Notes under the pieces: model-generated | Told to the model about the DNA's origin: nothing | Databases searched by the model: none | Seen by the model: the letters and a program-made list of their open reading frames with translations, nothing else | Translations under genes and position numbers: made by a program | Shown here: one piece after another, positions 1 to 53,001 of the stretch | Numbering within the stretch: position 1 is the stretch's first letter | Layout of the letters: every line of letters starts with the position of its first letter | IMG/VR virus record: IMGVR_UViG_3300022933_000007 | Coordinates: 1 to 53,001 of that record | Direction: 5' to 3' (one strand) | Source of the DNA: a virus | Lineage: Duplodnaviria; Caudoviricetes | DNA length: 53,001 nt

Positions 1-202
1 AATCTCCGTCATTAGTTACAATATTATGAGTATAATTCCAAGTTTTGTCTAAAGTATCCATATTTTGTCTTACAATACAGATGTTATTTGATGGGTCTAA
101 TTCGACACCTCTAGATAAGAAATTAGGTAAGTGGTCTTTCCAAGATTTATGTGCTTCTAGTCTTGCATCGACTGTATCAAAATTTGCTTCTTTAATTTCC
201 AT
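1..202 (-). CDS. Partial virion/tail-associated protein running off the left edge
   Basis: Manual translation from ATG 202 (MEIKEANFDTVDARLEAHKSW...THNIVTNDGD) is open to the window edge; TATA-like TTTATAA about 28 nt upstream; follows the tail module. Confidence 0.55.
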   Translation of the reverse strand, partial: MEIKEANFDTVDARLEAHKSWKDHLPNFLSRGVELDPSNNICIVRQNMDTLDKTWNYTHNIVTNDGD

Positions 203-246
203 CTTGAAATTATATGGTCTATTCTACCTTATAAAGATTACTTTCA

Positions 247-2256
247 CTAAAGGGTTTGAGTTCCTAGTGTTCTCTGGCTGGTTCCCCTCACGACCTCAGT
301 AGTGAACTTGTCCAAGTCATATGAATCAAATTGATGTTCACCACACATCATTGTAGTCTTACCCTCTGGATATAACCATTCAATAGATTTGATTTTAACA
401 CTATCTGGTGACTTTCCAGTAATATAATTGATACCTAGGTTTGAGTTCACTATCTGTACACCATTATTTATACGAATGGAATTTAGTAATGTTGGGGCAA
501 TTACTTTTAATCTCTTGTTTGCATCTTTATTTGCTGCTATATAATTTGTTGCTATGCCGGTTTTATCTGTTATATCAACAACTCCTAAAGCATCAAGTCG
601 TTTTGATTTTCTACCATGTGCAGCAATACTTATATTTTCTACACTTCTTGATAAAAATACGTTTGATGTGTCATCTACAAACTTATATTCTATATCAACA
701 TTATTTGTTCCTGAAGCTGGGGCTGCTCCAAATGTAACTGTCTTATCTCGTCTGGTTACTGTGTAATCTGCATCTGTACTTACTGCTCCTCCTATGGATA
801 TTCTTACTATTGATTCTGGTTCTTTTGCTAATACGAATGCTGTTTGTGCCCCGGTTCCGTTGAATTCTTCTAACCTAGTTCTGTGTATAGCGTCAGATAC
901 TACCTCTAAATCATTAACCATTGTTGAATCATCTTCACCTGTTTCTGTTATTTCATATCTACCATTCTCAAAAAGTATGTTTGTGGTATCACCATCTGAA
1001 ATATCCTCAACAATCAATACTTTTCTTGGCAATGTATAGAATCCATCATTATCAGCTAATAGTAATAATTGTATATTTGCCAAAAGATTTCCAGTTCCTA
1101 TAAAATTTCTAGCCGTTGAAGAGTTTGAAGTTTGACATACAGCATATTCTGAATCAACCTCACTTAAAATCTGATTTAAAATTATTTCAGTTGTAAGTGG
1201 ACTACCTCCAGTAGTCAAAAATATATTATCTTCACCATTACTGCTACCTGATTCATCTCTAGAATCTAATATGTTTTTATTAAGTTCTGTTTCTGCAAAT
1301 ACTTTATTATCTCCCTTGCAGAATATTGTCTTACTATGTGTTTTCTCTTTAATTTTCCACACAATTCCAGAAAATTTCATAGTATGTGGTTGTCTAAAGT
1401 TATTTAACAGTGCTGCTGCATCGATATCTGATAGATTCTCTTTAACATATATTCTTAACATTCCAAATTGTGCGTTTGCTACACCTTTTGCACCTAGATA
1501 ATCTGCTCCAAAGTATGCACTGCCTGTAACAGACAAGTCTGCTGTGTCAGTTACTGATGTTCCCTCCTCTACACCATCTACAAACAGTTGTACTAGTCCT
1601 GCTGAGTCTCTTCTAACACGTATTAAACTCCAATCTAATGATATGTCGGTTGTTCCTGTTATAGTCTGTGTACTTGAGGATGATGTTATGTCTACGTATG
1701 GTACTAATGCTGCTGTTTTTCCTATCTCTATTCCGTCTGTTGCATCTCTTTTGCTGAATAATACTTCTACGGCTGCTGTTTGTTGTATATCTCTTGCCCT
1801 CAAAAATATGTCAAATTCCTTAGTGAAATCTAATACGTTAGGTGTACCTGTTATCTTATGTGTTGTGTTTGCCACGGTTACTTTCTGAGTTGCACCTACA
1901 ATTTTAGTAACAATTGGAACATCATCGACCCATTCCATTGACGCTGCCGATTGAGTTAATGAGGCTGTATGAGTTCCATCATTTCCATCATTTCTATAAC
2001 CAGATTCATCTAATGTATTACAATTAAAATTCCACAAGGCTGCCAAGTTATTAGTTTCAACATCATCTTGAATGTATTTTACTCTGTCTCCTATTTTTAC
2101 TTCTTCTGTCATAGGGATTGTAAATTCTGCTGAATCTACTGCTCTATCTCCGTCCTGTTTAACCCTTGCTCTTAGTATTCTTACTGGAAATCTGTCATCT
2201 ATTACTCCAGATACATATTTCTCTACTAATAATTTAACCTTACCCAGCAGTTTCAC
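247..2256 (-). CDS. Baseplate hub / tail-tip protein with LamG-like (concanavalin A-like) insert
   Basis: 669 aa; position after tape measure and distal tail genes; LAALWNFN...DESG and later beta-rich LamG-type motifs. Confidence 0.6.
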   Translation of the reverse strand: MKLLGKVKLLVEKYVSGVIDDRFPVRILRARVKQDGDRAVDSAEFTIPMTEEVKIGDRVKYIQDDVETNNLAALWNFNCNTLDESGYRNDGNDGTHTASLTQSAASMEWVDDVPIVTKIVGATQKVTVANTTHKITGTPNVLDFTKEFDIFLRARDIQQTAAVEVLFSKRDATDGIEIGKTAALVPYVDITSSSSTQTITGTTDISLDWSLIRVRRDSAGLVQLFVDGVEEGTSVTDTADLSVTGSAYFGADYLGAKGVANAQFGMLRIYVKENLSDIDAAALLNNFRQPHTMKFSGIVWKIKEKTHSKTIFCKGDNKVFAETELNKNILDSRDESGSSNGEDNIFLTTGGSPLTTEIILNQILSEVDSEYAVCQTSNSSTARNFIGTGNLLANIQLLLLADNDGFYTLPRKVLIVEDISDGDTTNILFENGRYEITETGEDDSTMVNDLEVVSDAIHRTRLEEFNGTGAQTAFVLAKEPESIVRISIGGAVSTDADYTVTRRDKTVTFGAAPASGTNNVDIEYKFVDDTSNVFLSRSVENISIAAHGRKSKRLDALGVVDITDKTGIATNYIAANKDANKRLKVIAPTLLNSIRINNGVQIVNSNLGINYITGKSPDSVKIKSIEWLYPEGKTTMMCGEHQFDSYDLDKFTTEVVRGTSQRTLGTQTL

Positions 2257-3052
2257 CCTCTAATATATCAGACCAGTCTCCGTGATTGGTTACTTTAGAG
2301 GCAACTCTTATGTCATATTTTGCACCTGATGTTAATCCACTCAATGTATATTCTGATGATACATTTGGGTCTGTTGTAGCAGTTGCTACATTTGTAAAGA
2401 ATCCTTTACCTTCTTTTCTATGTGCTACTATAGTTCCTGTCAATGTACCGTTTGTTATGCTTGGTTCATTCCATATAAGTTTTATTTCTCCTGAACCATT
2501 GCTTCCACTTTGTGCTAGTCCTGTAGGTTTCTTTGGTACTTTCTCTTCATATGATGTTATTACATCTCCTATTATTAGTGTTGTATTTATTTCCCATGTT
2601 ACAGGTGATGACCCCCCGGATGAGATTGCAAACTTTGTAAAGAATCCTAGTTTCTCATATACAACAGTAGAACCTTCTTTAATTTGAACTCTGTAGTTAT
2701 CCTCTATACTTGATGGTTGGAATGCTCCATCACCGGGCTCGTTCATAAAGTAATTAACCTGTTCAATAGGTTCAGTTATTGTTGAAGCGGCTGGAAATGT
2801 TATTGGTGAAGTTGCCTCATTTTTAATAGTCCATGCAAGTGCCATAGTTGCAGAGTTTCCTTCTATCTTAATAAGTATATTGTCATCTGCTCCTTCTTCA
2901 GGCAATGGCATTGGGGATACAGGAGTGTTCAATGAAATTGTTATGGTTTTAAGATTTGGAACTTTGTATTCTTTTAATATTGAATAGTTACCAGTTGATT
3001 TATCTAACAATACCTTTTGTAAATACACATCTTGTACCTGTCCTATTGTCAT
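2240..3052 (-). CDS. Distal tail (Dit-like) protein with C-terminal fibronectin type III domain
   Basis: FN3 pattern PKKPTGL...IKLIWNEP...YTLSGLTSGAKYDIRVAS; directly downstream of tape measure. Confidence 0.65.
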   Translation of the reverse strand: MTIGQVQDVYLQKVLLDKSTGNYSILKEYKVPNLKTITISLNTPVSPMPLPEEGADDNILIKIEGNSATMALAWTIKNEATSPITFPAASTITEPIEQVNYFMNEPGDGAFQPSSIEDNYRVQIKEGSTVVYEKLGFFTKFAISSGGSSPVTWEINTTLIIGDVITSYEEKVPKKPTGLAQSGSNGSGEIKLIWNEPSITNGTLTGTIVAHRKEGKGFFTNVATATTDPNVSSEYTLSGLTSGAKYDIRVASKVTNHGDWSDILEGETAG

Positions 3053-4305
3053 GTTCTACCTCTCCTACTGTTCACAGATTCTAATACCTCTGTAACACGT
3101 CTTTCAAATGCAGCCATGTCTCCTTCACTTGATATGTTTCCTATGCTTATGTTTACTGTGGTTCCTCCCCCACCTGATTCTCCATTAGGTACAACTGTTT
3201 CAGAACCTCTCTCTCCAAATGTATACATCTGTCCAGATTTACCAATACCAAATATAGGCTCATTGATTTGTCCACCGTCTGCGAATCCCAATACACCTCC
3301 TATACTTCCTCCTATACCCATTATAGCATTATATATCAAATCTTTAATCCAATAACCAACGTCAACCAATTTACCTAATATATCTATTCCTTGAATGGCA
3401 TTCCATATTTTATCTTTAATGGTTTGACCTAACTTATTTAGTTCTGACAAAAAGTCTATTCCTTGTATACCATTATATATTTTCCAGAATATTATTCCCG
3501 GTAAGAAAAGTAAATTCGCAAGCCAGTCAACTTCTAATATTGCATTTACAATTCCATTGAATATGAATCCGGGAAGTTCCCATAATCTAGTTCCTATATT
3601 CAAAGCAAATGATTCTGCAATCTCACCTAGTCCAGACGTAAATCCATCCCAGTTTATTTTTGATAATACTTCAGCAAGAAATAATTGAAATTGTACATAT
3701 GGCATTGCTTTGATATATGTTATTGCACCATCTAATAATTGTGTACCCAATGCTTCCCAATCAAATGTACCATCTAACATACTTAGGACTTGTTCTTGAG
3801 CCCATGCACCTGTTGCATTAATTGCATCTGAAATAAAACCTGATGGGTCTTCCCATAATTCAACTAGACCTCCACCTAAGAAATCTCCAAACTCTCTTGC
3901 TATTGGAAGTATGTCTCTGTAAAATGGTATGATTACCTGTCTTAATAATAATACCACAATTGGTCTTAACATGAATCCTATAAAGTCTCCGATAGGTCTG
4001 AATATCAACATCAATCCAAAGTTCATAAGATTCATTATTTGTTTTAACATTGGTGATGAATCAAATATTAAACTTGTTACCTTTTTAATTAATCCCACTA
4101 AGATTCCTATACCACCTGCAATTCCTGCTAATTTGGCAATTCCACCAATACCCATTTTTTGCATCTGAGCCATCCCTTTACCTAATCCACCTGCTCCCCC
4201 TGAACCAGATGATGAGCCTTTACCACTCATTACTTTTTGTAATTTATTTAGGGAGTCAGAAGATATCTTGAATGATATCTGGACAGCCTGTCCTTGAGCA
4301 GACAT
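3049..4305 (-). CDS. Tail tape measure protein (short, 418 aa)
   Basis: Gly/Ile-rich amphipathic repeats with periodic W/F; C-terminal FADGG...GERGSETVVP...TVNISIG typical of tape measures; follows tail chaperone. Confidence 0.8.
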   Translation of the reverse strand: MSAQGQAVQISFKISSDSLNKLQKVMSGKGSSSGSGGAGGLGKGMAQMQKMGIGGIAKLAGIAGGIGILVGLIKKVTSLIFDSSPMLKQIMNLMNFGLMLIFRPIGDFIGFMLRPIVVLLLRQVIIPFYRDILPIAREFGDFLGGGLVELWEDPSGFISDAINATGAWAQEQVLSMLDGTFDWEALGTQLLDGAITYIKAMPYVQFQLFLAEVLSKINWDGFTSGLGEIAESFALNIGTRLWELPGFIFNGIVNAILEVDWLANLLFLPGIIFWKIYNGIQGIDFLSELNKLGQTIKDKIWNAIQGIDILGKLVDVGYWIKDLIYNAIMGIGGSIGGVLGFADGGQINEPIFGIGKSGQMYTFGERGSETVVPNGESGGGGTTVNISIGNISSEGDMAAFERRVTEVLESVNSRRGRT

Positions 4306-4311
4306 TATATA

Positions 4312-4524
4312 CTATTTCCCCTTGAAAAGATTTTCAACAATTTCATTTATCCTCTCTTGAGATAGCTCAACCGTCCTTTTTAAATATTCTGTTGGTTGCC
4401 TGTCTACCTGTTCTTTATCCCATTTGAAGACTAGGGCACAGAAGACGTAGACTTCATCAGTGATTCTATCGAGTCCTCCCCTGTCATCGCTGTTATCCAC
4501 GGTTTGACTAACTCTTCTAAAGGG
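4312..4524 (-). CDS. -1 frameshift extension of tail assembly chaperone (gpGT-like)
   Basis: The -1 frame is open from the CCCTTTA heptamer to the stop at 4312 and overlaps the end of the chaperone gene. Confidence 0.7.
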   Translation of the reverse strand, partial: PFRRVSQTVDNSDDRGGLDRITDEVYVFCALVFKWDKEQVDRQPTEYLKRTVELSQERINEIVENLFKGK

Positions 4525-4793
4525 AACACTTTCATGACCTCAGACATGATTTTCGTAACTACTTTTGATGGTAATTGATTGAATAGAGTAAGATTCTTTA
4601 CATCTACTGGTGATTTAGTGATACATGCTTGTAATATCATTTGCTGGTATAGTGGTATATTTACTCTGATTGCTTTTGGGTCTGATATGTCTATACATGC
4701 TTTTAGTATTTTTTGTGTATCTCCCCACGTTAAATCATCAATAAATGATACATCTTCATCTACACCTTTAATATTGACTTTAAACTCTGGCAT
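4431..4793 (-). CDS. Tail assembly chaperone (gpG-like)
   Basis: 120 aa between tail tube and tape measure; carries an in-frame slippery heptamer. Confidence 0.75.
   Translation of the reverse strand: MPEFKVNIKGVDEDVSFIDDLTWGDTQKILKACIDISDPKAIRVNIPLYQQMILQACITKSPVDVKNLTLFNQLPSKVVTKIMSEVMKVFPLEELVKPWITAMTGEDSIESLMKSTSSVP
4518..4524 (-). promoter_or_regulatory. Programmed -1 ribosomal frameshift site C CCU UUA
   Basis: X XXY YYZ heptamer in the correct phase (TTC CCT TTA) with an open -1 frame downstream. Confidence 0.7.
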
Positions 4794-4825
4794 TAATAAT
4801 AGTAATAAAACAGAAGTATATAAGT

Positions 4826-5833
4826 CTATGGGGGAGATGCTATGCTGTTGTTTGCTGTGATGTCAACACTTCTTAAAGTCCAAGACAAATCTTCAAAGAC
4901 TGGTTCACCCGGTGAAATTTCTGTTGAATGGTCTGATACACCTACTCCAGTAAAGTCAAGAATAATTGCTTTTTCTGCTGTAGTTGCTAAACCATTTGTT
5001 AATGTAATTTGTAATGTTGCTACACCAGTGTTTGGTGTAGTTCCATCGGCTGCATGGAATACTCTTTCAATTTGAGTCTTGTCTACAACTGCTGTTTTAA
5101 ATTTACCAGACATTTCGAATATTTTTCTGTATGCTCCTACTGCACTGGCAGAACCAATACCATAAAGTAATTCTGTATTCATACCAAAGTTAATTTCAAA
5201 TTCTTGTAATTGTGCTATTACTGTTCCATCAGGTAATTCCATAGTTGCATGTGCAAAAGTATATGGGAATTTAATATCATCTGCTGCAATTGTTGTATCA
5301 ACACTTGTTCCTATTGTGTCTTCATTACCCCATGCTAACTCAGCAGAACATTTTACAGTTTCTCCCAATGAGGCTTTTAAGTTTAATGAATTTAATACAA
5401 CTCCTTTCATATTTCTGACAACATCTTCTGTCTCTGCATCCAAGCCAAATTCCATATGCATTGTGTTAGGAATTACAACACCTGTATTAGAGGCTGTCAA
5501 GTCTGTAGATTTTGATGACCATACGTGTGTATAATCTGAAGCAGAACCTGAAGTGTCTATACCTGCTGAAGCGTCATCATTTTCACCTAACATAAAACCG
5601 AAAATCCAAGGATTAGATAAAACAAATTCTACTGAACCTGTACCTTCATTTTTACCATAAGCAAAACATTGAACTTCAATATCGCCTAACGCTTTTAATG
5701 GGATTTGATTATTTTTCCAAGTAACACCTGATAATTTTTGTTCTAAACCGAAAACTCTAGTCCGTGTGGCTCCTCCACCAAATGTGTTTTCATGTCCATA
5801 TTGCAGATAGCCACTAGAGCCTGTCCTAACTAA
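4826..5833 (-). CDS. Major tail tube protein; N-terminus extends about 80 codons beyond the tracked ORF, without a canonical start codon
   Basis: Frame is open from the in-frame TGA near 5840 (VRTGSSGYLQYGHENTFG...) into the 255-aa tracked ORF; tail-tube-like composition and gene position. Confidence 0.75.
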   Translation of the reverse strand, partial: LVRTGSSGYLQYGHENTFGGGATRTRVFGLEQKLSGVTWKNNQIPLKALGDIEVQCFAYGKNEGTGSVEFVLSNPWIFGFMLGENDDASAGIDTSGSASDYTHVWSSKSTDLTASNTGVVIPNTMHMEFGLDAETEDVVRNMKGVVLNSLNLKASLGETVKCSAELAWGNEDTIGTSVDTTIAADDIKFPYTFAHATMELPDGTVIAQLQEFEINFGMNTELLYGIGSASAVGAYRKIFEMSGKFKTAVVDKTQIERVFHAADGTTPNTGVATLQITLTNGLATTAEKAIILDFTGVGVSDHSTEISPGEPVFEDLSWTLRSVDITANNSIASPP

Positions 5834-5952
5834 GGGTATTCACCATAGGTACTGTATTCTTTTAAAGTATTTAAGTATTCTTGTAGTAGTGATAATCCCA
5901 ATGACACGATTTACAGAGGGTAATTCCGTTACTTATCTCTAATGCTAGGTCG

Positions 5953-6378
5953 TTATGGGTTTAGGATTCTGTATGTGGCTTCCATAACGTATCTGTGCAT
6001 GTTTCTGTAGTTATGACTCAGATTCTTTGTAGAAGTGATTCTTAGGTCTGTATAGCCTGTTCTTCTTACCTGTGCTTTTAGTATTTTGTCTATTTGGTCT
6101 ACTACGTTTCTATGTCTTGTTTCTGTTCCATATCCCCGGATATCGATTATGACTACAGGATAGTGTAAATGGTCTCTACCGTATAAACTAAAGTAATCTA
6201 TCTTCTCATTTCCGGGTGTGAGTACGACTATATCCTGAGTATCATCAATAATACCGGTTGCTTTCTCTTCCCAGTTTACAGTGAATTTAGGCTTTGGAAC
6301 ATCATCGTTATCGTAGTTCCATTCATCATTCATCATGTTAATGATATCGTCAATTGCATCATAAGTTCCTACTCCCAT
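5953..6378 (-). CDS. Putative tail terminator / tail completion protein
   Basis: 141 aa directly upstream of tail tube; size and position typical. Confidence 0.5.
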   Translation of the reverse strand: MGVGTYDAIDDIINMMNDEWNYDNDDVPKPKFTVNWEEKATGIIDDTQDIVVLTPGNEKIDYFSLYGRDHLHYPVVIIDIRGYGTETRHRNVVDQIDKILKAQVRRTGYTDLRITSTKNLSHNYRNMHRYVMEATYRILNP

Positions 6379-7049
6379 TACATTCTACCTCTATCAAGTG
6401 TATGTGAACCGTTATCATAGTTAAGGATTGTGCTGTTCTTTGAGAACGTGACTGAGTTTGGTTGTATTCCTTGTGCTGATATTTTCTCCCTCAATTTCCA
6501 AGATAACCACTTTCTTGCCTTCATTTTTGCTGCCCTTGACCTTTCTGTACCAAAATGATATGAGCCGTCCTTAACTCTCCAATAATTAAAATTGACCATT
6601 CTATCTAAATTAGGTCTCTCTTTTAGATATACATTTCTCATCCAATCAGAAAATCCATCCTTAGTTCCAAATAATGATGCAGTTTGTGGCTTTAATACGT
6701 ATCCAACAATCTCCTCATCTTCTTCTGCTTCCTCTTCATAGTTAGTATCATCTATAAGTTCTCCTCCCGGTGGGGAGCCATACTGTTCTATATCTGCACC
6801 AATTGAATTTTTAATATTAGCAGATTCTACAATTGCACTTATCGCTGCGTCTGTGAAACTCTTTTCATCTGTTGTAAATTCTTTTACTCCACTTGCTACT
6901 GATGATAGTTTGTATAGTGCTTCTCGTAGTCTTCTTTTTCTTTGTCCTTCTTGTCTGGCTGTTGTTGCTTCCCCACGTTTTTCATTAATAGATTGTAAAT
7001 ATCTGTTTGCTTCTTCTTGTAGTTCAGCATCGAATGGTTGAGCGGTCAT
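6378..7049 (-). CDS. Hypothetical neck-region protein
   Basis: 223 aa, translationally coupled to both neighbours. Confidence 0.4.
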   Translation of the reverse strand: MTAQPFDAELQEEANRYLQSINEKRGEATTARQEGQRKRRLREALYKLSSVASGVKEFTTDEKSFTDAAISAIVESANIKNSIGADIEQYGSPPGGELIDDTNYEEEAEEDEEIVGYVLKPQTASLFGTKDGFSDWMRNVYLKERPNLDRMVNFNYWRVKDGSYHFGTERSRAAKMKARKWLSWKLREKISAQGIQPNSVTFSKNSTILNYDNGSHTLDRGRM

Positions 7050-7711
7050 GCAATCGGAATAATCTCTTGACGTTGGTGTATGGTTCTATCTATATCTTCT
7101 TTCCATTGGTTTATTGAATCTCCCCAAGACCATCCACCTGAACCACCTACAGGCAATATGTCTGCTCTAAATGATGTTGATAGTAATTCTACTGCTACCA
7201 TTTTTACACATGCCTCTTCAATGTCTAACGGAACAGTTGTGTCACCATAACGATAAGTAATTCTCATTCTGTTCTTTCTCATTACTGTAAAGATAAATCC
7301 TCTCATGTAAAGTCTTCCATATTCGGGGTCAAGTACAAACCCACCATCAGCATTATCTGTAATATCATTATAGTTTGCAGACCCACCAGTATTCCCTCCA
7401 GAAGCACCATCGTATACTTCAAGTGAATCTCCTGAACTAGATACTAGTCCACCGTTTGCGTCTGTTCTGATTTTTCTATGTCGGAGGAATAAAGGAGTAC
7501 CCCAACCAAATTCATATATAATAGGCATATCATGTACTTCAGTAGTGGCAGTTGCCTCACGCCATGCGTGACCAGTTCTTCTGTCTATTTCATCTTCTTT
7601 TCTGTTGATTAGTTTAATTACTTGTGCTTTGTTTGGTGTGGTTGTGTCTGTTATATCTACCCTCAAAAAATCTGCAACATCTTGCACAGTACAGTAGACA
7701 GGAGTAACCAT
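7046..7711 (-). CDS. Head-tail adaptor (gp6/gp15-like)
   Basis: YCTVQDVADFL...IDRRTGHAW...ITYRYG...VPLDIEEACVKMVA pattern. Confidence 0.75.
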   Translation of the reverse strand: MVTPVYCTVQDVADFLRVDITDTTTPNKAQVIKLINRKEDEIDRRTGHAWREATATTEVHDMPIIYEFGWGTPLFLRHRKIRTDANGGLVSSSGDSLEVYDGASGGNTGGSANYNDITDNADGGFVLDPEYGRLYMRGFIFTVMRKNRMRITYRYGDTTVPLDIEEACVKMVAVELLSTSFRADILPVGGSGGWSWGDSINQWKEDIDRTIHQRQEIIPIA

Positions 7712-7776
7712 ATGCTTAAATATGTGCTCCTATCTTTTAAAGTTTGCTCTAGTAACTAAACATGTATTACCTTACT

Positions 7777-7860
7777 TCAAGCTGATTTTATTGCTTCTTG
7801 CCCGGCAGAACTTGATGCTAGTTCATTAAATTTGCCTGTATCTAAAGTGCCTAAACCCAT
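7777..7860 (-). CDS. Possible 27-aa peptide
   Basis: ATG immediately after the upstream stop; MGLGTLDTGKFNELASSSAGQEAIKSA. Confidence 0.3.
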   Translation of the reverse strand: MGLGTLDTGKFNELASSSAGQEAIKSA

Positions 7861-8277
7861 CTAAGATTCGCCACGGTGATATATGTCTAATACACCTTGA
7901 CTTGACCCAACGGCTGCTTTGATTCTAACAACACATCTATTATAAGGATTGTCTAAAGTCTCTATTACAGGTGCTGCGGCTGCTGTTAATGTCGTTTCTG
8001 CTTTTATTTGTACCCAGCCATTTCCATAATCTGTGGCATCTGTACCGGTCATATCAGTGTGGTCTGGTAACCAATCTGCTGTTGCCCAAATTTCATATTT
8101 TAAATCATTTGTAATACAATATAATGTAAATACTGAAGTTCTGACATTTCTACAGTCAATATCTAAACATGTTGCATAAGCGTCAGTTGATGTTAATGCT
8201 AAATTTCTATTATGTAGCCCAACTATTGAACTTCCATCATTTGTGGTTTTCTCTCTACGTTGGTCTTCCTGAGCCAT
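7861..8277 (-). CDS. Putative virion structural protein
   Basis: 138 aa beta-rich ORF in head module with its own TATA box. Confidence 0.45.
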   Translation of the reverse strand: MAQEDQRREKTTNDGSSIVGLHNRNLALTSTDAYATCLDIDCRNVRTSVFTLYCITNDLKYEIWATADWLPDHTDMTGTDATDYGNGWVQIKAETTLTAAAAPVIETLDNPYNRCVVRIKAAVGSSQGVLDIYHRGES

Positions 8278-8340
8278 ACGTAATTATGTATAGTCTACCT
8301 TATAAAGTTATTGGAAAAAAAGAAAAAAGGGTGTAAAAAA

Positions 8341-8709
8341 CTAAAATCCTACTACTCGTAGTTTACAGGTCATAGTGATAGAGTCGGCATCATCTGCTTC
8401 ATCGAGGACTGCACTTGCAGTTCCTGATTCATATAGTTTTAGCTTCCCTGTTGCTGCTGCACCTAGGGCTGCTGGAACGTATTGGGGTATATTGCCTGTT
8501 GAAACCTCTAGAACTGTTACTGCAATAATTGTAGTGAGTCTGCCGTCTAGGGTTAAATCTAGGACGTTTCCTGCAATATCGTAATCTTCTGATGTATAGG
8601 TTACGTCTACAATTGCTGTTTTGAGTTTGGATAATAGTTCTGCTTGTATGGATAGTGTTTTCCCGGTTACTGATTGGTAATCGGAATTCACTGCGATTGC
8701 GAGAGTCAT
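8341..8709 (-). CDS. Putative capsid decoration/cement protein
   Basis: 122 aa Ala/Thr-rich ORF directly after major capsid gene; own promoter and T-rich terminator. Confidence 0.5.
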   Translation of the reverse strand: MTLAIAVNSDYQSVTGKTLSIQAELLSKLKTAIVDVTYTSEDYDIAGNVLDLTLDGRLTTIIAVTVLEVSTGNIPQYVPAALGAAATGKLKLYESGTASAVLDEADDADSITMTCKLRVVGF

Positions 8710-8774
8710 TAAAATATGTGGAAAGTCATTATATATAAAGATTTAAAAAAATGAAAAAGTGGGAATTGGTTCGA

Positions 8775-10001
8775 CTAAAGTTTAATGTCTCTAATCTTGC
8801 CTTGTGATTTAAAGTGTCTACAGACAGTTTCTCCCATTGTTCTGAACAATGCTTTCTCAACAAGTGTGTTACTGTTGATAAATGGATAACCCGGAGTACG
8901 TCTTGTGGCTTCGTAATACTCGGTTGGAATTGCGACTTGAATTCCTAATCTAGGATAACCAAATCCTTCTGCATCAGAAGTATCTAATGCAAATAGTCTA
9001 CCGACTTCAGTTCCTCCAGTAGTTGGAGCATCTTTGGTTGGTACAAATGGTATGCCGTAGAGTGAGTTTACGTGGATACCTACACCAGTTCCATCGAATG
9101 TTTTGATTCCGTTAACATCGACTTGTACAATCTTCTCACCGTATGGGTTTGCGACCCTGACTTGTGGAAGGTATAAGCCTTGAATTTCGGAGTAAACTTC
9201 GTGGCTTCCTAAGAATACATTTGGGTCTTTACCAGCAGCAATTCTGATTTTTCTGAGGTGAGTTCTAATTACATCATCAGTTAAGACACCATCAGTACCT
9301 AAAGTACCGGATGCTGATTCAACTGTTGCATCGTAAGTAGTTCCACTATCTCTGTCAATTGCAGAGGTAGTTGCTTTCCAAGGGTCATAATAGTCTGTGT
9401 ATGTACCGCCTTGTGAGTCTTCTTCAGCATCGGAAGAAATAATTCTATCCAATGATTCAAAGTCATTAGTACCGGCAAAGTTTGCACTTGCAGCAGCAGC
9501 GTCAGTTGCTACATCATTCAAGAGAGCTTGATTGATGAGTTCTTTGTGCTGTACAGCCATATACAATCTTAATGAACCGAGTCCACCCCAAATATCGTCT
9601 TTACTGTGATTTGAGAGCCATTCCATAACTTCAGATGTACTGAAAGTTAGTGCCATAGTCTTTGGTCTAACATCAATCTCAGCAATTGTAGGCTTGATTG
9701 TGTCAGGAATTACACCACCTTCTGCGACACCACCTTTAGAGGTGTTGCCTTGTGCTGTATCGACTGTTGGTCTTGCGGAAATAACCCTCCATCCAGATTT
9801 ATCCCAAGGATATTTTGGTAAGATACCGAAAGCGTTTGCTTCAAGATTTAATTGTGCCCATGCATATGCACCAAAGACTGCGTTGAAAACGCCTCCTGTT
9901 GATGTTAACATTGGGTTGTTGGTCTTGGAGATTAAGCTTCGGCTAAATCCACCGTAGTATAGAGACTCTAATTCGTCCATAGTTCTAATGCCGTTCACCA
10001 T
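8775..10001 (-). CDS. Major capsid protein (HK97 fold)
   Basis: 408 aa after protease and scaffold; FNAVFGAYAWAQLNLEANAFGILPK.PW..SGWRV and C-terminal QGKIRDIK resemble archaeal tailed-virus capsid proteins. Confidence 0.88.
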   Translation of the reverse strand: MVNGIRTMDELESLYYGGFSRSLISKTNNPMLTSTGGVFNAVFGAYAWAQLNLEANAFGILPKYPWDKSGWRVISARPTVDTAQGNTSKGGVAEGGVIPDTIKPTIAEIDVRPKTMALTFSTSEVMEWLSNHSKDDIWGGLGSLRLYMAVQHKELINQALLNDVATDAAAASANFAGTNDFESLDRIISSDAEEDSQGGTYTDYYDPWKATTSAIDRDSGTTYDATVESASGTLGTDGVLTDDVIRTHLRKIRIAAGKDPNVFLGSHEVYSEIQGLYLPQVRVANPYGEKIVQVDVNGIKTFDGTGVGIHVNSLYGIPFVPTKDAPTTGGTEVGRLFALDTSDAEGFGYPRLGIQVAIPTEYYEATRRTPGYPFINSNTLVEKALFRTMGETVCRHFKSQGKIRDIKL

Positions 10002-10588
10002 TATAAAGTACCCTCCTTATCGTATTTTTCAGCAATGTCCAATAGACTTTTTCCTACCATTGACAAGTTCTCAAAACCTGCATTTCTGCATTTTGAGAGA
10101 ATTTGGTATGGCAAGAGGTCTTCTTGTGCATTTTGTGCTTTTGACACGTTTGTGGTTGGTCTTTCGACTGGTGATGTTACATGAGATGAGATAGATTTCT
10201 CTTGCATCTTAAGGTCACCTTTATCTCCTTCTGGTTTATCTTCGACTTTTCCATTGGCATCTTGGATACCGGATTGGTCACCAGTTGGGTAAGGGTCTTT
10301 TGGTGCAGTGACTTTGTCACCAATATCTTCGCTATCAGCATTGCCTTTTGGGCTTTGTGGTAGGTCAGTAGGTGTCTCCATTGCTTTCTCCATCTTGTCT
10401 TGTCTTGCGACAATTGATTTGAGTGCTTCTAGGATTGCCTTATTGGTTTCTTCTTTGTCATCATCGTCAGAAGCTTTCACTTCTGGTTTGATTTCGTCTT
10501 TCTCGTCCTCTGCTTTTTTCTCGAAGGGATTTTCTTTTTCCTCTTCGTCAGCTTTGGCTATGGTTTTTATGTCATCTAATGTGGTCAT
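10001..10588 (-). CDS. Capsid scaffolding protein
   Basis: Highly charged, low-complexity 195 aa between protease and capsid genes; many K-A/K-S motifs. Confidence 0.65.
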   Translation of the reverse strand: MTTLDDIKTIAKADEEEKENPFEKKAEDEKDEIKPEVKASDDDDKEETNKAILEALKSIVARQDKMEKAMETPTDLPQSPKGNADSEDIGDKVTAPKDPYPTGDQSGIQDANGKVEDKPEGDKGDLKMQEKSISSHVTSPVERPTTNVSKAQNAQEDLLPYQILSKCRNAGFENLSMVGKSLLDIAEKYDKEGTL

Positions 10589-10603
10589 GTTGTTATAATA
10601 ATT

Positions 10604-12385
10604 CTATATAAAGGGGTTTATAAAGATTATGTTTCCTACGCCATTTACTAAATGTCCTTCAGGAGATACTTCTACATTGTCACCATACTGTGCTATTCCT
10701 TCTGCTGATGTTGAAAACTTGTTCATTTCCATTACCCATTCTTCTTCTGCTTTGTTTTTAATTGCTTTTAGTATAGGCATTGGTTCTTCTTTGTAGTTTT
10801 CTATATAGTCTTTTATTGCTAGGTGTAGTTCTGAGTTGTTGTCTGTGTTTTTATTTTCCTCCCAATATTTTCTTACTCCTTTCTCAAATTCACATTCTTT
10901 CTTTGCAATAGGGTCTGTAGGCTTGTTTCCTAGTTTGGTTGGGTCTCCTAGTTTCTCTGGAGTTATTGCGTCTGCGTCTTTCTTTTTCTCGTCTTTAGGG
11001 TCTGATTCTGATGATGTTACTTGGTTACTTCCCCCGGTTCCGTTTACTGTAGTATTATATGCACCTAACCCTCTTGGGTTTTCAGTGCCTGTACCAACTA
11101 TATCTTTCTGAATTATGATTGAACATCCACATGATTTTTTAAAGTATTGTCTATCTCCATCAGGTTTTGCTACTTCGTCTACACCTGTTTCAGATAGGTC
11201 TGGTTTTTCAGAACAACTTGCTTTTTCATCACATTGATTACCTACACCTGTTGAACCCATTACATGGTCTGCTTTATGTTTTGGTGCATTAGGATTTATT
11301 CCATGTTCATTATTATGACGTGACCCACAGTATGCTTCAGCGTCTCTAATGTCATCTTTATTTCCTTCTCCAGAAATACAAGATTCAGTTGAACTGTATT
11401 CTTTTTGACCTGCATGAACTTTAGTATCTTTATCTACGTGTTGCTGAATTGAGCCACAATATCCACCGGCATTGTGTACCGATGGGTCTTTCTTTGCGTG
11501 TGCCTCACAGGCTGCAAATTCCATTTTTCCATATTTAGTAGGTAATGGTTTAGTCTTATCGTCTGGTCTCTTTAAATCAGTTTCAGGAAAGTCTTCCTCG
11601 TCTTGTCCGTAAATATCTTTTCCTGCTTCATACCAAATAGTACCATTGGAATCAATCATATGTATTTTTAATTTTTCTTCTCCTTCTTCAGTTGCTTCTG
11701 GGTTATAACCTTTGGCTTCACCAATATGAGTTTCAACTTCTTTAGGAACATCGTCTTGGTCTATTGGAGTACCCATATCTGCTTTTCTTACTTCTGCGTT
11801 GATATAACAACTTGTACCATCACATTTGGCTTTTAATTCTTCTCCATCTTTTTCTACATGGACTGCCTTTGCTAATGGGTTTACATCTGTAATTAATGCG
11901 AATGCAACTGCTGGGTCTTCACATACTGCCACTTCATATATCTCTAGGTCTTTTAATCTGTATGCCATCGTTCCATCTGATTGTGGTACTGGTATTCTGT
12001 TTGCTTTTGTTGCCCCTCCGAATGATAATCCTTTGTAAGTACCATCAACTATTTGTTTCCAAATGAAATCATCTAATGCTGTGTTTGAATGTATTTTACC
12101 TAAAATTTTAATTGCTGGGAGTTTCTCACCATTTTTAGCCTGAAGTGTTACTTTTTCAAAATTGATACCTCTGCCTACAATACGATTTGAATGAGTGTCT
12201 GACATTGGTGCATTTCTCTCCATCCATATTGGAAGAGCCTTGTATAGTTCATCTATATCTGTAATCTCTCCTTGACGGTCTTTAATCTCTACTGATAATA
12301 TGCCTTCAAAGAAACGGTCTGTATTATCTTCTTTAATAACTAGTTGTTTTGTGACAAAATTGGACACAGTTATCTCGTCTGTCAT
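10604..12385 (-). CDS. Prohead maturation protease with long acidic C-terminal extension
   Basis: DRQGE...DTHSNRIVG...YKGLSFGG...IYEVAVCEDPA match HK97-family protease His/Ser motifs. Confidence 0.85.
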   Translation of the reverse strand: MTDEITVSNFVTKQLVIKEDNTDRFFEGILSVEIKDRQGEITDIDELYKALPIWMERNAPMSDTHSNRIVGRGINFEKVTLQAKNGEKLPAIKILGKIHSNTALDDFIWKQIVDGTYKGLSFGGATKANRIPVPQSDGTMAYRLKDLEIYEVAVCEDPAVAFALITDVNPLAKAVHVEKDGEELKAKCDGTSCYINAEVRKADMGTPIDQDDVPKEVETHIGEAKGYNPEATEEGEEKLKIHMIDSNGTIWYEAGKDIYGQDEEDFPETDLKRPDDKTKPLPTKYGKMEFAACEAHAKKDPSVHNAGGYCGSIQQHVDKDTKVHAGQKEYSSTESCISGEGNKDDIRDAEAYCGSRHNNEHGINPNAPKHKADHVMGSTGVGNQCDEKASCSEKPDLSETGVDEVAKPDGDRQYFKKSCGCSIIIQKDIVGTGTENPRGLGAYNTTVNGTGGSNQVTSSESDPKDEKKKDADAITPEKLGDPTKLGNKPTDPIAKKECEFEKGVRKYWEENKNTDNNSELHLAIKDYIENYKEEPMPILKAIKNKAEEEWVMEMNKFSTSAEGIAQYGDNVEVSPEGHLVNGVGNIIFINPFI

Positions 12386-12441
12386 GTATATCTAGTTGAC
12401 GCTAATGCTTTATAAATATTCTTAATAATAAAAAAAGAGGG

Positions 12442-12675
12442 TTACGATTGTGTAGTCGTATTACCGTTTGACTGTCCTGCTCTAAATCCAAAATACATTA
12501 GTGCAGCACCTGCAAATATTGTGCTGAATTGCCATGCCTGACTAAATTGTTCTTGTGTGATTTTTATATCACCGTATACAAATCCAGTAGCAATTCCGAC
12601 TCCTGCTGTTCCTATCAACAGAATTATAACTGATGATGCTAGAACTAGAGCCATTTCATTTTTTGTGAAAGCCAT
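12442..12675 (-). CDS. Small two-TM membrane protein (holin-like size)
   Basis: Two hydrophobic segments in 77 aa. Confidence 0.45.
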   Translation of the reverse strand: MAFTKNEMALVLASSVIILLIGTAGVGIATGFVYGDIKITQEQFSQAWQFSTIFAGAALMYFGFRAGQSNGNTTTQS

Positions 12676-12717
12676 GTAAATCCAACCATTAATCAGGTAT
12701 TTAAACTTGATGTAGAG

Positions 12718-12999
12718 TTATATCATAATGGCTATGACTACACCGGCTGTTGCTACAATTACACCTAATATGGATACTATCTTTCTGAATTTTATTAGAG
12801 ATGTTTCTCTTTTTACTGCTTTATGCCCAGCCAGAATTTGTTCCTGTTCTTTTTTATAACGTGTGAGTTCTTTACCGACTAAAAGGTGTGTATCAAACTT
12901 GCCTGATATATCTGCCTGTGATTCGACAAGTTTGTTGATTTGTTCCTGTATGTCGTCTATTCGTTCGAATATACGTTTAAATGCTATGTCATCTTCCAT
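12718..12999 (-). CDS. Coiled-coil protein with C-terminal TM anchor
   Basis: Heptad N-terminus and hydrophobic C-terminus. Confidence 0.45.
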   Translation of the reverse strand: MEDDIAFKRIFERIDDIQEQINKLVESQADISGKFDTHLLVGKELTRYKKEQEQILAGHKAVKRETSLIKFRKIVSILGVIVATAGVVIAIMI

Positions 13000-13043
13000 G
13001 TGTGTAATCCACTGTTATTCTATTTAAGTATTCTTTCTGAGTT

Positions 13044-13271
13044 CTAGTTTAGGGCAATAAGATGTCCTGTATGTATTAATGCTAGTATGATTTCAGGTTC
13101 AGACACAAATTGCTCTAATAGGTCTTCTGGTGAGCCTGTGCCGTCAAATGCACCACATGCGTAACATATTGCTATTGTGAATTCACCGTCTGAATACACG
13201 TACATATCCTTACCTTTCCTCGTACAGTTGTCCAATTGGCATGTTGGCACGTTATTTAACTTTTTTGGCAT
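13044..13271 (-). CDS. Small Cys-containing hypothetical protein
   Basis: CxxxxC and CxxC motifs; TATA box upstream. Confidence 0.5.
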   Translation of the reverse strand: MPKKLNNVPTCQLDNCTRKGKDMYVYSDGEFTIAICYACGAFDGTGSPEDLLEQFVSEPEIILALIHTGHLIALN

Positions 13272-13319
13272 ATCGACACTACAAACAGTTTATTAATAAG
13301 TATTATGTAAACTACAGTC

Positions 13320-13853
13320 ATGGCGTCATCAATATATGTATATAGAAGCATAGCCGAATACAAAAAGTATTATGAGGGAAAACATGAACAACTTATATAC
13401 CAAATACCTATACTTGATATGTATGTTGATACAGACAAAGAGAAGATGTTTGTCATTACTAACCAAGATTTGGATTCACAGAAACGCAATATAGATTTCT
13501 TTAGAACCATTGTACATGTTAGGAGTGAGACATTAGTTCCTAGTGTTATTAGTAATGATGAGTTTAATGTTAGAGTTGTTCAGCATGGTAAGGTTATGTA
13601 TAATGGTAAGAGTGGTAATATTGAGTTCTTCCCCCGATTTAGAGGATGTGATATGAAACAACATGCAGACAGATTTATTGGTGGTGCTAAGGACGAGCAG
13701 AAATATCTTTTAAAGTATGACTATCGATATTATGATTTTCAGCAAGATAGGATAAATCTAATTTTAGGAGATGTGCAAAATTCGGTTTTAGATAATTTAC
13801 GTTCAGTTTTGGGAAAAGTGGGTCGTTGCATATTTCCTCAAGATAATAAATAG
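13320..13853 (+). CDS. Hypothetical protein
   Basis: 177 aa, divergent promoter shared with 13044..13271. Confidence 0.55.
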   Translation: MASSIYVYRSIAEYKKYYEGKHEQLIYQIPILDMYVDTDKEKMFVITNQDLDSQKRNIDFFRTIVHVRSETLVPSVISNDEFNVRVVQHGKVMYNGKSGNIEFFPRFRGCDMKQHADRFIGGAKDEQKYLLKYDYRYYDFQQDRINLILGDVQNSVLDNLRSVLGKVGRCIFPQDNK

Positions 13854-14193
13854 TTGGTTTCTCAGAAGCCCAATGTTTAATCCATCTGTCATAATCTAAC
13901 TGTTCAAAGATATTATTAATTTCATTTTCATTGTTAGGAAAATTAACATATGTGTATAGGTTCACACCCGGATGAAAATATAAAAAGTTAGATAAGAATG
14001 CTAGTTTTCTATCCTTTCTAAAAATTAGAATCTTTTCAAAGTCTTTGTATTTCTCACTCCATTCTTTATTGGGAAATCCTTTTCTATAAATACATTCTAT
14101 CTTTTCTACAATACAGCCGGGGTATTTCCTGTAAAGGTATTCTACTAAACTAGTCTGTCCACATTTGTAAGCACCTATAATTGCAAATTTTAG
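13687..14193 (-). CDS. Second sulfotransferase-family protein; N-terminal half missed by the ORF track, non-canonical start
   Basis: Frame open from 14214: LKFAIIGAYKCGQTSLVEYL is a PAPS-binding loop, in frame with the tracked ORF 13687..13965. Confidence 0.65.
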   Translation of the reverse strand, partial: LKFAIIGAYKCGQTSLVEYLYRKYPGCIVEKIECIYRKGFPNKEWSEKYKDFEKILIFRKDRKLAFLSNFLYFHPGVNLYTYVNFPNNENEINNIFEQLDYDRWIKHWASEKPTIYYLEEICNDPLFPKLNVNYLKPNFAHLLKLDLSYLAENHNIDSHTLKDISARP

Positions 14194-14735
14194 AGTCTTA
14201 CTTTCCGTGTATCCTCACCGGTCATAATCTGTTTCCATTCTTTACCGTGTTTTCTACGCATTGATTTCCAGAATGGGTCATGTCCGAATTGTCCACCTGC
14301 TTTGTTATATGCTTTAGTGGTATCAGCAACTCGTCTGTTGCAAGTTCTGCATAATCTACAATTGATTTGTTCGATATTAAAATGATAGTCTCTACAGAAA
14401 TAACATAGTCCATAATATTTCGGGGCTACAACAGCCAATAAAGCCTCTCTACCTTTCTTACCTGCACAGTCTCCACATATATCTACAAGTGTTGCTGCAC
14501 AAGCTGCTTTAGTAAAACAACCAAAACATACTGCTTCATTATCATCGTTTACGTGTAGGTATTCATTTGATTGGTGTGCTTTCCATAGTCTCTGTTGATT
14601 CTCGTTAGCGTTATGTTCTCCACCGGAGATTTTTCTATCATTACCCAATCTGTTTACACCCACACATATTACATTCGTAGTCATCTCTAGTAGATTGATG
14701 ACATGAACAGTCACATGGTAGCAAACTGCACTCAC
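14190..14735 (-). CDS. Multi-CxxC Zn-finger protein
   Basis: Several CxxC motifs (CFGC, CGDC, CYFC, CRTC); true start may be the internal Met of MTTNV. Confidence 0.6.
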   Translation of the reverse strand: MSAVCYHVTVHVINLLEMTTNVICVGVNRLGNDRKISGGEHNANENQQRLWKAHQSNEYLHVNDDNEAVCFGCFTKAACAATLVDICGDCAGKKGREALLAVVAPKYYGLCYFCRDYHFNIEQINCRLCRTCNRRVADTTKAYNKAGGQFGHDPFWKSMRRKHGKEWKQIMTGEDTRKVRL

Positions 14736-14746
14736 CGTCTTTACAT

Positions 14747-15217
14747 TCAGGCAATTTCTTTATCCCTCTTTAGAATGGTTAGTTTTCTTAAGCACTCATC
14801 AATTATGTACACCGATTCTGTATGTGCATCGACATTGTCAGAAAGTGTGATTGCTCCAAAGATTCTGTCAATCTCTTCAAGTATTTTATGTTTAGTTACA
14901 TTTGATGGTATACCTACCATTGTTGAAGCAATATTCATCCATGAATTTGTTGACAATGTTTCGTCTTTGTTAAGTTCTACGGTTACTGTATTATCTGAAC
15001 CTGTAATAATATCATCTGGTAATGATTGTACCATTTTTGGTTTTTCTGTTAAATTAACTGTTCTAATTTTTCCTTGTGCTTCCATTGTTTTTGTTACAAG
15101 TGGTGATTTTTTCTTTCCCATATTTCTTTTTACCTTTTTGGTATGGGTACAGTTCTCTTCACAGTTAAGATGTTTCTTCATTATCATTCTCCCATCTGTT
15201 AAATGAATCAAACTCAT
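14747..15217 (-). CDS. Hypothetical protein downstream of portal
   Basis: 156 aa overlapping the end of portal. Confidence 0.5.
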   Translation of the reverse strand: MSLIHLTDGRMIMKKHLNCEENCTHTKKVKRNMGKKKSPLVTKTMEAQGKIRTVNLTEKPKMVQSLPDDIITGSDNTVTVELNKDETLSTNSWMNIASTMVGIPSNVTKHKILEEIDRIFGAITLSDNVDAHTESVYIIDECLRKLTILKRDKEIA

Positions 15218-17123
15218 TATCTACAAGTTCTCTTGCGTCTCTTACTGTCATCTTTGTTACCTTTCTTAATTCGTCTACTGTCTTGGTTTTCTTCCAACCG
15301 AAATCAAGTGAAGTCTGTAATGTGGTTTTAACTAATTCGTAATTGTTTGGTGTAATTCCATTAGGGAAATTCTTTCTGATACCTCCTGCTCTACCTGCTC
15401 CTCTTGGGTCACCTTGATTACCACCCTCAGTTCCAGTTCTCTTTCTTCCGGGAGCACCTTGCATACGTTGCTGTTCTTCTTTTGGAGCAGCACTGCCTCT
15501 ACCACGTTCACCCGGCTTTAAAACTGTATCCTGATTCTCTTCACCCGGCTGTTTATTCTGTTGATTGAATTGGTCTTGTAAAGTAACCACAGGTTCTTGT
15601 GAAACTTCGAATTTTCCAGTTGGTGTTCTGGTAACTTCGAATCCTAGTTCTTGATAGGCTTTCATGTTTTCAATTTCAACACCTTCAATCTGTAGGTCTC
15701 TGAGTTTGTCAGTTTCTTCACCTTCGTTAAGTTTGATATCCCAATCGTCAATACCCAAATGGTCAGCGATTTTTCTAAAGAATGATTTGTATAAAATATC
15801 TTGACCCCATTTGACAGCACGGTTTGTGATTGTAACTTGCAGTCCTTCTTGTGACCAACCAGTAGGAAGTTCACCGAAGTAAAGTGGAAGGACACCATAC
15901 AATGCACCGATAATCATTCTGAGTTCTCTTCTAATAACTGTAAACTCTAATTCCTTTAGTGAGCCAGTAAAGTCAAGCCATTCAGCCATCTTACCTTGTG
16001 CTCCTTTATCATTTTCTACTAACAGTGGTTGTATAGAATATGGGTCTTCTAATGCTTTTTGTTGTAATACATCCCATGATTTTCTGAAAGTTTCATAATT
16101 TCTTGAAGATAGAATAAGCATTCCTCTTGGAGGTCTCATCTTGTCGAAATATTTTCTAATGTATTCATCCATGTGAGACAAAGCCATTGCCTTTGACCAG
16201 ATGGTATAAATTGGTGAATAACCATAAAGTAATCCCGGTGAGTATTTTCCAACTTTCCATATGATTTCTCCTTTAGCATAAACAACTCTTTTTGGTGTAG
16301 GAACACCGAGTCCATAAACTGTGTTAACTTCGAACCATGCAGGTAATCCAATTGCATTACAGATGTGACATCTTGCCTCTTCACCATCTTTGGTATACAT
16401 GAGATTTTCTTTTCGGTGGGCAGGGTCAGGGCAAACCATAACTTGAGCACCAGTATCAGTATAACCTAATCTACCATCAGCGTCAACAATGAATGCAATG
16501 CTAGGTGGGTCTATTCTGATATATTCAGTATACTCTTTAACTTTAGATTTTCCAGTATCATCATTGATTTTATATTTAGGGGAAGTAAGCATAAATGCCA
16601 TGTCGAATATTTCAAGGTCTTGTTCTAGTTGTCTAGATAGTTCTTCTAATGTCTGCTCGTTTCCATTGATTGGTTTTGTCATTAGGTCTTCTAGTCTTTT
16701 TCTGTTTGCTGGGTCTGGTTTTACTATGTTATTTCCCCCACATGTATCACACATGAGTGGGTCGTCTTTTAAATCTTGAACATCTGAATTAGGCATCTCA
16801 TCTACTGATATAGTTTCTTTCTTTTTCTCATGAGGTGGATATTCAAATTGTTTTGAACAGTCCTGACATTTGTATTTGAATCGTTCTTTGATTTCAAATC
16901 CATTCTTGAACATTTCTCTGTTTAAAGTATCAATTGGAATTCTCACTGCGTCTACAGTCTTGGCTAGTTCAACAACCATAGCCATTGGGAATGGGAAAAT
17001 TGGTAATTTAGCACCTGTATCGGTACTCATCATAGGCGTGGATACTGTAGGTCTTACAGTTTGTGTAGTATTACGTTTGGAAATGAAATTAAATCCTTTA
17101 GATAAACTATCATACAAACCCAT
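15165..17123 (-). CDS. Portal protein with Zn-ribbon insertions
   Basis: LYGYSPI...YF...PRGML...LKELEF...RMIIGALYGVLP portal motifs; CxxC pairs inserted. Confidence 0.88.
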   Translation of the reverse strand: MGLYDSLSKGFNFISKRNTTQTVRPTVSTPMMSTDTGAKLPIFPFPMAMVVELAKTVDAVRIPIDTLNREMFKNGFEIKERFKYKCQDCSKQFEYPPHEKKKETISVDEMPNSDVQDLKDDPLMCDTCGGNNIVKPDPANRKRLEDLMTKPINGNEQTLEELSRQLEQDLEIFDMAFMLTSPKYKINDDTGKSKVKEYTEYIRIDPPSIAFIVDADGRLGYTDTGAQVMVCPDPAHRKENLMYTKDGEEARCHICNAIGLPAWFEVNTVYGLGVPTPKRVVYAKGEIIWKVGKYSPGLLYGYSPIYTIWSKAMALSHMDEYIRKYFDKMRPPRGMLILSSRNYETFRKSWDVLQQKALEDPYSIQPLLVENDKGAQGKMAEWLDFTGSLKELEFTVIRRELRMIIGALYGVLPLYFGELPTGWSQEGLQVTITNRAVKWGQDILYKSFFRKIADHLGIDDWDIKLNEGEETDKLRDLQIEGVEIENMKAYQELGFEVTRTPTGKFEVSQEPVVTLQDQFNQQNKQPGEENQDTVLKPGERGRGSAAPKEEQQRMQGAPGRKRTGTEGGNQGDPRGAGRAGGIRKNFPNGITPNNYELVKTTLQTSLDFGWKKTKTVDELRKVTKMTVRDARELVDNEFDSFNRWENDNEETS

Positions 17124-17219
17124 ATGATATTGTCACTATGTCACACTATATAAGGATTCTGTCAAGATTTGTCAAGTGTAATTAGTAATCTTTTTATCAA
17201 GTTGTGATGGAATAATTAC

Positions 17220-17471
17220 ATGTTCTATGAAGAATATATCCTATACCCAGAGGAAGAAGACCCTAGAGCAGAGTATGTGTCAGATGAATTAAAAATTTAT
17301 TACTATATGTCTAATATGATAGAAGGTACTCACGATTTTATGGATACTGTTACTCACGAATGGTTGCATGGACTATTTGATTGGGCTACAGAGGGAGCAA
17401 AACATGAAGAAGAAAAAATAGATGCAGATGGGGAACATTTCATAATGCGGTTGATGAACTTCAAAGACTAG
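17220..17471 (+). CDS. Minimal zincin-like metallopeptidase
   Basis: DTVTHEWLH (HExxH) with downstream EH in 83 aa. Confidence 0.6.
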   Translation: MFYEEYILYPEEEDPRAEYVSDELKIYYYMSNMIEGTHDFMDTVTHEWLHGLFDWATEGAKHEEEKIDADGEHFIMRLMNFKD

Positions 17472-17596
17472 GCATGTTTTTCACATGAGATATCTCTAGT
17501 TTCTTTGATACATTTACAAGATGTTGTTTTCTTTGTAGTTTTGATGACTACTTCCTCATCAATTACATCATATTCTTTTACGCGTGAACCTGCCAT
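17468..17596 (-). CDS. 42-aa peptide with CxC...C..H
   Basis: Manual translation MAGSRVKEYDVIDEE...SCKCIKETRDISCEKHA; TTTTTATA upstream. Confidence 0.45.
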   Translation of the reverse strand: MAGSRVKEYDVIDEEVVIKTTKKTTSCKCIKETRDISCEKHA

Positions 17597-17734
17597 CCTT
17601 TTTAAAGGCTTCTTTTCTTATAAAAAGATTGAGATATTCCTATTATCCATTTTCATACTTATATATATTATATATATAACTTATATAACAATAACATACC
17701 GTTAAACTTAACTAGTAACCAAATAATACCAAAT

Positions 17735-18445
17735 ATGGTCACGGAAATGATTTGTAGAGCGAAATCAGACGGAAAATACGATTCTGTAAGGGTTTCTGGG
17801 GTCACAATTGAACAACAAATCGAAGATGACAGAAAATTTGGCTTTTTATCACCAAAAAACGGTGTTTTGAACTACATTATACTCAATAATGACAAAGAAA
17901 TCACAGAAAAACAGGTAAAAAGAGCAGTTTCGATGGCACTTTTCGGGTGGAGATTGCACGTTCCAATCAAGTTTAGACGTGTAAAAAACCGATTAGACGC
18001 AGATATTACAGTACAATTCAACTCAGAAGAGGACGATGAACTTTTAGATAAAAATACATTAGCATATATGTACTATCCACTCGGAGGAATCAATGATGGC
18101 AAATGTGTCGTAAATAAGCGATTTCACTGGACAAACCACGGTAAAGGGGTGGATATGCATGAAATAGACCCAACACACTATCCAATTCCTACCCCAAGCA
18201 ATCCAAAGGGTAAAACATGGGATTTAGACAAGGTATTGCGTCACGAGTTTGGTCATGGTGTATTCGGTTTGCCTCATTCCCAAAGCGAAGCCAGAATCAT
18301 GAGTGGTAATGAATCATTCATGGCAGAGTTTTTCACGGGGGAAGACATAACAAGAGCACAAGCAAAAGCAGGAATCAGAGAAGGGTTTGCACATAGATTA
18401 AAACAGTTGACCGGCTGGTATAAAATTAGAAGTAACAACTCTTAG
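17735..18445 (+). CDS. Matrixin (M10-like) metzincin metalloprotease
   Basis: HEFGHGVFGLPH zinc motif, Met-turn RIMS, ADITVQF and TLAYMYYP. Confidence 0.85.
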   Translation: MVTEMICRAKSDGKYDSVRVSGVTIEQQIEDDRKFGFLSPKNGVLNYIILNNDKEITEKQVKRAVSMALFGWRLHVPIKFRRVKNRLDADITVQFNSEEDDELLDKNTLAYMYYPLGGINDGKCVVNKRFHWTNHGKGVDMHEIDPTHYPIPTPSNPKGKTWDLDKVLRHEFGHGVFGLPHSQSEARIMSGNESFMAEFFTGEDITRAQAKAGIREGFAHRLKQLTGWYKIRSNNS

Positions 18446-18479
18446 TAAGTCTTATATATCAAATTATTAATTTAACCAT

Positions 18480-18695
18480 GTGGATATGGTTACAATTTTT
18501 ATTGCTCTCTTGTTAGGCGGACTACTCGGAGTAGGTATCGGTTCCTTTATGGCTGACGATACTCCACAGATGAATACTATTTGTGATTCATTTCATTCCG
18601 AAGTTAAAACTGTTACATCTGTAATTGGTGGAACCGCAGTTCCTTTAGAGGTAACTGAATATGTTTGTGATGATTTTCACATGAGGGATAAATAA
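18480..18695 (+). CDS. Small membrane-anchored/secreted protein
   Basis: Hydrophobic N-terminal segment; two Cys. Confidence 0.55.
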   Translation: MDMVTIFIALLLGGLLGVGIGSFMADDTPQMNTICDSFHSEVKTVTSVIGGTAVPLEVTEYVCDDFHMRDK

Positions 18696-18696
18696 A

Positions 18697-18801
18697 ATGA
18701 ATGCAAACAAATTTGAAGATGTACCAATTCTTAATACCCAAAAGATAACTGGGATGACAAGAATTCAGACTAATGATTATTCAGTCAAGGAGTATTACTA
18801 A
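18697..18801 (+). CDS. 34-aa peptide with internal degenerate tag ILNTQKITG
   Basis: Manual translation; TAATG coupling to next ORF. Confidence 0.45.
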   Translation: MNANKFEDVPILNTQKITGMTRIQTNDYSVKEYY

Positions 18802-18944
18802 TGTTAAACACAGATAAAATAAATGGTGGGTATGATGTACGAGTTGATTACAATCCTTGGTCATCATCAGGTTCAGAGCCTGAGCCGGGCAATGTTGCAG
18901 TACGATTTGATTGCGAATCATTAAGGAGAATTATAGGAAATTGA
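18801..18944 (+). CDS. NTDK-tag peptide 1 (47 aa)
   Basis: MLNTDKINGGYDVRVDYNPWSSSG...; coupled on both sides. Confidence 0.65.
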   Translation: MLNTDKINGGYDVRVDYNPWSSSGSEPEPGNVAVRFDCESLRRIIGN

Positions 18945-19177
18945 AATTATCTAGAAAAGAATTAGAGAGCACTGTTTGCCTAGCGTGTGCAAAGAAATTT
19001 GGGGAGCATACAAAAGACAGAGGCACGAAATTCAGCATAAGTTCATTAATGGAATGCATGTTTAGAATCCAAGGTACCTATATGGAAATTGCAGATTTGA
19101 AACAAAAGGATATGGAAACACATCCCGGGGTAATGGACATGCGTTCAGATATATCTAAAGGTGATAATAATGAATAA
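18911..19177 (+). CDS. Hypothetical Zn-binding protein
   Basis: CLAC...H...C; likely start TTG at 18941. Confidence 0.5.
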   Translation: MRIIKENYRKLKLSRKELESTVCLACAKKFGEHTKDRGTKFSISSLMECMFRIQGTYMEIADLKQKDMETHPGVMDMRSDISKGDNNE

Positions 19178-19403
19178 ATTTGGTATTGGTTTTTTAATTG
19201 GTATTATTCTATTGTTTGGTAGTATTGTTATTGCGTCTGAATATAAGTATGGTCAGTCACCGGGAGAAGTGATAGGAGAATTTATTTTCATATTAGAATC
19301 AATGGAATGTGATGAATTATATTATACCATTATTAACGATGATTTAGAATATACCAAAAAGTTTTATATGGACAATTGTATATTTGGTGATACTAATGCT
19401 TAA
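19161..19403 (+). CDS. Small membrane-anchored protein
   Basis: N-terminal TM helix; ends in AAT GCT TAA overlapping next tag ORF. Confidence 0.55.
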   Translation: MIIMNKFGIGFLIGIILLFGSIVIASEYKYGQSPGEVIGEFIFILESMECDELYYTIINDDLEYTKKFYMDNCIFGDTNA

Positions 19404-19539
19404 CACAGATAAAGCCTACGGCAACTCGAGCATAGTTGAGCCTATGTTCGGTGGACTATCTATGTTAAGAGTAATGGCAGCCAACGCTCATAAGGAAGCA
19501 GTTGAAAATTTATTATTGAGGGATTTGAATGACACTTAG
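19396..19539 (+). CDS. NTDK-tag peptide 2 (47 aa)
   Basis: MLNTDKAYGNSSIVEPMFGG... Confidence 0.65.
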   Translation: MLNTDKAYGNSSIVEPMFGGLSMLRVMAANAHKEAVENLLLRDLNDT

Positions 19540-19636
19540 AAGAAATTATGGTATTAGTATAGAGGCAATACAAAGGATTAAGAAATTAGAATTATTAGAA
19601 CGGATTGCAGTAGCATTGGAGAAAAATAATGCTTAA
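19529..19636 (+). CDS. 35-aa helical peptide
   Basis: MTLRRNYGISIEAIQRIKKLELLERIAVALEKNNA; overlaps both neighbours. Confidence 0.5.
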   Translation: MTLRRNYGISIEAIQRIKKLELLERIAVALEKNNA

Positions 19637-19718
19637 TACAGATAAGATAAATAATGTAAAAGAACGTAGTTCAATAGAGGTTATAAATTTTTGGGAGAAT
19701 TTGCTTGCTAAACACTGA
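19629..19718 (+). CDS. NTDK-tag peptide 3 (29 aa)
   Basis: MLNTDKINNVKERSSIEVINFWENLLAKH. Confidence 0.6.
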   Translation: MLNTDKINNVKERSSIEVINFWENLLAKH

Positions 19719-19815
19719 TAAGATTAATGGTTATCCATATTATGAAGATACCCCTAAACGATATCCATTTATTTCAATAACACCTGAAACATTTAGGGAG
19801 TTTATTAATGCTTAA
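19705..19815 (+). CDS. NTDK-tag peptide 4 (36 aa, TTG start)
   Basis: MLNTDKINGYPYYEDTPKRYPFISITPETFREFINA; GGGAG about 8 nt upstream. Confidence 0.6.
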   Translation: MLNTDKINGYPYYEDTPKRYPFISITPETFREFINA

Positions 19816-20005
19816 TACAGATAAGATAAACAATATTAAAAAACAGTATGCAGAAACATACAAGTATAGTGACGGCATGTATGAGACAAAATATTATCAA
19901 GACTCTGAATATTTATGGGGGCTTGACACTGTAACAACAAGAGAACATCCTTTAGGATGGGAGATGGAAGATGGTCATATTGCGAGGTATGATGTTGTTC
20001 GATAG
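19808..20005 (+). CDS. NTDK-tag peptide 5 (65 aa, Tyr-rich)
   Basis: MLNTDKINNIKKQYAETYKY...; in ORF track. Confidence 0.7.
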   Translation: MLNTDKINNIKKQYAETYKYSDGMYETKYYQDSEYLWGLDTVTTREHPLGWEMEDGHIARYDVVR

Positions 20006-20546
20006 AAGCGAAGCCAACGTTCTAAGTGAACTGGATAAGAAAAAGTTCTACACAATCGTGGGGGTTTCAAAGTGCGGCACTACATCCACAGCGAAATACT
20101 TACAAAGTCTGGGGTATTCAATTGAGAAAGCCGATGGGTGGTTTGACAAGCCTAAATTTATAGAGTCATGGGCTAACAAGAATAACCAACAGCATATTGT
20201 TCCCTTGATTATATTAAGAGACCCAATTGAAAGGGCATGGAGTCACTTTCATTATATGTTCCAGAACAAGCCATATGATGAGACAGATGACAAAATTAAA
20301 GCGGAGCGTCTCGAGAAGGTGTCGAGGCTATCTTGCTATACCAGATGGTTAGGCGAGTGGCTAGATTTGGGGGCAGTTGTGCTCTGGTATGAGGACTTGA
20401 TAGAATTACCGAATTTCCCTCACGAGAACAAAACAAAAGTTAAACCTGAGTTGGATGAGGATACTAGTGCTATGATTAATAATTTTATTATGGATGAGTA
20501 TTATTCTTTTTTTACGGAGTTTTCCCCCACGACTAAGACTGAGTAA
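19971..20546 (+). CDS. PAPS-dependent sulfotransferase family protein
   Basis: IVGVSKCGTTS (5'-PSB loop) and LRDPIERAWS (3'-PB motif). Confidence 0.85.
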   Translation: MVILRGMMLFDRSEANVLSELDKKKFYTIVGVSKCGTTSTAKYLQSLGYSIEKADGWFDKPKFIESWANKNNQQHIVPLIILRDPIERAWSHFHYMFQNKPYDETDDKIKAERLEKVSRLSCYTRWLGEWLDLGAVVLWYEDLIELPNFPHENKTKVKPELDEDTSAMINNFIMDEYYSFFTEFSPTTKTE

Positions 20547-20577
20547 TACTTATATATCATTCCATTATATTAGATAT

Positions 20578-20720
20578 GTCCTTCAGGGATTACCTTGATT
20601 ATTTCGTGAGGAATAGTCGGTCGAGAGATTAATGAAAGGTAGCCCTCTTAGGATTAGGTCTCTTCGCAGACTAAGGTGAAAGTTTAGGACTGGTTTAGCC
20701 AGAGAACCCCCATCACCTTT
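20578..20720 (+). ncRNA. Candidate structured non-coding RNA of unknown class
   Basis: TATA (CTTATATA 20549-20556), nested helices with two GNRA tetraloops, closing AAGGTGA/TCACCTT stem followed by a T-rich tract. Confidence 0.55.
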
Positions 20721-20958
20721 GTTAATTCTTTTAGATATACTTATATTCTTCTTCCCCCGGACATTATATATGTCCTCTCGAGAAGATAAATCTGAGACTA
20801 GTCACCAAGGTGAAAAGTCTTTAGAAGTTTTAGAACAGGAAATGTTTTCATTGTTAAATGGAATGGATATGTTTGAAAGAACAATGGCTTTCAACAAATC
20901 TATGATGAAACTATGTCAACAATGGACTGCTAAAGCAAGAACTGTTAGGGAAAGATAG
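20719..20958 (+). CDS. Hypothetical protein (likely start ATG 20770)
   Basis: TATA-like CTTATATT near 20740 fits a leaderless start at MSSRED. Confidence 0.5.
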   Translation: MLILLDILIFFFPRTLYMSSREDKSETSHQGEKSLEVLEQEMFSLLNGMDMFERTMAFNKSMMKLCQQWTAKARTVRER

Positions 20959-20995
20959 GTAAACCCTTTTATACAATACCTACTATATTTTTTTT

Positions 20996-21151
20996 ATGCA
21001 ATTCAAATATTTTGAAGTGAATGGAGTTGAGCATGAGGCTGATATCAGTTCTTTTGGTGATATTATGACTCTTGTTAAAGCTCTCCCCGAAAATCAAGGC
21101 TTGATTGTTACAAAGAACAACGAGTTAATGGCTACAGATATTCCTGAATAG
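20996..21151 (+). CDS. 51-aa hypothetical protein
   Basis: Manual translation MQFKYFEVNGVEHEAD...; TTTTATA upstream and T-run downstream. Confidence 0.55.
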   Translation: MQFKYFEVNGVEHEADISSFGDIMTLVKALPENQGLIVTKNNELMATDIPE

Positions 21152-21324
21152 GATATTTGTATCTATACCTTTTTTTATTTATACCCCACGAAATAGAAAA
21201 TTTGTAGCCTCCCGAAACTCAAAAAACACCTTTTCTCCTATGTGACCTTGCCACTACGTGTTTGGAAACTGAACAATATGGATTTGCTTTTAGAAAATAA
21301 AAAAATAAAAAAGAAATTTAAAAT

Positions 21325-21549
21325 CTATTGATTAACAGATTCTAAAAGTTCTTGCCATTCGGTTTCTCTTGCGAGAAAGTCAGGATTGCTTTCCATCTCT
21401 CTTTCAAAAACAACTTTGAAGCCATAAGCCTCATTATAAGAGAGTTGAGATAATACTGCCTCAACTAAATCTCCTATTGTTTTGTTTTTTCCTATATGCA
21501 AGACAGTTTGTCCTTGTTCAAATGCTTCTGTTTTGAGTGTTGTTTGCAT
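21325..21549 (-). CDS. Monocistronic small hypothetical protein
   Basis: Own TATA box and T-rich terminator. Confidence 0.6.
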   Translation of the reverse strand: MQTTLKTEAFEQGQTVLHIGKNKTIGDLVEAVLSQLSYNEAYGFKVVFEREMESNPDFLARETEWQELLESVNQ

Positions 21550-21615
21550 ACCTTACCCTTGTTTAATGGGGTTAATATAGCTTTCTAATCTAATAAAAAA
21601 AGAAAAAAGAGGGTA

Positions 21616-21792
21616 TTAACCCATAATACTAAGGTCGTTTTCTTCTTCTTGAATACGACACTTGATTTGAAGTAGTGACAATTCGATTTCTTCAATTTTT
21701 AATTCGAGACAATCGTTTGTTCTACATTCGTTTAGGATTGAAGCGTTTGCCATAACGTCCTCAATAGCCCGTTGTTTTGTGACAGTTGTCAT
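21616..21792 (-). CDS. Monocistronic 58-aa hypothetical protein
   Basis: Manual translation MTTVTKQRAIEDVMANA...; own TATA and TTTTTTCTTTTTTT terminator. Confidence 0.6.
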   Translation of the reverse strand: MTTVTKQRAIEDVMANASILNECRTNDCLELKIEEIELSLLQIKCRIQEEENDLSIMG

Positions 21793-21859
21793 GTTAGATT
21801 ATAGAATAAAGCCATTAATAAAACTTTAGTTTTTAAAAAAAAGAAAAAAAGGGAATAGA

Positions 21860-22009
21860 TTATTTAATTAATCTATATCCACCACATGACCCACAAGAAT
21901 CTTCGAGATTAGTATCTCTTAGAAACCCTGAATCGACGGCGATTTCCATATCAACGGTGTATGGTTTACCGTTCCATGTTTCGCAGTTACAAATCACTTT
22001 TGTTTGCAT
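21860..22009 (-). CDS. Monocistronic Zn-ribbon mini-protein
   Basis: MQTKVICNC...CGSCGG; TTATAAA about 25 nt upstream of ATG 22009. Confidence 0.55.
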   Translation of the reverse strand: MQTKVICNCETWNGKPYTVDMEIAVDSGFLRDTNLEDSCGSCGGYRLIK

Positions 22010-22212
22010 ACTGAGGGTAGAAAACCTAGCTTTATAACAGTTTAGTTTTTTTACAAAAATCAAGAAAAATACTAAGTCGTATCAAGCTTTATATGTGAAC
22101 AATTCCAAGGGTATGGTTAGACAAAAAGTGGGGGTTTAAATACTAAATTAAAAAAAACAGAATTTGTCTAAGTCCTCCAATTTTGAGATAGTATTATAAA
22201 GAAGTATCAATA

Positions 22213-22713
22213 ATGGTCAATATGTCAAAAATCCAAAACATGATTGATACCTTTCAAGCAATCAATGAAGTAAGAAAGGTAAAACATGACGCAAGAATCC
22301 AAGACAAACAAACCAAATTAAAAAACAAAGTTTTAAACAAACTTTCAAATGATTTGGCAAAACTAGAGAATAAAAAATATTCTCAAATCCAAGAAGAAGA
22401 AATTACAGAAACTTTTGAAACTGTAAAACCAGCTGAACAAACCACAGATGATTTAAAATCTAAAATGCAAAAATTAGATAATAGAATCATAGCAACACCA
22501 AACAACCGAAACTCAAACCTTCACTTAGACAAAGGAAGAATTGATGAAGTAATAGAGGTGTTGTCAAAAACTCCAACCAAAGATTTAGTCGTTTCCACAA
22601 AAGCAGGAAAAACCCGAGTTTTCTTGAATAACCCAAACCCATTAAAAATATCAAGGGTTAGAAAATTCTTGAAAAATCACGGAAATTATGAATTTGAGGT
22701 GAAAAACCTTTAA
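22213..22713 (+). CDS. Lys/Asn-rich hypothetical (putative immediate-early) protein
   Basis: 166 aa; promoter TTATAAAGAAGTA shared with 23347 gene; T-rich terminator. Confidence 0.6.
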   Translation: MVNMSKIQNMIDTFQAINEVRKVKHDARIQDKQTKLKNKVLNKLSNDLAKLENKKYSQIQEEEITETFETVKPAEQTTDDLKSKMQKLDNRIIATPNNRNSNLHLDKGRIDEVIEVLSKTPTKDLVVSTKAGKTRVFLNNPNPLKISRVRKFLKNHGNYEFEVKNL

Positions 22714-22896
22714 TTCTCTTTTTTCTATTTTTGATGAAATCGAAAACCAAATAATGACAGGAATTGAAAAGGAGTTAGAGGAACTTGAGAAAATCACATC
22801 TTGAGAACTTGAGAGAATGGGAAAAAATCATTCTCTTAATGTCTCAGAATAGTATTTTCACAAAAGATGAAATTGTGAAAGTATGAGCTTTTTTCA

Positions 22897-23243
22897 GTAC
22901 CGTAAAGTACCGTACTTTTGGCAAAAGTACCGTACCGGTACCGTAAAAAAAAGTACAAAAAAGTAAAAAAAAGTACGAAAAGGTACAAAGTATGATACTA
23001 AGTAAGTAATAAGTTATGAAAAAAAGTGGGTATAAAAAATAATAGTATAATAAGTAATAAGTAAATAAGTAATAAGTATAAGTAAAAGGTATTGTATATA
23101 TATAATAAGTATATATAATATATATAATAAGTATATTACCTAACCTAATCCAATCTAAGTATATTGTACGGTATGCTATATGTGATATATCTAAGTGTAC
23201 GGTATGTGATAGTATGAGGATATGATGTTAAGTATGTACGGTA
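22897..23243. repeat. Iteron-like repeats flanking an A/T-rich core; candidate replication origin or genome-end element
   Basis: GTACCGTA at 22897, 22907, 22927, 22938; oppositely oriented GTACGGTA at 23166, 23197, 23236; TAAGTA repeats and AT tracts between. Confidence 0.6.
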
Positions 23244-23346
23244 GGTATGATAGTATGATGTTCTTACTCCCGAGTGCTAGGCGTGGACAAATAATGGGGT
23301 GTAAAGGGTGAAAAGGGTTATAAAGAAGTACGACTAATAATCCATA

Positions 23347-23670
23347 ATGACAAAGAAAACATCAACCAAAACTTTGACCGTTACTGAGGAAGAACTATCA
23401 GCAATAGTCAATAAATTGGTTAAAAAACAGACCAAAATTGAGCAAAAAGTACAAGGCAAATTAGAAGCCATTGAAAATCAATGGGTAACTTTGAAAACTG
23501 CCGGAAGTATCCAAGCTTCAATCATGCCTAAAAATAAAGACTACCCTACACCAAGCGTCTTTATGAAAGGTGGATTCAAATCTCAAACCGGAATGACCTT
23601 CCCACTTACACAAACAGGGCTAGATTCAATTCGTGGAACAATAGATTTAATCGAAAAACAGTGCTTCTAA
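23347..23670 (+). CDS. Hypothetical (putative immediate-early) protein
   Basis: 107 aa; BRE-TATA AAAAGGGTTATAAA; T-rich terminator. Confidence 0.65.
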   Translation: MTKKTSTKTLTVTEEELSAIVNKLVKKQTKIEQKVQGKLEAIENQWVTLKTAGSIQASIMPKNKDYPTPSVFMKGGFKSQTGMTFPLTQTGLDSIRGTIDLIEKQCF

Positions 23671-24208
23671 GCACTTTTTCTTTTTATTTTATACTTAGCA
23701 AGGGCGAAGCCCTACTTAACTCGTACACTTAGTAAGTAGCTTATATATACTATCTAAGTATAAGTATAATTTGTACACTTAGTAGTAAGTCTTAAGTAGG
23801 TCATACTAGGTATCGATTCGTGCCTAGATAGTGATTTGTATATATAGAAATAATATAAATAGAGATTATAGAGTATATGGCAATATAAAATGGATATAAA
23901 TTCAATAATATAGTATAAATTTATGTGTAATAGTATAAACTAATCATAACAAATGATAGTAATATATTCATATAAACTCTATATATCTAGGTATAATTAT
24001 AGTATAGTATAGTATGTTGTATTATGGTAGTATGTTTGTTTTTATATTTACCCCCGAATGTTATACCTAAATCTATTATAAATGAATTAAATATATTATA
24101 TGTATATAGTATGTTGTATTGTATTAGTATATCTATTATAGTATATGTTTCTTTTAATATCTTTCCCCCCGATTCCCCGTAGTTTTTGATGGCAAAGGTT
24201 TAAATCAA

Positions 24209-24751
24209 ATGAAAAAGCATTGCAAAGCAATGAAAATCAAACACTCTAGTAGAGTGAATAGATTATCAGATAATTTATCTTCTTTTAATGATAGATTATC
24301 ATATGATAATTTAGATACCCAAAGGCAAGTATCTAATAATAAAATCCCTTATAAATATAAGAGGATTGAACGTAAGCTATCTAACAATGGTTGGACAGCA
24401 CACATGATGAAACAATATAAAGCTATTGTTAATCATCAATTAACCAGCGTGGATAAAGTACAAAGGTATGGTATTCCAAAAGGTTTAACTTATGTTGTAG
24501 AAACATACAATATAATTAAATCATACATGAATAAATATCCTAACACTAAGGAAGCAAAGAACGCAAGAAGAATAGAACAAGAGGTTGAACACACAACTAA
24601 CAGATTCATATCTAAAGTAGAGAGATATGGATTACGTGTGAAATCTGATGAATATTCTCACGTGGCACATGACAAGGTTAATCATACCAAATCAGATGTG
24701 CCTAGATACAATGGAGAACGAGTGCATATTAAACTCGAGGAGGTGTTATAG
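24209..24751 (+). CDS. Basic hypothetical protein (likely start ATG 24230)
   Basis: 180 aa; TTTAAA near 24200 fits a leaderless start at MKIKH. Confidence 0.6.
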   Translation: MKKHCKAMKIKHSSRVNRLSDNLSSFNDRLSYDNLDTQRQVSNNKIPYKYKRIERKLSNNGWTAHMMKQYKAIVNHQLTSVDKVQRYGIPKGLTYVVETYNIIKSYMNKYPNTKEAKNARRIEQEVEHTTNRFISKVERYGLRVKSDEYSHVAHDKVNHTKSDVPRYNGERVHIKLEEVL

Positions 24752-24753
24752 AA

Positions 24754-25029
24754 ATGGGTTACGAATTAGATATGGAAGATTATATAAACAAATCTTCTAA
24801 TGGGTATGAGGAACGCCTCGTACTAGAGTGGAAAGTATCTAATATATTAGATAGAGCAGAAGTAATAGCTAGGGAAGCACGTATTAAATTAGGGCAAGAA
24901 CATAGATGTTATGGTTTTGATATAACATGTGATTGTGAAATGCCTGAGTTTCAATCCGAGTTACACCCAGCACATAACTTCAATAAATATCTAATGGAAC
25001 AACGTATTAGATATGGAGGTAGTCAATGA
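24754..25029 (+). CDS. Hypothetical protein
   Basis: GGAGG upstream; operon context. Confidence 0.55.
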   Translation: MGYELDMEDYINKSSNGYEERLVLEWKVSNILDRAEVIAREARIKLGQEHRCYGFDITCDCEMPEFQSELHPAHNFNKYLMEQRIRYGGSQ

Positions 25030-25208
25030 TGGAGTATGGATTGATTAGTTATACTACATTACTAAGTAGATTCAGGTCATTGGAACTATTATATCTCCAA
25101 AGCAATATGGATTGCGACCACTCATACGAAGATGTATTAGATGAGATGGAAGCAGAAATATGTGAAAGAGATGCCCTTGCCTCATCAATAGTGGGGGATT
25201 ATATATAA
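25026..25208 (+). CDS. Hypothetical protein
   Basis: GGAGGT upstream; ATGA coupling. Confidence 0.5.
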   Translation: MMEYGLISYTTLLSRFRSLELLYLQSNMDCDHSYEDVLDEMEAEICERDALASSIVGDYI

Positions 25209-25502
25209 TGGATATATATAATACATCATTGATGGAAGATATATCTAAAGTATATATTCATTGCAAAGATTGTGGGTGTGTTAAAGCGTTAGGTAATGCT
25301 GACCAATGTTATCCCTGCTTTGAACGTAGTGAGAATGGAGTTACAAGATGAATAAGGTAAAAGAATACTGCAATATGTGTGGGTATGAAACCTATCGTAA
25401 TGAGGGAGAGAACTGTCCTTATCATCAGGAAGTATTAACTGATAGTGAGGGTATATCATACCTAAAGTATGATGAGTTCGACCAAGATGGAGAGGCATAC
25501 TA

Positions 25503-25952
25503 ATGAACGTGCCTAAATGTCTTAGTAATATTAGTCCTCGTTGGGCTAAGGTGTTAGATGAATACAGTATCAATGATATTATGTCAAATGTGTTCACTAA
25601 AGATGACATTATAGATAATGATGATGATAATGCCTTGTATGAACTTGAGGTATCAGCAGGAGAGAAAGCATTAAGCATACAGAGTTTTAACTGTTGTATT
25701 GTAGGCGAGGCTTACAATTTTAGTAGAACTGAGGCAAGTGATTACGAGTATGGTTGCCACACATGTTATAGATTCAGTATGGATTTCTGTGATAAGTTGG
25801 AAGTAACAAGAGATGAGTACGAAGAAACATCAGATGAAGCAGAATATAATGTTGCGTTACTAGACTACGAGAATTTGATTGAGAAATTCTGTGAACATAT
25901 AGGTAGTGAACACCCTGAACTTATTAAGAATGAGGTAGAGTGTGATGGATAG
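25503..25952 (+). CDS. Acidic Cys/His-containing hypothetical protein
   Basis: CCIVGEA, CHTC, C..H...H. Confidence 0.6.
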   Translation: MNVPKCLSNISPRWAKVLDEYSINDIMSNVFTKDDIIDNDDDNALYELEVSAGEKALSIQSFNCCIVGEAYNFSRTEASDYEYGCHTCYRFSMDFCDKLEVTRDEYEETSDEAEYNVALLDYENLIEKFCEHIGSEHPELIKNEVECDG

Positions 25953-26075
25953 ACATGATAAACACCTCACTCATTATTGGGTTGGTCATAAAGATGGTTA
26001 CTTATTCTGTGCTTGTGGGATTGCTAAAGTGTATGGTGTTATGCTTCCCCTCGATATATTAAGGGAGGTAATGAT

Positions 26076-26303
26076 ATGAGTGTGCCTGATAAAGAGAGAG
26101 ATATTGTGTTAGATATGTATCACGATACAGAAGTAAGAGATAGCAACAGGGATTTGTATAATGCGTTGGTAGATTCATTTGATGTCAAGGATTATACTGC
26201 ACAAGAAATCATTGATACATTGAAACTCATGCTTATTACTACGTGTAGAATGAGCATGGAAATATTGAGAGAAAGACCTGTTGATATGGAGGATTTGAAA
26301 TGA
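26076..26303 (+). CDS. Hypothetical protein
   Basis: GGAGGT upstream. Confidence 0.55.
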   Translation: MSVPDKERDIVLDMYHDTEVRDSNRDLYNALVDSFDVKDYTAQEIIDTLKLMLITTCRMSMEILRERPVDMEDLK

Positions 26304-26415
26304 GTATAACAGGTTTCACAAAAAGGACATGTGCATTTGGTATCTTAGCCCTCGCTGTTACTATAATATATACTCAATGGTGTAGAACAGCAGGAACATT
26401 CGGAGGTATATTATA

Positions 26416-26658
26416 ATGAGAGTAAGTAGAGAATACTTAGATACTATATGTGAGGACAACTGTGGCGACAGCGACCATGCTTGGTGGATAAGTAGTCAGA
26501 TAGAAAACGCATTAGATACATTCATCAACTATCTTAATGATGAACGTCATGATTTCATGGGTAGGATAGAAGTATGTCCTACTCTTAGCCATGAGTTTTG
26601 TGATTGTATGATTATCAATGAGAAAGTTGATGGCATACCATGTGAGGAACACGCCTGA
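26416..26658 (+). CDS. Hypothetical Cys-rich protein
   Basis: GGAGGT upstream. Confidence 0.5.
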   Translation: MRVSREYLDTICEDNCGDSDHAWWISSQIENALDTFINYLNDERHDFMGRIEVCPTLSHEFCDCMIINEKVDGIPCEEHA

Positions 26659-27086
26659 TGTCGCATGACATATACTTACAGGACAATAAGAATTATTGTG
26701 ATACCTGTAAGCGTGTCGATACTGTTGAGTTAGCAGAATACAACGTGAGTTATAATCATTGTTGGATATGGTATCAGGATTTCGATACTAAGTATGGCTT
26801 TAAGGCTATGTATGATGTTCCTTTGTTTGAGTTAGTGCCACGCCTAGAAAAGTTAAAGGCTAAGATGATACTACTTAATGGTGGTGTGCCTATACATGAG
26901 ATGAATCCTGATGGTAGTATTAAGTGGAGTAATAAACTTATACGAACTATTGATGACATAAGAACAGCAAGAGATGATGGTTGGGCAAATACTATGTTCA
27001 ATGCGTATAGATGTGTTGAGCATATACTTAGGACATCTAAGTATTACTTACAAGAACACCCTCATGCTACATGGTATGGGGATTAA
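26658..27086 (+). CDS. Hypothetical protein
   Basis: 142 aa; coupled to upstream ORF. Confidence 0.55.
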   Translation: MSHDIYLQDNKNYCDTCKRVDTVELAEYNVSYNHCWIWYQDFDTKYGFKAMYDVPLFELVPRLEKLKAKMILLNGGVPIHEMNPDGSIKWSNKLIRTIDDIRTARDDGWANTMFNAYRCVEHILRTSKYYLQEHPHATWYGD

Positions 27087-27378
27087 TCATGGGTAAGTTA
27101 TATTCTGACATGCCAGATATACGTGATGGTTTAGATGTTAAGGTATGTATGAATGAGGTATAATCTATATATATAATATATATAGTAATATGGGTTTGTA
27201 TATGTATAAGTATAGTAGTATGTATGGTAGTATTTTTACTCTTTCCCCCGATTCCTACGGGGATTTGTCGGAAAGGGTTTTTAAAGCAGAACAGCAAATG
27301 TTAGAAAGGGATTTAGTCCTAGTTTTCTTTTGATTAGATTCCCTAACAAATAAATAGAACAAGGAGGTAAGATATATT

Positions 27379-27642
27379 ATGAAATGTGATACAAGATTAT
27401 TAGAGGCACTTGATGTGTCTAGTATAGAGAATGTGGAAACCGTAAAATTGTCTAGCAAATTAACAGCTAGTGATTCCATGAGGGCAAGTAACTTTGCAGT
27501 TTTATTAGTGAATGTTCCTACACCTGAAGGTAATACACAATTCTTTAGAGCAACCAAAAACTCACAAGTTCCTTTGAATACTGAGATAATCAGAAATTCC
27601 GAAGGTCAATTAGTGGGTATTCCAGCAGTTAGTGGTGGATAA
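27379..27642 (+). CDS. Ubiquitin-like beta-grasp protein (MoaD/ThiS/SAMP/Urm1-type)
   Basis: 87 aa ending GQLVGIPAVSGG-stop, resembling the MoaD/SAMP tail; internal AVLLVN; strong AAGGAGGT upstream. Confidence 0.62.
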   Translation: MKCDTRLLEALDVSSIENVETVKLSSKLTASDSMRASNFAVLLVNVPTPEGNTQFFRATKNSQVPLNTEIIRNSEGQLVGIPAVSGG

Positions 27643-27661
27643 TTTTTATTAATTCCACAAC

Positions 27662-27673
27662 TTTTTTCTTTTT
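27662..27673 (+). terminator. Archaeal-type T-rich terminator
   Basis: TTTTTTCTTTTT after the ubiquitin-like gene; similar tracts near 8316, 21595 and 21835 on the minus strand. Confidence 0.5.
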
Positions 27674-27688
27674 ATAGGTGTAAGTAGT

Positions 27689-30049
27689 ATGGGTAATCAT
27701 ATAATTAAGGAAGATAACCTTGAAGTATATACTCCCGAAATCGGAGAATCTCAAGAGATAGGTATCGACCAAACAACTACAAGTTATTCTCCACGTTTAA
27801 ATAAACTTAAAGAAGGAGAAACTATACAAGTTAAGTTAAATGAAAAGGCTATCAAGTGGCGTATTTCTCACGATTTATACAAAGACTTTAAATCAGGTGT
27901 AAGAGAACTATTCCAAAACGAAGCAAGGGCTTGTCGTCAAGCAAGGGATAAGTATAATGCCAAGCCAAAGATTGTAGTTAAAATTAATTCAGATACTAAG
28001 AGTTTATCCATTAAAGGTATTGATTCACTTGGTATTAGTGAGGCAGTATTTGATAATGTATTAAGAGTGCTTGGTGTTTCAGGCAATACTGATGGTGGTA
28101 ATGAAGTTGGTCAATTTGGTATGGGCTTTGCTTCTTATACAACGATTAGTGATATTATTATGGTTGAAACTTGGTATCGTGAGAACAGGGAAGATGGTAG
28201 TGAACAACGTTATGCTTTCTTAGGCGATAACGGTGTTGATTTCAAGATATTACCTGAGCCTGAGTTAGATGTATTCGGCACTAACATATCAATGACATAT
28301 AATGACACAGTAGATGAACGTGGTATGATTGATATGCTTACTGAGTGTGCCAAGTTTTGTGGTGTCAAGGTAGATTTAATAGTAGAATCTGATTGGAATA
28401 ATTACCATGAGTTCGGACAAATTGGTGTCTATGAGTTAGAAACCTTTAGAGATATTGAGGATTGTTTAGACAAACAGTTAGTAAGTATCTTAGAAACGGA
28501 AGAAGTATATAAAGACGGAGAGTTTAATTCTGATACTAATAGTAAAGTTTCATACTGTAAGAAAGTTCACATAGACAATGAGGATTATGAATTTGTTGGA
28601 CTAATTGCATTGACAAGTAGTGATAATTCACATAATAATTTTATTAATGGAAAAATGAATTATCATTTGTTAGCAACAGTTCCAATAGAGATTAACTTTA
28701 GTCCGTCAGGTAGATGGACTTGTTATGCTCTCAATATTAAGAACGAGAGAAAGTTTATGCCAACAGCAGATAGAGATAGACTTACTAAGGAAGCAGAAAA
28801 TGCCATAACAGATATGTATGACAATGAAATTACAGAATACTTTAAAGATGTTAAAGTTGAATCAATAGTGGACTATAAAAACTCACTTGACAAACCTATA
28901 TTAGATATGCACAATTATTATGAGGACTTGATTGACAAAGATGTGTATGAACAAACTTCTCTAGTATTAAGTACGTTGTCAAAAAGATTTACTATTAATT
29001 CAGGAACAAAAAGAATGATGATGTTAAAAACTATGCTGTCATCAGATAGAGATGTTGTAAAACTAAAAGCATTACGAGGAGATTATATGCAACGACTTAA
29101 TACTGTGCTTAATGAGCCATTATACTTTAGATTCAAAGAGAGTGATGTGTATCATTATAATTCAGATGAGGGTAAGAAAGAGTATGATGATATGTTAGTT
29201 CTTTTGAAAGAGGTTGGTGTAATATTCGGGGAAGAATATATCAAAGAGAATAAGATTAAACCACTAACTAAGAAAGAGAAGAACAAAGGCGAAGCAGTAG
29301 CAAATAAAGATAGACCAATTAGATTATGGAATGGTGGTTATAGAAGTCATCATGCTGATGAAGAAGGAGAGAGGGCATTTGGATTGTCTAACTATTATCG
29401 CAGGTCATATATCTCAACGACCATTGGACTGGTTAATGAAAGGGCACATGATAATATGATTCAGTTCCCTAAAGGTAAGACCGAGTTGTTTAATGAGATA
29501 AAGAGTTTATTATGGAGTACCGAAGCCCCAATGGTATTAATGAAAGAAGCCAAAGGTCTTGACAGCGAAAAGATACAAACATGGGATTCATTTGTTGCTG
29601 ACGTTAAGGAAAATGAACTAACATTCTTAACAGGTAAGAAAATAATTCCAAACAAATTAAGTAAAGATAAAGATTATAGTATAATTGTGGCAGATGTTGA
29701 GGGTGTAATTCCATTGATAAAGAAATTAAATTCAAAAGAATATGACAATGTTATTGCAGTTGATAATCATTTAGGAGAATTTAAACTAAGATGTTTGTTT
29801 GACCAACTTGGATTCAAACTTGCTTACAGTAATATAAGTACCGAAGATATAATTAGACAGGCTAGTGGATTAGATGATGACTTTCATATGTATTGTAACT
29901 CACAACAGAAAGATTATATCTATGGACAACTACCAAAGTATCAAGAACAGTTATCCCCAAGTTTGTTTAAGTTATTACTTAGGGCATTGGCAAGTAAGCC
30001 TTACGAATTTGATGAAATAATTGCACTCGTTAAGGAACAAATTAAATGA
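27689..30049 (+). CDS. GHKL (Hsp90-like) ATPase, rIIA-like architecture
   Basis: LY...GVRELFQNE, IDSLGIS, GQFGMGFAS and GT motifs with a long C-terminal region. Confidence 0.8.
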   Translation: MGNHIIKEDNLEVYTPEIGESQEIGIDQTTTSYSPRLNKLKEGETIQVKLNEKAIKWRISHDLYKDFKSGVRELFQNEARACRQARDKYNAKPKIVVKINSDTKSLSIKGIDSLGISEAVFDNVLRVLGVSGNTDGGNEVGQFGMGFASYTTISDIIMVETWYRENREDGSEQRYAFLGDNGVDFKILPEPELDVFGTNISMTYNDTVDERGMIDMLTECAKFCGVKVDLIVESDWNNYHEFGQIGVYELETFRDIEDCLDKQLVSILETEEVYKDGEFNSDTNSKVSYCKKVHIDNEDYEFVGLIALTSSDNSHNNFINGKMNYHLLATVPIEINFSPSGRWTCYALNIKNERKFMPTADRDRLTKEAENAITDMYDNEITEYFKDVKVESIVDYKNSLDKPILDMHNYYEDLIDKDVYEQTSLVLSTLSKRFTINSGTKRMMMLKTMLSSDRDVVKLKALRGDYMQRLNTVLNEPLYFRFKESDVYHYNSDEGKKEYDDMLVLLKEVGVIFGEEYIKENKIKPLTKKEKNKGEAVANKDRPIRLWNGGYRSHHADEEGERAFGLSNYYRRSYISTTIGLVNERAHDNMIQFPKGKTELFNEIKSLLWSTEAPMVLMKEAKGLDSEKIQTWDSFVADVKENELTFLTGKKIIPNKLSKDKDYSIIVADVEGVIPLIKKLNSKEYDNVIAVDNHLGEFKLRCLFDQLGFKLAYSNISTEDIIRQASGLDDDFHMYCNSQQKDYIYGQLPKYQEQLSPSLFKLLLRALASKPYEFDEIIALVKEQIK

Positions 30050-30777
30050 GAAAACTAGCAGAACGTAATAACGTTTATGTTGTTGAGGACAACGGAAAGA
30101 TAAAGACACTAATCAAAGATACTTATACTGAACTCAAGTTATCAGAAAACTATGAGGGTAACAGAATCTTTCATGATTTTGGTAATGGTTTAAGTGTTAA
30201 AGAAACTTATGATGAACGTATCTTTAACTGTTTTAATGGCGAGGTAACAATTAACATTCGTGATGGTAATAAGATAGCCGAGTTTATTTCTGACAGTAAC
30301 TCAGCAGGTTATGAAGTATATTTCAAAGACCATTACTACAAACAACATAGAACTGAGTTCCTCGAAAGAGTTATCTCTACTTATGGAGATAGGGTAGTTA
30401 AAGTGCAAGACGGATATATTGTTGATGACATTTGGAAAGTAAGTAACGAGGGAAGCAGTTATTATCTAGCACAATCAGGACACAAAGGAAACTTTGATAC
30501 TGATACTGTTAGAGTGCATGGAGAAAATTCTCAAGGTGTTGTAGGTAATTGGCATTTCCTATGCACAGTTGCACAAGGTAAGTTTATGTCAATGAGTATA
30601 GATACTGAGATTGGTATCTTAGAACTAGATGAAACAACTATAACTATACTAGCAAAGATTAATTTCTTGATGAATCCTAACGTGAATGATAGTGTGTTTA
30701 TGAATCAGTTGCCTGACAAAACAAAGAAACTATTGATAGCAGAAAAAGATGAGCAAGATGGAGGTGTATTAAAATGA
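30046..30777 (+). CDS. Hypothetical protein coupled to the GHKL ATPase
   Basis: ATGA overlap; 243 aa. Confidence 0.6.
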   Translation: MRKLAERNNVYVVEDNGKIKTLIKDTYTELKLSENYEGNRIFHDFGNGLSVKETYDERIFNCFNGEVTINIRDGNKIAEFISDSNSAGYEVYFKDHYYKQHRTEFLERVISTYGDRVVKVQDGYIVDDIWKVSNEGSSYYLAQSGHKGNFDTDTVRVHGENSQGVVGNWHFLCTVAQGKFMSMSIDTEIGILELDETTITILAKINFLMNPNVNDSVFMNQLPDKTKKLLIAEKDEQDGGVLK

Positions 30778-31061
30778 TACAAGAATGTCTTGAAGATAAT
30801 TTAAAATCTCATTATAGATTAAGTGCCCAAGTAGGATTTGTATTTCATGGGCAAAAAAGTAAAGTTCCTGATGGAAGCACATTTACCTGCAAGAGTTGCA
30901 AACATGATTTAAATAGTGGAGATTTATTCATAAGAACATATGAAAATTACTTACCCTCATATCATTTGGATTGTTATCAGGGTATAACAGAAAGAATTTT
31001 AGATACCTATAAAGAACTTGGGTATGAATTATTAAATAAGGAGGTAGATGAAAATGATTAA
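30774..31061 (+). CDS. Zn-finger protein
   Basis: CKSC...YHLDC. Confidence 0.55.
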   Translation: MIQECLEDNLKSHYRLSAQVGFVFHGQKSKVPDGSTFTCKSCKHDLNSGDLFIRTYENYLPSYHLDCYQGITERILDTYKELGYELLNKEVDEND

Positions 31062-31275
31062 GCAAGAAAGAAAACCTGATGTGCGAATACATTATTGTAA
31101 AGCACAAAAGTCTAGTGGGAAGCCTATAATGGTTACCGAATTAGGACACGCAGAATATCAAACAGATTGTATAGAATTAAACAACGTGAATATTCGTGTC
31201 AAGTTTAACAACAGTAACTCTAAGGAAAAGAGTAGAGGGGCTACAAGTATATTGGAGGTATGGACAAATGCCTAG
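31048..31275 (+). CDS. Hypothetical protein
   Basis: AAGGAGGTAG upstream. Confidence 0.5.
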   Translation: MKMIKQERKPDVRIHYCKAQKSSGKPIMVTELGHAEYQTDCIELNNVNIRVKFNNSNSKEKSRGATSILEVWTNA

Positions 31276-31504
31276 CAATGTAGAGTTAGTTACAATACAA
31301 ACAGGGGAACAAGAAAGTGCATATCCTCATTCATGTGAGAGATGTGCTCATGTATTTAGGAATGAAGCTAGATATAAGTGGAGGTTACAACCTGATGGAA
31401 GTAGAAAATATCTAAGAGGTATGTTTTGGACTACTCATTGTAGGGATTGTTTAATCACTACAAAACAACAATGGATTCAGGCACTTGAAGCGTTACAAGT
31501 ATAA
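31196..31504 (+). CDS. Zn-finger protein (likely start at MPSNV)
   Basis: CERC...CRDC. Confidence 0.5.
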   Translation: MSSLTTVTLRKRVEGLQVYWRYGQMPSNVELVTIQTGEQESAYPHSCERCAHVFRNEARYKWRLQPDGSRKYLRGMFWTTHCRDCLITTKQQWIQALEALQV

Positions 31505-31584
31505 GAACTACGAAGTCGAGGGGGATAGATGGCAAGTATGGTCTATGTTATCTAAAGAATTTCCTGATGAACAGGTGGTTTTAA

Positions 31585-31800
31585 ATGGTTAATGATTTCA
31601 GTATAAAGATTCAATCTGCAAGGATTAATGTTTATAATAAAGACAATGGTAATAGTTATACTGTAACAAAGTACGAGGACATTTGGGTATGTGATTGTAA
31701 GTCTTATCAATTCTGTGTTGAGCCTCAAAGTTGCAAACATATAGAGGAAGTCATTACAAGTATTGATACATATATTATGACAGATGAGGAAGTAGAATGA
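31585..31800 (+). CDS. SWIM-type Zn-finger protein
   Basis: YTVT...CDCKSY...CKHI. Confidence 0.7.
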   Translation: MVNDFSIKIQSARINVYNKDNGNSYTVTKYEDIWVCDCKSYQFCVEPQSCKHIEEVITSIDTYIMTDEEVE

Positions 31801-32162
31801 ATCAAATACAATTATGGGAACATCAGGCAAGTAGGTCTATATATATTTTAGAAAATAATTGTATGAAAGATAAGTGTTGGTGTACGAAATGATAGAAAGT
31901 ATATTATATTGTAAGCATAATAATGCAGAAGATAACTTGTGCATTGATTGCTTTCAGAATATAAAGGAGGAATAAATATGGCGTTAGAATTTACAACAGT
32001 AGTGCATTGTAAGTGTTCCGAATGTGGACACGAAGAAGAACAGGAAGTAGATGTATCTTATGAGCCAGATTACTAGGTGTGGTCATTGTGCTAAGAAGCA
32101 AAGGTTGTTTGAAAAATATCAGGGCAAGTGTAGAAATTGCTTCCTTGCACATAAGATAGTAT

Positions 32163-32843
32163 ATGAATATGAAGGAAAATATAAAAATGAATAGTAAAGA
32201 AGCCAAAGATATAACAGGAGGGCTTACTGCTACAAGCAAAATGCCATGTCCTAGTTATTCTTTACCTGCTCAAGCGTGTAAGATGGGCAGTAAGTTAGTA
32301 AGTATTAAAGGCTCAGTATGTGAGGGTTGCTATGCACTCAAGGGATTTTATAGATTCAAGCAAGGTCGTAATGCTAGAGATGTTAGGTTGGCTAGTATAT
32401 ATAATCCAAAGTGGGTTAGTGCCATGTCATTTCTAGTCAAGAACAGAAAGGATAATGCTTTCTTTAGATGGCATGATAGTGGAGACATTCAATCTATCAT
32501 GCACTTGGGTAATATAATGACGGTGGCAAAGAACACGCCTGACACTAAGCATTGGTTGCCTACGCGTGAGTATAAGTTACTTACTGATTATGTAGAGGGT
32601 GGTCTTGAGATTCCTAGTAATATGTATGTTAGGGTTTCTACTTATATGATTGATGGTGTTCCTCCCCTCGAATTTGCTAGGAAACTTAACGAACATGATA
32701 ATGTTGAGGGATTCATAGGAGTAAGTAGTGTAAGTAAGGACAAAGATGAAGCAAACTGTCCTGCGTATAATCAAGGTGGTATGTGTGGTGATTGTCGTGT
32801 ATGCTGGACAACCAAAGAGAACATCACTTATCCTTTCCATTAG
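32163..32843 (+). CDS. gp88-family Cys-rich protein
   Basis: SKMPCPSYSLPA..C...C..CYA.KG, FRWHDSGD, WLPTRE and C-terminal C..C..CW. Confidence 0.75.
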   Translation: MNMKENIKMNSKEAKDITGGLTATSKMPCPSYSLPAQACKMGSKLVSIKGSVCEGCYALKGFYRFKQGRNARDVRLASIYNPKWVSAMSFLVKNRKDNAFFRWHDSGDIQSIMHLGNIMTVAKNTPDTKHWLPTREYKLLTDYVEGGLEIPSNMYVRVSTYMIDGVPPLEFARKLNEHDNVEGFIGVSSVSKDKDEANCPAYNQGGMCGDCRVCWTTKENITYPFH

Positions 32844-33269
32844 ATATGAGAAGTACAAAAGAAATATACGAGTGTGATGATTGTGGTAATGAATTTGATG
32901 AAGATACAAATTATGTAAAAGAATGTAAAATATGTGAAGGGGATTACTGTGAGGATTGTCAAGATGAACATGCTAAATATGAGTGTGGTTTCTAATGTTT
33001 AACTGTGAATCATGTGGGTGTGAGATGAAACGAAAACACCCTAACTCAGTTGAGTGTAATGAATGTCGTGCAGGATATAGACCATGAAACTAACTGACTA
33101 TGCTAACCCTGAGTGTGAAGAATGTGAAGGCGAGGGATATTATGACGTGGCAGTAAGAGATGATAGTGAGGCTATCCCATGTCAGAAATGTTTCCCACCT
33201 GAAAAGAATCAACTCGAAACAACATGGGAGGATTTAAGAGATGATGAAGATAGAGATGATGGCTTCTAG
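32792..33269 (+). other. Cluster of acidic CxxC mini-proteins
   Basis: Tracked ORFs 32792..32995 and 33084..33269 plus an untracked ORF from 32995 (MFNCESCGC...CNEC). Confidence 0.55.
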
Positions 33270-33389
33270 CACAAATATTTGTGAGTGTTGCTGGGAACTA
33301 GGCAAGACATATAAGCATGAACATGGTTATGTGTGTGCAGTATGTATAGAAATATTAAAAAAATTAAAAAATAAGGAGGTAGATAAAAT

Positions 33390-33662
33390 ATGGTAGATTT
33401 ATATGCAAAATTTAAATGTTACAAATGTGATGAAACTTATCTCGGCAGGGATATAATTAAAGGCTCATCAATAGGTAGTGGATTCTTCACAGAATATATG
33501 TGTGAGGATTGTACAAAGGAAAATTATATCTGGGCAACTGGAGATGATTTAGTTACCGAACATCATAAGGCTAACATAAGAGAAATGAATAAGAAAGTCA
33601 ACAAACAGATTAATAAAATAATCTATGAGTTGAGTGGAATATTAGGAGGTAAAGAAGAATGA
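33390..33662 (+). CDS. Zn-finger hypothetical protein
   Basis: CYKC...CEDC; ends GGKEE. Confidence 0.55.
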   Translation: MVDLYAKFKCYKCDETYLGRDIIKGSSIGSGFFTEYMCEDCTKENYIWATGDDLVTEHHKANIREMNKKVNKQINKIIYELSGILGGKEE

Positions 33663-33856
33663 GGTGTTTAGTTACAAAAGTATTAGTAGATGGTAGTGAT
33701 ATGATTGAATGTTATAGTACCGAATATGAAACAAATTTACCTGAAAATATATCATGGGAACTTAGATTCTACTGTGATTATTGTGGAGATGAGGTAGTAG
33801 AAGATGAATTAGAATCACATGAATGTGAAAATTGGAAAGGAGGTAAAGAAGAATGA
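33659..33856 (+). CDS. Zn-finger mini-protein flanked by 19-bp direct repeats
   Basis: CDYC...H.C; AGGAGGTAAAGAAGAATGA at 33644 and 33838. Confidence 0.6.
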   Translation: MRCLVTKVLVDGSDMIECYSTEYETNLPENISWELRFYCDYCGDEVVEDELESHECENWKGGKEE

Positions 33857-34083
33857 CAGGATTTAGTGTAAAGGATAAAGAGATGATAGAGTTTGGTAGA
33901 TTTACTGTGTATCAATCTCTTAAAGAAATGATAGAGGAGGGTAACAACTTGAACATCATAAAGTTTAATGAACTTACCCAAGATACTATAAGGAATATAA
34001 CAAACAAGGTACTGCTGGATATAATCGAGGAAGTATTGAGTGAGGATTCTGACCTCAAAGATTGGAGGGAGGGGTTGGAATGA
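33853..34083 (+). CDS. Hypothetical protein
   Basis: ATGA coupling. Confidence 0.5.
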   Translation: MTGFSVKDKEMIEFGRFTVYQSLKEMIEEGNNLNIIKFNELTQDTIRNITNKVLLDIIEEVLSEDSDLKDWREGLE

Positions 34084-34355
34084 ATATTCCATTCCAAACT
34101 CCTATAAGATTTGACAAATGGGAGGAAGATATTAAGGAACAAACTAAAATAGTGAGAGATAAAAACGGATTTACTATTAGTGGTCTTGTCATGCACCCTG
34201 AAACTATATCAGAAGTAATGAATTATCAATCAGACCATACTCTAATGAATCAGTATAGTCGTATCAGTAATGGTATATGGTTTGCTGGTTATAAGTTGAT
34301 AGGTAACTCCGACCTTAAACAATATGAATATAGATTAGAGGTAGCATATGTATGA
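34062..34355 (+). CDS. Hypothetical protein
   Basis: Operon context; likely start at MNIPF. Confidence 0.5.
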   Translation: MEGGVGMNIPFQTPIRFDKWEEDIKEQTKIVRDKNGFTISGLVMHPETISEVMNYQSDHTLMNQYSRISNGIWFAGYKLIGNSDLKQYEYRLEVAYV

Positions 34356-34725
34356 ACATCATACCCCAAGACTTATAAACTATGATTAATTATCTCAGGT
34401 GTGGATTTCGAGAGTAAGTTGATTAGTGATATTCTAGAACTCGAAGAAGAATTATGGATTCCTATGCACAGAATAAAATATGCTGACCTCGCTGACAAGG
34501 ACTTGGATTATTTAACTATGTATTATAATAAACTTGTTCATGTGAGAGACAATCCTGTATGACAATATGTTTAATCTGTCTAAAAGAGAAGATAGATTTT
34601 GTTCATAACGGTATAGAAATGTGTGCTGATTGTTTAAATATAGTATTAGATGTGGAAAAAAACCACCCTGATTGTAAGCCTGAAGATTAGGTAAGATATA
34701 TTAATTAGTTAATATTATTATAGAT

Positions 34726-35037
34726 ATGATGGTTGAATTAAGTGTGCTTACCCGAATGAAACAAGCCTTGTCAAAGGAACATATGGTAGGTGCTATAACA
34801 TTAAGTCATGTAGATGATGATTTCTATCCTGTGGTTATGGAGTATATAAGTAGTATAGATTGTGAGGCAGGTAAGGTTATGTTTGCAAAGTTTAAGCGTA
34901 GTCGTGTTACTAAGTTACTTAGACTTGCTGGTGCTAGGACTTCTGTTGATAGTATTGAGGAGTTTCTTGCCCCCGAAGAAAAGGTATTATATAATGAACT
35001 GTTTGAGACAGTAGATAAGTATTGGAGGTTGTATTAA
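34726..35037 (+). CDS. GINS-like protein (helical domain only)
   Basis: LSHVDDDFY...RSRVTKLLRLA...LAPEEKVLYNEL resembles archaeal GINS; MCM in same genome; own TATA box. Confidence 0.65.
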   Translation: MMVELSVLTRMKQALSKEHMVGAITLSHVDDDFYPVVMEYISSIDCEAGKVMFAKFKRSRVTKLLRLAGARTSVDSIEEFLAPEEKVLYNELFETVDKYWRLY

Positions 35038-35077
35038 TGAATGAAATATTATTACATGGAGATGAGGACATAGAGAT

Positions 35078-35368
35078 ATGCTTATCACTAACAAGTATGA
35101 GAATCAATGTACGAAATGCAAACAAACAATCCCTATTGAGCAACAAGTTGAGTGGACAAAAGGAGTGGGTATTGCACATGTTGAGTGCCCAGTACCCGAA
35201 GATAAATTCAAGTCAATACGAAAGTATTCCTATAAGAAACTACAAGTATTACGAAAGTGTCAGTTATGCAAAGAGAAGTTTGTCAAGGGCGACAAGTATA
35301 TTTATGAAAGCTATAGGCTATGCCAAAAATGCTGGGAAGCGAACTTGAATTATGAAGGAGTGTCCTAA
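35078..35368 (+). CDS. Double Zn-finger protein
   Basis: CTKC...HVEC and CQLC...CQKC. Confidence 0.6.
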   Translation: MLITNKYENQCTKCKQTIPIEQQVEWTKGVGIAHVECPVPEDKFKSIRKYSYKKLQVLRKCQLCKEKFVKGDKYIYESYRLCQKCWEANLNYEGVS

Positions 35369-36048
35369 ATGTTACAACTACCATATGAGTTGTATGATTA
35401 TAAGTATGTCAGATGAATATTGTGGGTGTGATTGTCATAAATAATATAAATAAAATAAAAGGTACTGTTAGTTTAGAGGATTATTATACCCCTGAACATC
35501 AGGCACTTGTAGATTCTATACAAAAGGAACTTGCTAAAAATGTTTGAGGTATTCTTTAAGATAGATGAAACGTTGCAAGAGATACGTGACCTTATGGTCA
35601 AGATGGAAAAACATCTAAGTGACTTAACCGACCCACCTAATTTAAATGAGTGGGCTAAGTATAAAAAGGAGGTAGATAAAAATGATAGAAATTAAAGAGT
35701 TTGTATATCTAGTATGGTTTGAGCCTGACTATGCTAGTGAATACCCTGAATCATATCCATCACTTCAAGGAGTATGGGGAGAGTACAATGATATACCACA
35801 ACTATTCAAAGATGAAGATGATTATGATGTGGTAAAGGAGATAGTTAAATGAAATTTACATTCAAGGGTAAAAAGTTCAAGCGTGTAGGTTGGAAGTTGG
35901 AGATGGAAGATTGAAGCATGAACATCAATGGGTTTGAACTTACAATCAATGACCTCAAAGCAGTAATAGAGGAGATTAAGACTCTTACAGAGGGTGGTAT
36001 CTACGATAAACAAATCAAAGAAATCCTCAAGAAAGGGGAGAGTAAGGC

Positions 36049-36246
36049 ATGAGTGAAATAGAATTTGCAGTATTAAATGATGAGGATAGAGTGACTATAC
36101 AATCTGCTCTAAAACTACAAGAATTGGTAATGAAAGCAAGTATCACTCCTAGTGAGGAGACTTGTTTCGGAATACCTGTTAATGCAGGAGAAATGTCCAC
36201 AATGAAACATCTACTAGAGGAATCAGAGAAAGGGGAGAGTAAATGA
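36049..36246 (+). CDS. Hypothetical protein bounded by GAAAGGGGAGAGTAA repeats
   Basis: Repeat at 36031 and 36228. Confidence 0.5.
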   Translation: MSEIEFAVLNDEDRVTIQSALKLQELVMKASITPSEETCFGIPVNAGEMSTMKHLLEESEKGESK

Positions 36247-36846
36247 TGGAAGATTCACAATGTAATAAATGTGGTAGAGTAGTGGGTTCAGGATTTGATT
36301 GGAATTACTGTCCGAGATGTAGAGGTAAATTGGAGAGTAAGGCATGAGTGAAACTAATTGTAAATGGTGTAAAAAAATGAAACGATTATGTTCAATACAT
36401 ACCGGTTATGAAGTTGGTAGAAAATTAAACCATGAAGTTTCTCATAGAAATAGACGGAGTGGTCAAGCATGAACTTTTGGCAATGTAAAACCTGCGAAAG
36501 AAACTGCCATGAGATAGAGAGGAAAGCCTGTCGATTCTGTGGGGCAAAGAGAGAGATATGAAAGATATGAGACACCAATGTCCTCCATGTAAAATACATA
36601 TCAAAGAGGGGTTGTTCATTAAACATATGGAAAGCAAGGAACATCATAAACATATAGAAAGATATATCCATGACCTTAACGAACAAGGTAGTATGGATTT
36701 GATAGATTGAAAGAGAGTGAGAAGATTGAACTTCGTAAAAAATGCCGTTGCCCTCATAGTAGGAACGGTCTTCTTTGTAGTCTTTGTAAGTATGATACTT
36801 CCACGTTCTTCTATGATAGAAAAAGAGTTAAGGATTTGAAAGGACA

Positions 36847-37281
36847 ATGAATCCACACGATACATTCAAACGTGATTTGAAAGATGGTAAGAGAGTTGAA
36901 CGGAAACATCTAAGTCTTATACAAAAGGTATTCCCTGATACATATATCATAGATGGGTATTGTAAGGAATGGGATTTATTCATGCCAACATTTGGTATGG
37001 GTGTTGAAGTGAAATATGATAAGATGTCTCAGAAAACAGGTAACATAATTGTAGAGACAGAATTTAATAATAAAGTATCTGGATTATCCACAACAAAATC
37101 TACATGGTGGGTATTCGATACAGGACAAGAACATATGGTTGTCCATATAGATAAGTTAAAGGAACTTCTTAAAAATTATAGTGTTTGTTCATTGATAGGT
37201 AGGGGGGATTCCAAACCCAAGAAAGCATATCTTATTCCAATAGATAAGGTAAGAGATATAAAGAATAACTGGTATGATTAG
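36847..37281 (+). CDS. PD-(D/E)XK-family nuclease
   Basis: G..E, WDLF...VEVKYD, GNIIVE...SGL..T. Confidence 0.7.
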   Translation: MNPHDTFKRDLKDGKRVERKHLSLIQKVFPDTYIIDGYCKEWDLFMPTFGMGVEVKYDKMSQKTGNIIVETEFNNKVSGLSTTKSTWWVFDTGQEHMVVHIDKLKELLKNYSVCSLIGRGDSKPKKAYLIPIDKVRDIKNNWYD

Positions 37282-37283
37282 AT

Positions 37284-37751
37284 ATGAAATGTGCTAACTT
37301 TGTATGTCTTAATGAAGTAAAACATGTAGGCAAAAGACTATGTACTAATTTTTGTAATACATGTAGGAATAGTCCTCAGCCATATGTGTTTGAATGCAAA
37401 CAATGTGGCAATACATTCATACGTAATGGTCAGAACATGGGGAGGATTCCATTAACATGTAGTCAGAAGTGTAGGAATAGACGTAGGTATGTCATGTCAG
37501 GTAGGGCTAGGTCTAAGACTTATCAACGTAAGCCTAGACCAAAGGTAAAGAAACAGGCTAAGTTATGTAAGAATTGTGATGAAGCATTTAAGGGATTTGC
37601 CAGAAGAGTATTCTGTTCAAAGTCTTGTGCTACAAGATATCGTGAGACAACAGGTAGAGCAGAGAAGATTTATGAGAGTTTCATTAGAGTTAAAAAACAA
37701 TACCTTCATCAGCAAAAGCCTCAAGAAGTTCTCTACGTGACTCCTCGTTAG
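37284..37751 (+). CDS. Multi-Zn-finger basic DNA-binding protein
   Basis: Repeated CxxC...F...CSxxC motifs. Confidence 0.65.
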   Translation: MKCANFVCLNEVKHVGKRLCTNFCNTCRNSPQPYVFECKQCGNTFIRNGQNMGRIPLTCSQKCRNRRRYVMSGRARSKTYQRKPRPKVKKQAKLCKNCDEAFKGFARRVFCSKSCATRYRETTGRAEKIYESFIRVKKQYLHQQKPQEVLYVTPR

Positions 37752-38100
37752 TTTTATCTTTGAATATATTAGGGCAGTTATAATGCTGGACATCAACTAC
37801 TACACAGTCATTCCACTCTAGAGTTTTCTTCTGTACCTTATCTCTATCTGCTGTGACTGAGCCTGAGTGATGTGCGTCTTGGACTCTTACTACTATGGGC
37901 ATTTGTTTTTCTCTGAATACTACTATGTCTAATGTTTCTTTTTCTTGTCTTTCTGTTACTGCCCCCACAAAATCTCCCTTCATGAGTTTGCTAAAGTTCC
38001 ATTGAATTTTGATGTCAGCGTCAGGGTATAAGTCCTTAAGTATACTTACACATACATCTTCTCCATGCCCAATGATTTGACCAAACTTATTTTTATACAA
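37690..38100 (-). CDS. Restriction-endonuclease-fold (Vsr/DUF559-like) protein
   Basis: GE...LDIVV...IVVRVQDAHH...D..QK..L. Confidence 0.55.
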   Translation of the reverse strand: MYKNKFGQIIGHGEDVCVSILKDLYPDADIKIQWNFSKLMKGDFVGAVTERQEKETLDIVVFREKQMPIVVRVQDAHHSGSVTADRDKVQKKTLEWNDCVVVDVQHYNCPNIFKDKTNEESRRELLEAFADEGIVF

Positions 38101-38338
38101 ATGTGTTCTCCCATTCTACTTTAGTAATATTAAATGGTACAGGGGTTGTAGGTTTGTCCATGATTTTATGTAAGACTCTAGCGATATTTTCATTCATTGC
38201 TTCTTGCTGAACTCTAGACATATGTTTACAGTATCTATCATATATCTTTACGTGCATATCTTGTTGGACAGGTGTTTCTCTTACCATGCCTAGAAAGTCT
38301 AGGAGTTCTAAGAAGATTGACTTGTAGTTAATTTTCAT
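38093..38338 (-). CDS. Hypothetical protein
   Basis: Overlaps both neighbours. Confidence 0.5.
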   Translation of the reverse strand: MKINYKSIFLELLDFLGMVRETPVQQDMHVKIYDRYCKHMSRVQQEAMNENIARVLHKIMDKPTTPVPFNITKVEWENTFV

Positions 38339-38687
38339 ATGTTCTCTCTAATACATCCCACTTCTTAAGTGTTGTGGAGTATTTAACATTGAATGACATT
38401 ACCTTAGAGTTCTTTACTTTCTTTACCCAGTCTTTTAGTGGTGCTTCTTTTGCCCACGCATTTGTTTTAAGTTGTAAGAATACTAAGTTATTATCTGGGT
38501 CAAGACATATACCATCAAAGAGATTCCACAAGTCTAGTGCCCTATACCATGTGTCTTTACCATCATCCTTATAGACCAAGTCATGTCTACGCCCATGAGC
38601 CTTGAGCCATATTTCTGTGTAACCTTGCTTAAGTAAGTATAGTACAACCTTACGGTTGGAACTCCTCATTCGTTGTCGAGGATTCAA
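38328..38687 (-). CDS. Hjc-like Holliday junction resolvase (PD-(D/E)XK fold)
   Basis: YL.KQGY...LFDGICL...LVFLQLKT; downstream of RadA. Confidence 0.6.
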   Translation of the reverse strand: MNPRQRMRSSNRKVVLYLLKQGYTEIWLKAHGRRHDLVYKDDGKDTWYRALDLWNLFDGICLDPDNNLVFLQLKTNAWAKEAPLKDWVKKVKNSKVMSFNVKYSTTLKKWDVLERTYEN

Positions 38688-38827
38688 CTTAATACTTCCT
38701 TATAGCATCCCTCTTTAATTTTAAATATATCTCCAATATAAAATGGTATTAATTTATTAATTATAAGTATTGTTCTATAGTCAGGTAGTAATGCTATATA
38801 CTCTATTTCATATTGCATAATTATAAA

Positions 38828-38920
38828 GACAGGGCATCAATGAAAGGAAAACAAACAGCATTGAAAATGCCATAAAACCTCTGCTCAACTTTCGGTATAT
38901 AATTGAGTTCTAGCCCTATC
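38828..38920 (-). ncRNA. Candidate structured RNA or leader
   Basis: 8-bp terminal stem GATAGGGC/GCCCTGTC enclosing two hairpins; TTTTATAT about 25 nt upstream. Confidence 0.4.
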
Positions 38921-38966
38921 ATAATAAGTATACTAAGTAATGATATAAAAAGGTTGGGGAGTGTTG

Positions 38967-39959
38967 TTATTCAACAACATCTATACCCTTAGCAGTTAAG
39001 GTATATTCACAGTCTATCAGGTCATCCTTTGGACTGTCAACCATACGTGCAATTCTTCTTTTGCCCTGCTTCTTTAGGTATATTCTATATGTACTTGCGT
39101 GTGCAACTACATTACCTCCGATTGGTTTAGTCGGGTCACCAAACATAATGCTTGGGTCGGTTTGTACTTGGTTTGTGAGTATTATTGTACACTTAAAGTA
39201 ATAGCATATATTCTTTAAATGTGTCATGACTCTTCTCAACTTGTTTTGACGTACTGAAAGTGTTCCTCTTCCTAAGTATTCCTCTGCGTATTGTCCTATT
39301 ACTCCGTCTACTATGATTAGGGGTGTTGTGTTTTGTGTTAAGTGTATTGCTATTCCCCCCTCTTCTTTTTCATAGTCCTCTGTATTTGGAGTATGTCTAT
39401 ATGTCAGATTCTTAAGTAGTCCTTTCGCTTCGTCTTGGTCTGCTACCAATCCTCTATTAACCATGATGTCAACTAATCTTTGTGGCTTGAATGTATCTTC
39501 ACAGTCAAACCATATGACGTTTCCACCTCTTGCTAATACTATGGCACATGCAGTAAGACTTAGTTGTGTCTTACCTGAACCAAATTCTCCATAGAACTCG
39601 TATAACGATTCAGGCAATAAGCCACCACCAAATAGTTTATCAAGTTCTGGAACATCAAGAGTAATCTTTTCTATATTCTCTTGGTATTCTAACAAGTCAA
39701 GAGCATTCATTGCAGGGTCTCTTACAAGTCCTAACTCTACAAGTTTAGCTTTGGATAACAATACCCAATTCTGAACTGTGTTTTTGTCTGCACCTGTAAT
39801 CTCTTCAACTTCTCTTGCACCTCTAATGCACAAGTCGTAAAGAGTTGTCATGCCATACCCTGCTAATTTCTTTACAGTAACATCGCCAAGTCCTTTAAGT
39901 TGTTTTAAACCAAGGTCGATAGATAATTCTGTTTCTTCTATAGCACTCTCTTCGCTCAT
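38967..39959 (-). CDS. radA: DNA repair and recombination protein RadA
   Basis: N-terminal HhH, Walker A GEFGSGKTQ, ILTNQV, KPIGGNVVAHASTYRIYL, RIARMVDSP. Confidence 0.95.
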   Translation of the reverse strand: MSEESAIEETELSIDLGLKQLKGLGDVTVKKLAGYGMTTLYDLCIRGAREVEEITGADKNTVQNWVLLSKAKLVELGLVRDPAMNALDLLEYQENIEKITLDVPELDKLFGGGLLPESLYEFYGEFGSGKTQLSLTACAIVLARGGNVIWFDCEDTFKPQRLVDIMVNRGLVADQDEAKGLLKNLTYRHTPNTEDYEKEEGGIAIHLTQNTTPLIIVDGVIGQYAEEYLGRGTLSVRQNKLRRVMTHLKNICYYFKCTIILTNQVQTDPSIMFGDPTKPIGGNVVAHASTYRIYLKKQGKRRIARMVDSPKDDLIDCEYTLTAKGIDVVE

Positions 39960-40000
39960 TAAGTATAGTTAATTACTAAGTATAAAAGGGTTGGGGGGAG

Positions 40001-42007
40001 TTATAGAAGCCCACTTGTTTTCTTCCATAATCCACCACCTTGCATTTTGATTTGACATTCTTTCTCCATGTTAGCAAATGCTTCTTGTGCTTGATGTTCT
40101 GAGAACAATCCTGTATCAACAAGTTTTTCTACAAAGTCTTTGGACTTTACCAAACCCATTGAGTTTTCTGACATTCTCCAACACTTTGACATTGCTACTT
40201 TCTTTCCATCTTTCTTGGTGACAAACTGTGACTGCATTGATTCGCCACTGTCCAAGTCAACGTTAAGAGATTGGTATGAAGACTTTAACAGATTCGTTAC
40301 AATTTTCAAATCATTTGCATCCACTTCATCCTTTAACATTAGTTTCGCGTGGGCATACGCAAGTCTCATTATACCTTCAAGTTGTCTAGTACCAACTGCA
40401 AGTGCATCGTTTGACTTACTTGCACGTCTTAGAGAATGGTAAAGTTCCTTTGCCTTTACTCTAAGTTCTTCTGATATGGTTGGTGTTAAACCTCTTGCGT
40501 GATTCAAGTATGCAGTCAACTGTTCCACGTTCAAGTATATCTTAGATGTATTTTCTTCTTCGTCAAGGAAGTCGTTGATGATATGGTTAGCCTTTAACTC
40601 ATCAAACTTCTCATCTACCTTATCTACTATGAGCCAAATCAAATCAAACCTTGATAGGATTGTAGCAGTTAAGTTTAAGTTATCTGCTAGACTTGATTCA
40701 CTATCATATTTACCTCCGATTGGATTTGCAGCAGCGAGTATTGACGTCTTTGTTGGGAGGCTCATGATGATACCTGCTTTGGCAATAGATGTAGTCTGCT
40801 GTTCCATAGCCTCGTGTATGGCACTTCGGTCATTAGTATTCATCTTATCGAACTCGTCTATCATTGCAAAGCCACCACTACAGATAGGTAACACTCCTGC
40901 CATTGCTACCTTTCTTCCAGAGTCTAGCGTGACTATACCTATTGTAAGTCCTGCTGATGTTGAGCCTTTGCCCGATGTGTATAATGATTTTTGTGTTATA
41001 CTCTCTGCGAATTGTAGCATTACTGACTTTGCCATTGATGGGTCTCCTACTAGTATTTGGTTTATGTCTGACCTTCTCTTTCCTTTCTTTCCCCCCACCA
41101 ATTGAAGTAAGATTGCCAACTTCATATCTCTATACTGCTGGTTTGCAAATATAGATGGAGCGTATGAATCAATTAGTTTCTCACAAAAGTCGGACTTTGT
41201 AGAATCCTCATAGTATTTTTCAAGTTCTTCCTTTGTTGGAATGAGTGGTTCAGTTGATTCAATATCTATCATTGATGTTATCTCTATAAAGATAGAGTGT
41301 TCATTCTCTTTGGGGTTTATCTTTGAATGGAATATGCCTGTCATCTTTTTCTTCTGACCGGGAAATGCAGTACCAACATGTTCATCATATATCTTGGCTT
41401 CAAATGATATAGGGTTGTTGTGTTTTGATTCCTCAAGTGATTCCTGAATAACTACAGTCTGAACATATCCTGTTATCATTCTCTTTTTATCCAACTCACA
41501 TTTTGCTTTCTTACAACCATCGGTTGAACAGTATACAGTGAGCAATGATTTGTCAAAGTCTGCTTTCATATTGTATTCATTAAAGCATTTAGGACATACA
41601 AATGTTGCACTCTTGATATACGTCATCCAAGAATCCCCTGCTATTATCTCACAGTTGAATGCTATTGGTGAGTTCTCATGCTCAATAGGATTGATGTCAT
41701 GTAATAGTATGGTATCAGATGTGGTGAACTCTATACTAAGATTTTTGAATGTTGCTCCAACTTCGATGTCAGGATATATCTCTGTTAGTATCAGATATAC
41801 AGCCTTGAGATATTCATCTCTGAATTTGCCAGAGTCGGATAGATAATAGTCTACCCATAATGGGTCGCCTACATTAACATATACCTTGCTGTTCTCATGT
41901 AGTTTTGATATGACATTGAATGTTTCCTTGTCATTCTCAATGGTTTCTCTTATCCTGTCTCTCATAGCAGAGTCAGTGTATGTTACTTCTTCACTCATAA
42001 TCTTCAT
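40001..42007 (-). CDS. mcm: MCM replicative helicase (likely start ATG 41998)
   Basis: C4 Zn finger, GDPSMAKS, IDEFDKM, AIHEAMEQQ, AAANP, LSRFDL. Confidence 0.95.
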   Translation of the reverse strand: MKIMSEEVTYTDSAMRDRIRETIENDKETFNVISKLHENSKVYVNVGDPLWVDYYLSDSGKFRDEYLKAVYLILTEIYPDIEVGATFKNLSIEFTTSDTILLHDINPIEHENSPIAFNCEIIAGDSWMTYIKSATFVCPKCFNEYNMKADFDKSLLTVYCSTDGCKKAKCELDKKRMITGYVQTVVIQESLEESKHNNPISFEAKIYDEHVGTAFPGQKKKMTGIFHSKINPKENEHSIFIEITSMIDIESTEPLIPTKEELEKYYEDSTKSDFCEKLIDSYAPSIFANQQYRDMKLAILLQLVGGKKGKRRSDINQILVGDPSMAKSVMLQFAESITQKSLYTSGKGSTSAGLTIGIVTLDSGRKVAMAGVLPICSGGFAMIDEFDKMNTNDRSAIHEAMEQQTTSIAKAGIIMSLPTKTSILAAANPIGGKYDSESSLADNLNLTATILSRFDLIWLIVDKVDEKFDELKANHIINDFLDEEENTSKIYLNVEQLTAYLNHARGLTPTISEELRVKAKELYHSLRRASKSNDALAVGTRQLEGIMRLAYAHAKLMLKDEVDANDLKIVTNLLKSSYQSLNVDLDSGESMQSQFVTKKDGKKVAMSKCWRMSENSMGLVKSKDFVEKLVDTGLFSEHQAQEAFANMEKECQIKMQGGGLWKKTSGLL

Positions 42008-42143
42008 ACGCCTCTATCGTGTGTGGTTGTGGCATAGGTATATCAAGACCTTCAAATGCTTTAGTTAAGTCAGTAACATCTGGCATATTAACTCTATATT
42101 TGCGTACCTTTTTCTTACCGTATGCTTTGTCTGTGTTCTTCAT
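41991..42143 (-). CDS. NTDK-tag peptide 6 (50 aa) directly upstream of MCM
   Basis: Manual translation MKNTDKAYGKKKVRKYRVNMP...EAYEDYE; ATGA overlap upstream, overlaps MCM start. Confidence 0.65.
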   Translation of the reverse strand: MKNTDKAYGKKKVRKYRVNMPDVTDLTKAFEGLDIPMPQPHTIEAYEDYE

Positions 42144-42475
42144 CCAATCATCTCCTGTAGTTTCTTGTTGATGATATTATCTAACTGCTGATGTCTCTTT
42201 TGAAATTTCTTAAGTTCTGTCTTTGGCATTTTGTCAACGTATTTCTTCCACATGTTAATCTCGGAATAAAACAATGGAGTAACCATCATGTCTTTATTTG
42301 CAAAGTCCGTAATTTTCATTTCACTTCCTTTATGTTTCTCATGATACTCACTTGCACTTACACCTAGAAACTGTGAGAATGAAATATGATTTGGTCTGAT
42401 AGAATCGAGTAGTTTAAAATATCCTCGGTTAGTATCAGTTATTGATAACGCCACCATACTTCTGTCTAAGTTCAT
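42140..42475 (-). CDS. Hypothetical protein, possible ribbon-helix-helix DNA binder
   Basis: First gene of MCM operon; strand-helix-helix N-terminus. Confidence 0.5.
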   Translation of the reverse strand: MNLDRSMVALSITDTNRGYFKLLDSIRPNHISFSQFLGVSASEYHEKHKGSEMKITDFANKDMMVTPLFYSEINMWKKYVDKMPKTELKKFQKRHQQLDNIINKKLQEMIG

Positions 42476-42585
42476 AATAAAAAGAGAGTGTGTATAGTAT
42501 ATAATACTTATGTAGAGTTATACAAGATATATAAGTTATATATATTATATATATAATAATAAAAAAGGTATAATAGGATTTTTAT

Positions 42586-42711
42586 CTAGACTGTTTTTCC
42601 TAGACGAAAGGTCTTACCCTTTTGTTCTAACTGTTGTGATATGTTACCTGCTTCAGAAACTGGAACACAGAGAGGATTATCCAAACCGTCAATATGAATC
42701 ATAATATGCAT
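42586..42711 (-). CDS. 41-aa peptide
   Basis: Manual translation MHIMIHIDGLDNPLCVPVSEAG...; TATA upstream. Confidence 0.4.
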   Translation of the reverse strand: MHIMIHIDGLDNPLCVPVSEAGNISQQLEQKGKTFRLGKTV

Positions 42712-42798
42712 AAGGTAATATTGTAAAGTATGGTTAATAAGTATTACCGAATATATTCTAACATAAAAAAGGGATAAAGAATATAGATGAAAAAATAT

Positions 42799-43065
42799 CT
42801 ATATAGATTTGTAGACGTAACCACACCCACAGTCACATCTGTTTCGTGAGACTTCACCATTATTGTGAAAGTCTTTCATGTTCTTCTCAACATTGCGTCT
42901 GACTGTTTCAGGGAATGCTTCGAATACGGACTTGCAAGTAACATTACCTTCCTGTTCACTTATCCATTTGAGCATTCTTTGTTTGAGTGTTACTCTTACT
43001 TCTTTTGACTTTGGTTGTTCTGTTACTAGTTTTTTATTCCTCACGATTTTCTTAGATATGACCAC
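42799..43065 (-). CDS. Winged-helix-like protein with C-terminal CxCxC
   Basis: Three-helix pattern followed by beta-hairpin. Confidence 0.5.
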   Translation of the reverse strand: MVISKKIVRNKKLVTEQPKSKEVRVTLKQRMLKWISEQEGNVTCKSVFEAFPETVRRNVEKNMKDFHNNGEVSRNRCDCGCGYVYKSI

Positions 43066-43867
43066 TTACTTTCCCTCCATATGCATTGATACTAAGTGTT
43101 GCTGTTCCCGGATGTGAGTATACGACTTCGTTCTTTCTGTCCATGTATCCGTCAGCGTTGTCGACTAGGGTATGACAGAATGTGCCACCGTTAACTAGGT
43201 GAATATCCTTCTCCCATCTACAACCTGATTCATAGTCAAAGTCATTGGCTACCTCTGGGGTATATCTCTTTTGATGTAAGTGTCCACATAAGAATATGTC
43301 AGCATACACATTCTTTTTCATTTGGTCAAACATACGTTCTGGCTTTCCACCACCACTTCCATGTATGGCTAGTATGGTTTGTTGCATGAGAATCTCATCT
43401 CTGTATTTTATCTCAAGTCCTACCATTGCTCTACTACCTAAGAATGTTATTCCATTAGGTTCAGTGAAATGATTCTCGAGATAACTACGAGTGATACTTG
43501 GTATCTTGTATTCGTGATTACCATGTAATAACCCCCATATCTTCTCATTACGTTTGCCTGTTGTTCTACTTTCAATATGGGCTTCTATCAATGGGGATGT
43601 TAATCTATCCCATTTCAAACGTTGATTATCTATGTCATGTTCTATTGACATGTCTGGATTGAATCGCTTATCATAAGTAGTGATAGCATCTATTTGGTCT
43701 CCTAAAAAAATGGTGTATCTGTCTGGGTCATTTGTTATTGCCTTGATTCTTTTCTTGTATAGTTTCTCATCGAAACCGGCATGACCTATATGTATATCAC
43801 TCAAAGGTTCTAGATGAATGGTATCATCTTTCTTCTTTAAGTTGATAGTAACTTTCTTACTAAACAT
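43052..43867 (-). CDS. Calcineurin-like metallophosphoesterase
   Basis: SDIHIG, LGDQID, HGNHE, HGSG, GHLH motifs. Confidence 0.88.
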   Translation of the reverse strand: MFSKKVTINLKKKDDTIHLEPLSDIHIGHAGFDEKLYKKRIKAITNDPDRYTIFLGDQIDAITTYDKRFNPDMSIEHDIDNQRLKWDRLTSPLIEAHIESRTTGKRNEKIWGLLHGNHEYKIPSITRSYLENHFTEPNGITFLGSRAMVGLEIKYRDEILMQQTILAIHGSGGGKPERMFDQMKKNVYADIFLCGHLHQKRYTPEVANDFDYESGCRWEKDIHLVNGGTFCHTLVDNADGYMDRKNEVVYSHPGTATLSINAYGGKVSGHI

Positions 43868-43899
43868 ATGTTCGGTTGGTAGACCGAACTATATAATAC

Positions 43900-44301
43900 T
43901 TATGCAGAGTTTGGTTGTTCAGGTTTAGGTTGATTCCATACTAGGCGTGTCTTGGCTTTTTGTTCATCTGTTAATATCATAAAGTCTATTTCATCTAACA
44001 CCTCTCCGTTAGGATGATGTCTTGTCTTATGTTCACTTAGAGTTGTTGCTCTTGCATGGTCTGGATTTCTTCTACACCAATCATCAGACATGCAGTGTCC
44101 TGAATTACCTAGACATAATTCACATTCGGCATAGTCAGCACTCGTAGTTTTCTGAACCTTATTTTCTGGGGGCTTGTTACACCACTTACCATCCATACGT
44201 TTATGATTCTCTAGTTTCCACTTTCCTGTTTTTTTATTAAAGTCGTAATCCCAACCTAGATTCTTCTTACCACATTTATTACAAACTTTTGTTCCTGTCA
44301 T
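43900..44301 (-). CDS. Zn-binding hypothetical protein
   Basis: CNKC...H...C; CELC. Confidence 0.55.
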   Translation of the reverse strand: MTGTKVCNKCGKKNLGWDYDFNKKTGKWKLENHKRMDGKWCNKPPENKVQKTTSADYAECELCLGNSGHCMSDDWCRRNPDHARATTLSEHKTRHHPNGEVLDEIDFMILTDEQKAKTRLVWNQPKPEQPNSA

Positions 44302-44346
44302 AAAAATAAAAGGGGGTGTAAAGATATATAACTCTAACTAAGAGTT

Positions 44347-44733
44347 CTAAATCAGTTTACTATTTAGTGCAAAGAATAACTGGTCTACTAACTTACTTCG
44401 GATTTGTCCGAAGGTATGTGTGTTCTCATCTAAGTCAGGATATAAAACCTTGACTGCTTTATGAGATGCAGCTATTGCCTGTACTACCTTCTCCATTTTT
44501 TCGGTCATGGCAGCAGGAACTTCTACATCAGGACAAACTGTTTGGATTGTCTTATTGTAGGAACTCTGTCTCCCACCAAAACCAGATGCTGGAGCATTGG
44601 CTTTTTGTGTCTCGAAACATTCTTGTGAAGTACATGTGATTTTTGGGTCTTTTGAATAGTGGATTTGGTCTCCAACTTTCCAAGGAACCCCACAGTGCTT
44701 ACATGTTCCGGGATATCTACTTTCTAAAGTCAT
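44347..44733 (-). CDS. Zn-finger hypothetical protein
   Basis: SRYPGTCKHCG...GDQI...C...C. Confidence 0.6.
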   Translation of the reverse strand: MTLESRYPGTCKHCGVPWKVGDQIHYSKDPKITCTSQECFETQKANAPASGFGGRQSSYNKTIQTVCPDVEVPAAMTEKMEKVVQAIAASHKAVKVLYPDLDENTHTFGQIRSKLVDQLFFALNSKLI

Positions 44734-44767
44734 TGTACTTATTGTACTGGTATAGTATTTATCTCTG

Positions 44768-45088
44768 TTGGTATGTTTTCTCTCCCGGCAAGATTTAAAT
44801 ACAACTAATATAATGAGTAGTATGGCACAACGAAGAAGTGGAAATAGTCATACCACGATTTCAATAACGTGGGCTGATAAAGACGAGTTTAGAAGATTCG
44901 CTAAAGAAGTAAAGACTACCAAGAATGGTAAGATGTTTGAACCTGATGCTGAACTCTTTACAAAACTATTAGAGTATTACAAGTCAGACCCAACACATAG
45001 TAGGAATGATATTATACCAAAGACATATCCTAATAAAATTTCTCAAGATGATGTCCAGCTAGATTCCTCTCACGAGGAACCCAAATAA
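44768..45088 (+). CDS. Putative ribbon-helix-helix regulator (likely start at an internal Met)
   Basis: HTTISITW.DK..F pattern; TTTAAATA near 44793. Confidence 0.45.
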   Translation: MVCFLSRQDLNTTNIMSSMAQRRSGNSHTTISITWADKDEFRRFAKEVKTTKNGKMFEPDAELFTKLLEYYKSDPTHSRNDIIPKTYPNKISQDDVQLDSSHEEPK

Positions 45089-45398
45089 TCCTATCACCCC
45101 TCTTCATTTTCTTTTTTACTATAGTTAATAATCTTTTAAGATTTGGTGTATGACATCTATAATATTCATTTATATGATTAACTATAAGTTGACTGTCACT
45201 TATCAATAGTAATTTATCGCGTGGATATAAACGCCTACCATATTCTATACCATATATGACAGCCAAATATTCTAGGTCATTATTAGTCAATTCTTGTACA
45301 CTGGTTCTCTTTTTAACAAAGTCTCTATTTCTTTGTGGGTCATGAACACACACAACATTGCCTCTAGTACCTCCATCTACATAGAGTTTAACTACCGT
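45030..45398 (-). CDS. RNase HI-family protein; catalytic N-terminus lies upstream of the tracked start
   Basis: KLYVDGGTRG in frame upstream; TNNDLEYLA, ISDSQL, WVPRERNLAG. Confidence 0.8.
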   Translation of the reverse strand, partial: TVVKLYVDGGTRGNVVCVHDPQRNRDFVKKRTSVQELTNNDLEYLAVIYGIEYGRRLYPRDKLLLISDSQLIVNHINEYYRCHTPNLKRLLTIVKKKMKRGDRIIWVPRERNLAGHHLEKFY

Positions 45399-45658
45399 GC
45401 TTTCTCAGCCTCATCATTTGATAGTTCATTCTGTTTAAAGTTTGCATCATACAATAAAATATTATGAGTCTTTTTTTCCTCTTCTGTTGGAGGTCTTTCT
45501 ATCTCGTTTTCTTCTTCTGTGTTGGTCGACTCTGTCGGAGTTATCATACTGTATATCATCTTTAACATCAGGTAAGCTAGCATTATCAATCCAACCGGCA
45601 AGAAGACAACTAACATGATACCCATTGTCACCCATAGAAGTGTATCTGATTTTCCCAT
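45392..45658 (-). CDS. Small membrane protein with acidic tail
   Basis: Long hydrophobic N-terminus. Confidence 0.55.
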   Translation of the reverse strand: MGKSDTLLWVTMGIMLVVFLPVGLIMLAYLMLKMIYSMITPTESTNTEEENEIERPPTEEEKKTHNILLYDANFKQNELSNDEAEKAR

Positions 45659-45875
45659 ATGTATAATTAACCTTACCCATATTTAAATAAATTGGAATGT
45701 TATATAAAAAGAAAGGGGTTAGGCGAAGTGTTGAGGGTCTTCTTTCTTCTCGTCTTCTTCACCTAATAGTCTCTTACATGCTTCGTATCTAATTCTAAGA
45801 AAATCGTCTCCTGTTGAATCATATAACGCTTTGTTCTGGTCACGTAATGATTCCCATTGTTTCTTGCGAGGGTCT

Positions 45876-46091
45876 TCAGTCATCTGATAAACCTCCTAAA
45901 GAACCGTATATAGGTTTTGTGTGGTCTTCTGAGCATCCACATGTAACACATCTAACTTTACTACCATCAGGTGTATCAAATATCATGTTATCTATACTGC
46001 TTTCTGGATGAGTTCTTTCATGTTGTGTGATAAGTCCTTCAACATAATTTCCTTCATATTCAAAGTCACAGTGTCTACAAGTATACTTCAT
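45876..46091 (-). CDS. C2H2/CxxC Zn-finger mini-protein
   Basis: CRHC...HERTH; CVTC..H. Confidence 0.6.
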   Translation of the reverse strand: MKYTCRHCDFEYEGNYVEGLITQHERTHPESSIDNMIFDTPDGSKVRCVTCGCSEDHTKPIYGSLGGLSDD

Positions 46092-46261
46092 TGTTTATTA
46101 CTCTTTTTCTGTTCGTTATATATGTTTCTGCATGTGTCTCCACAGTAGATTTTTTGTCTGCCTTTATATCTCCACGGCAATTGTGCCTTACAATTAATAC
46201 ATAGTTTAGGTTCAGAAGATTTCAATACTATATAAAGTTATTAGTTATATTTAAGCTTTTA

Positions 46262-47392
46262 TTATTCTTCTATGTCATGAGTCTTGGTTAGTTTGGTTAC
46301 ACCATAACCTAACCCATATGTTTTAAATGATTTAGTAACACCTATTTTGTTTCCTTCTTCTTCTTTTTCATATCTTGTGTTATGAACACCGTTGAATGAA
46401 CCGGCATCACCTGTTCCCATTGATGCATTTTCTTTTGTCTCTGGTGCAAGACCTGCTCTAATTTCATTATCTACATTTTCATCTTTACCCAAATATTCTT
46501 CATCTTGTGCTCCTTTCTTTTCTTCTTCTACATCTTCTGTTTTAACACCAGACATCATGTTAGTCATACCACCTGTTGCAGAACCATCTTTGTTTTCTAC
46601 TTCTGGTTTTTTATAAGAGTCTGGAACTTGTTCAGATTCTGTAGTAGAAGTATCTGCGTCAAGGTTATCGTGTTTGAAATTTGTTCTATCATCATCGATT
46701 GGTTTTGCCTCATAGTCGTCAGGAGCATCGAAGTGTATGCTTGTATCGATTCCACCATACTTACCTTGTTCAAAGTTGGACTTTATAACGTTTTGGGCTT
46801 CGGCTGGAATGTCTGCCCAATCACGAGTAACATATGATAATGGACATCTAGACTTTGATAATATCTCTACTCTCTCATCTGCTTCCATATGAGCCCATGT
46901 TCTACCTTTAGTTAAAATCTGTTCTACAAAGAATACATCTGAAACTTGAATATCTTGATATCCACCTGTCTCTTTTCTAACAGTAAAGAATTCTGTGGTC
47001 ATTGCATAAACTGTACCTTTACCTTCTTCACCATTTAAGTAATACTTGATAGTGTCATTAAGTTGAACGTCTGCTATTTTGTTTTTGTCTGGCAACTTAT
47101 CTTTCTTCTGCGGTGCTCCTATATAAATATCACTCTCTTTTGCACCATCTGCGTGTATATTTCGTACATTTAAGTTGTCTTCTACGCTTTGAAACTTCTT
47201 TTTTGGTGCATCATCACCACCCTCATCGTCCTTAAATGCAGGACTAGGATGTGCCCATCGCTCTACTTCATTGTCTCCTACTTCCTCTGCACTAGCGTCA
47301 GTTGTAGGTGTAAATACGTGCCTTCCTTGAACTCTTTTCCATTCTCCACTTTCGCCTTCTGGCGTAAGAATGCTTGGTTTTCTGAAAGGCAT
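46262..47392 (-). CDS. Acidic hypothetical protein, possibly head-associated
   Basis: 376 aa downstream of terminase; low-complexity linkers like those of the scaffold and protease extension. Confidence 0.5.
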   Translation of the reverse strand: MPFRKPSILTPEGESGEWKRVQGRHVFTPTTDASAEEVGDNEVERWAHPSPAFKDDEGGDDAPKKKFQSVEDNLNVRNIHADGAKESDIYIGAPQKKDKLPDKNKIADVQLNDTIKYYLNGEEGKGTVYAMTTEFFTVRKETGGYQDIQVSDVFFVEQILTKGRTWAHMEADERVEILSKSRCPLSYVTRDWADIPAEAQNVIKSNFEQGKYGGIDTSIHFDAPDDYEAKPIDDDRTNFKHDNLDADTSTTESEQVPDSYKKPEVENKDGSATGGMTNMMSGVKTEDVEEEKKGAQDEEYLGKDENVDNEIRAGLAPETKENASMGTGDAGSFNGVHNTRYEKEEEGNKIGVTKSFKTYGLGYGVTKLTKTHDIEE

Positions 47393-47423
47393 AACTCAAT
47401 AATGCTTTTATCGCTTATATATA

Positions 47424-48824
47424 TTACCCAAACATCTGTTCTTGGAATTCAGAACTCATGCTTAATACATGCCATTGGTCACCATGTTCTATAGCCAAAC
47501 ATACTAATGCTATGGCATCTGCATAGTCGTCTTTACCATCTGATTTAATCTTCATGATACCTGTCTCTGTATATTCTCTGGACATTAAACTGAATTGTTC
47601 TACTGCTATTTGTCCTATGTTTCTTACTTGTCCTTTCTCGAATAATACTCTTAATGATTTAAACATGGTTTCTTTTGCATGTAGTGAGAACATTTGTCCT
47701 CGTATTGGTAGTGACCGTTCTTGTGCTAAGTCTATTAATCCTCCCCCCAGACCTGTCTCATCTACGAAGATTAATTCTACATTCCATTGGTCTTTCAGGT
47801 CTTCCATACGTCCTGCTACATCAACTACGTTTGATTGACCCTCATGTTCCAAATGACATATTCTACCTACATCATTCTCGTCTACTTCCATGATAGCATA
47901 AACTGTCTCATCACGACCTGTTCTTGCAATATCTACACCCATGTATCTACGAATTTTACCTTTAGGGTTATGGTCATTTAATGCATCCATTAACATTTCG
48001 TGTGGGATTAAGGCGTTACCAATATCTAGGAACTCACCCTCTACCTCTAGAGCATACTGTTCCTCTGTCATGGCTTTAAGGAATGTCAAGTATTCAGGGT
48101 CTTTAGCAATCATAGGGTTATCATAAGACCTGACATGGAACTGTGTCCACTGCTTTTCTGCGTCAATCATCTTACCGTTTATAGTCTTAGAGTTGGAACA
48201 TGCCTTGTAGAAATAACCTTGTTTAGAGAATGGTGTTGAGGTAAGCCATATTCTCGCCCTAGTCGCAGCTCCTGCTGGAAACAATGCTCTAAGTATTTCT
48301 TCTTTAATGAATGAACATTCGTCCACGATGATAACGTGAGGGGAATAACCTCTGACAGAACTACCTGTTTCACCTGTTGCCTTGGTTGCAATATGAGTTA
48401 CACCTTTATCATTAAGCCATCTTAAACCTATCTCTGCTTGTGTGTTCTTAACAATGAATCCTGATAGGAATTCACTTCCTGTTATGAGTGTTCGTATACG
48501 TTCATACATAATTTTTGCTTGGTCTTGTGTAGGTGCAACAATTAAAATGGTACATTCCTTGTCAACTGTATCCAATAATAGGGGGGCAAAAAAGGCGAAA
48601 TGTATAGCCTTAATGGCAGTTGTCATTGTTTTACCAACCTGACGTCCAGACCTATATACTATGTATCTGTCAAGGCAATCTGCATATCTCTTGTTATATT
48701 CGAATACTTCATGGTTTAAGAATTTCTCAGAGAATGCACTTGGTTTCTCTACACATTCTACAAAGTCTTTAACGAATGTTTCTCTGGCTTCAGAGATATC
48801 TTTACTCGGCTTAGTCATTACCAT
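47424..48824 (-). CDS. terL: Terminase large subunit
   Basis: GRQVGKT Walker A, VAPT..QA, IIVDE Walker B, TSTP, GVDIA, VDETGLG, DDYADA. Confidence 0.95.
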   Translation of the reverse strand: MVMTKPSKDISEARETFVKDFVECVEKPSAFSEKFLNHEVFEYNKRYADCLDRYIVYRSGRQVGKTMTTAIKAIHFAFFAPLLLDTVDKECTILIVAPTQDQAKIMYERIRTLITGSEFLSGFIVKNTQAEIGLRWLNDKGVTHIATKATGETGSSVRGYSPHVIIVDECSFIKEEILRALFPAGAATRARIWLTSTPFSKQGYFYKACSNSKTINGKMIDAEKQWTQFHVRSYDNPMIAKDPEYLTFLKAMTEEQYALEVEGEFLDIGNALIPHEMLMDALNDHNPKGKIRRYMGVDIARTGRDETVYAIMEVDENDVGRICHLEHEGQSNVVDVAGRMEDLKDQWNVELIFVDETGLGGGLIDLAQERSLPIRGQMFSLHAKETMFKSLRVLFEKGQVRNIGQIAVEQFSLMSREYTETGIMKIKSDGKDDYADAIALVCLAIEHGDQWHVLSMSSEFQEQMFG

Positions 48825-49338
48825 TCGTGAATTTCTTTGCTGATAGTTCTTTGAATACTGATTTGATAAGACCGTCCTTATCTAGTTCAGTTGTCTCCTT
48901 TACTTCTACACTTCCATGCAATTCCTGCATTTGAGCCATAGTCTTCATGAGCATATTGAGTTGTGATATAGTATTACGGTCAGGTATATTACCATCCATT
49001 TTCATCTGGGCTAGTGATATAATTGTATTTTCTGACATTATTGATATAAATTCTGACAATAGTTTCTTCAAATCATCAGGGTTTCTAGTATCTAATTGAC
49101 CTATATAATCTCCGAATTCTTCTCTGATACCACACACTGCACCCTTTTCATACTTTGGACACTTTCCGTTTCCACCTTCGTCTATTGACTTGTAGATACA
49201 TTGGTCACAGTAAGCAGGTAGACTGGCGTTCTTGAAATGTTTTAAAGAGTTATATGGTGATACTGTCTTTCTTTTGTCTTCTGTTACTTCTAATTTTCCC
49301 TCGACTTTTTTAATCTTAAATATGTCATCTTTACCCAT
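48811..49338 (-). CDS. Putative terminase small subunit
   Basis: 175 aa overlapping TerL start; CxxC...C...C followed by helical region. Confidence 0.5.
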   Translation of the reverse strand: MGKDDIFKIKKVEGKLEVTEDKRKTVSPYNSLKHFKNASLPAYCDQCIYKSIDEGGNGKCPKYEKGAVCGIREEFGDYIGQLDTRNPDDLKKLLSEFISIMSENTIISLAQMKMDGNIPDRNTISQLNMLMKTMAQMQELHGSVEVKETTELDKDGLIKSVFKELSAKKFTNGND

Positions 49339-49362
49339 TATAATACATTAAGCAAAACAATA

Positions 49363-50145
49363 CTATATAAAGTTATCATCATAGATGTTTAACGTTTTAC
49401 ATAGAGGCATAAAGTTTACTGCTATAGGTAGACGTAACAATGCGTCATACTCATTGTCTAATACATCTTGTTTCTTTATATTACATTTCTCTAGATTGTC
49501 TTTGTATTGTTCTAATATGTATTGTAGTTGTGCTTTCATGTGTTTTCCTTTCTCCCCGAAGAACATGGATGTTGAAGAGTTGTTACGCCACACTTCAGTC
49601 TTTTTAGATACTGCTGCTGAAATCCATGCAGATGTGTCAAGTGATTCAAACATTCTATTCTTTGCAATATACTTACCCTTAGCAAGACCATGTAGTTTGA
49701 TGTTTCCGGGTAATCTACGGATTTGTTCTTCTGTTTCTATACGTCCTTTCACCTCTCCTATACATACATAATCATCAGGTTTAGGTCTTAATAACATTAG
49801 ATGTTGTTTATAGTTCTCTTGTAATACAGGTAAAGTCCAATCAATACCGAGTTCTCTTTCCTGAGAGAGACATTTCATAGTTGCTTTCATATCATAAAAT
49901 ACATCAAATTGAGTCGCATAATCATACTTTTCTCTGTTAGGTTTAAGCCATGCATGATACTTTTCCTTATTGGCTTTTACCCCTGCTACCACAAATACCT
50001 TCTCAAAATTATCACGATATGTGTCTATACTGGCATAGGCATACTTGTGAGCAACCATAACATTCTTGACACCACAGTCAATTAATGCAGTGCGAGTGGC
50101 TTTGTTATTTGCGTTTAGGTATAGTTTCATCGCCATATGTTCCAA
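49363..50145 (-). CDS. TGT/DpdA-like transglycosylase-fold protein (divergent)
   Basis: QFDV, LPV, VCIG, KLHGLA, ESLDTSAW follow the TGT-like motif order; canonical DSG motif not evident. Confidence 0.6.
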   Translation of the reverse strand: MEHMAMKLYLNANNKATRTALIDCGVKNVMVAHKYAYASIDTYRDNFEKVFVVAGVKANKEKYHAWLKPNREKYDYATQFDVFYDMKATMKCLSQERELGIDWTLPVLQENYKQHLMLLRPKPDDYVCIGEVKGRIETEEQIRRLPGNIKLHGLAKGKYIAKNRMFESLDTSAWISAAVSKKTEVWRNNSSTSMFFGEKGKHMKAQLQYILEQYKDNLEKCNIKKQDVLDNEYDALLRLPIAVNFMPLCKTLNIYDDNFI

Positions 50146-50884
50146 AGCATTCTAATGCATAAGGACAGAATCCATCACATAGATAATTTCTAGTTCTATC
50201 TGGCAGTTCTCCTGTCTGTTTAAAGTGCTGTAATGTGGCTAGATTCTCTTTAACCCATTTGTCAGTATCTTCAATCTCATCTAATTTGAAGTACATTGGA
50301 TGAATTTTATCCCTGTCTTCTTTAGATATACTGTTTGGTATATAGATAACACATCCAAATTTAGAGTCTATATCATAGCATTTCTTTAACAGACTTCTAT
50401 ATACATTGATTTGAACTTGGTGTGTAGGACTAGGTTTCTTGTCTCTTTTTCTGATAAAGTAATCCATACTTCCAGTGGTCTTTTTATCTGATATTACAAA
50501 CTGTCCATTTACTTCTAATACATCATCTATACTCCCATATAGGATATTCAGTTGTCTTGGGTCGTCTTCTGGTATTGCTTTAGCCTCTTCATATGTTAGT
50601 GGTTTTTCCTCCTCGAAGTCATATGCTAGGAACATCTCATGATATTCTGGTTTGGTTAGCATTGAATTGGAGTGAATAATTTGACCCATTACTAGAGACT
50701 TGTAGTCCTCTGTTGTCATTGTCTTTGGAATAATTTTACTATATGCTGAATATCTCATACAATCTTTTATTATATCTGATACGTGAAAAACACCTAAACG
50801 TTCAGTATGCATCGCATTGAGTTGTGCTTTTCTCATTGAAAAATATGCGTGGTCTTGAACTTCATCTTTACCTAAAACTACCAT
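50105..50884 (-). CDS. Cas4-like PD-(D/E)XK exonuclease with Fe-S cysteines
   Basis: HVSD...C.R, G..IH, GSIDD, DKKT, QINVY, CDGFCPY..EC. Confidence 0.8.
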   Translation of the reverse strand: MVVLGKDEVQDHAYFSMRKAQLNAMHTERLGVFHVSDIIKDCMRYSAYSKIIPKTMTTEDYKSLVMGQIIHSNSMLTKPEYHEMFLAYDFEEEKPLTYEEAKAIPEDDPRQLNILYGSIDDVLEVNGQFVISDKKTTGSMDYFIRKRDKKPSPTHQVQINVYRSLLKKCYDIDSKFGCVIYIPNSISKEDRDKIHPMYFKLDEIEDTDKWVKENLATLQHFKQTGELPDRTRNYLCDGFCPYALECFGTYGDETIPKRK

Positions 50885-50915
50885 GAGATAATATATTGTA
50901 TATGATATTTAAGTG

Positions 50916-51275
50916 TTAATAGGAGTTACGTATAATGAATGTAAATGTGTCTGTGGTTAATGTTATGGTTGTTCCGTCTGTTGATAGTAATTCTATTTCT
51001 CCCTCCCATTTTCCTGCATTAGCTGCAACTGTATCAGCAGTTGCTAAACCATAAGTAACTAGACCTGAAGCTCTGGTTGTAAATGTAATAGCTCCATCAA
51101 TTACAAGTGTACCGTCAGTTTTCCATACCTTTAGTTTTCCGGTGGCATAAGTAGAAGTATTAGATAAATCCTTTAGAGAAGTACCTGTATCATCATATAT
51201 GTTGAATTGTAAAGCGTTAGTTGAACCTACTTTAACTTCATAAACTATGTCTCTTTGACGCATAAATTGACTCAT
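50916..51275 (-). CDS. BppU-N-like / Ig-like virion accessory protein
   Basis: DLS...G.VTY....DT...AG.W.GEIEL pattern. Confidence 0.55.
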   Translation of the reverse strand: MSQFMRQRDIVYEVKVGSTNALQFNIYDDTGTSLKDLSNTSTYATGKLKVWKTDGTLVIDGAITFTTRASGLVTYGLATADTVAANAGKWEGEIELLSTDGTTITLTTDTFTFIIRNSY

Positions 51276-51307
51276 TATCTATCAAATGTCTCCATACTTA
51301 ATAAGGA

Positions 51308-52912
51308 TTATGAACTAGGTGTCCTCACGTTCTTAGTACCCTGACCAGATTTAAGCTTACCAGATACGTTCTTTACACGTATGTTTACTGATGTAGCTGC
51401 TGTCTTTACTTTTCTTCCTATCTTTCCTACTAGTTCTCTTATCTCATTCTTTGCCTCCGAAATCTGAACTGTCTCATTGATAATCTTTCTGAGGTTATTG
51501 AGAATTCTGTTATCAGATGTGTGTATTTCAATCAATTGTTCTATCTCATTGATAGCTCTAACAATAGACATTGACCTTACATTTGCTTCAGTTAAGGCAA
51601 CTGTTTCATTAATAATCTTTCTTACTAATCCTACCTTTTTAATGAATTCAGATATTTCTACAGTTTCATCTATAACTCTATACATTGTCTTTGGATTAAA
51701 TATTGATTCGGATAATGCTACAGATTCTGCTATGTTTCGAAGTATCACAATAGGTCTGGCTAATGTTTCAGCCAATTGCACAGTTTCATCAATAATGAAT
51801 CTCTTATGTTTAATCATTCTTAAACCGTCAAATACCCTCATTGTCTCATTCACTGCGAGAATTAATGCACCATTATTATTGATAAAGTTAGGTAATAACA
51901 TGAGATATGCTTCTATGAGTTGTAATGTTTCATCGACAACTCTTACCACATTGATTGGTTTACTTGTTGTTTCTGAGATTTGTACTGTTTCATCAACTGC
52001 ACGTTTAATACCTAACAGTTTAACTACTTCTGTACCCATTTGGAATACTCCAGATTGGAACACAGATGACTGGAATACTTTTGCATTTACCATTAATACT
52101 TGGACTGTCTCATCTACAACCTTTGCCATAGTCATTGGTCTTACTACTGATGTAGATATTGCAATTGTTTCTGCTATTTCTTTTACCAAGTCTCTTGTTT
52201 TTACTATTCCCTCGGAAATTTGTAGTGTTTCATTCACTCGTCTAACTAATGCTAATGCCTTTGGAATTGTCTCTGATATTCTTACTGTCTCTGATAATAT
52301 CTTGATTCTTTGTGGTACTTCTACTATTGCTTCTGCAAATTGTACTGTCTCTGTTACAAATCTTGTCTTGCCCACCAAATTAACAACACCCCTACCAGTC
52401 ACACCTTGGAACACACCTGCTTGGAAAACGTTGGTCTGGAATAAAGCAATAGGTTGTAATAGGTTAACTGTCTCTGCTACTTCTTTTACCAAAGTTCTTG
52501 CCTTGTGTATGTTTTCTGATAATGCTAATGTTTCGTTTATTATTCTCCCCAAATCTCTAGTCTTTCTTACTCCTTCTGAAATTTGCATGGTTTCATTAAT
52601 TGCTCTTACCCAATCATGTTGTGGGGAAATAGTATCAATAACTTGAACAGTCTCATTAATCTTTCTTACAAATGCTCTAACATATACATTAGGGTCAGAT
52701 ATTGCCTCAGTTTCATTAATAAATCTTACAAGAGACATTACTTTAACAAGTCCACCTACTGTACCTTGGAATACATTTGATTGGAATATGTTGTTTTGGA
52801 ATACTCCTTGCTTGTCATCTGGTACTTCTATGGTTTCATTTATTGTTAGTGCTATTGAGTCTGCTCCCTGAAAAACATCCTTCTGGAAAACATTGTGTTG
52901 GAATGCACCCAT
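51308..52912 (-). CDS. Repetitive fibre-like virion protein
   Basis: Many roughly 19-aa (I/V)(N/D/A)ET(V/L)x(I/L)SE repeats plus four FQxxxFQxxVFQ blocks. Confidence 0.65.
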   Translation of the reverse strand: MGAFQHNVFQKDVFQGADSIALTINETIEVPDDKQGVFQNNIFQSNVFQGTVGGLVKVMSLVRFINETEAISDPNVYVRAFVRKINETVQVIDTISPQHDWVRAINETMQISEGVRKTRDLGRIINETLALSENIHKARTLVKEVAETVNLLQPIALFQTNVFQAGVFQGVTGRGVVNLVGKTRFVTETVQFAEAIVEVPQRIKILSETVRISETIPKALALVRRVNETLQISEGIVKTRDLVKEIAETIAISTSVVRPMTMAKVVDETVQVLMVNAKVFQSSVFQSGVFQMGTEVVKLLGIKRAVDETVQISETTSKPINVVRVVDETLQLIEAYLMLLPNFINNNGALILAVNETMRVFDGLRMIKHKRFIIDETVQLAETLARPIVILRNIAESVALSESIFNPKTMYRVIDETVEISEFIKKVGLVRKIINETVALTEANVRSMSIVRAINEIEQLIEIHTSDNRILNNLRKIINETVQISEAKNEIRELVGKIGRKVKTAATSVNIRVKNVSGKLKSGQGTKNVRTPSS

Positions 52913-53001
52913 GATTATATATACCCAATTATCATATATAAAGAATTATACATACATCTTCACCAATGAATAACAGTTAGGGCAAGATTTTATATCTAAT
53001 C

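Follow-up and report, generated by a model that had tools for sequence, protein, structure and literature searches.

A nine-residue N-terminal tag kept by peptide-level selection on shuffling mini-proteins of a likely archaeal virus

Introduction

Short address tags shared by proteins of otherwise variable sequence are already known, both from the internal proteins of phage T4 and from the leaders of RiPPs. The prochlorosins and cyanobactins are RiPP families in which one conserved leader is combined with many variable cores. In T4, the capsid-targeting sequence (CTS) of IPI, IPII, IPIII and Alt is described in PMC3012670 and PMC9026906 as a short N-terminal peptide carried by diverse proteins, more conserved than the rest of the chain and belonging to a variable locus. 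PMC9026906 defines it as an N-terminal propeptide of ~10-19 residues on otherwise dissimilar proteins. RaxX/RaxST is presented as a sulfated peptide system in PMC6637879 and 10.1101/442517.

Here we describe a locus within 53,001 nucleotides of viral DNA (the window, meaning the whole stretch analyzed) in which an array of very short genes shares its first nine codons. As in the T4 system, one short tag, here of nine residues, is found on many ORFs (19 in all), with cargos that are unrelated to one another within the window. In contrast to T4, the tag sequence is unrelated to the CTS, and the virus is archaeal rather than bacterial in its affinities. The tagged genes lie between a metallopeptidase and a sulfotransferase gene, and the cargos are much smaller than the T4 internal proteins and mostly acidic, whereas those of T4 are basic.

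The resemblance to RiPP systems lies in short, precursor-sized genes that adjoin a tailoring-type enzyme (a putative sulfotransferase) and a peptidase, and in a leader far more conserved than the core. However, the leader has only nine residues, no recognized leader-binding domain was found by Pfam in eight operon proteins, the cores are not rich in Cys, Ser or Thr, tyrosine is not universal among them, and the setting is an archaeal virus. A literature search found neither the tag motif itself nor a description of a comparable tag in any archaeal virus. The present case combines a likely archaeal virus, exceptionally small tagged proteins and at least four cargo families.

Results and Discussion

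The genes of the locus are listed in Table 1. Five coupled ORFs in the array (18801-20005) share the nonapeptide M-L-N-T-D-K-(I/A)-x-(G/N). Their starts and lengths agree with the original prediction, as does the degenerate copy inside the 34-aa ORF that precedes them. A sixth copy stands on the minus strand ahead of the MCM helicase gene. Together with 13 copies elsewhere, 19 copies (17 of them canonical) are available from five lineages, and the consensus across loci, N-terminal and translated, is M-L-N-T-D-K-(I/A/V)-x-G. Residues N3, T4 and K6 are invariant in all 19, and one or two extra residues ahead of the tag are tolerated (L031a, L043b).

Table 1. Coordinates of the tagged genes and their neighbors in the window
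Feature	Position	Strand	Remarks
M10 (matrixin-like) zinc peptidase	17735..18445	+	first gene of plus-strand block; PF00413, E 8.9e-18
Small membrane protein TM1, 71 aa	18480..18695	+	hydrophobic N-terminus; same-position homologues in L031, L033, L044
34-aa ORF	18697..18801	+	internal degenerate tag ILNTQKITG (18727-18753); PSSM score 12.3
Tagged mini-ORF 1, 47 aa	18801..18944	+	MLNTDKING, ATG start; cargo family B; cargo relative in L043, z 4.2
Untagged Cys/His small protein, 78 aa	18941..19177	+	TTG start; 61% mean column identity, five lineages
Small membrane protein TM2	19170..19403	+	own stop codon within next tag
Tagged mini-ORF 2, 47 aa	19396..19539	+	MLNTDKAYG, ATG start; cargo family A; AlphaFold2 long helix
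Untagged 35-aa ORF	19529..19636	+	own stop codon within next tag
Tagged mini-ORF 3, 29 aa	19629..19718	+	MLNTDKINN, ATG start
Tagged mini-ORF 4, 36 aa	19705..19815	+	LNTDKING, TTG start
Tagged mini-ORF 5, 65 aa	19808..20005	+	MLNTDKINN, ATG start; Tyr-rich
Putative PAPS-dependent sulfotransferase	19971..20546	+	PDB profile match
Tagged mini-ORF 6, 50 aa	41991..42143	-	MKNTDKAYG; coupled to both neighbors, overlaps MCM start; PSSM 25.9

Chance can be excluded as the source of this repetition, since the back-translated LNTDK pattern matches the window five times against 0.11 expected, and none of 100 shuffles reached five matches. In the six-frame translation of the window NTDK occurs six times, each time as residues 3-6 of an ORF with a start codon, and LNTDK is the sole N-terminal 5-mer common to at least three of the 1680 candidate starts. 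Weak start codons are common among the 19 copies (six TTG and one ACG/ATT). An SD-like GGAG or GGTG lies 9-15 nt upstream of 18 of them, at all loci, and no conserved sequence beyond this GGAG-like motif was found 5' of the tagged starts. A protein search with the tag alignment returned seven proteins from 29 candidates, all from the same viral clade. None of 4742 candidates scored in a search for longer tag-bearing proteins, which argues weakly against any long tagged protein.

Four related lineages hold three copies (L031), one (L033), four (L043, one of them degenerate) and five (L044), and every one of these is in frame and opens an ORF. In all five lineages the putative sulfotransferase gene directly follows the tagged genes, and the M10 gene is found upstream in each of the four loci long enough to reach it. 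Within this frame, viruses and strains differ in how many cargos they have and in what order. Family B precedes the Cys-protein gene in the window and follows it in L043; family C precedes it in L044 and follows it in L031. One RNA-library contig matches the window as far as 18695, beyond which it has a different canonical tagged start, a strain variant at the junction with the 34-aa ORF. The tagged genes behave as cassettes, each with its own SD-like motif and start codon. No homologues of the sixth copy were found near MCM in the relatives; a 10-residue match in L057 was judged to be chance.

Purifying selection keeps the tag, and it acts on the peptide rather than on the DNA. Variation in the tag had been described in the original prediction as mostly synonymous, and across codons 2-6 of the five array copies we count 23 synonymous and no non-synonymous differences over ten pairs. 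For the same codons the ratio is 315:31 among the 17 canonical copies and 386:85 among all 19, in pairs that share ancestry and are not independent; roughly half of these pairs have a saturated dS. Codons 7-9 are looser (126 synonymous to 266 non-synonymous differences), with Gly9 kept in 14 of the 19 copies through three different codons. Per-base information in the 17 canonical copies is strictly three-periodic, reaching 2.0 bits at the first two bases of the codons for N, T and K and 0.5-1.1 bits at their wobble positions. Within the tag, Thr is encoded by all four of its codons and Leu by four different ones, and the D and A codons of the sixth copy differ from those of the array copies.

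A DNA junction repeat, that is, a recombination or regulatory site read as peptide only incidentally, would fit the variable order and number of the cassettes and the use of GAT as the Asp codon in 15 of 16 cases. Yet the motif is invariably in frame at an ORF start, its conservation is three-periodic with variable wobble bases, and in the one deletion variant observed no two tags are brought together. A scan of IMG/VR for the exact DNA also speaks against such a site, as it returned 26 loci with one copy each, mostly inside longer ORFs and with no mini-ORF array. These 26 loci were judged to be chance or unrelated matches, and 12 of them repeat one 49-aa tail. The original prediction had named homologous loci with the motif out of frame, or with mostly non-synonymous change, as the mark of a junction repeat; the homologous loci show the reverse, with the motif in frame at ORF starts and change that is mainly synonymous. 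It had further proposed to test whether the cargo varies in relatives while the tag is fixed. The cargo evolves fast (dN 0.2-1.1) between relatives with identical or near-identical tags. Conservation is not independent of reading frame and codon position, and the junction repeat, a very improbable reading, is close to refuted.

The position of the tag relative to the preceding gene is also constrained. The stop codon of the upstream ORF falls within -4 to +14 nt of the tag start in 19 of 19 copies (L043a being doubtful). The first ten codons of the tagged genes contain 3.26 off-frame stops, compared with 1.80 in reference windows, and synonymous recoding of the tags yields 2.64 +/- 0.20 (P 0.0005, for copies that are not independent). 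In 15 of the 19 tags stops occur in both alternative frames, which is true of 31% of reference windows. Because the first codons of the tag hold the stop of the upstream gene, any cassette can follow any other with translational coupling kept. This overlap shows how the virus can keep a gene-turnover hot spot expressible.

These properties raise the question of whether the start region is itself the selected element, a portable adaptor that ends the upstream gene in any frame and restarts translation efficiently, with the peptide as a by-product or under selection for early elongation alone. The upstream stop inside or adjoining every tag, the enrichment of off-frame stops over synonymous recoding and the frequent weak start codons agree with such an adaptor. 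However, positions that contribute no stop are fixed as well, namely the AC of Thr in all 19 copies and the GG of Gly9 in 14. The wobble bases vary freely, the first base of Leu changes only synonymously, the sequence 5' of the tag is unconserved apart from the GGAG-like motif, and other coupled genes in the window have no tag. We regard the adaptor as an unlikely explanation of the tag.

The cargos behave differently from the tag. That they are unrelated after about nine residues, as originally predicted, holds within the window, where all 15 tag-less pairs, including those with the sixth copy, score z <= 2.2 against shuffles. At least four cargo families are shared between viruses (A, C, F and B, with z from 14 to 4.2), in addition to singletons. 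The tagged proteins are very small, 28-65 aa, with cargos of 19-56 aa. A profile search with family A against 1.84 billion representatives returned 11 proteins at E <= 0.001; the tag is present in ten of them, even where the cargo is barely recognizable, and one relative, P0014, is without the LNTDK part. AlphaFold2 predicts a confident helix for residues 11-46 of family A and gives low confidence to the first ten residues (mean pLDDT 57), which suggests a flexible tag separate from the helix.

Cargo net charge ranges from -5 to +1 in 17 of the 19 proteins and is +3 and +4 in the other two, so that the cargos are mostly acidic. Tyrosine stands at 7.7% versus 3.5%, an excess that is driven by two peptides, and five of the 19 cargos have none. 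The excess has P 0.002 for the six window cargos and 0.014 for all 19, which are not independent copies. We considered this modest excess as a signature of Tyr sulfation and judged it too weak to carry that reading.

The M10 peptidase scores 65.1 bits with PF00413 against a gathering cut-off of 24, and its zinc motif HExxHxxGxxH is present in the translation as HEFGHGVFGLPH. The earlier sulfotransferase call is reasonable, as a profile of eight homologues matches PDB 3rnl ('Sulfotransferase', E 3.8e-9) over both of the motifs that we take to be PAPS-binding, a G-x-x-K-x-G-x-x-S loop and R...S. The columns G25, K28, G30, S33, R77 and S85 are invariant in the eight homologues. The profile also matches heparan-sulfate 3-O-sulfotransferases (E about 1e-5 to 5e-4), and four Pfam Sulfotransfer families are reached below cut-off only (E 0.012-0.065). 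The nearest solved relatives act on carbohydrates. A second sulfotransferase paralogue is encoded within the structural module.

Both enzymes also have homologues in tag-less settings. An M10 gene 55-56% identical is present in G002 and G003, which have neither tags nor the sulfotransferase, and L045 and L046 have sulfotransferases at 34% identity beside fiber-like genes. The Pfam scan, which took in eight operon proteins and not the M10 peptidase or ORFs 3 and 4, gave no family above cut-off and no leader-binding domain of the RRE/PqqD type. For the Cys/His small protein no Pfam family was found, and the one weak lead in the PDB is a small archaeal zinc-finger protein (E 0.14). A Protein Atlas search with cargo A and the Cys/His protein gave nothing usable. 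Complex prediction for the sulfotransferase with the 65-aa tagged protein, run without controls, gave scores of 0.00 and 0.00 and speaks neither for nor against binding.

We propose, tentatively and with a probability of roughly 0.4, that the nonapeptide serves as a recognition tag of the leader type, a label by which the otherwise diverse mini-proteins would all be brought to a single shared partner, perhaps enzymes of the operon itself. The most likely candidates would be the M10 peptidase and/or the putative sulfotransferase encoded in that operon, which would then process or modify the tagged proteins. The modular arrangement of tag and cargo under peptide selection, as originally predicted, stands; the roles suggested with it, effectors packaged in the capsid or substrates of the sulfotransferase and proteases, are candidate roles. 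The substrate role agrees with synteny and the modest Tyr excess and is at odds with the five Tyr-free cargos and with the tag-less homologues of both enzymes. Also counting against the proposal are the sixth copy, which lies 22 kb away in the replication module, the carbohydrate-directed activity of the nearest solved relatives of the sulfotransferase, the lack of an RRE/PqqD domain in the Pfam scan of eight operon proteins, P0014 without LNTDK, the tolerated N-terminal extensions and the length of the tag, since usual RiPP leaders are longer than nine residues. Were a partner identified, the tag would offer a way to study the delivery or modification of small effectors by archaeal viruses, and proteins in archaeal systems could be directed with a natural label of nine residues.

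A bolder form of the recognition-tag proposal may be considered. The virus could possess a cargo-addressing system of its own, in which the nine-residue leader marks shuffling mini-proteins for the metallopeptidase and sulfotransferase, yielding modified peptides, while the leader DNA serves as a universal stop-start adaptor by which new or swapped cassettes are expressed at once. In this full form we consider it unlikely.

Alternatively, the tag itself may be the active part, either as a short linear motif that binds or blocks a host target or as a modification acceptor at Thr4 or Lys6, with tails that would do no more than tune or stabilize it, in genes that are old paralogues retaining this single motif. 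The invariance of N3, T4 and K6, the saturated synonymous sites, which indicate that the copies are old, and the fast-evolving cargos are consistent with this. The window further contains an 87-aa ORF whose product has Gly-Gly as its C-terminus and, speculatively, could in principle be joined to a lysine. Conversely, the conservation of at least four cargo families across viruses indicates that the tails have functions of their own, the confidently predicted family-A helix appears separate from the tag, and there is no evident reason why a genome should carry six to eight copies of a single warhead. We consider an active tag doubtful and retain the recognition tag as the preferred interpretation.

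The recognition tag may also be compared with capsid targeting, in which it would bind the scaffold or prohead interior, load the mini-proteins into the virion and be cut off by the prohead protease as in T4. The format is similar to that of the T4 CTS, a short N-terminal peptide on diverse proteins at a changeable locus, as described in PMC3012670 and PMC9026906. Among the virus's genes are those for an HK97-type capsid protein, a portal and an XkdF-like protease fusion, and the sulfotransferase paralogue in the structural module may be added to these. The shared N-terminal format named in the original prediction is present here; a search of the capsid protein and other structural ORFs gave neither a shared protease site nor a motif resembling the tag, and the tag PSSM finds nothing in structural proteins. 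Links of the tag to NTSK of the capsid protein or to the scaffold tail were rejected for want of a match in the structural proteins, and G002 does not retain NTSK. Conservation of the capsid protein begins at residue 5, so that no cleaved propeptide is evident, and no protease site could be identified. The tiny, mostly acidic cargos, unlike T4 internal proteins, and the location of the tagged genes outside the structural block argue in the same direction. Capsid targeting appears improbable.

The virus is uncultured, marine and tailed, and at least 84% of the sampled words of the window are present in 13 further seawater or marine DNA runs. In the phage collection, all matches to its capsid and MCM proteins are archaeal viruses. 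When viral contigs were scanned with the flanking genes, only the same few contigs came back, and the clade has few members there. Among genome contigs there was one distant bacterial match to the sulfotransferase profile, with no provirus or host clue. One DNA-run contig skips 156 nt (19434 to 19591); its shorter side has only 30 letters, and it gives a weak hint of a deletion variant. Contigs over parts of the operon were also seen at low depth in three RNA libraries, in which DNA can be present.

Tag Copies and Their Genomic Setting

The five tagged starts of the original prediction lie exactly at the positions it gave. Back-translated, LNTDK matches the window 5 times against 0.11 expected, and NTDK appears 6 times in the six-frame translation, on every occasion as residues 3–6 of an ORF that has a start codon; the sixth copy is far from the array (Table). 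No other N-terminal 5-mer is common to at least three of the 1680 candidate starts in the window. DNA likeness among the copies begins at the start codon and dies out after about 27 bases. Upstream of the tag starts, only a GGAG-like motif is found.

Features of the window and their coordinates (nt)
Feature	Coordinates	Strand	Remark
Structural genes	247–17123	−	
Mosaic divergence, against L058 and L059	8775–10001	−	Capsid 92% (G001) and 75% (G002); accessory operon proteins 54–58% or absent
Second sulfotransferase paralogue	13687–14217	−	In structural module; frame read without canonical start
Plus-strand block	from 17735	+	M10 peptidase first; array within first 2.3 kb
M10 peptidase	17735–18445	+	
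TM1, small membrane protein	18480–18695	+	71 aa
Tagged array, ORF starts	18801, 19396, 19629, 19705, 19808	+	
Cys/His protein	18941–19177	+	78 aa
Segment omitted by one DNA-run contig	19434–19591		156 nt
Putative sulfotransferase	19971–20546	+	
ORF ending in Ser-Gly-Gly	27379–27642	+	87 aa; directly before 786-aa gene
Sixth tagged ORF, MKNTDKAYG	42143–41991	−	ATGA coupling to preceding gene; overlaps MCM start
Protein with internal repeats	51308–52912	−	534 aa

The IMG/VR record (53,001 bases, 83% complete by CheckV estimate) has genes for a portal, an HK97-type capsid protein, an XkdF-like protease fusion, a large terminase and an MCM helicase; no terminal repeats were found in it. The only matches of its capsid protein in the phage collection are haloarchaeal tailed viruses, and those of the MCM are archaeal viruses, both at about 25–35% identity; the array stretch is present in many seawater and marine metagenome runs. 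On these grounds we regard the record as that of a marine archaeal tailed virus.

Scans with the array-flanking genes recovered four lineages beyond that of the window, giving 19 tag copies in total, 17 of them canonical. L031 (with L032, L041 and virus record G001) carries MILNTEKIR, (TTG)LNTSKIRK and MLNTDKIDG; L033 carries MLNTDKIAG; L043 has three canonical tags with a TTG start and a degenerate NITNTEKING; and L044 has five tags. One L044 tagged ORF (317–469), whose family-F cargo is kept in L043, follows the preceding stop without an in-frame ATG, GTG or TTG, only ATT and ACG standing just before the Leu codon. The virus–host pair may use relaxed start codons.

The sulfotransferase gene lies directly downstream of the tagged genes in all five lineages, and the M10 gene upstream in 4/4 loci long enough to show it. 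The gene of the conserved Cys/His protein is interspersed with the tagged genes, as are those of one or two small membrane proteins. The structural genes are much closer to those of relatives than the tag operon is: the capsid protein shares 92% identity with that of G001, versus 58% for the sulfotransferase. For a second related record, G002, the values are 75% for the capsid protein and 55% for the M10 gene, which is isolated there, with minus-strand genes on either side; neither tags nor a sulfotransferase were found in G002.

Selection on the Peptide and on Its Coding DNA

In the 17 canonical copies, information content is strictly 3-periodic: positions 1 and 2 of the N, T and K codons hold 2.0 bits, and the wobble positions 0.5–1.1 bits. 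Leu is encoded by TTA, CTT, CTA and TTG, and Thr by all four of its codons. Over codons 2–6, synonymous to non-synonymous differences number 23 : 0 among the five array copies of the window (10 pairs), 315 : 31 among the canonical copies (136 pairs) and 386 : 85 among all 19 (171 pairs), pair counts being non-independent events as the copies share ancestry. Where a tag site has changed, the change is almost exclusively synonymous. Saturation of dS in about half of the tag pairs argues that the copies are old and their residues held by protein-level selection. The periodicity and the 23 : 0 ratio bear out the prediction of selection on the peptide rather than a DNA site. A motif conserved out of frame, or changing mostly non-synonymously, was looked for in the homologous loci, and the outcome favors the peptide there as well. 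A pure DNA repeat is nearly excluded.

The tag DNA appears to serve also as an any-frame stop–start junction, because the upstream ORF terminates within −4 to +14 nt of the tag start in 19/19 copies (doubtful for L043a, which follows an intergenic stretch) and off-frame stops are enriched. The upstream stop takes the form TAATG, TAA within CTT-AAY or TTA-AAY, or TGA within ACT-GAT. The first ten codons hold 3.26 off-frame stops, compared with 1.80 in reference windows and 2.64 ± 0.20 under synonymous recoding of the same peptides (P 0.0005, the copies not being independent). Both alternative frames are stopped in 15/19 tags versus 31% of reference windows. This overlap would suit a translation-coupling adaptor. 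However, the stop–start role cannot explain the tag entirely, since the "AC" of Thr and the "GG" of Gly9 have no part in any stop codon and yet are equally fixed; we regard translation coupling as the main purpose of the tag as improbable.

Cargos and Cassette Turnover

After tag removal, all 15 cargo pairs within the window score z ≤ 2.2, in agreement with the prediction that the cargos are unrelated beyond the tag. Among relatives, four families recur: A (window 19396, L044e, L033, L043d; z 5–14), C (L031c, L044a; z 13), F (L043a, L044b; z 7) and B (window 18801, L043c; z 4.2). Cargo dN between relatives is 0.2–1.1 while the tags are identical or nearly so. A family-A profile search of 1.84 billion representatives returned 11 proteins at E ≤ 0.001, ten of them tagged (three with Glu for Asp, two with a short N-terminal extension); the remaining one, P0014, lacks LNTDK. 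AlphaFold2 predicts one long helix for family A (residues 11–46, block-mean pLDDT up to 90), with the first ten residues at low confidence (mean 57).

Family order around the Cys/His protein gene varies between viruses: family B precedes it in the window and follows it in L043, and family C precedes it in L044 and follows it in L031. Loci hold 1 to 5 tagged copies. One RNA-library contig tracks the window until the TM1 gene ends at 18695 and diverges at 18695/18696 into a different cassette, whose new start is a canonical tag (read by eye); the 34-aa ORF that the window has there contains only a degenerate, internal tag. One cassette thus replaces another between strains, precisely where two genes meet. 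Separately, a DNA-run contig omits 156 nt; the gap opens just past the ORF 2 tag and closes 38 nt short of the following one, and would join the tag to a tail of 12 codons (frame read by hand); this is a weak hint from a single contig with a shorter side of 30 letters.

Possible Role of the Tag

Judged from sequence, the tag is translated, under strong purifying selection and shared by many cargo families, with cassette turnover and stop–start overlap. That anything reads it is, throughout, what we infer. We propose, with a probability of roughly 40%, that it is a leader-like recognition label for one common partner. The most likely partner would be the operon's own enzymes, the M10 peptidase and the putative sulfotransferase, because synteny holds in 5/5 lineages, the peptides are precursor-sized and conservation is far stronger in the leader than in the cores. 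Its very short length, the distant sixth copy and the occurrence of homologues of both enzymes without tags count against a leader. That the tag is instead an active motif or modification site common to the peptides is unlikely. Cargo Tyr is enriched (7.7% versus 3.5% in the window), an excess driven by two peptides, while five cargos have no Tyr.

A T4-type capsid label is the closest described analogue in format (PMC3012670, PMC9026906). However, the tag motif was not found in the structural proteins, no cleavage site is recognizable, and the tagged cargos are tiny and mostly acidic, so that we consider this role improbable. The motif was not found in the literature searched, and searches on archaeal-virus sulfotransferase or tag systems gave nothing relevant. 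New here are a putative N-terminal address tag common to unusually small proteins of an archaeal virus, its setting in a peptidase–sulfotransferase operon, and coding DNA that probably doubles as a stop–start adaptor.

The M10 assignment is firm. The sulfotransferase call is putative, resting on a profile match to PDB 3rnl (E 3.8e-9), matches to heparan-sulfate 3-O-sulfotransferases and conserved PAPS-loop columns; its Pfam matches all fall under their cut-offs. The paralogue in the structural module aligns with these columns at 23% identity, and a second copy is likewise present in G001 (E 8.6e-15). Distant family members (34% identity) adjoin Gly-rich fibre-like genes, without tags. The Cys/His protein carries C-x-x-C, His and Cys, and no other small gene of the operon is conserved as well; its sole lead, a small archaeal zinc-finger protein in the PDB, matches weakly (E 0.14).

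Elsewhere in the window, the 87-aa ORF is a possible ubiquitin-like modifier; the LNTEIIRN within it (PSSM 13.5) is a weak tag likeness, probably by chance. The repeats of the 534-aa protein are two pairs of similar 11-mers at in-frame starts, and a 475-aa protein of G002 (L034 7201–8628, minus strand), adjoining the M10 gene, consists of many repeats of similar kind, of about 30 residues each.
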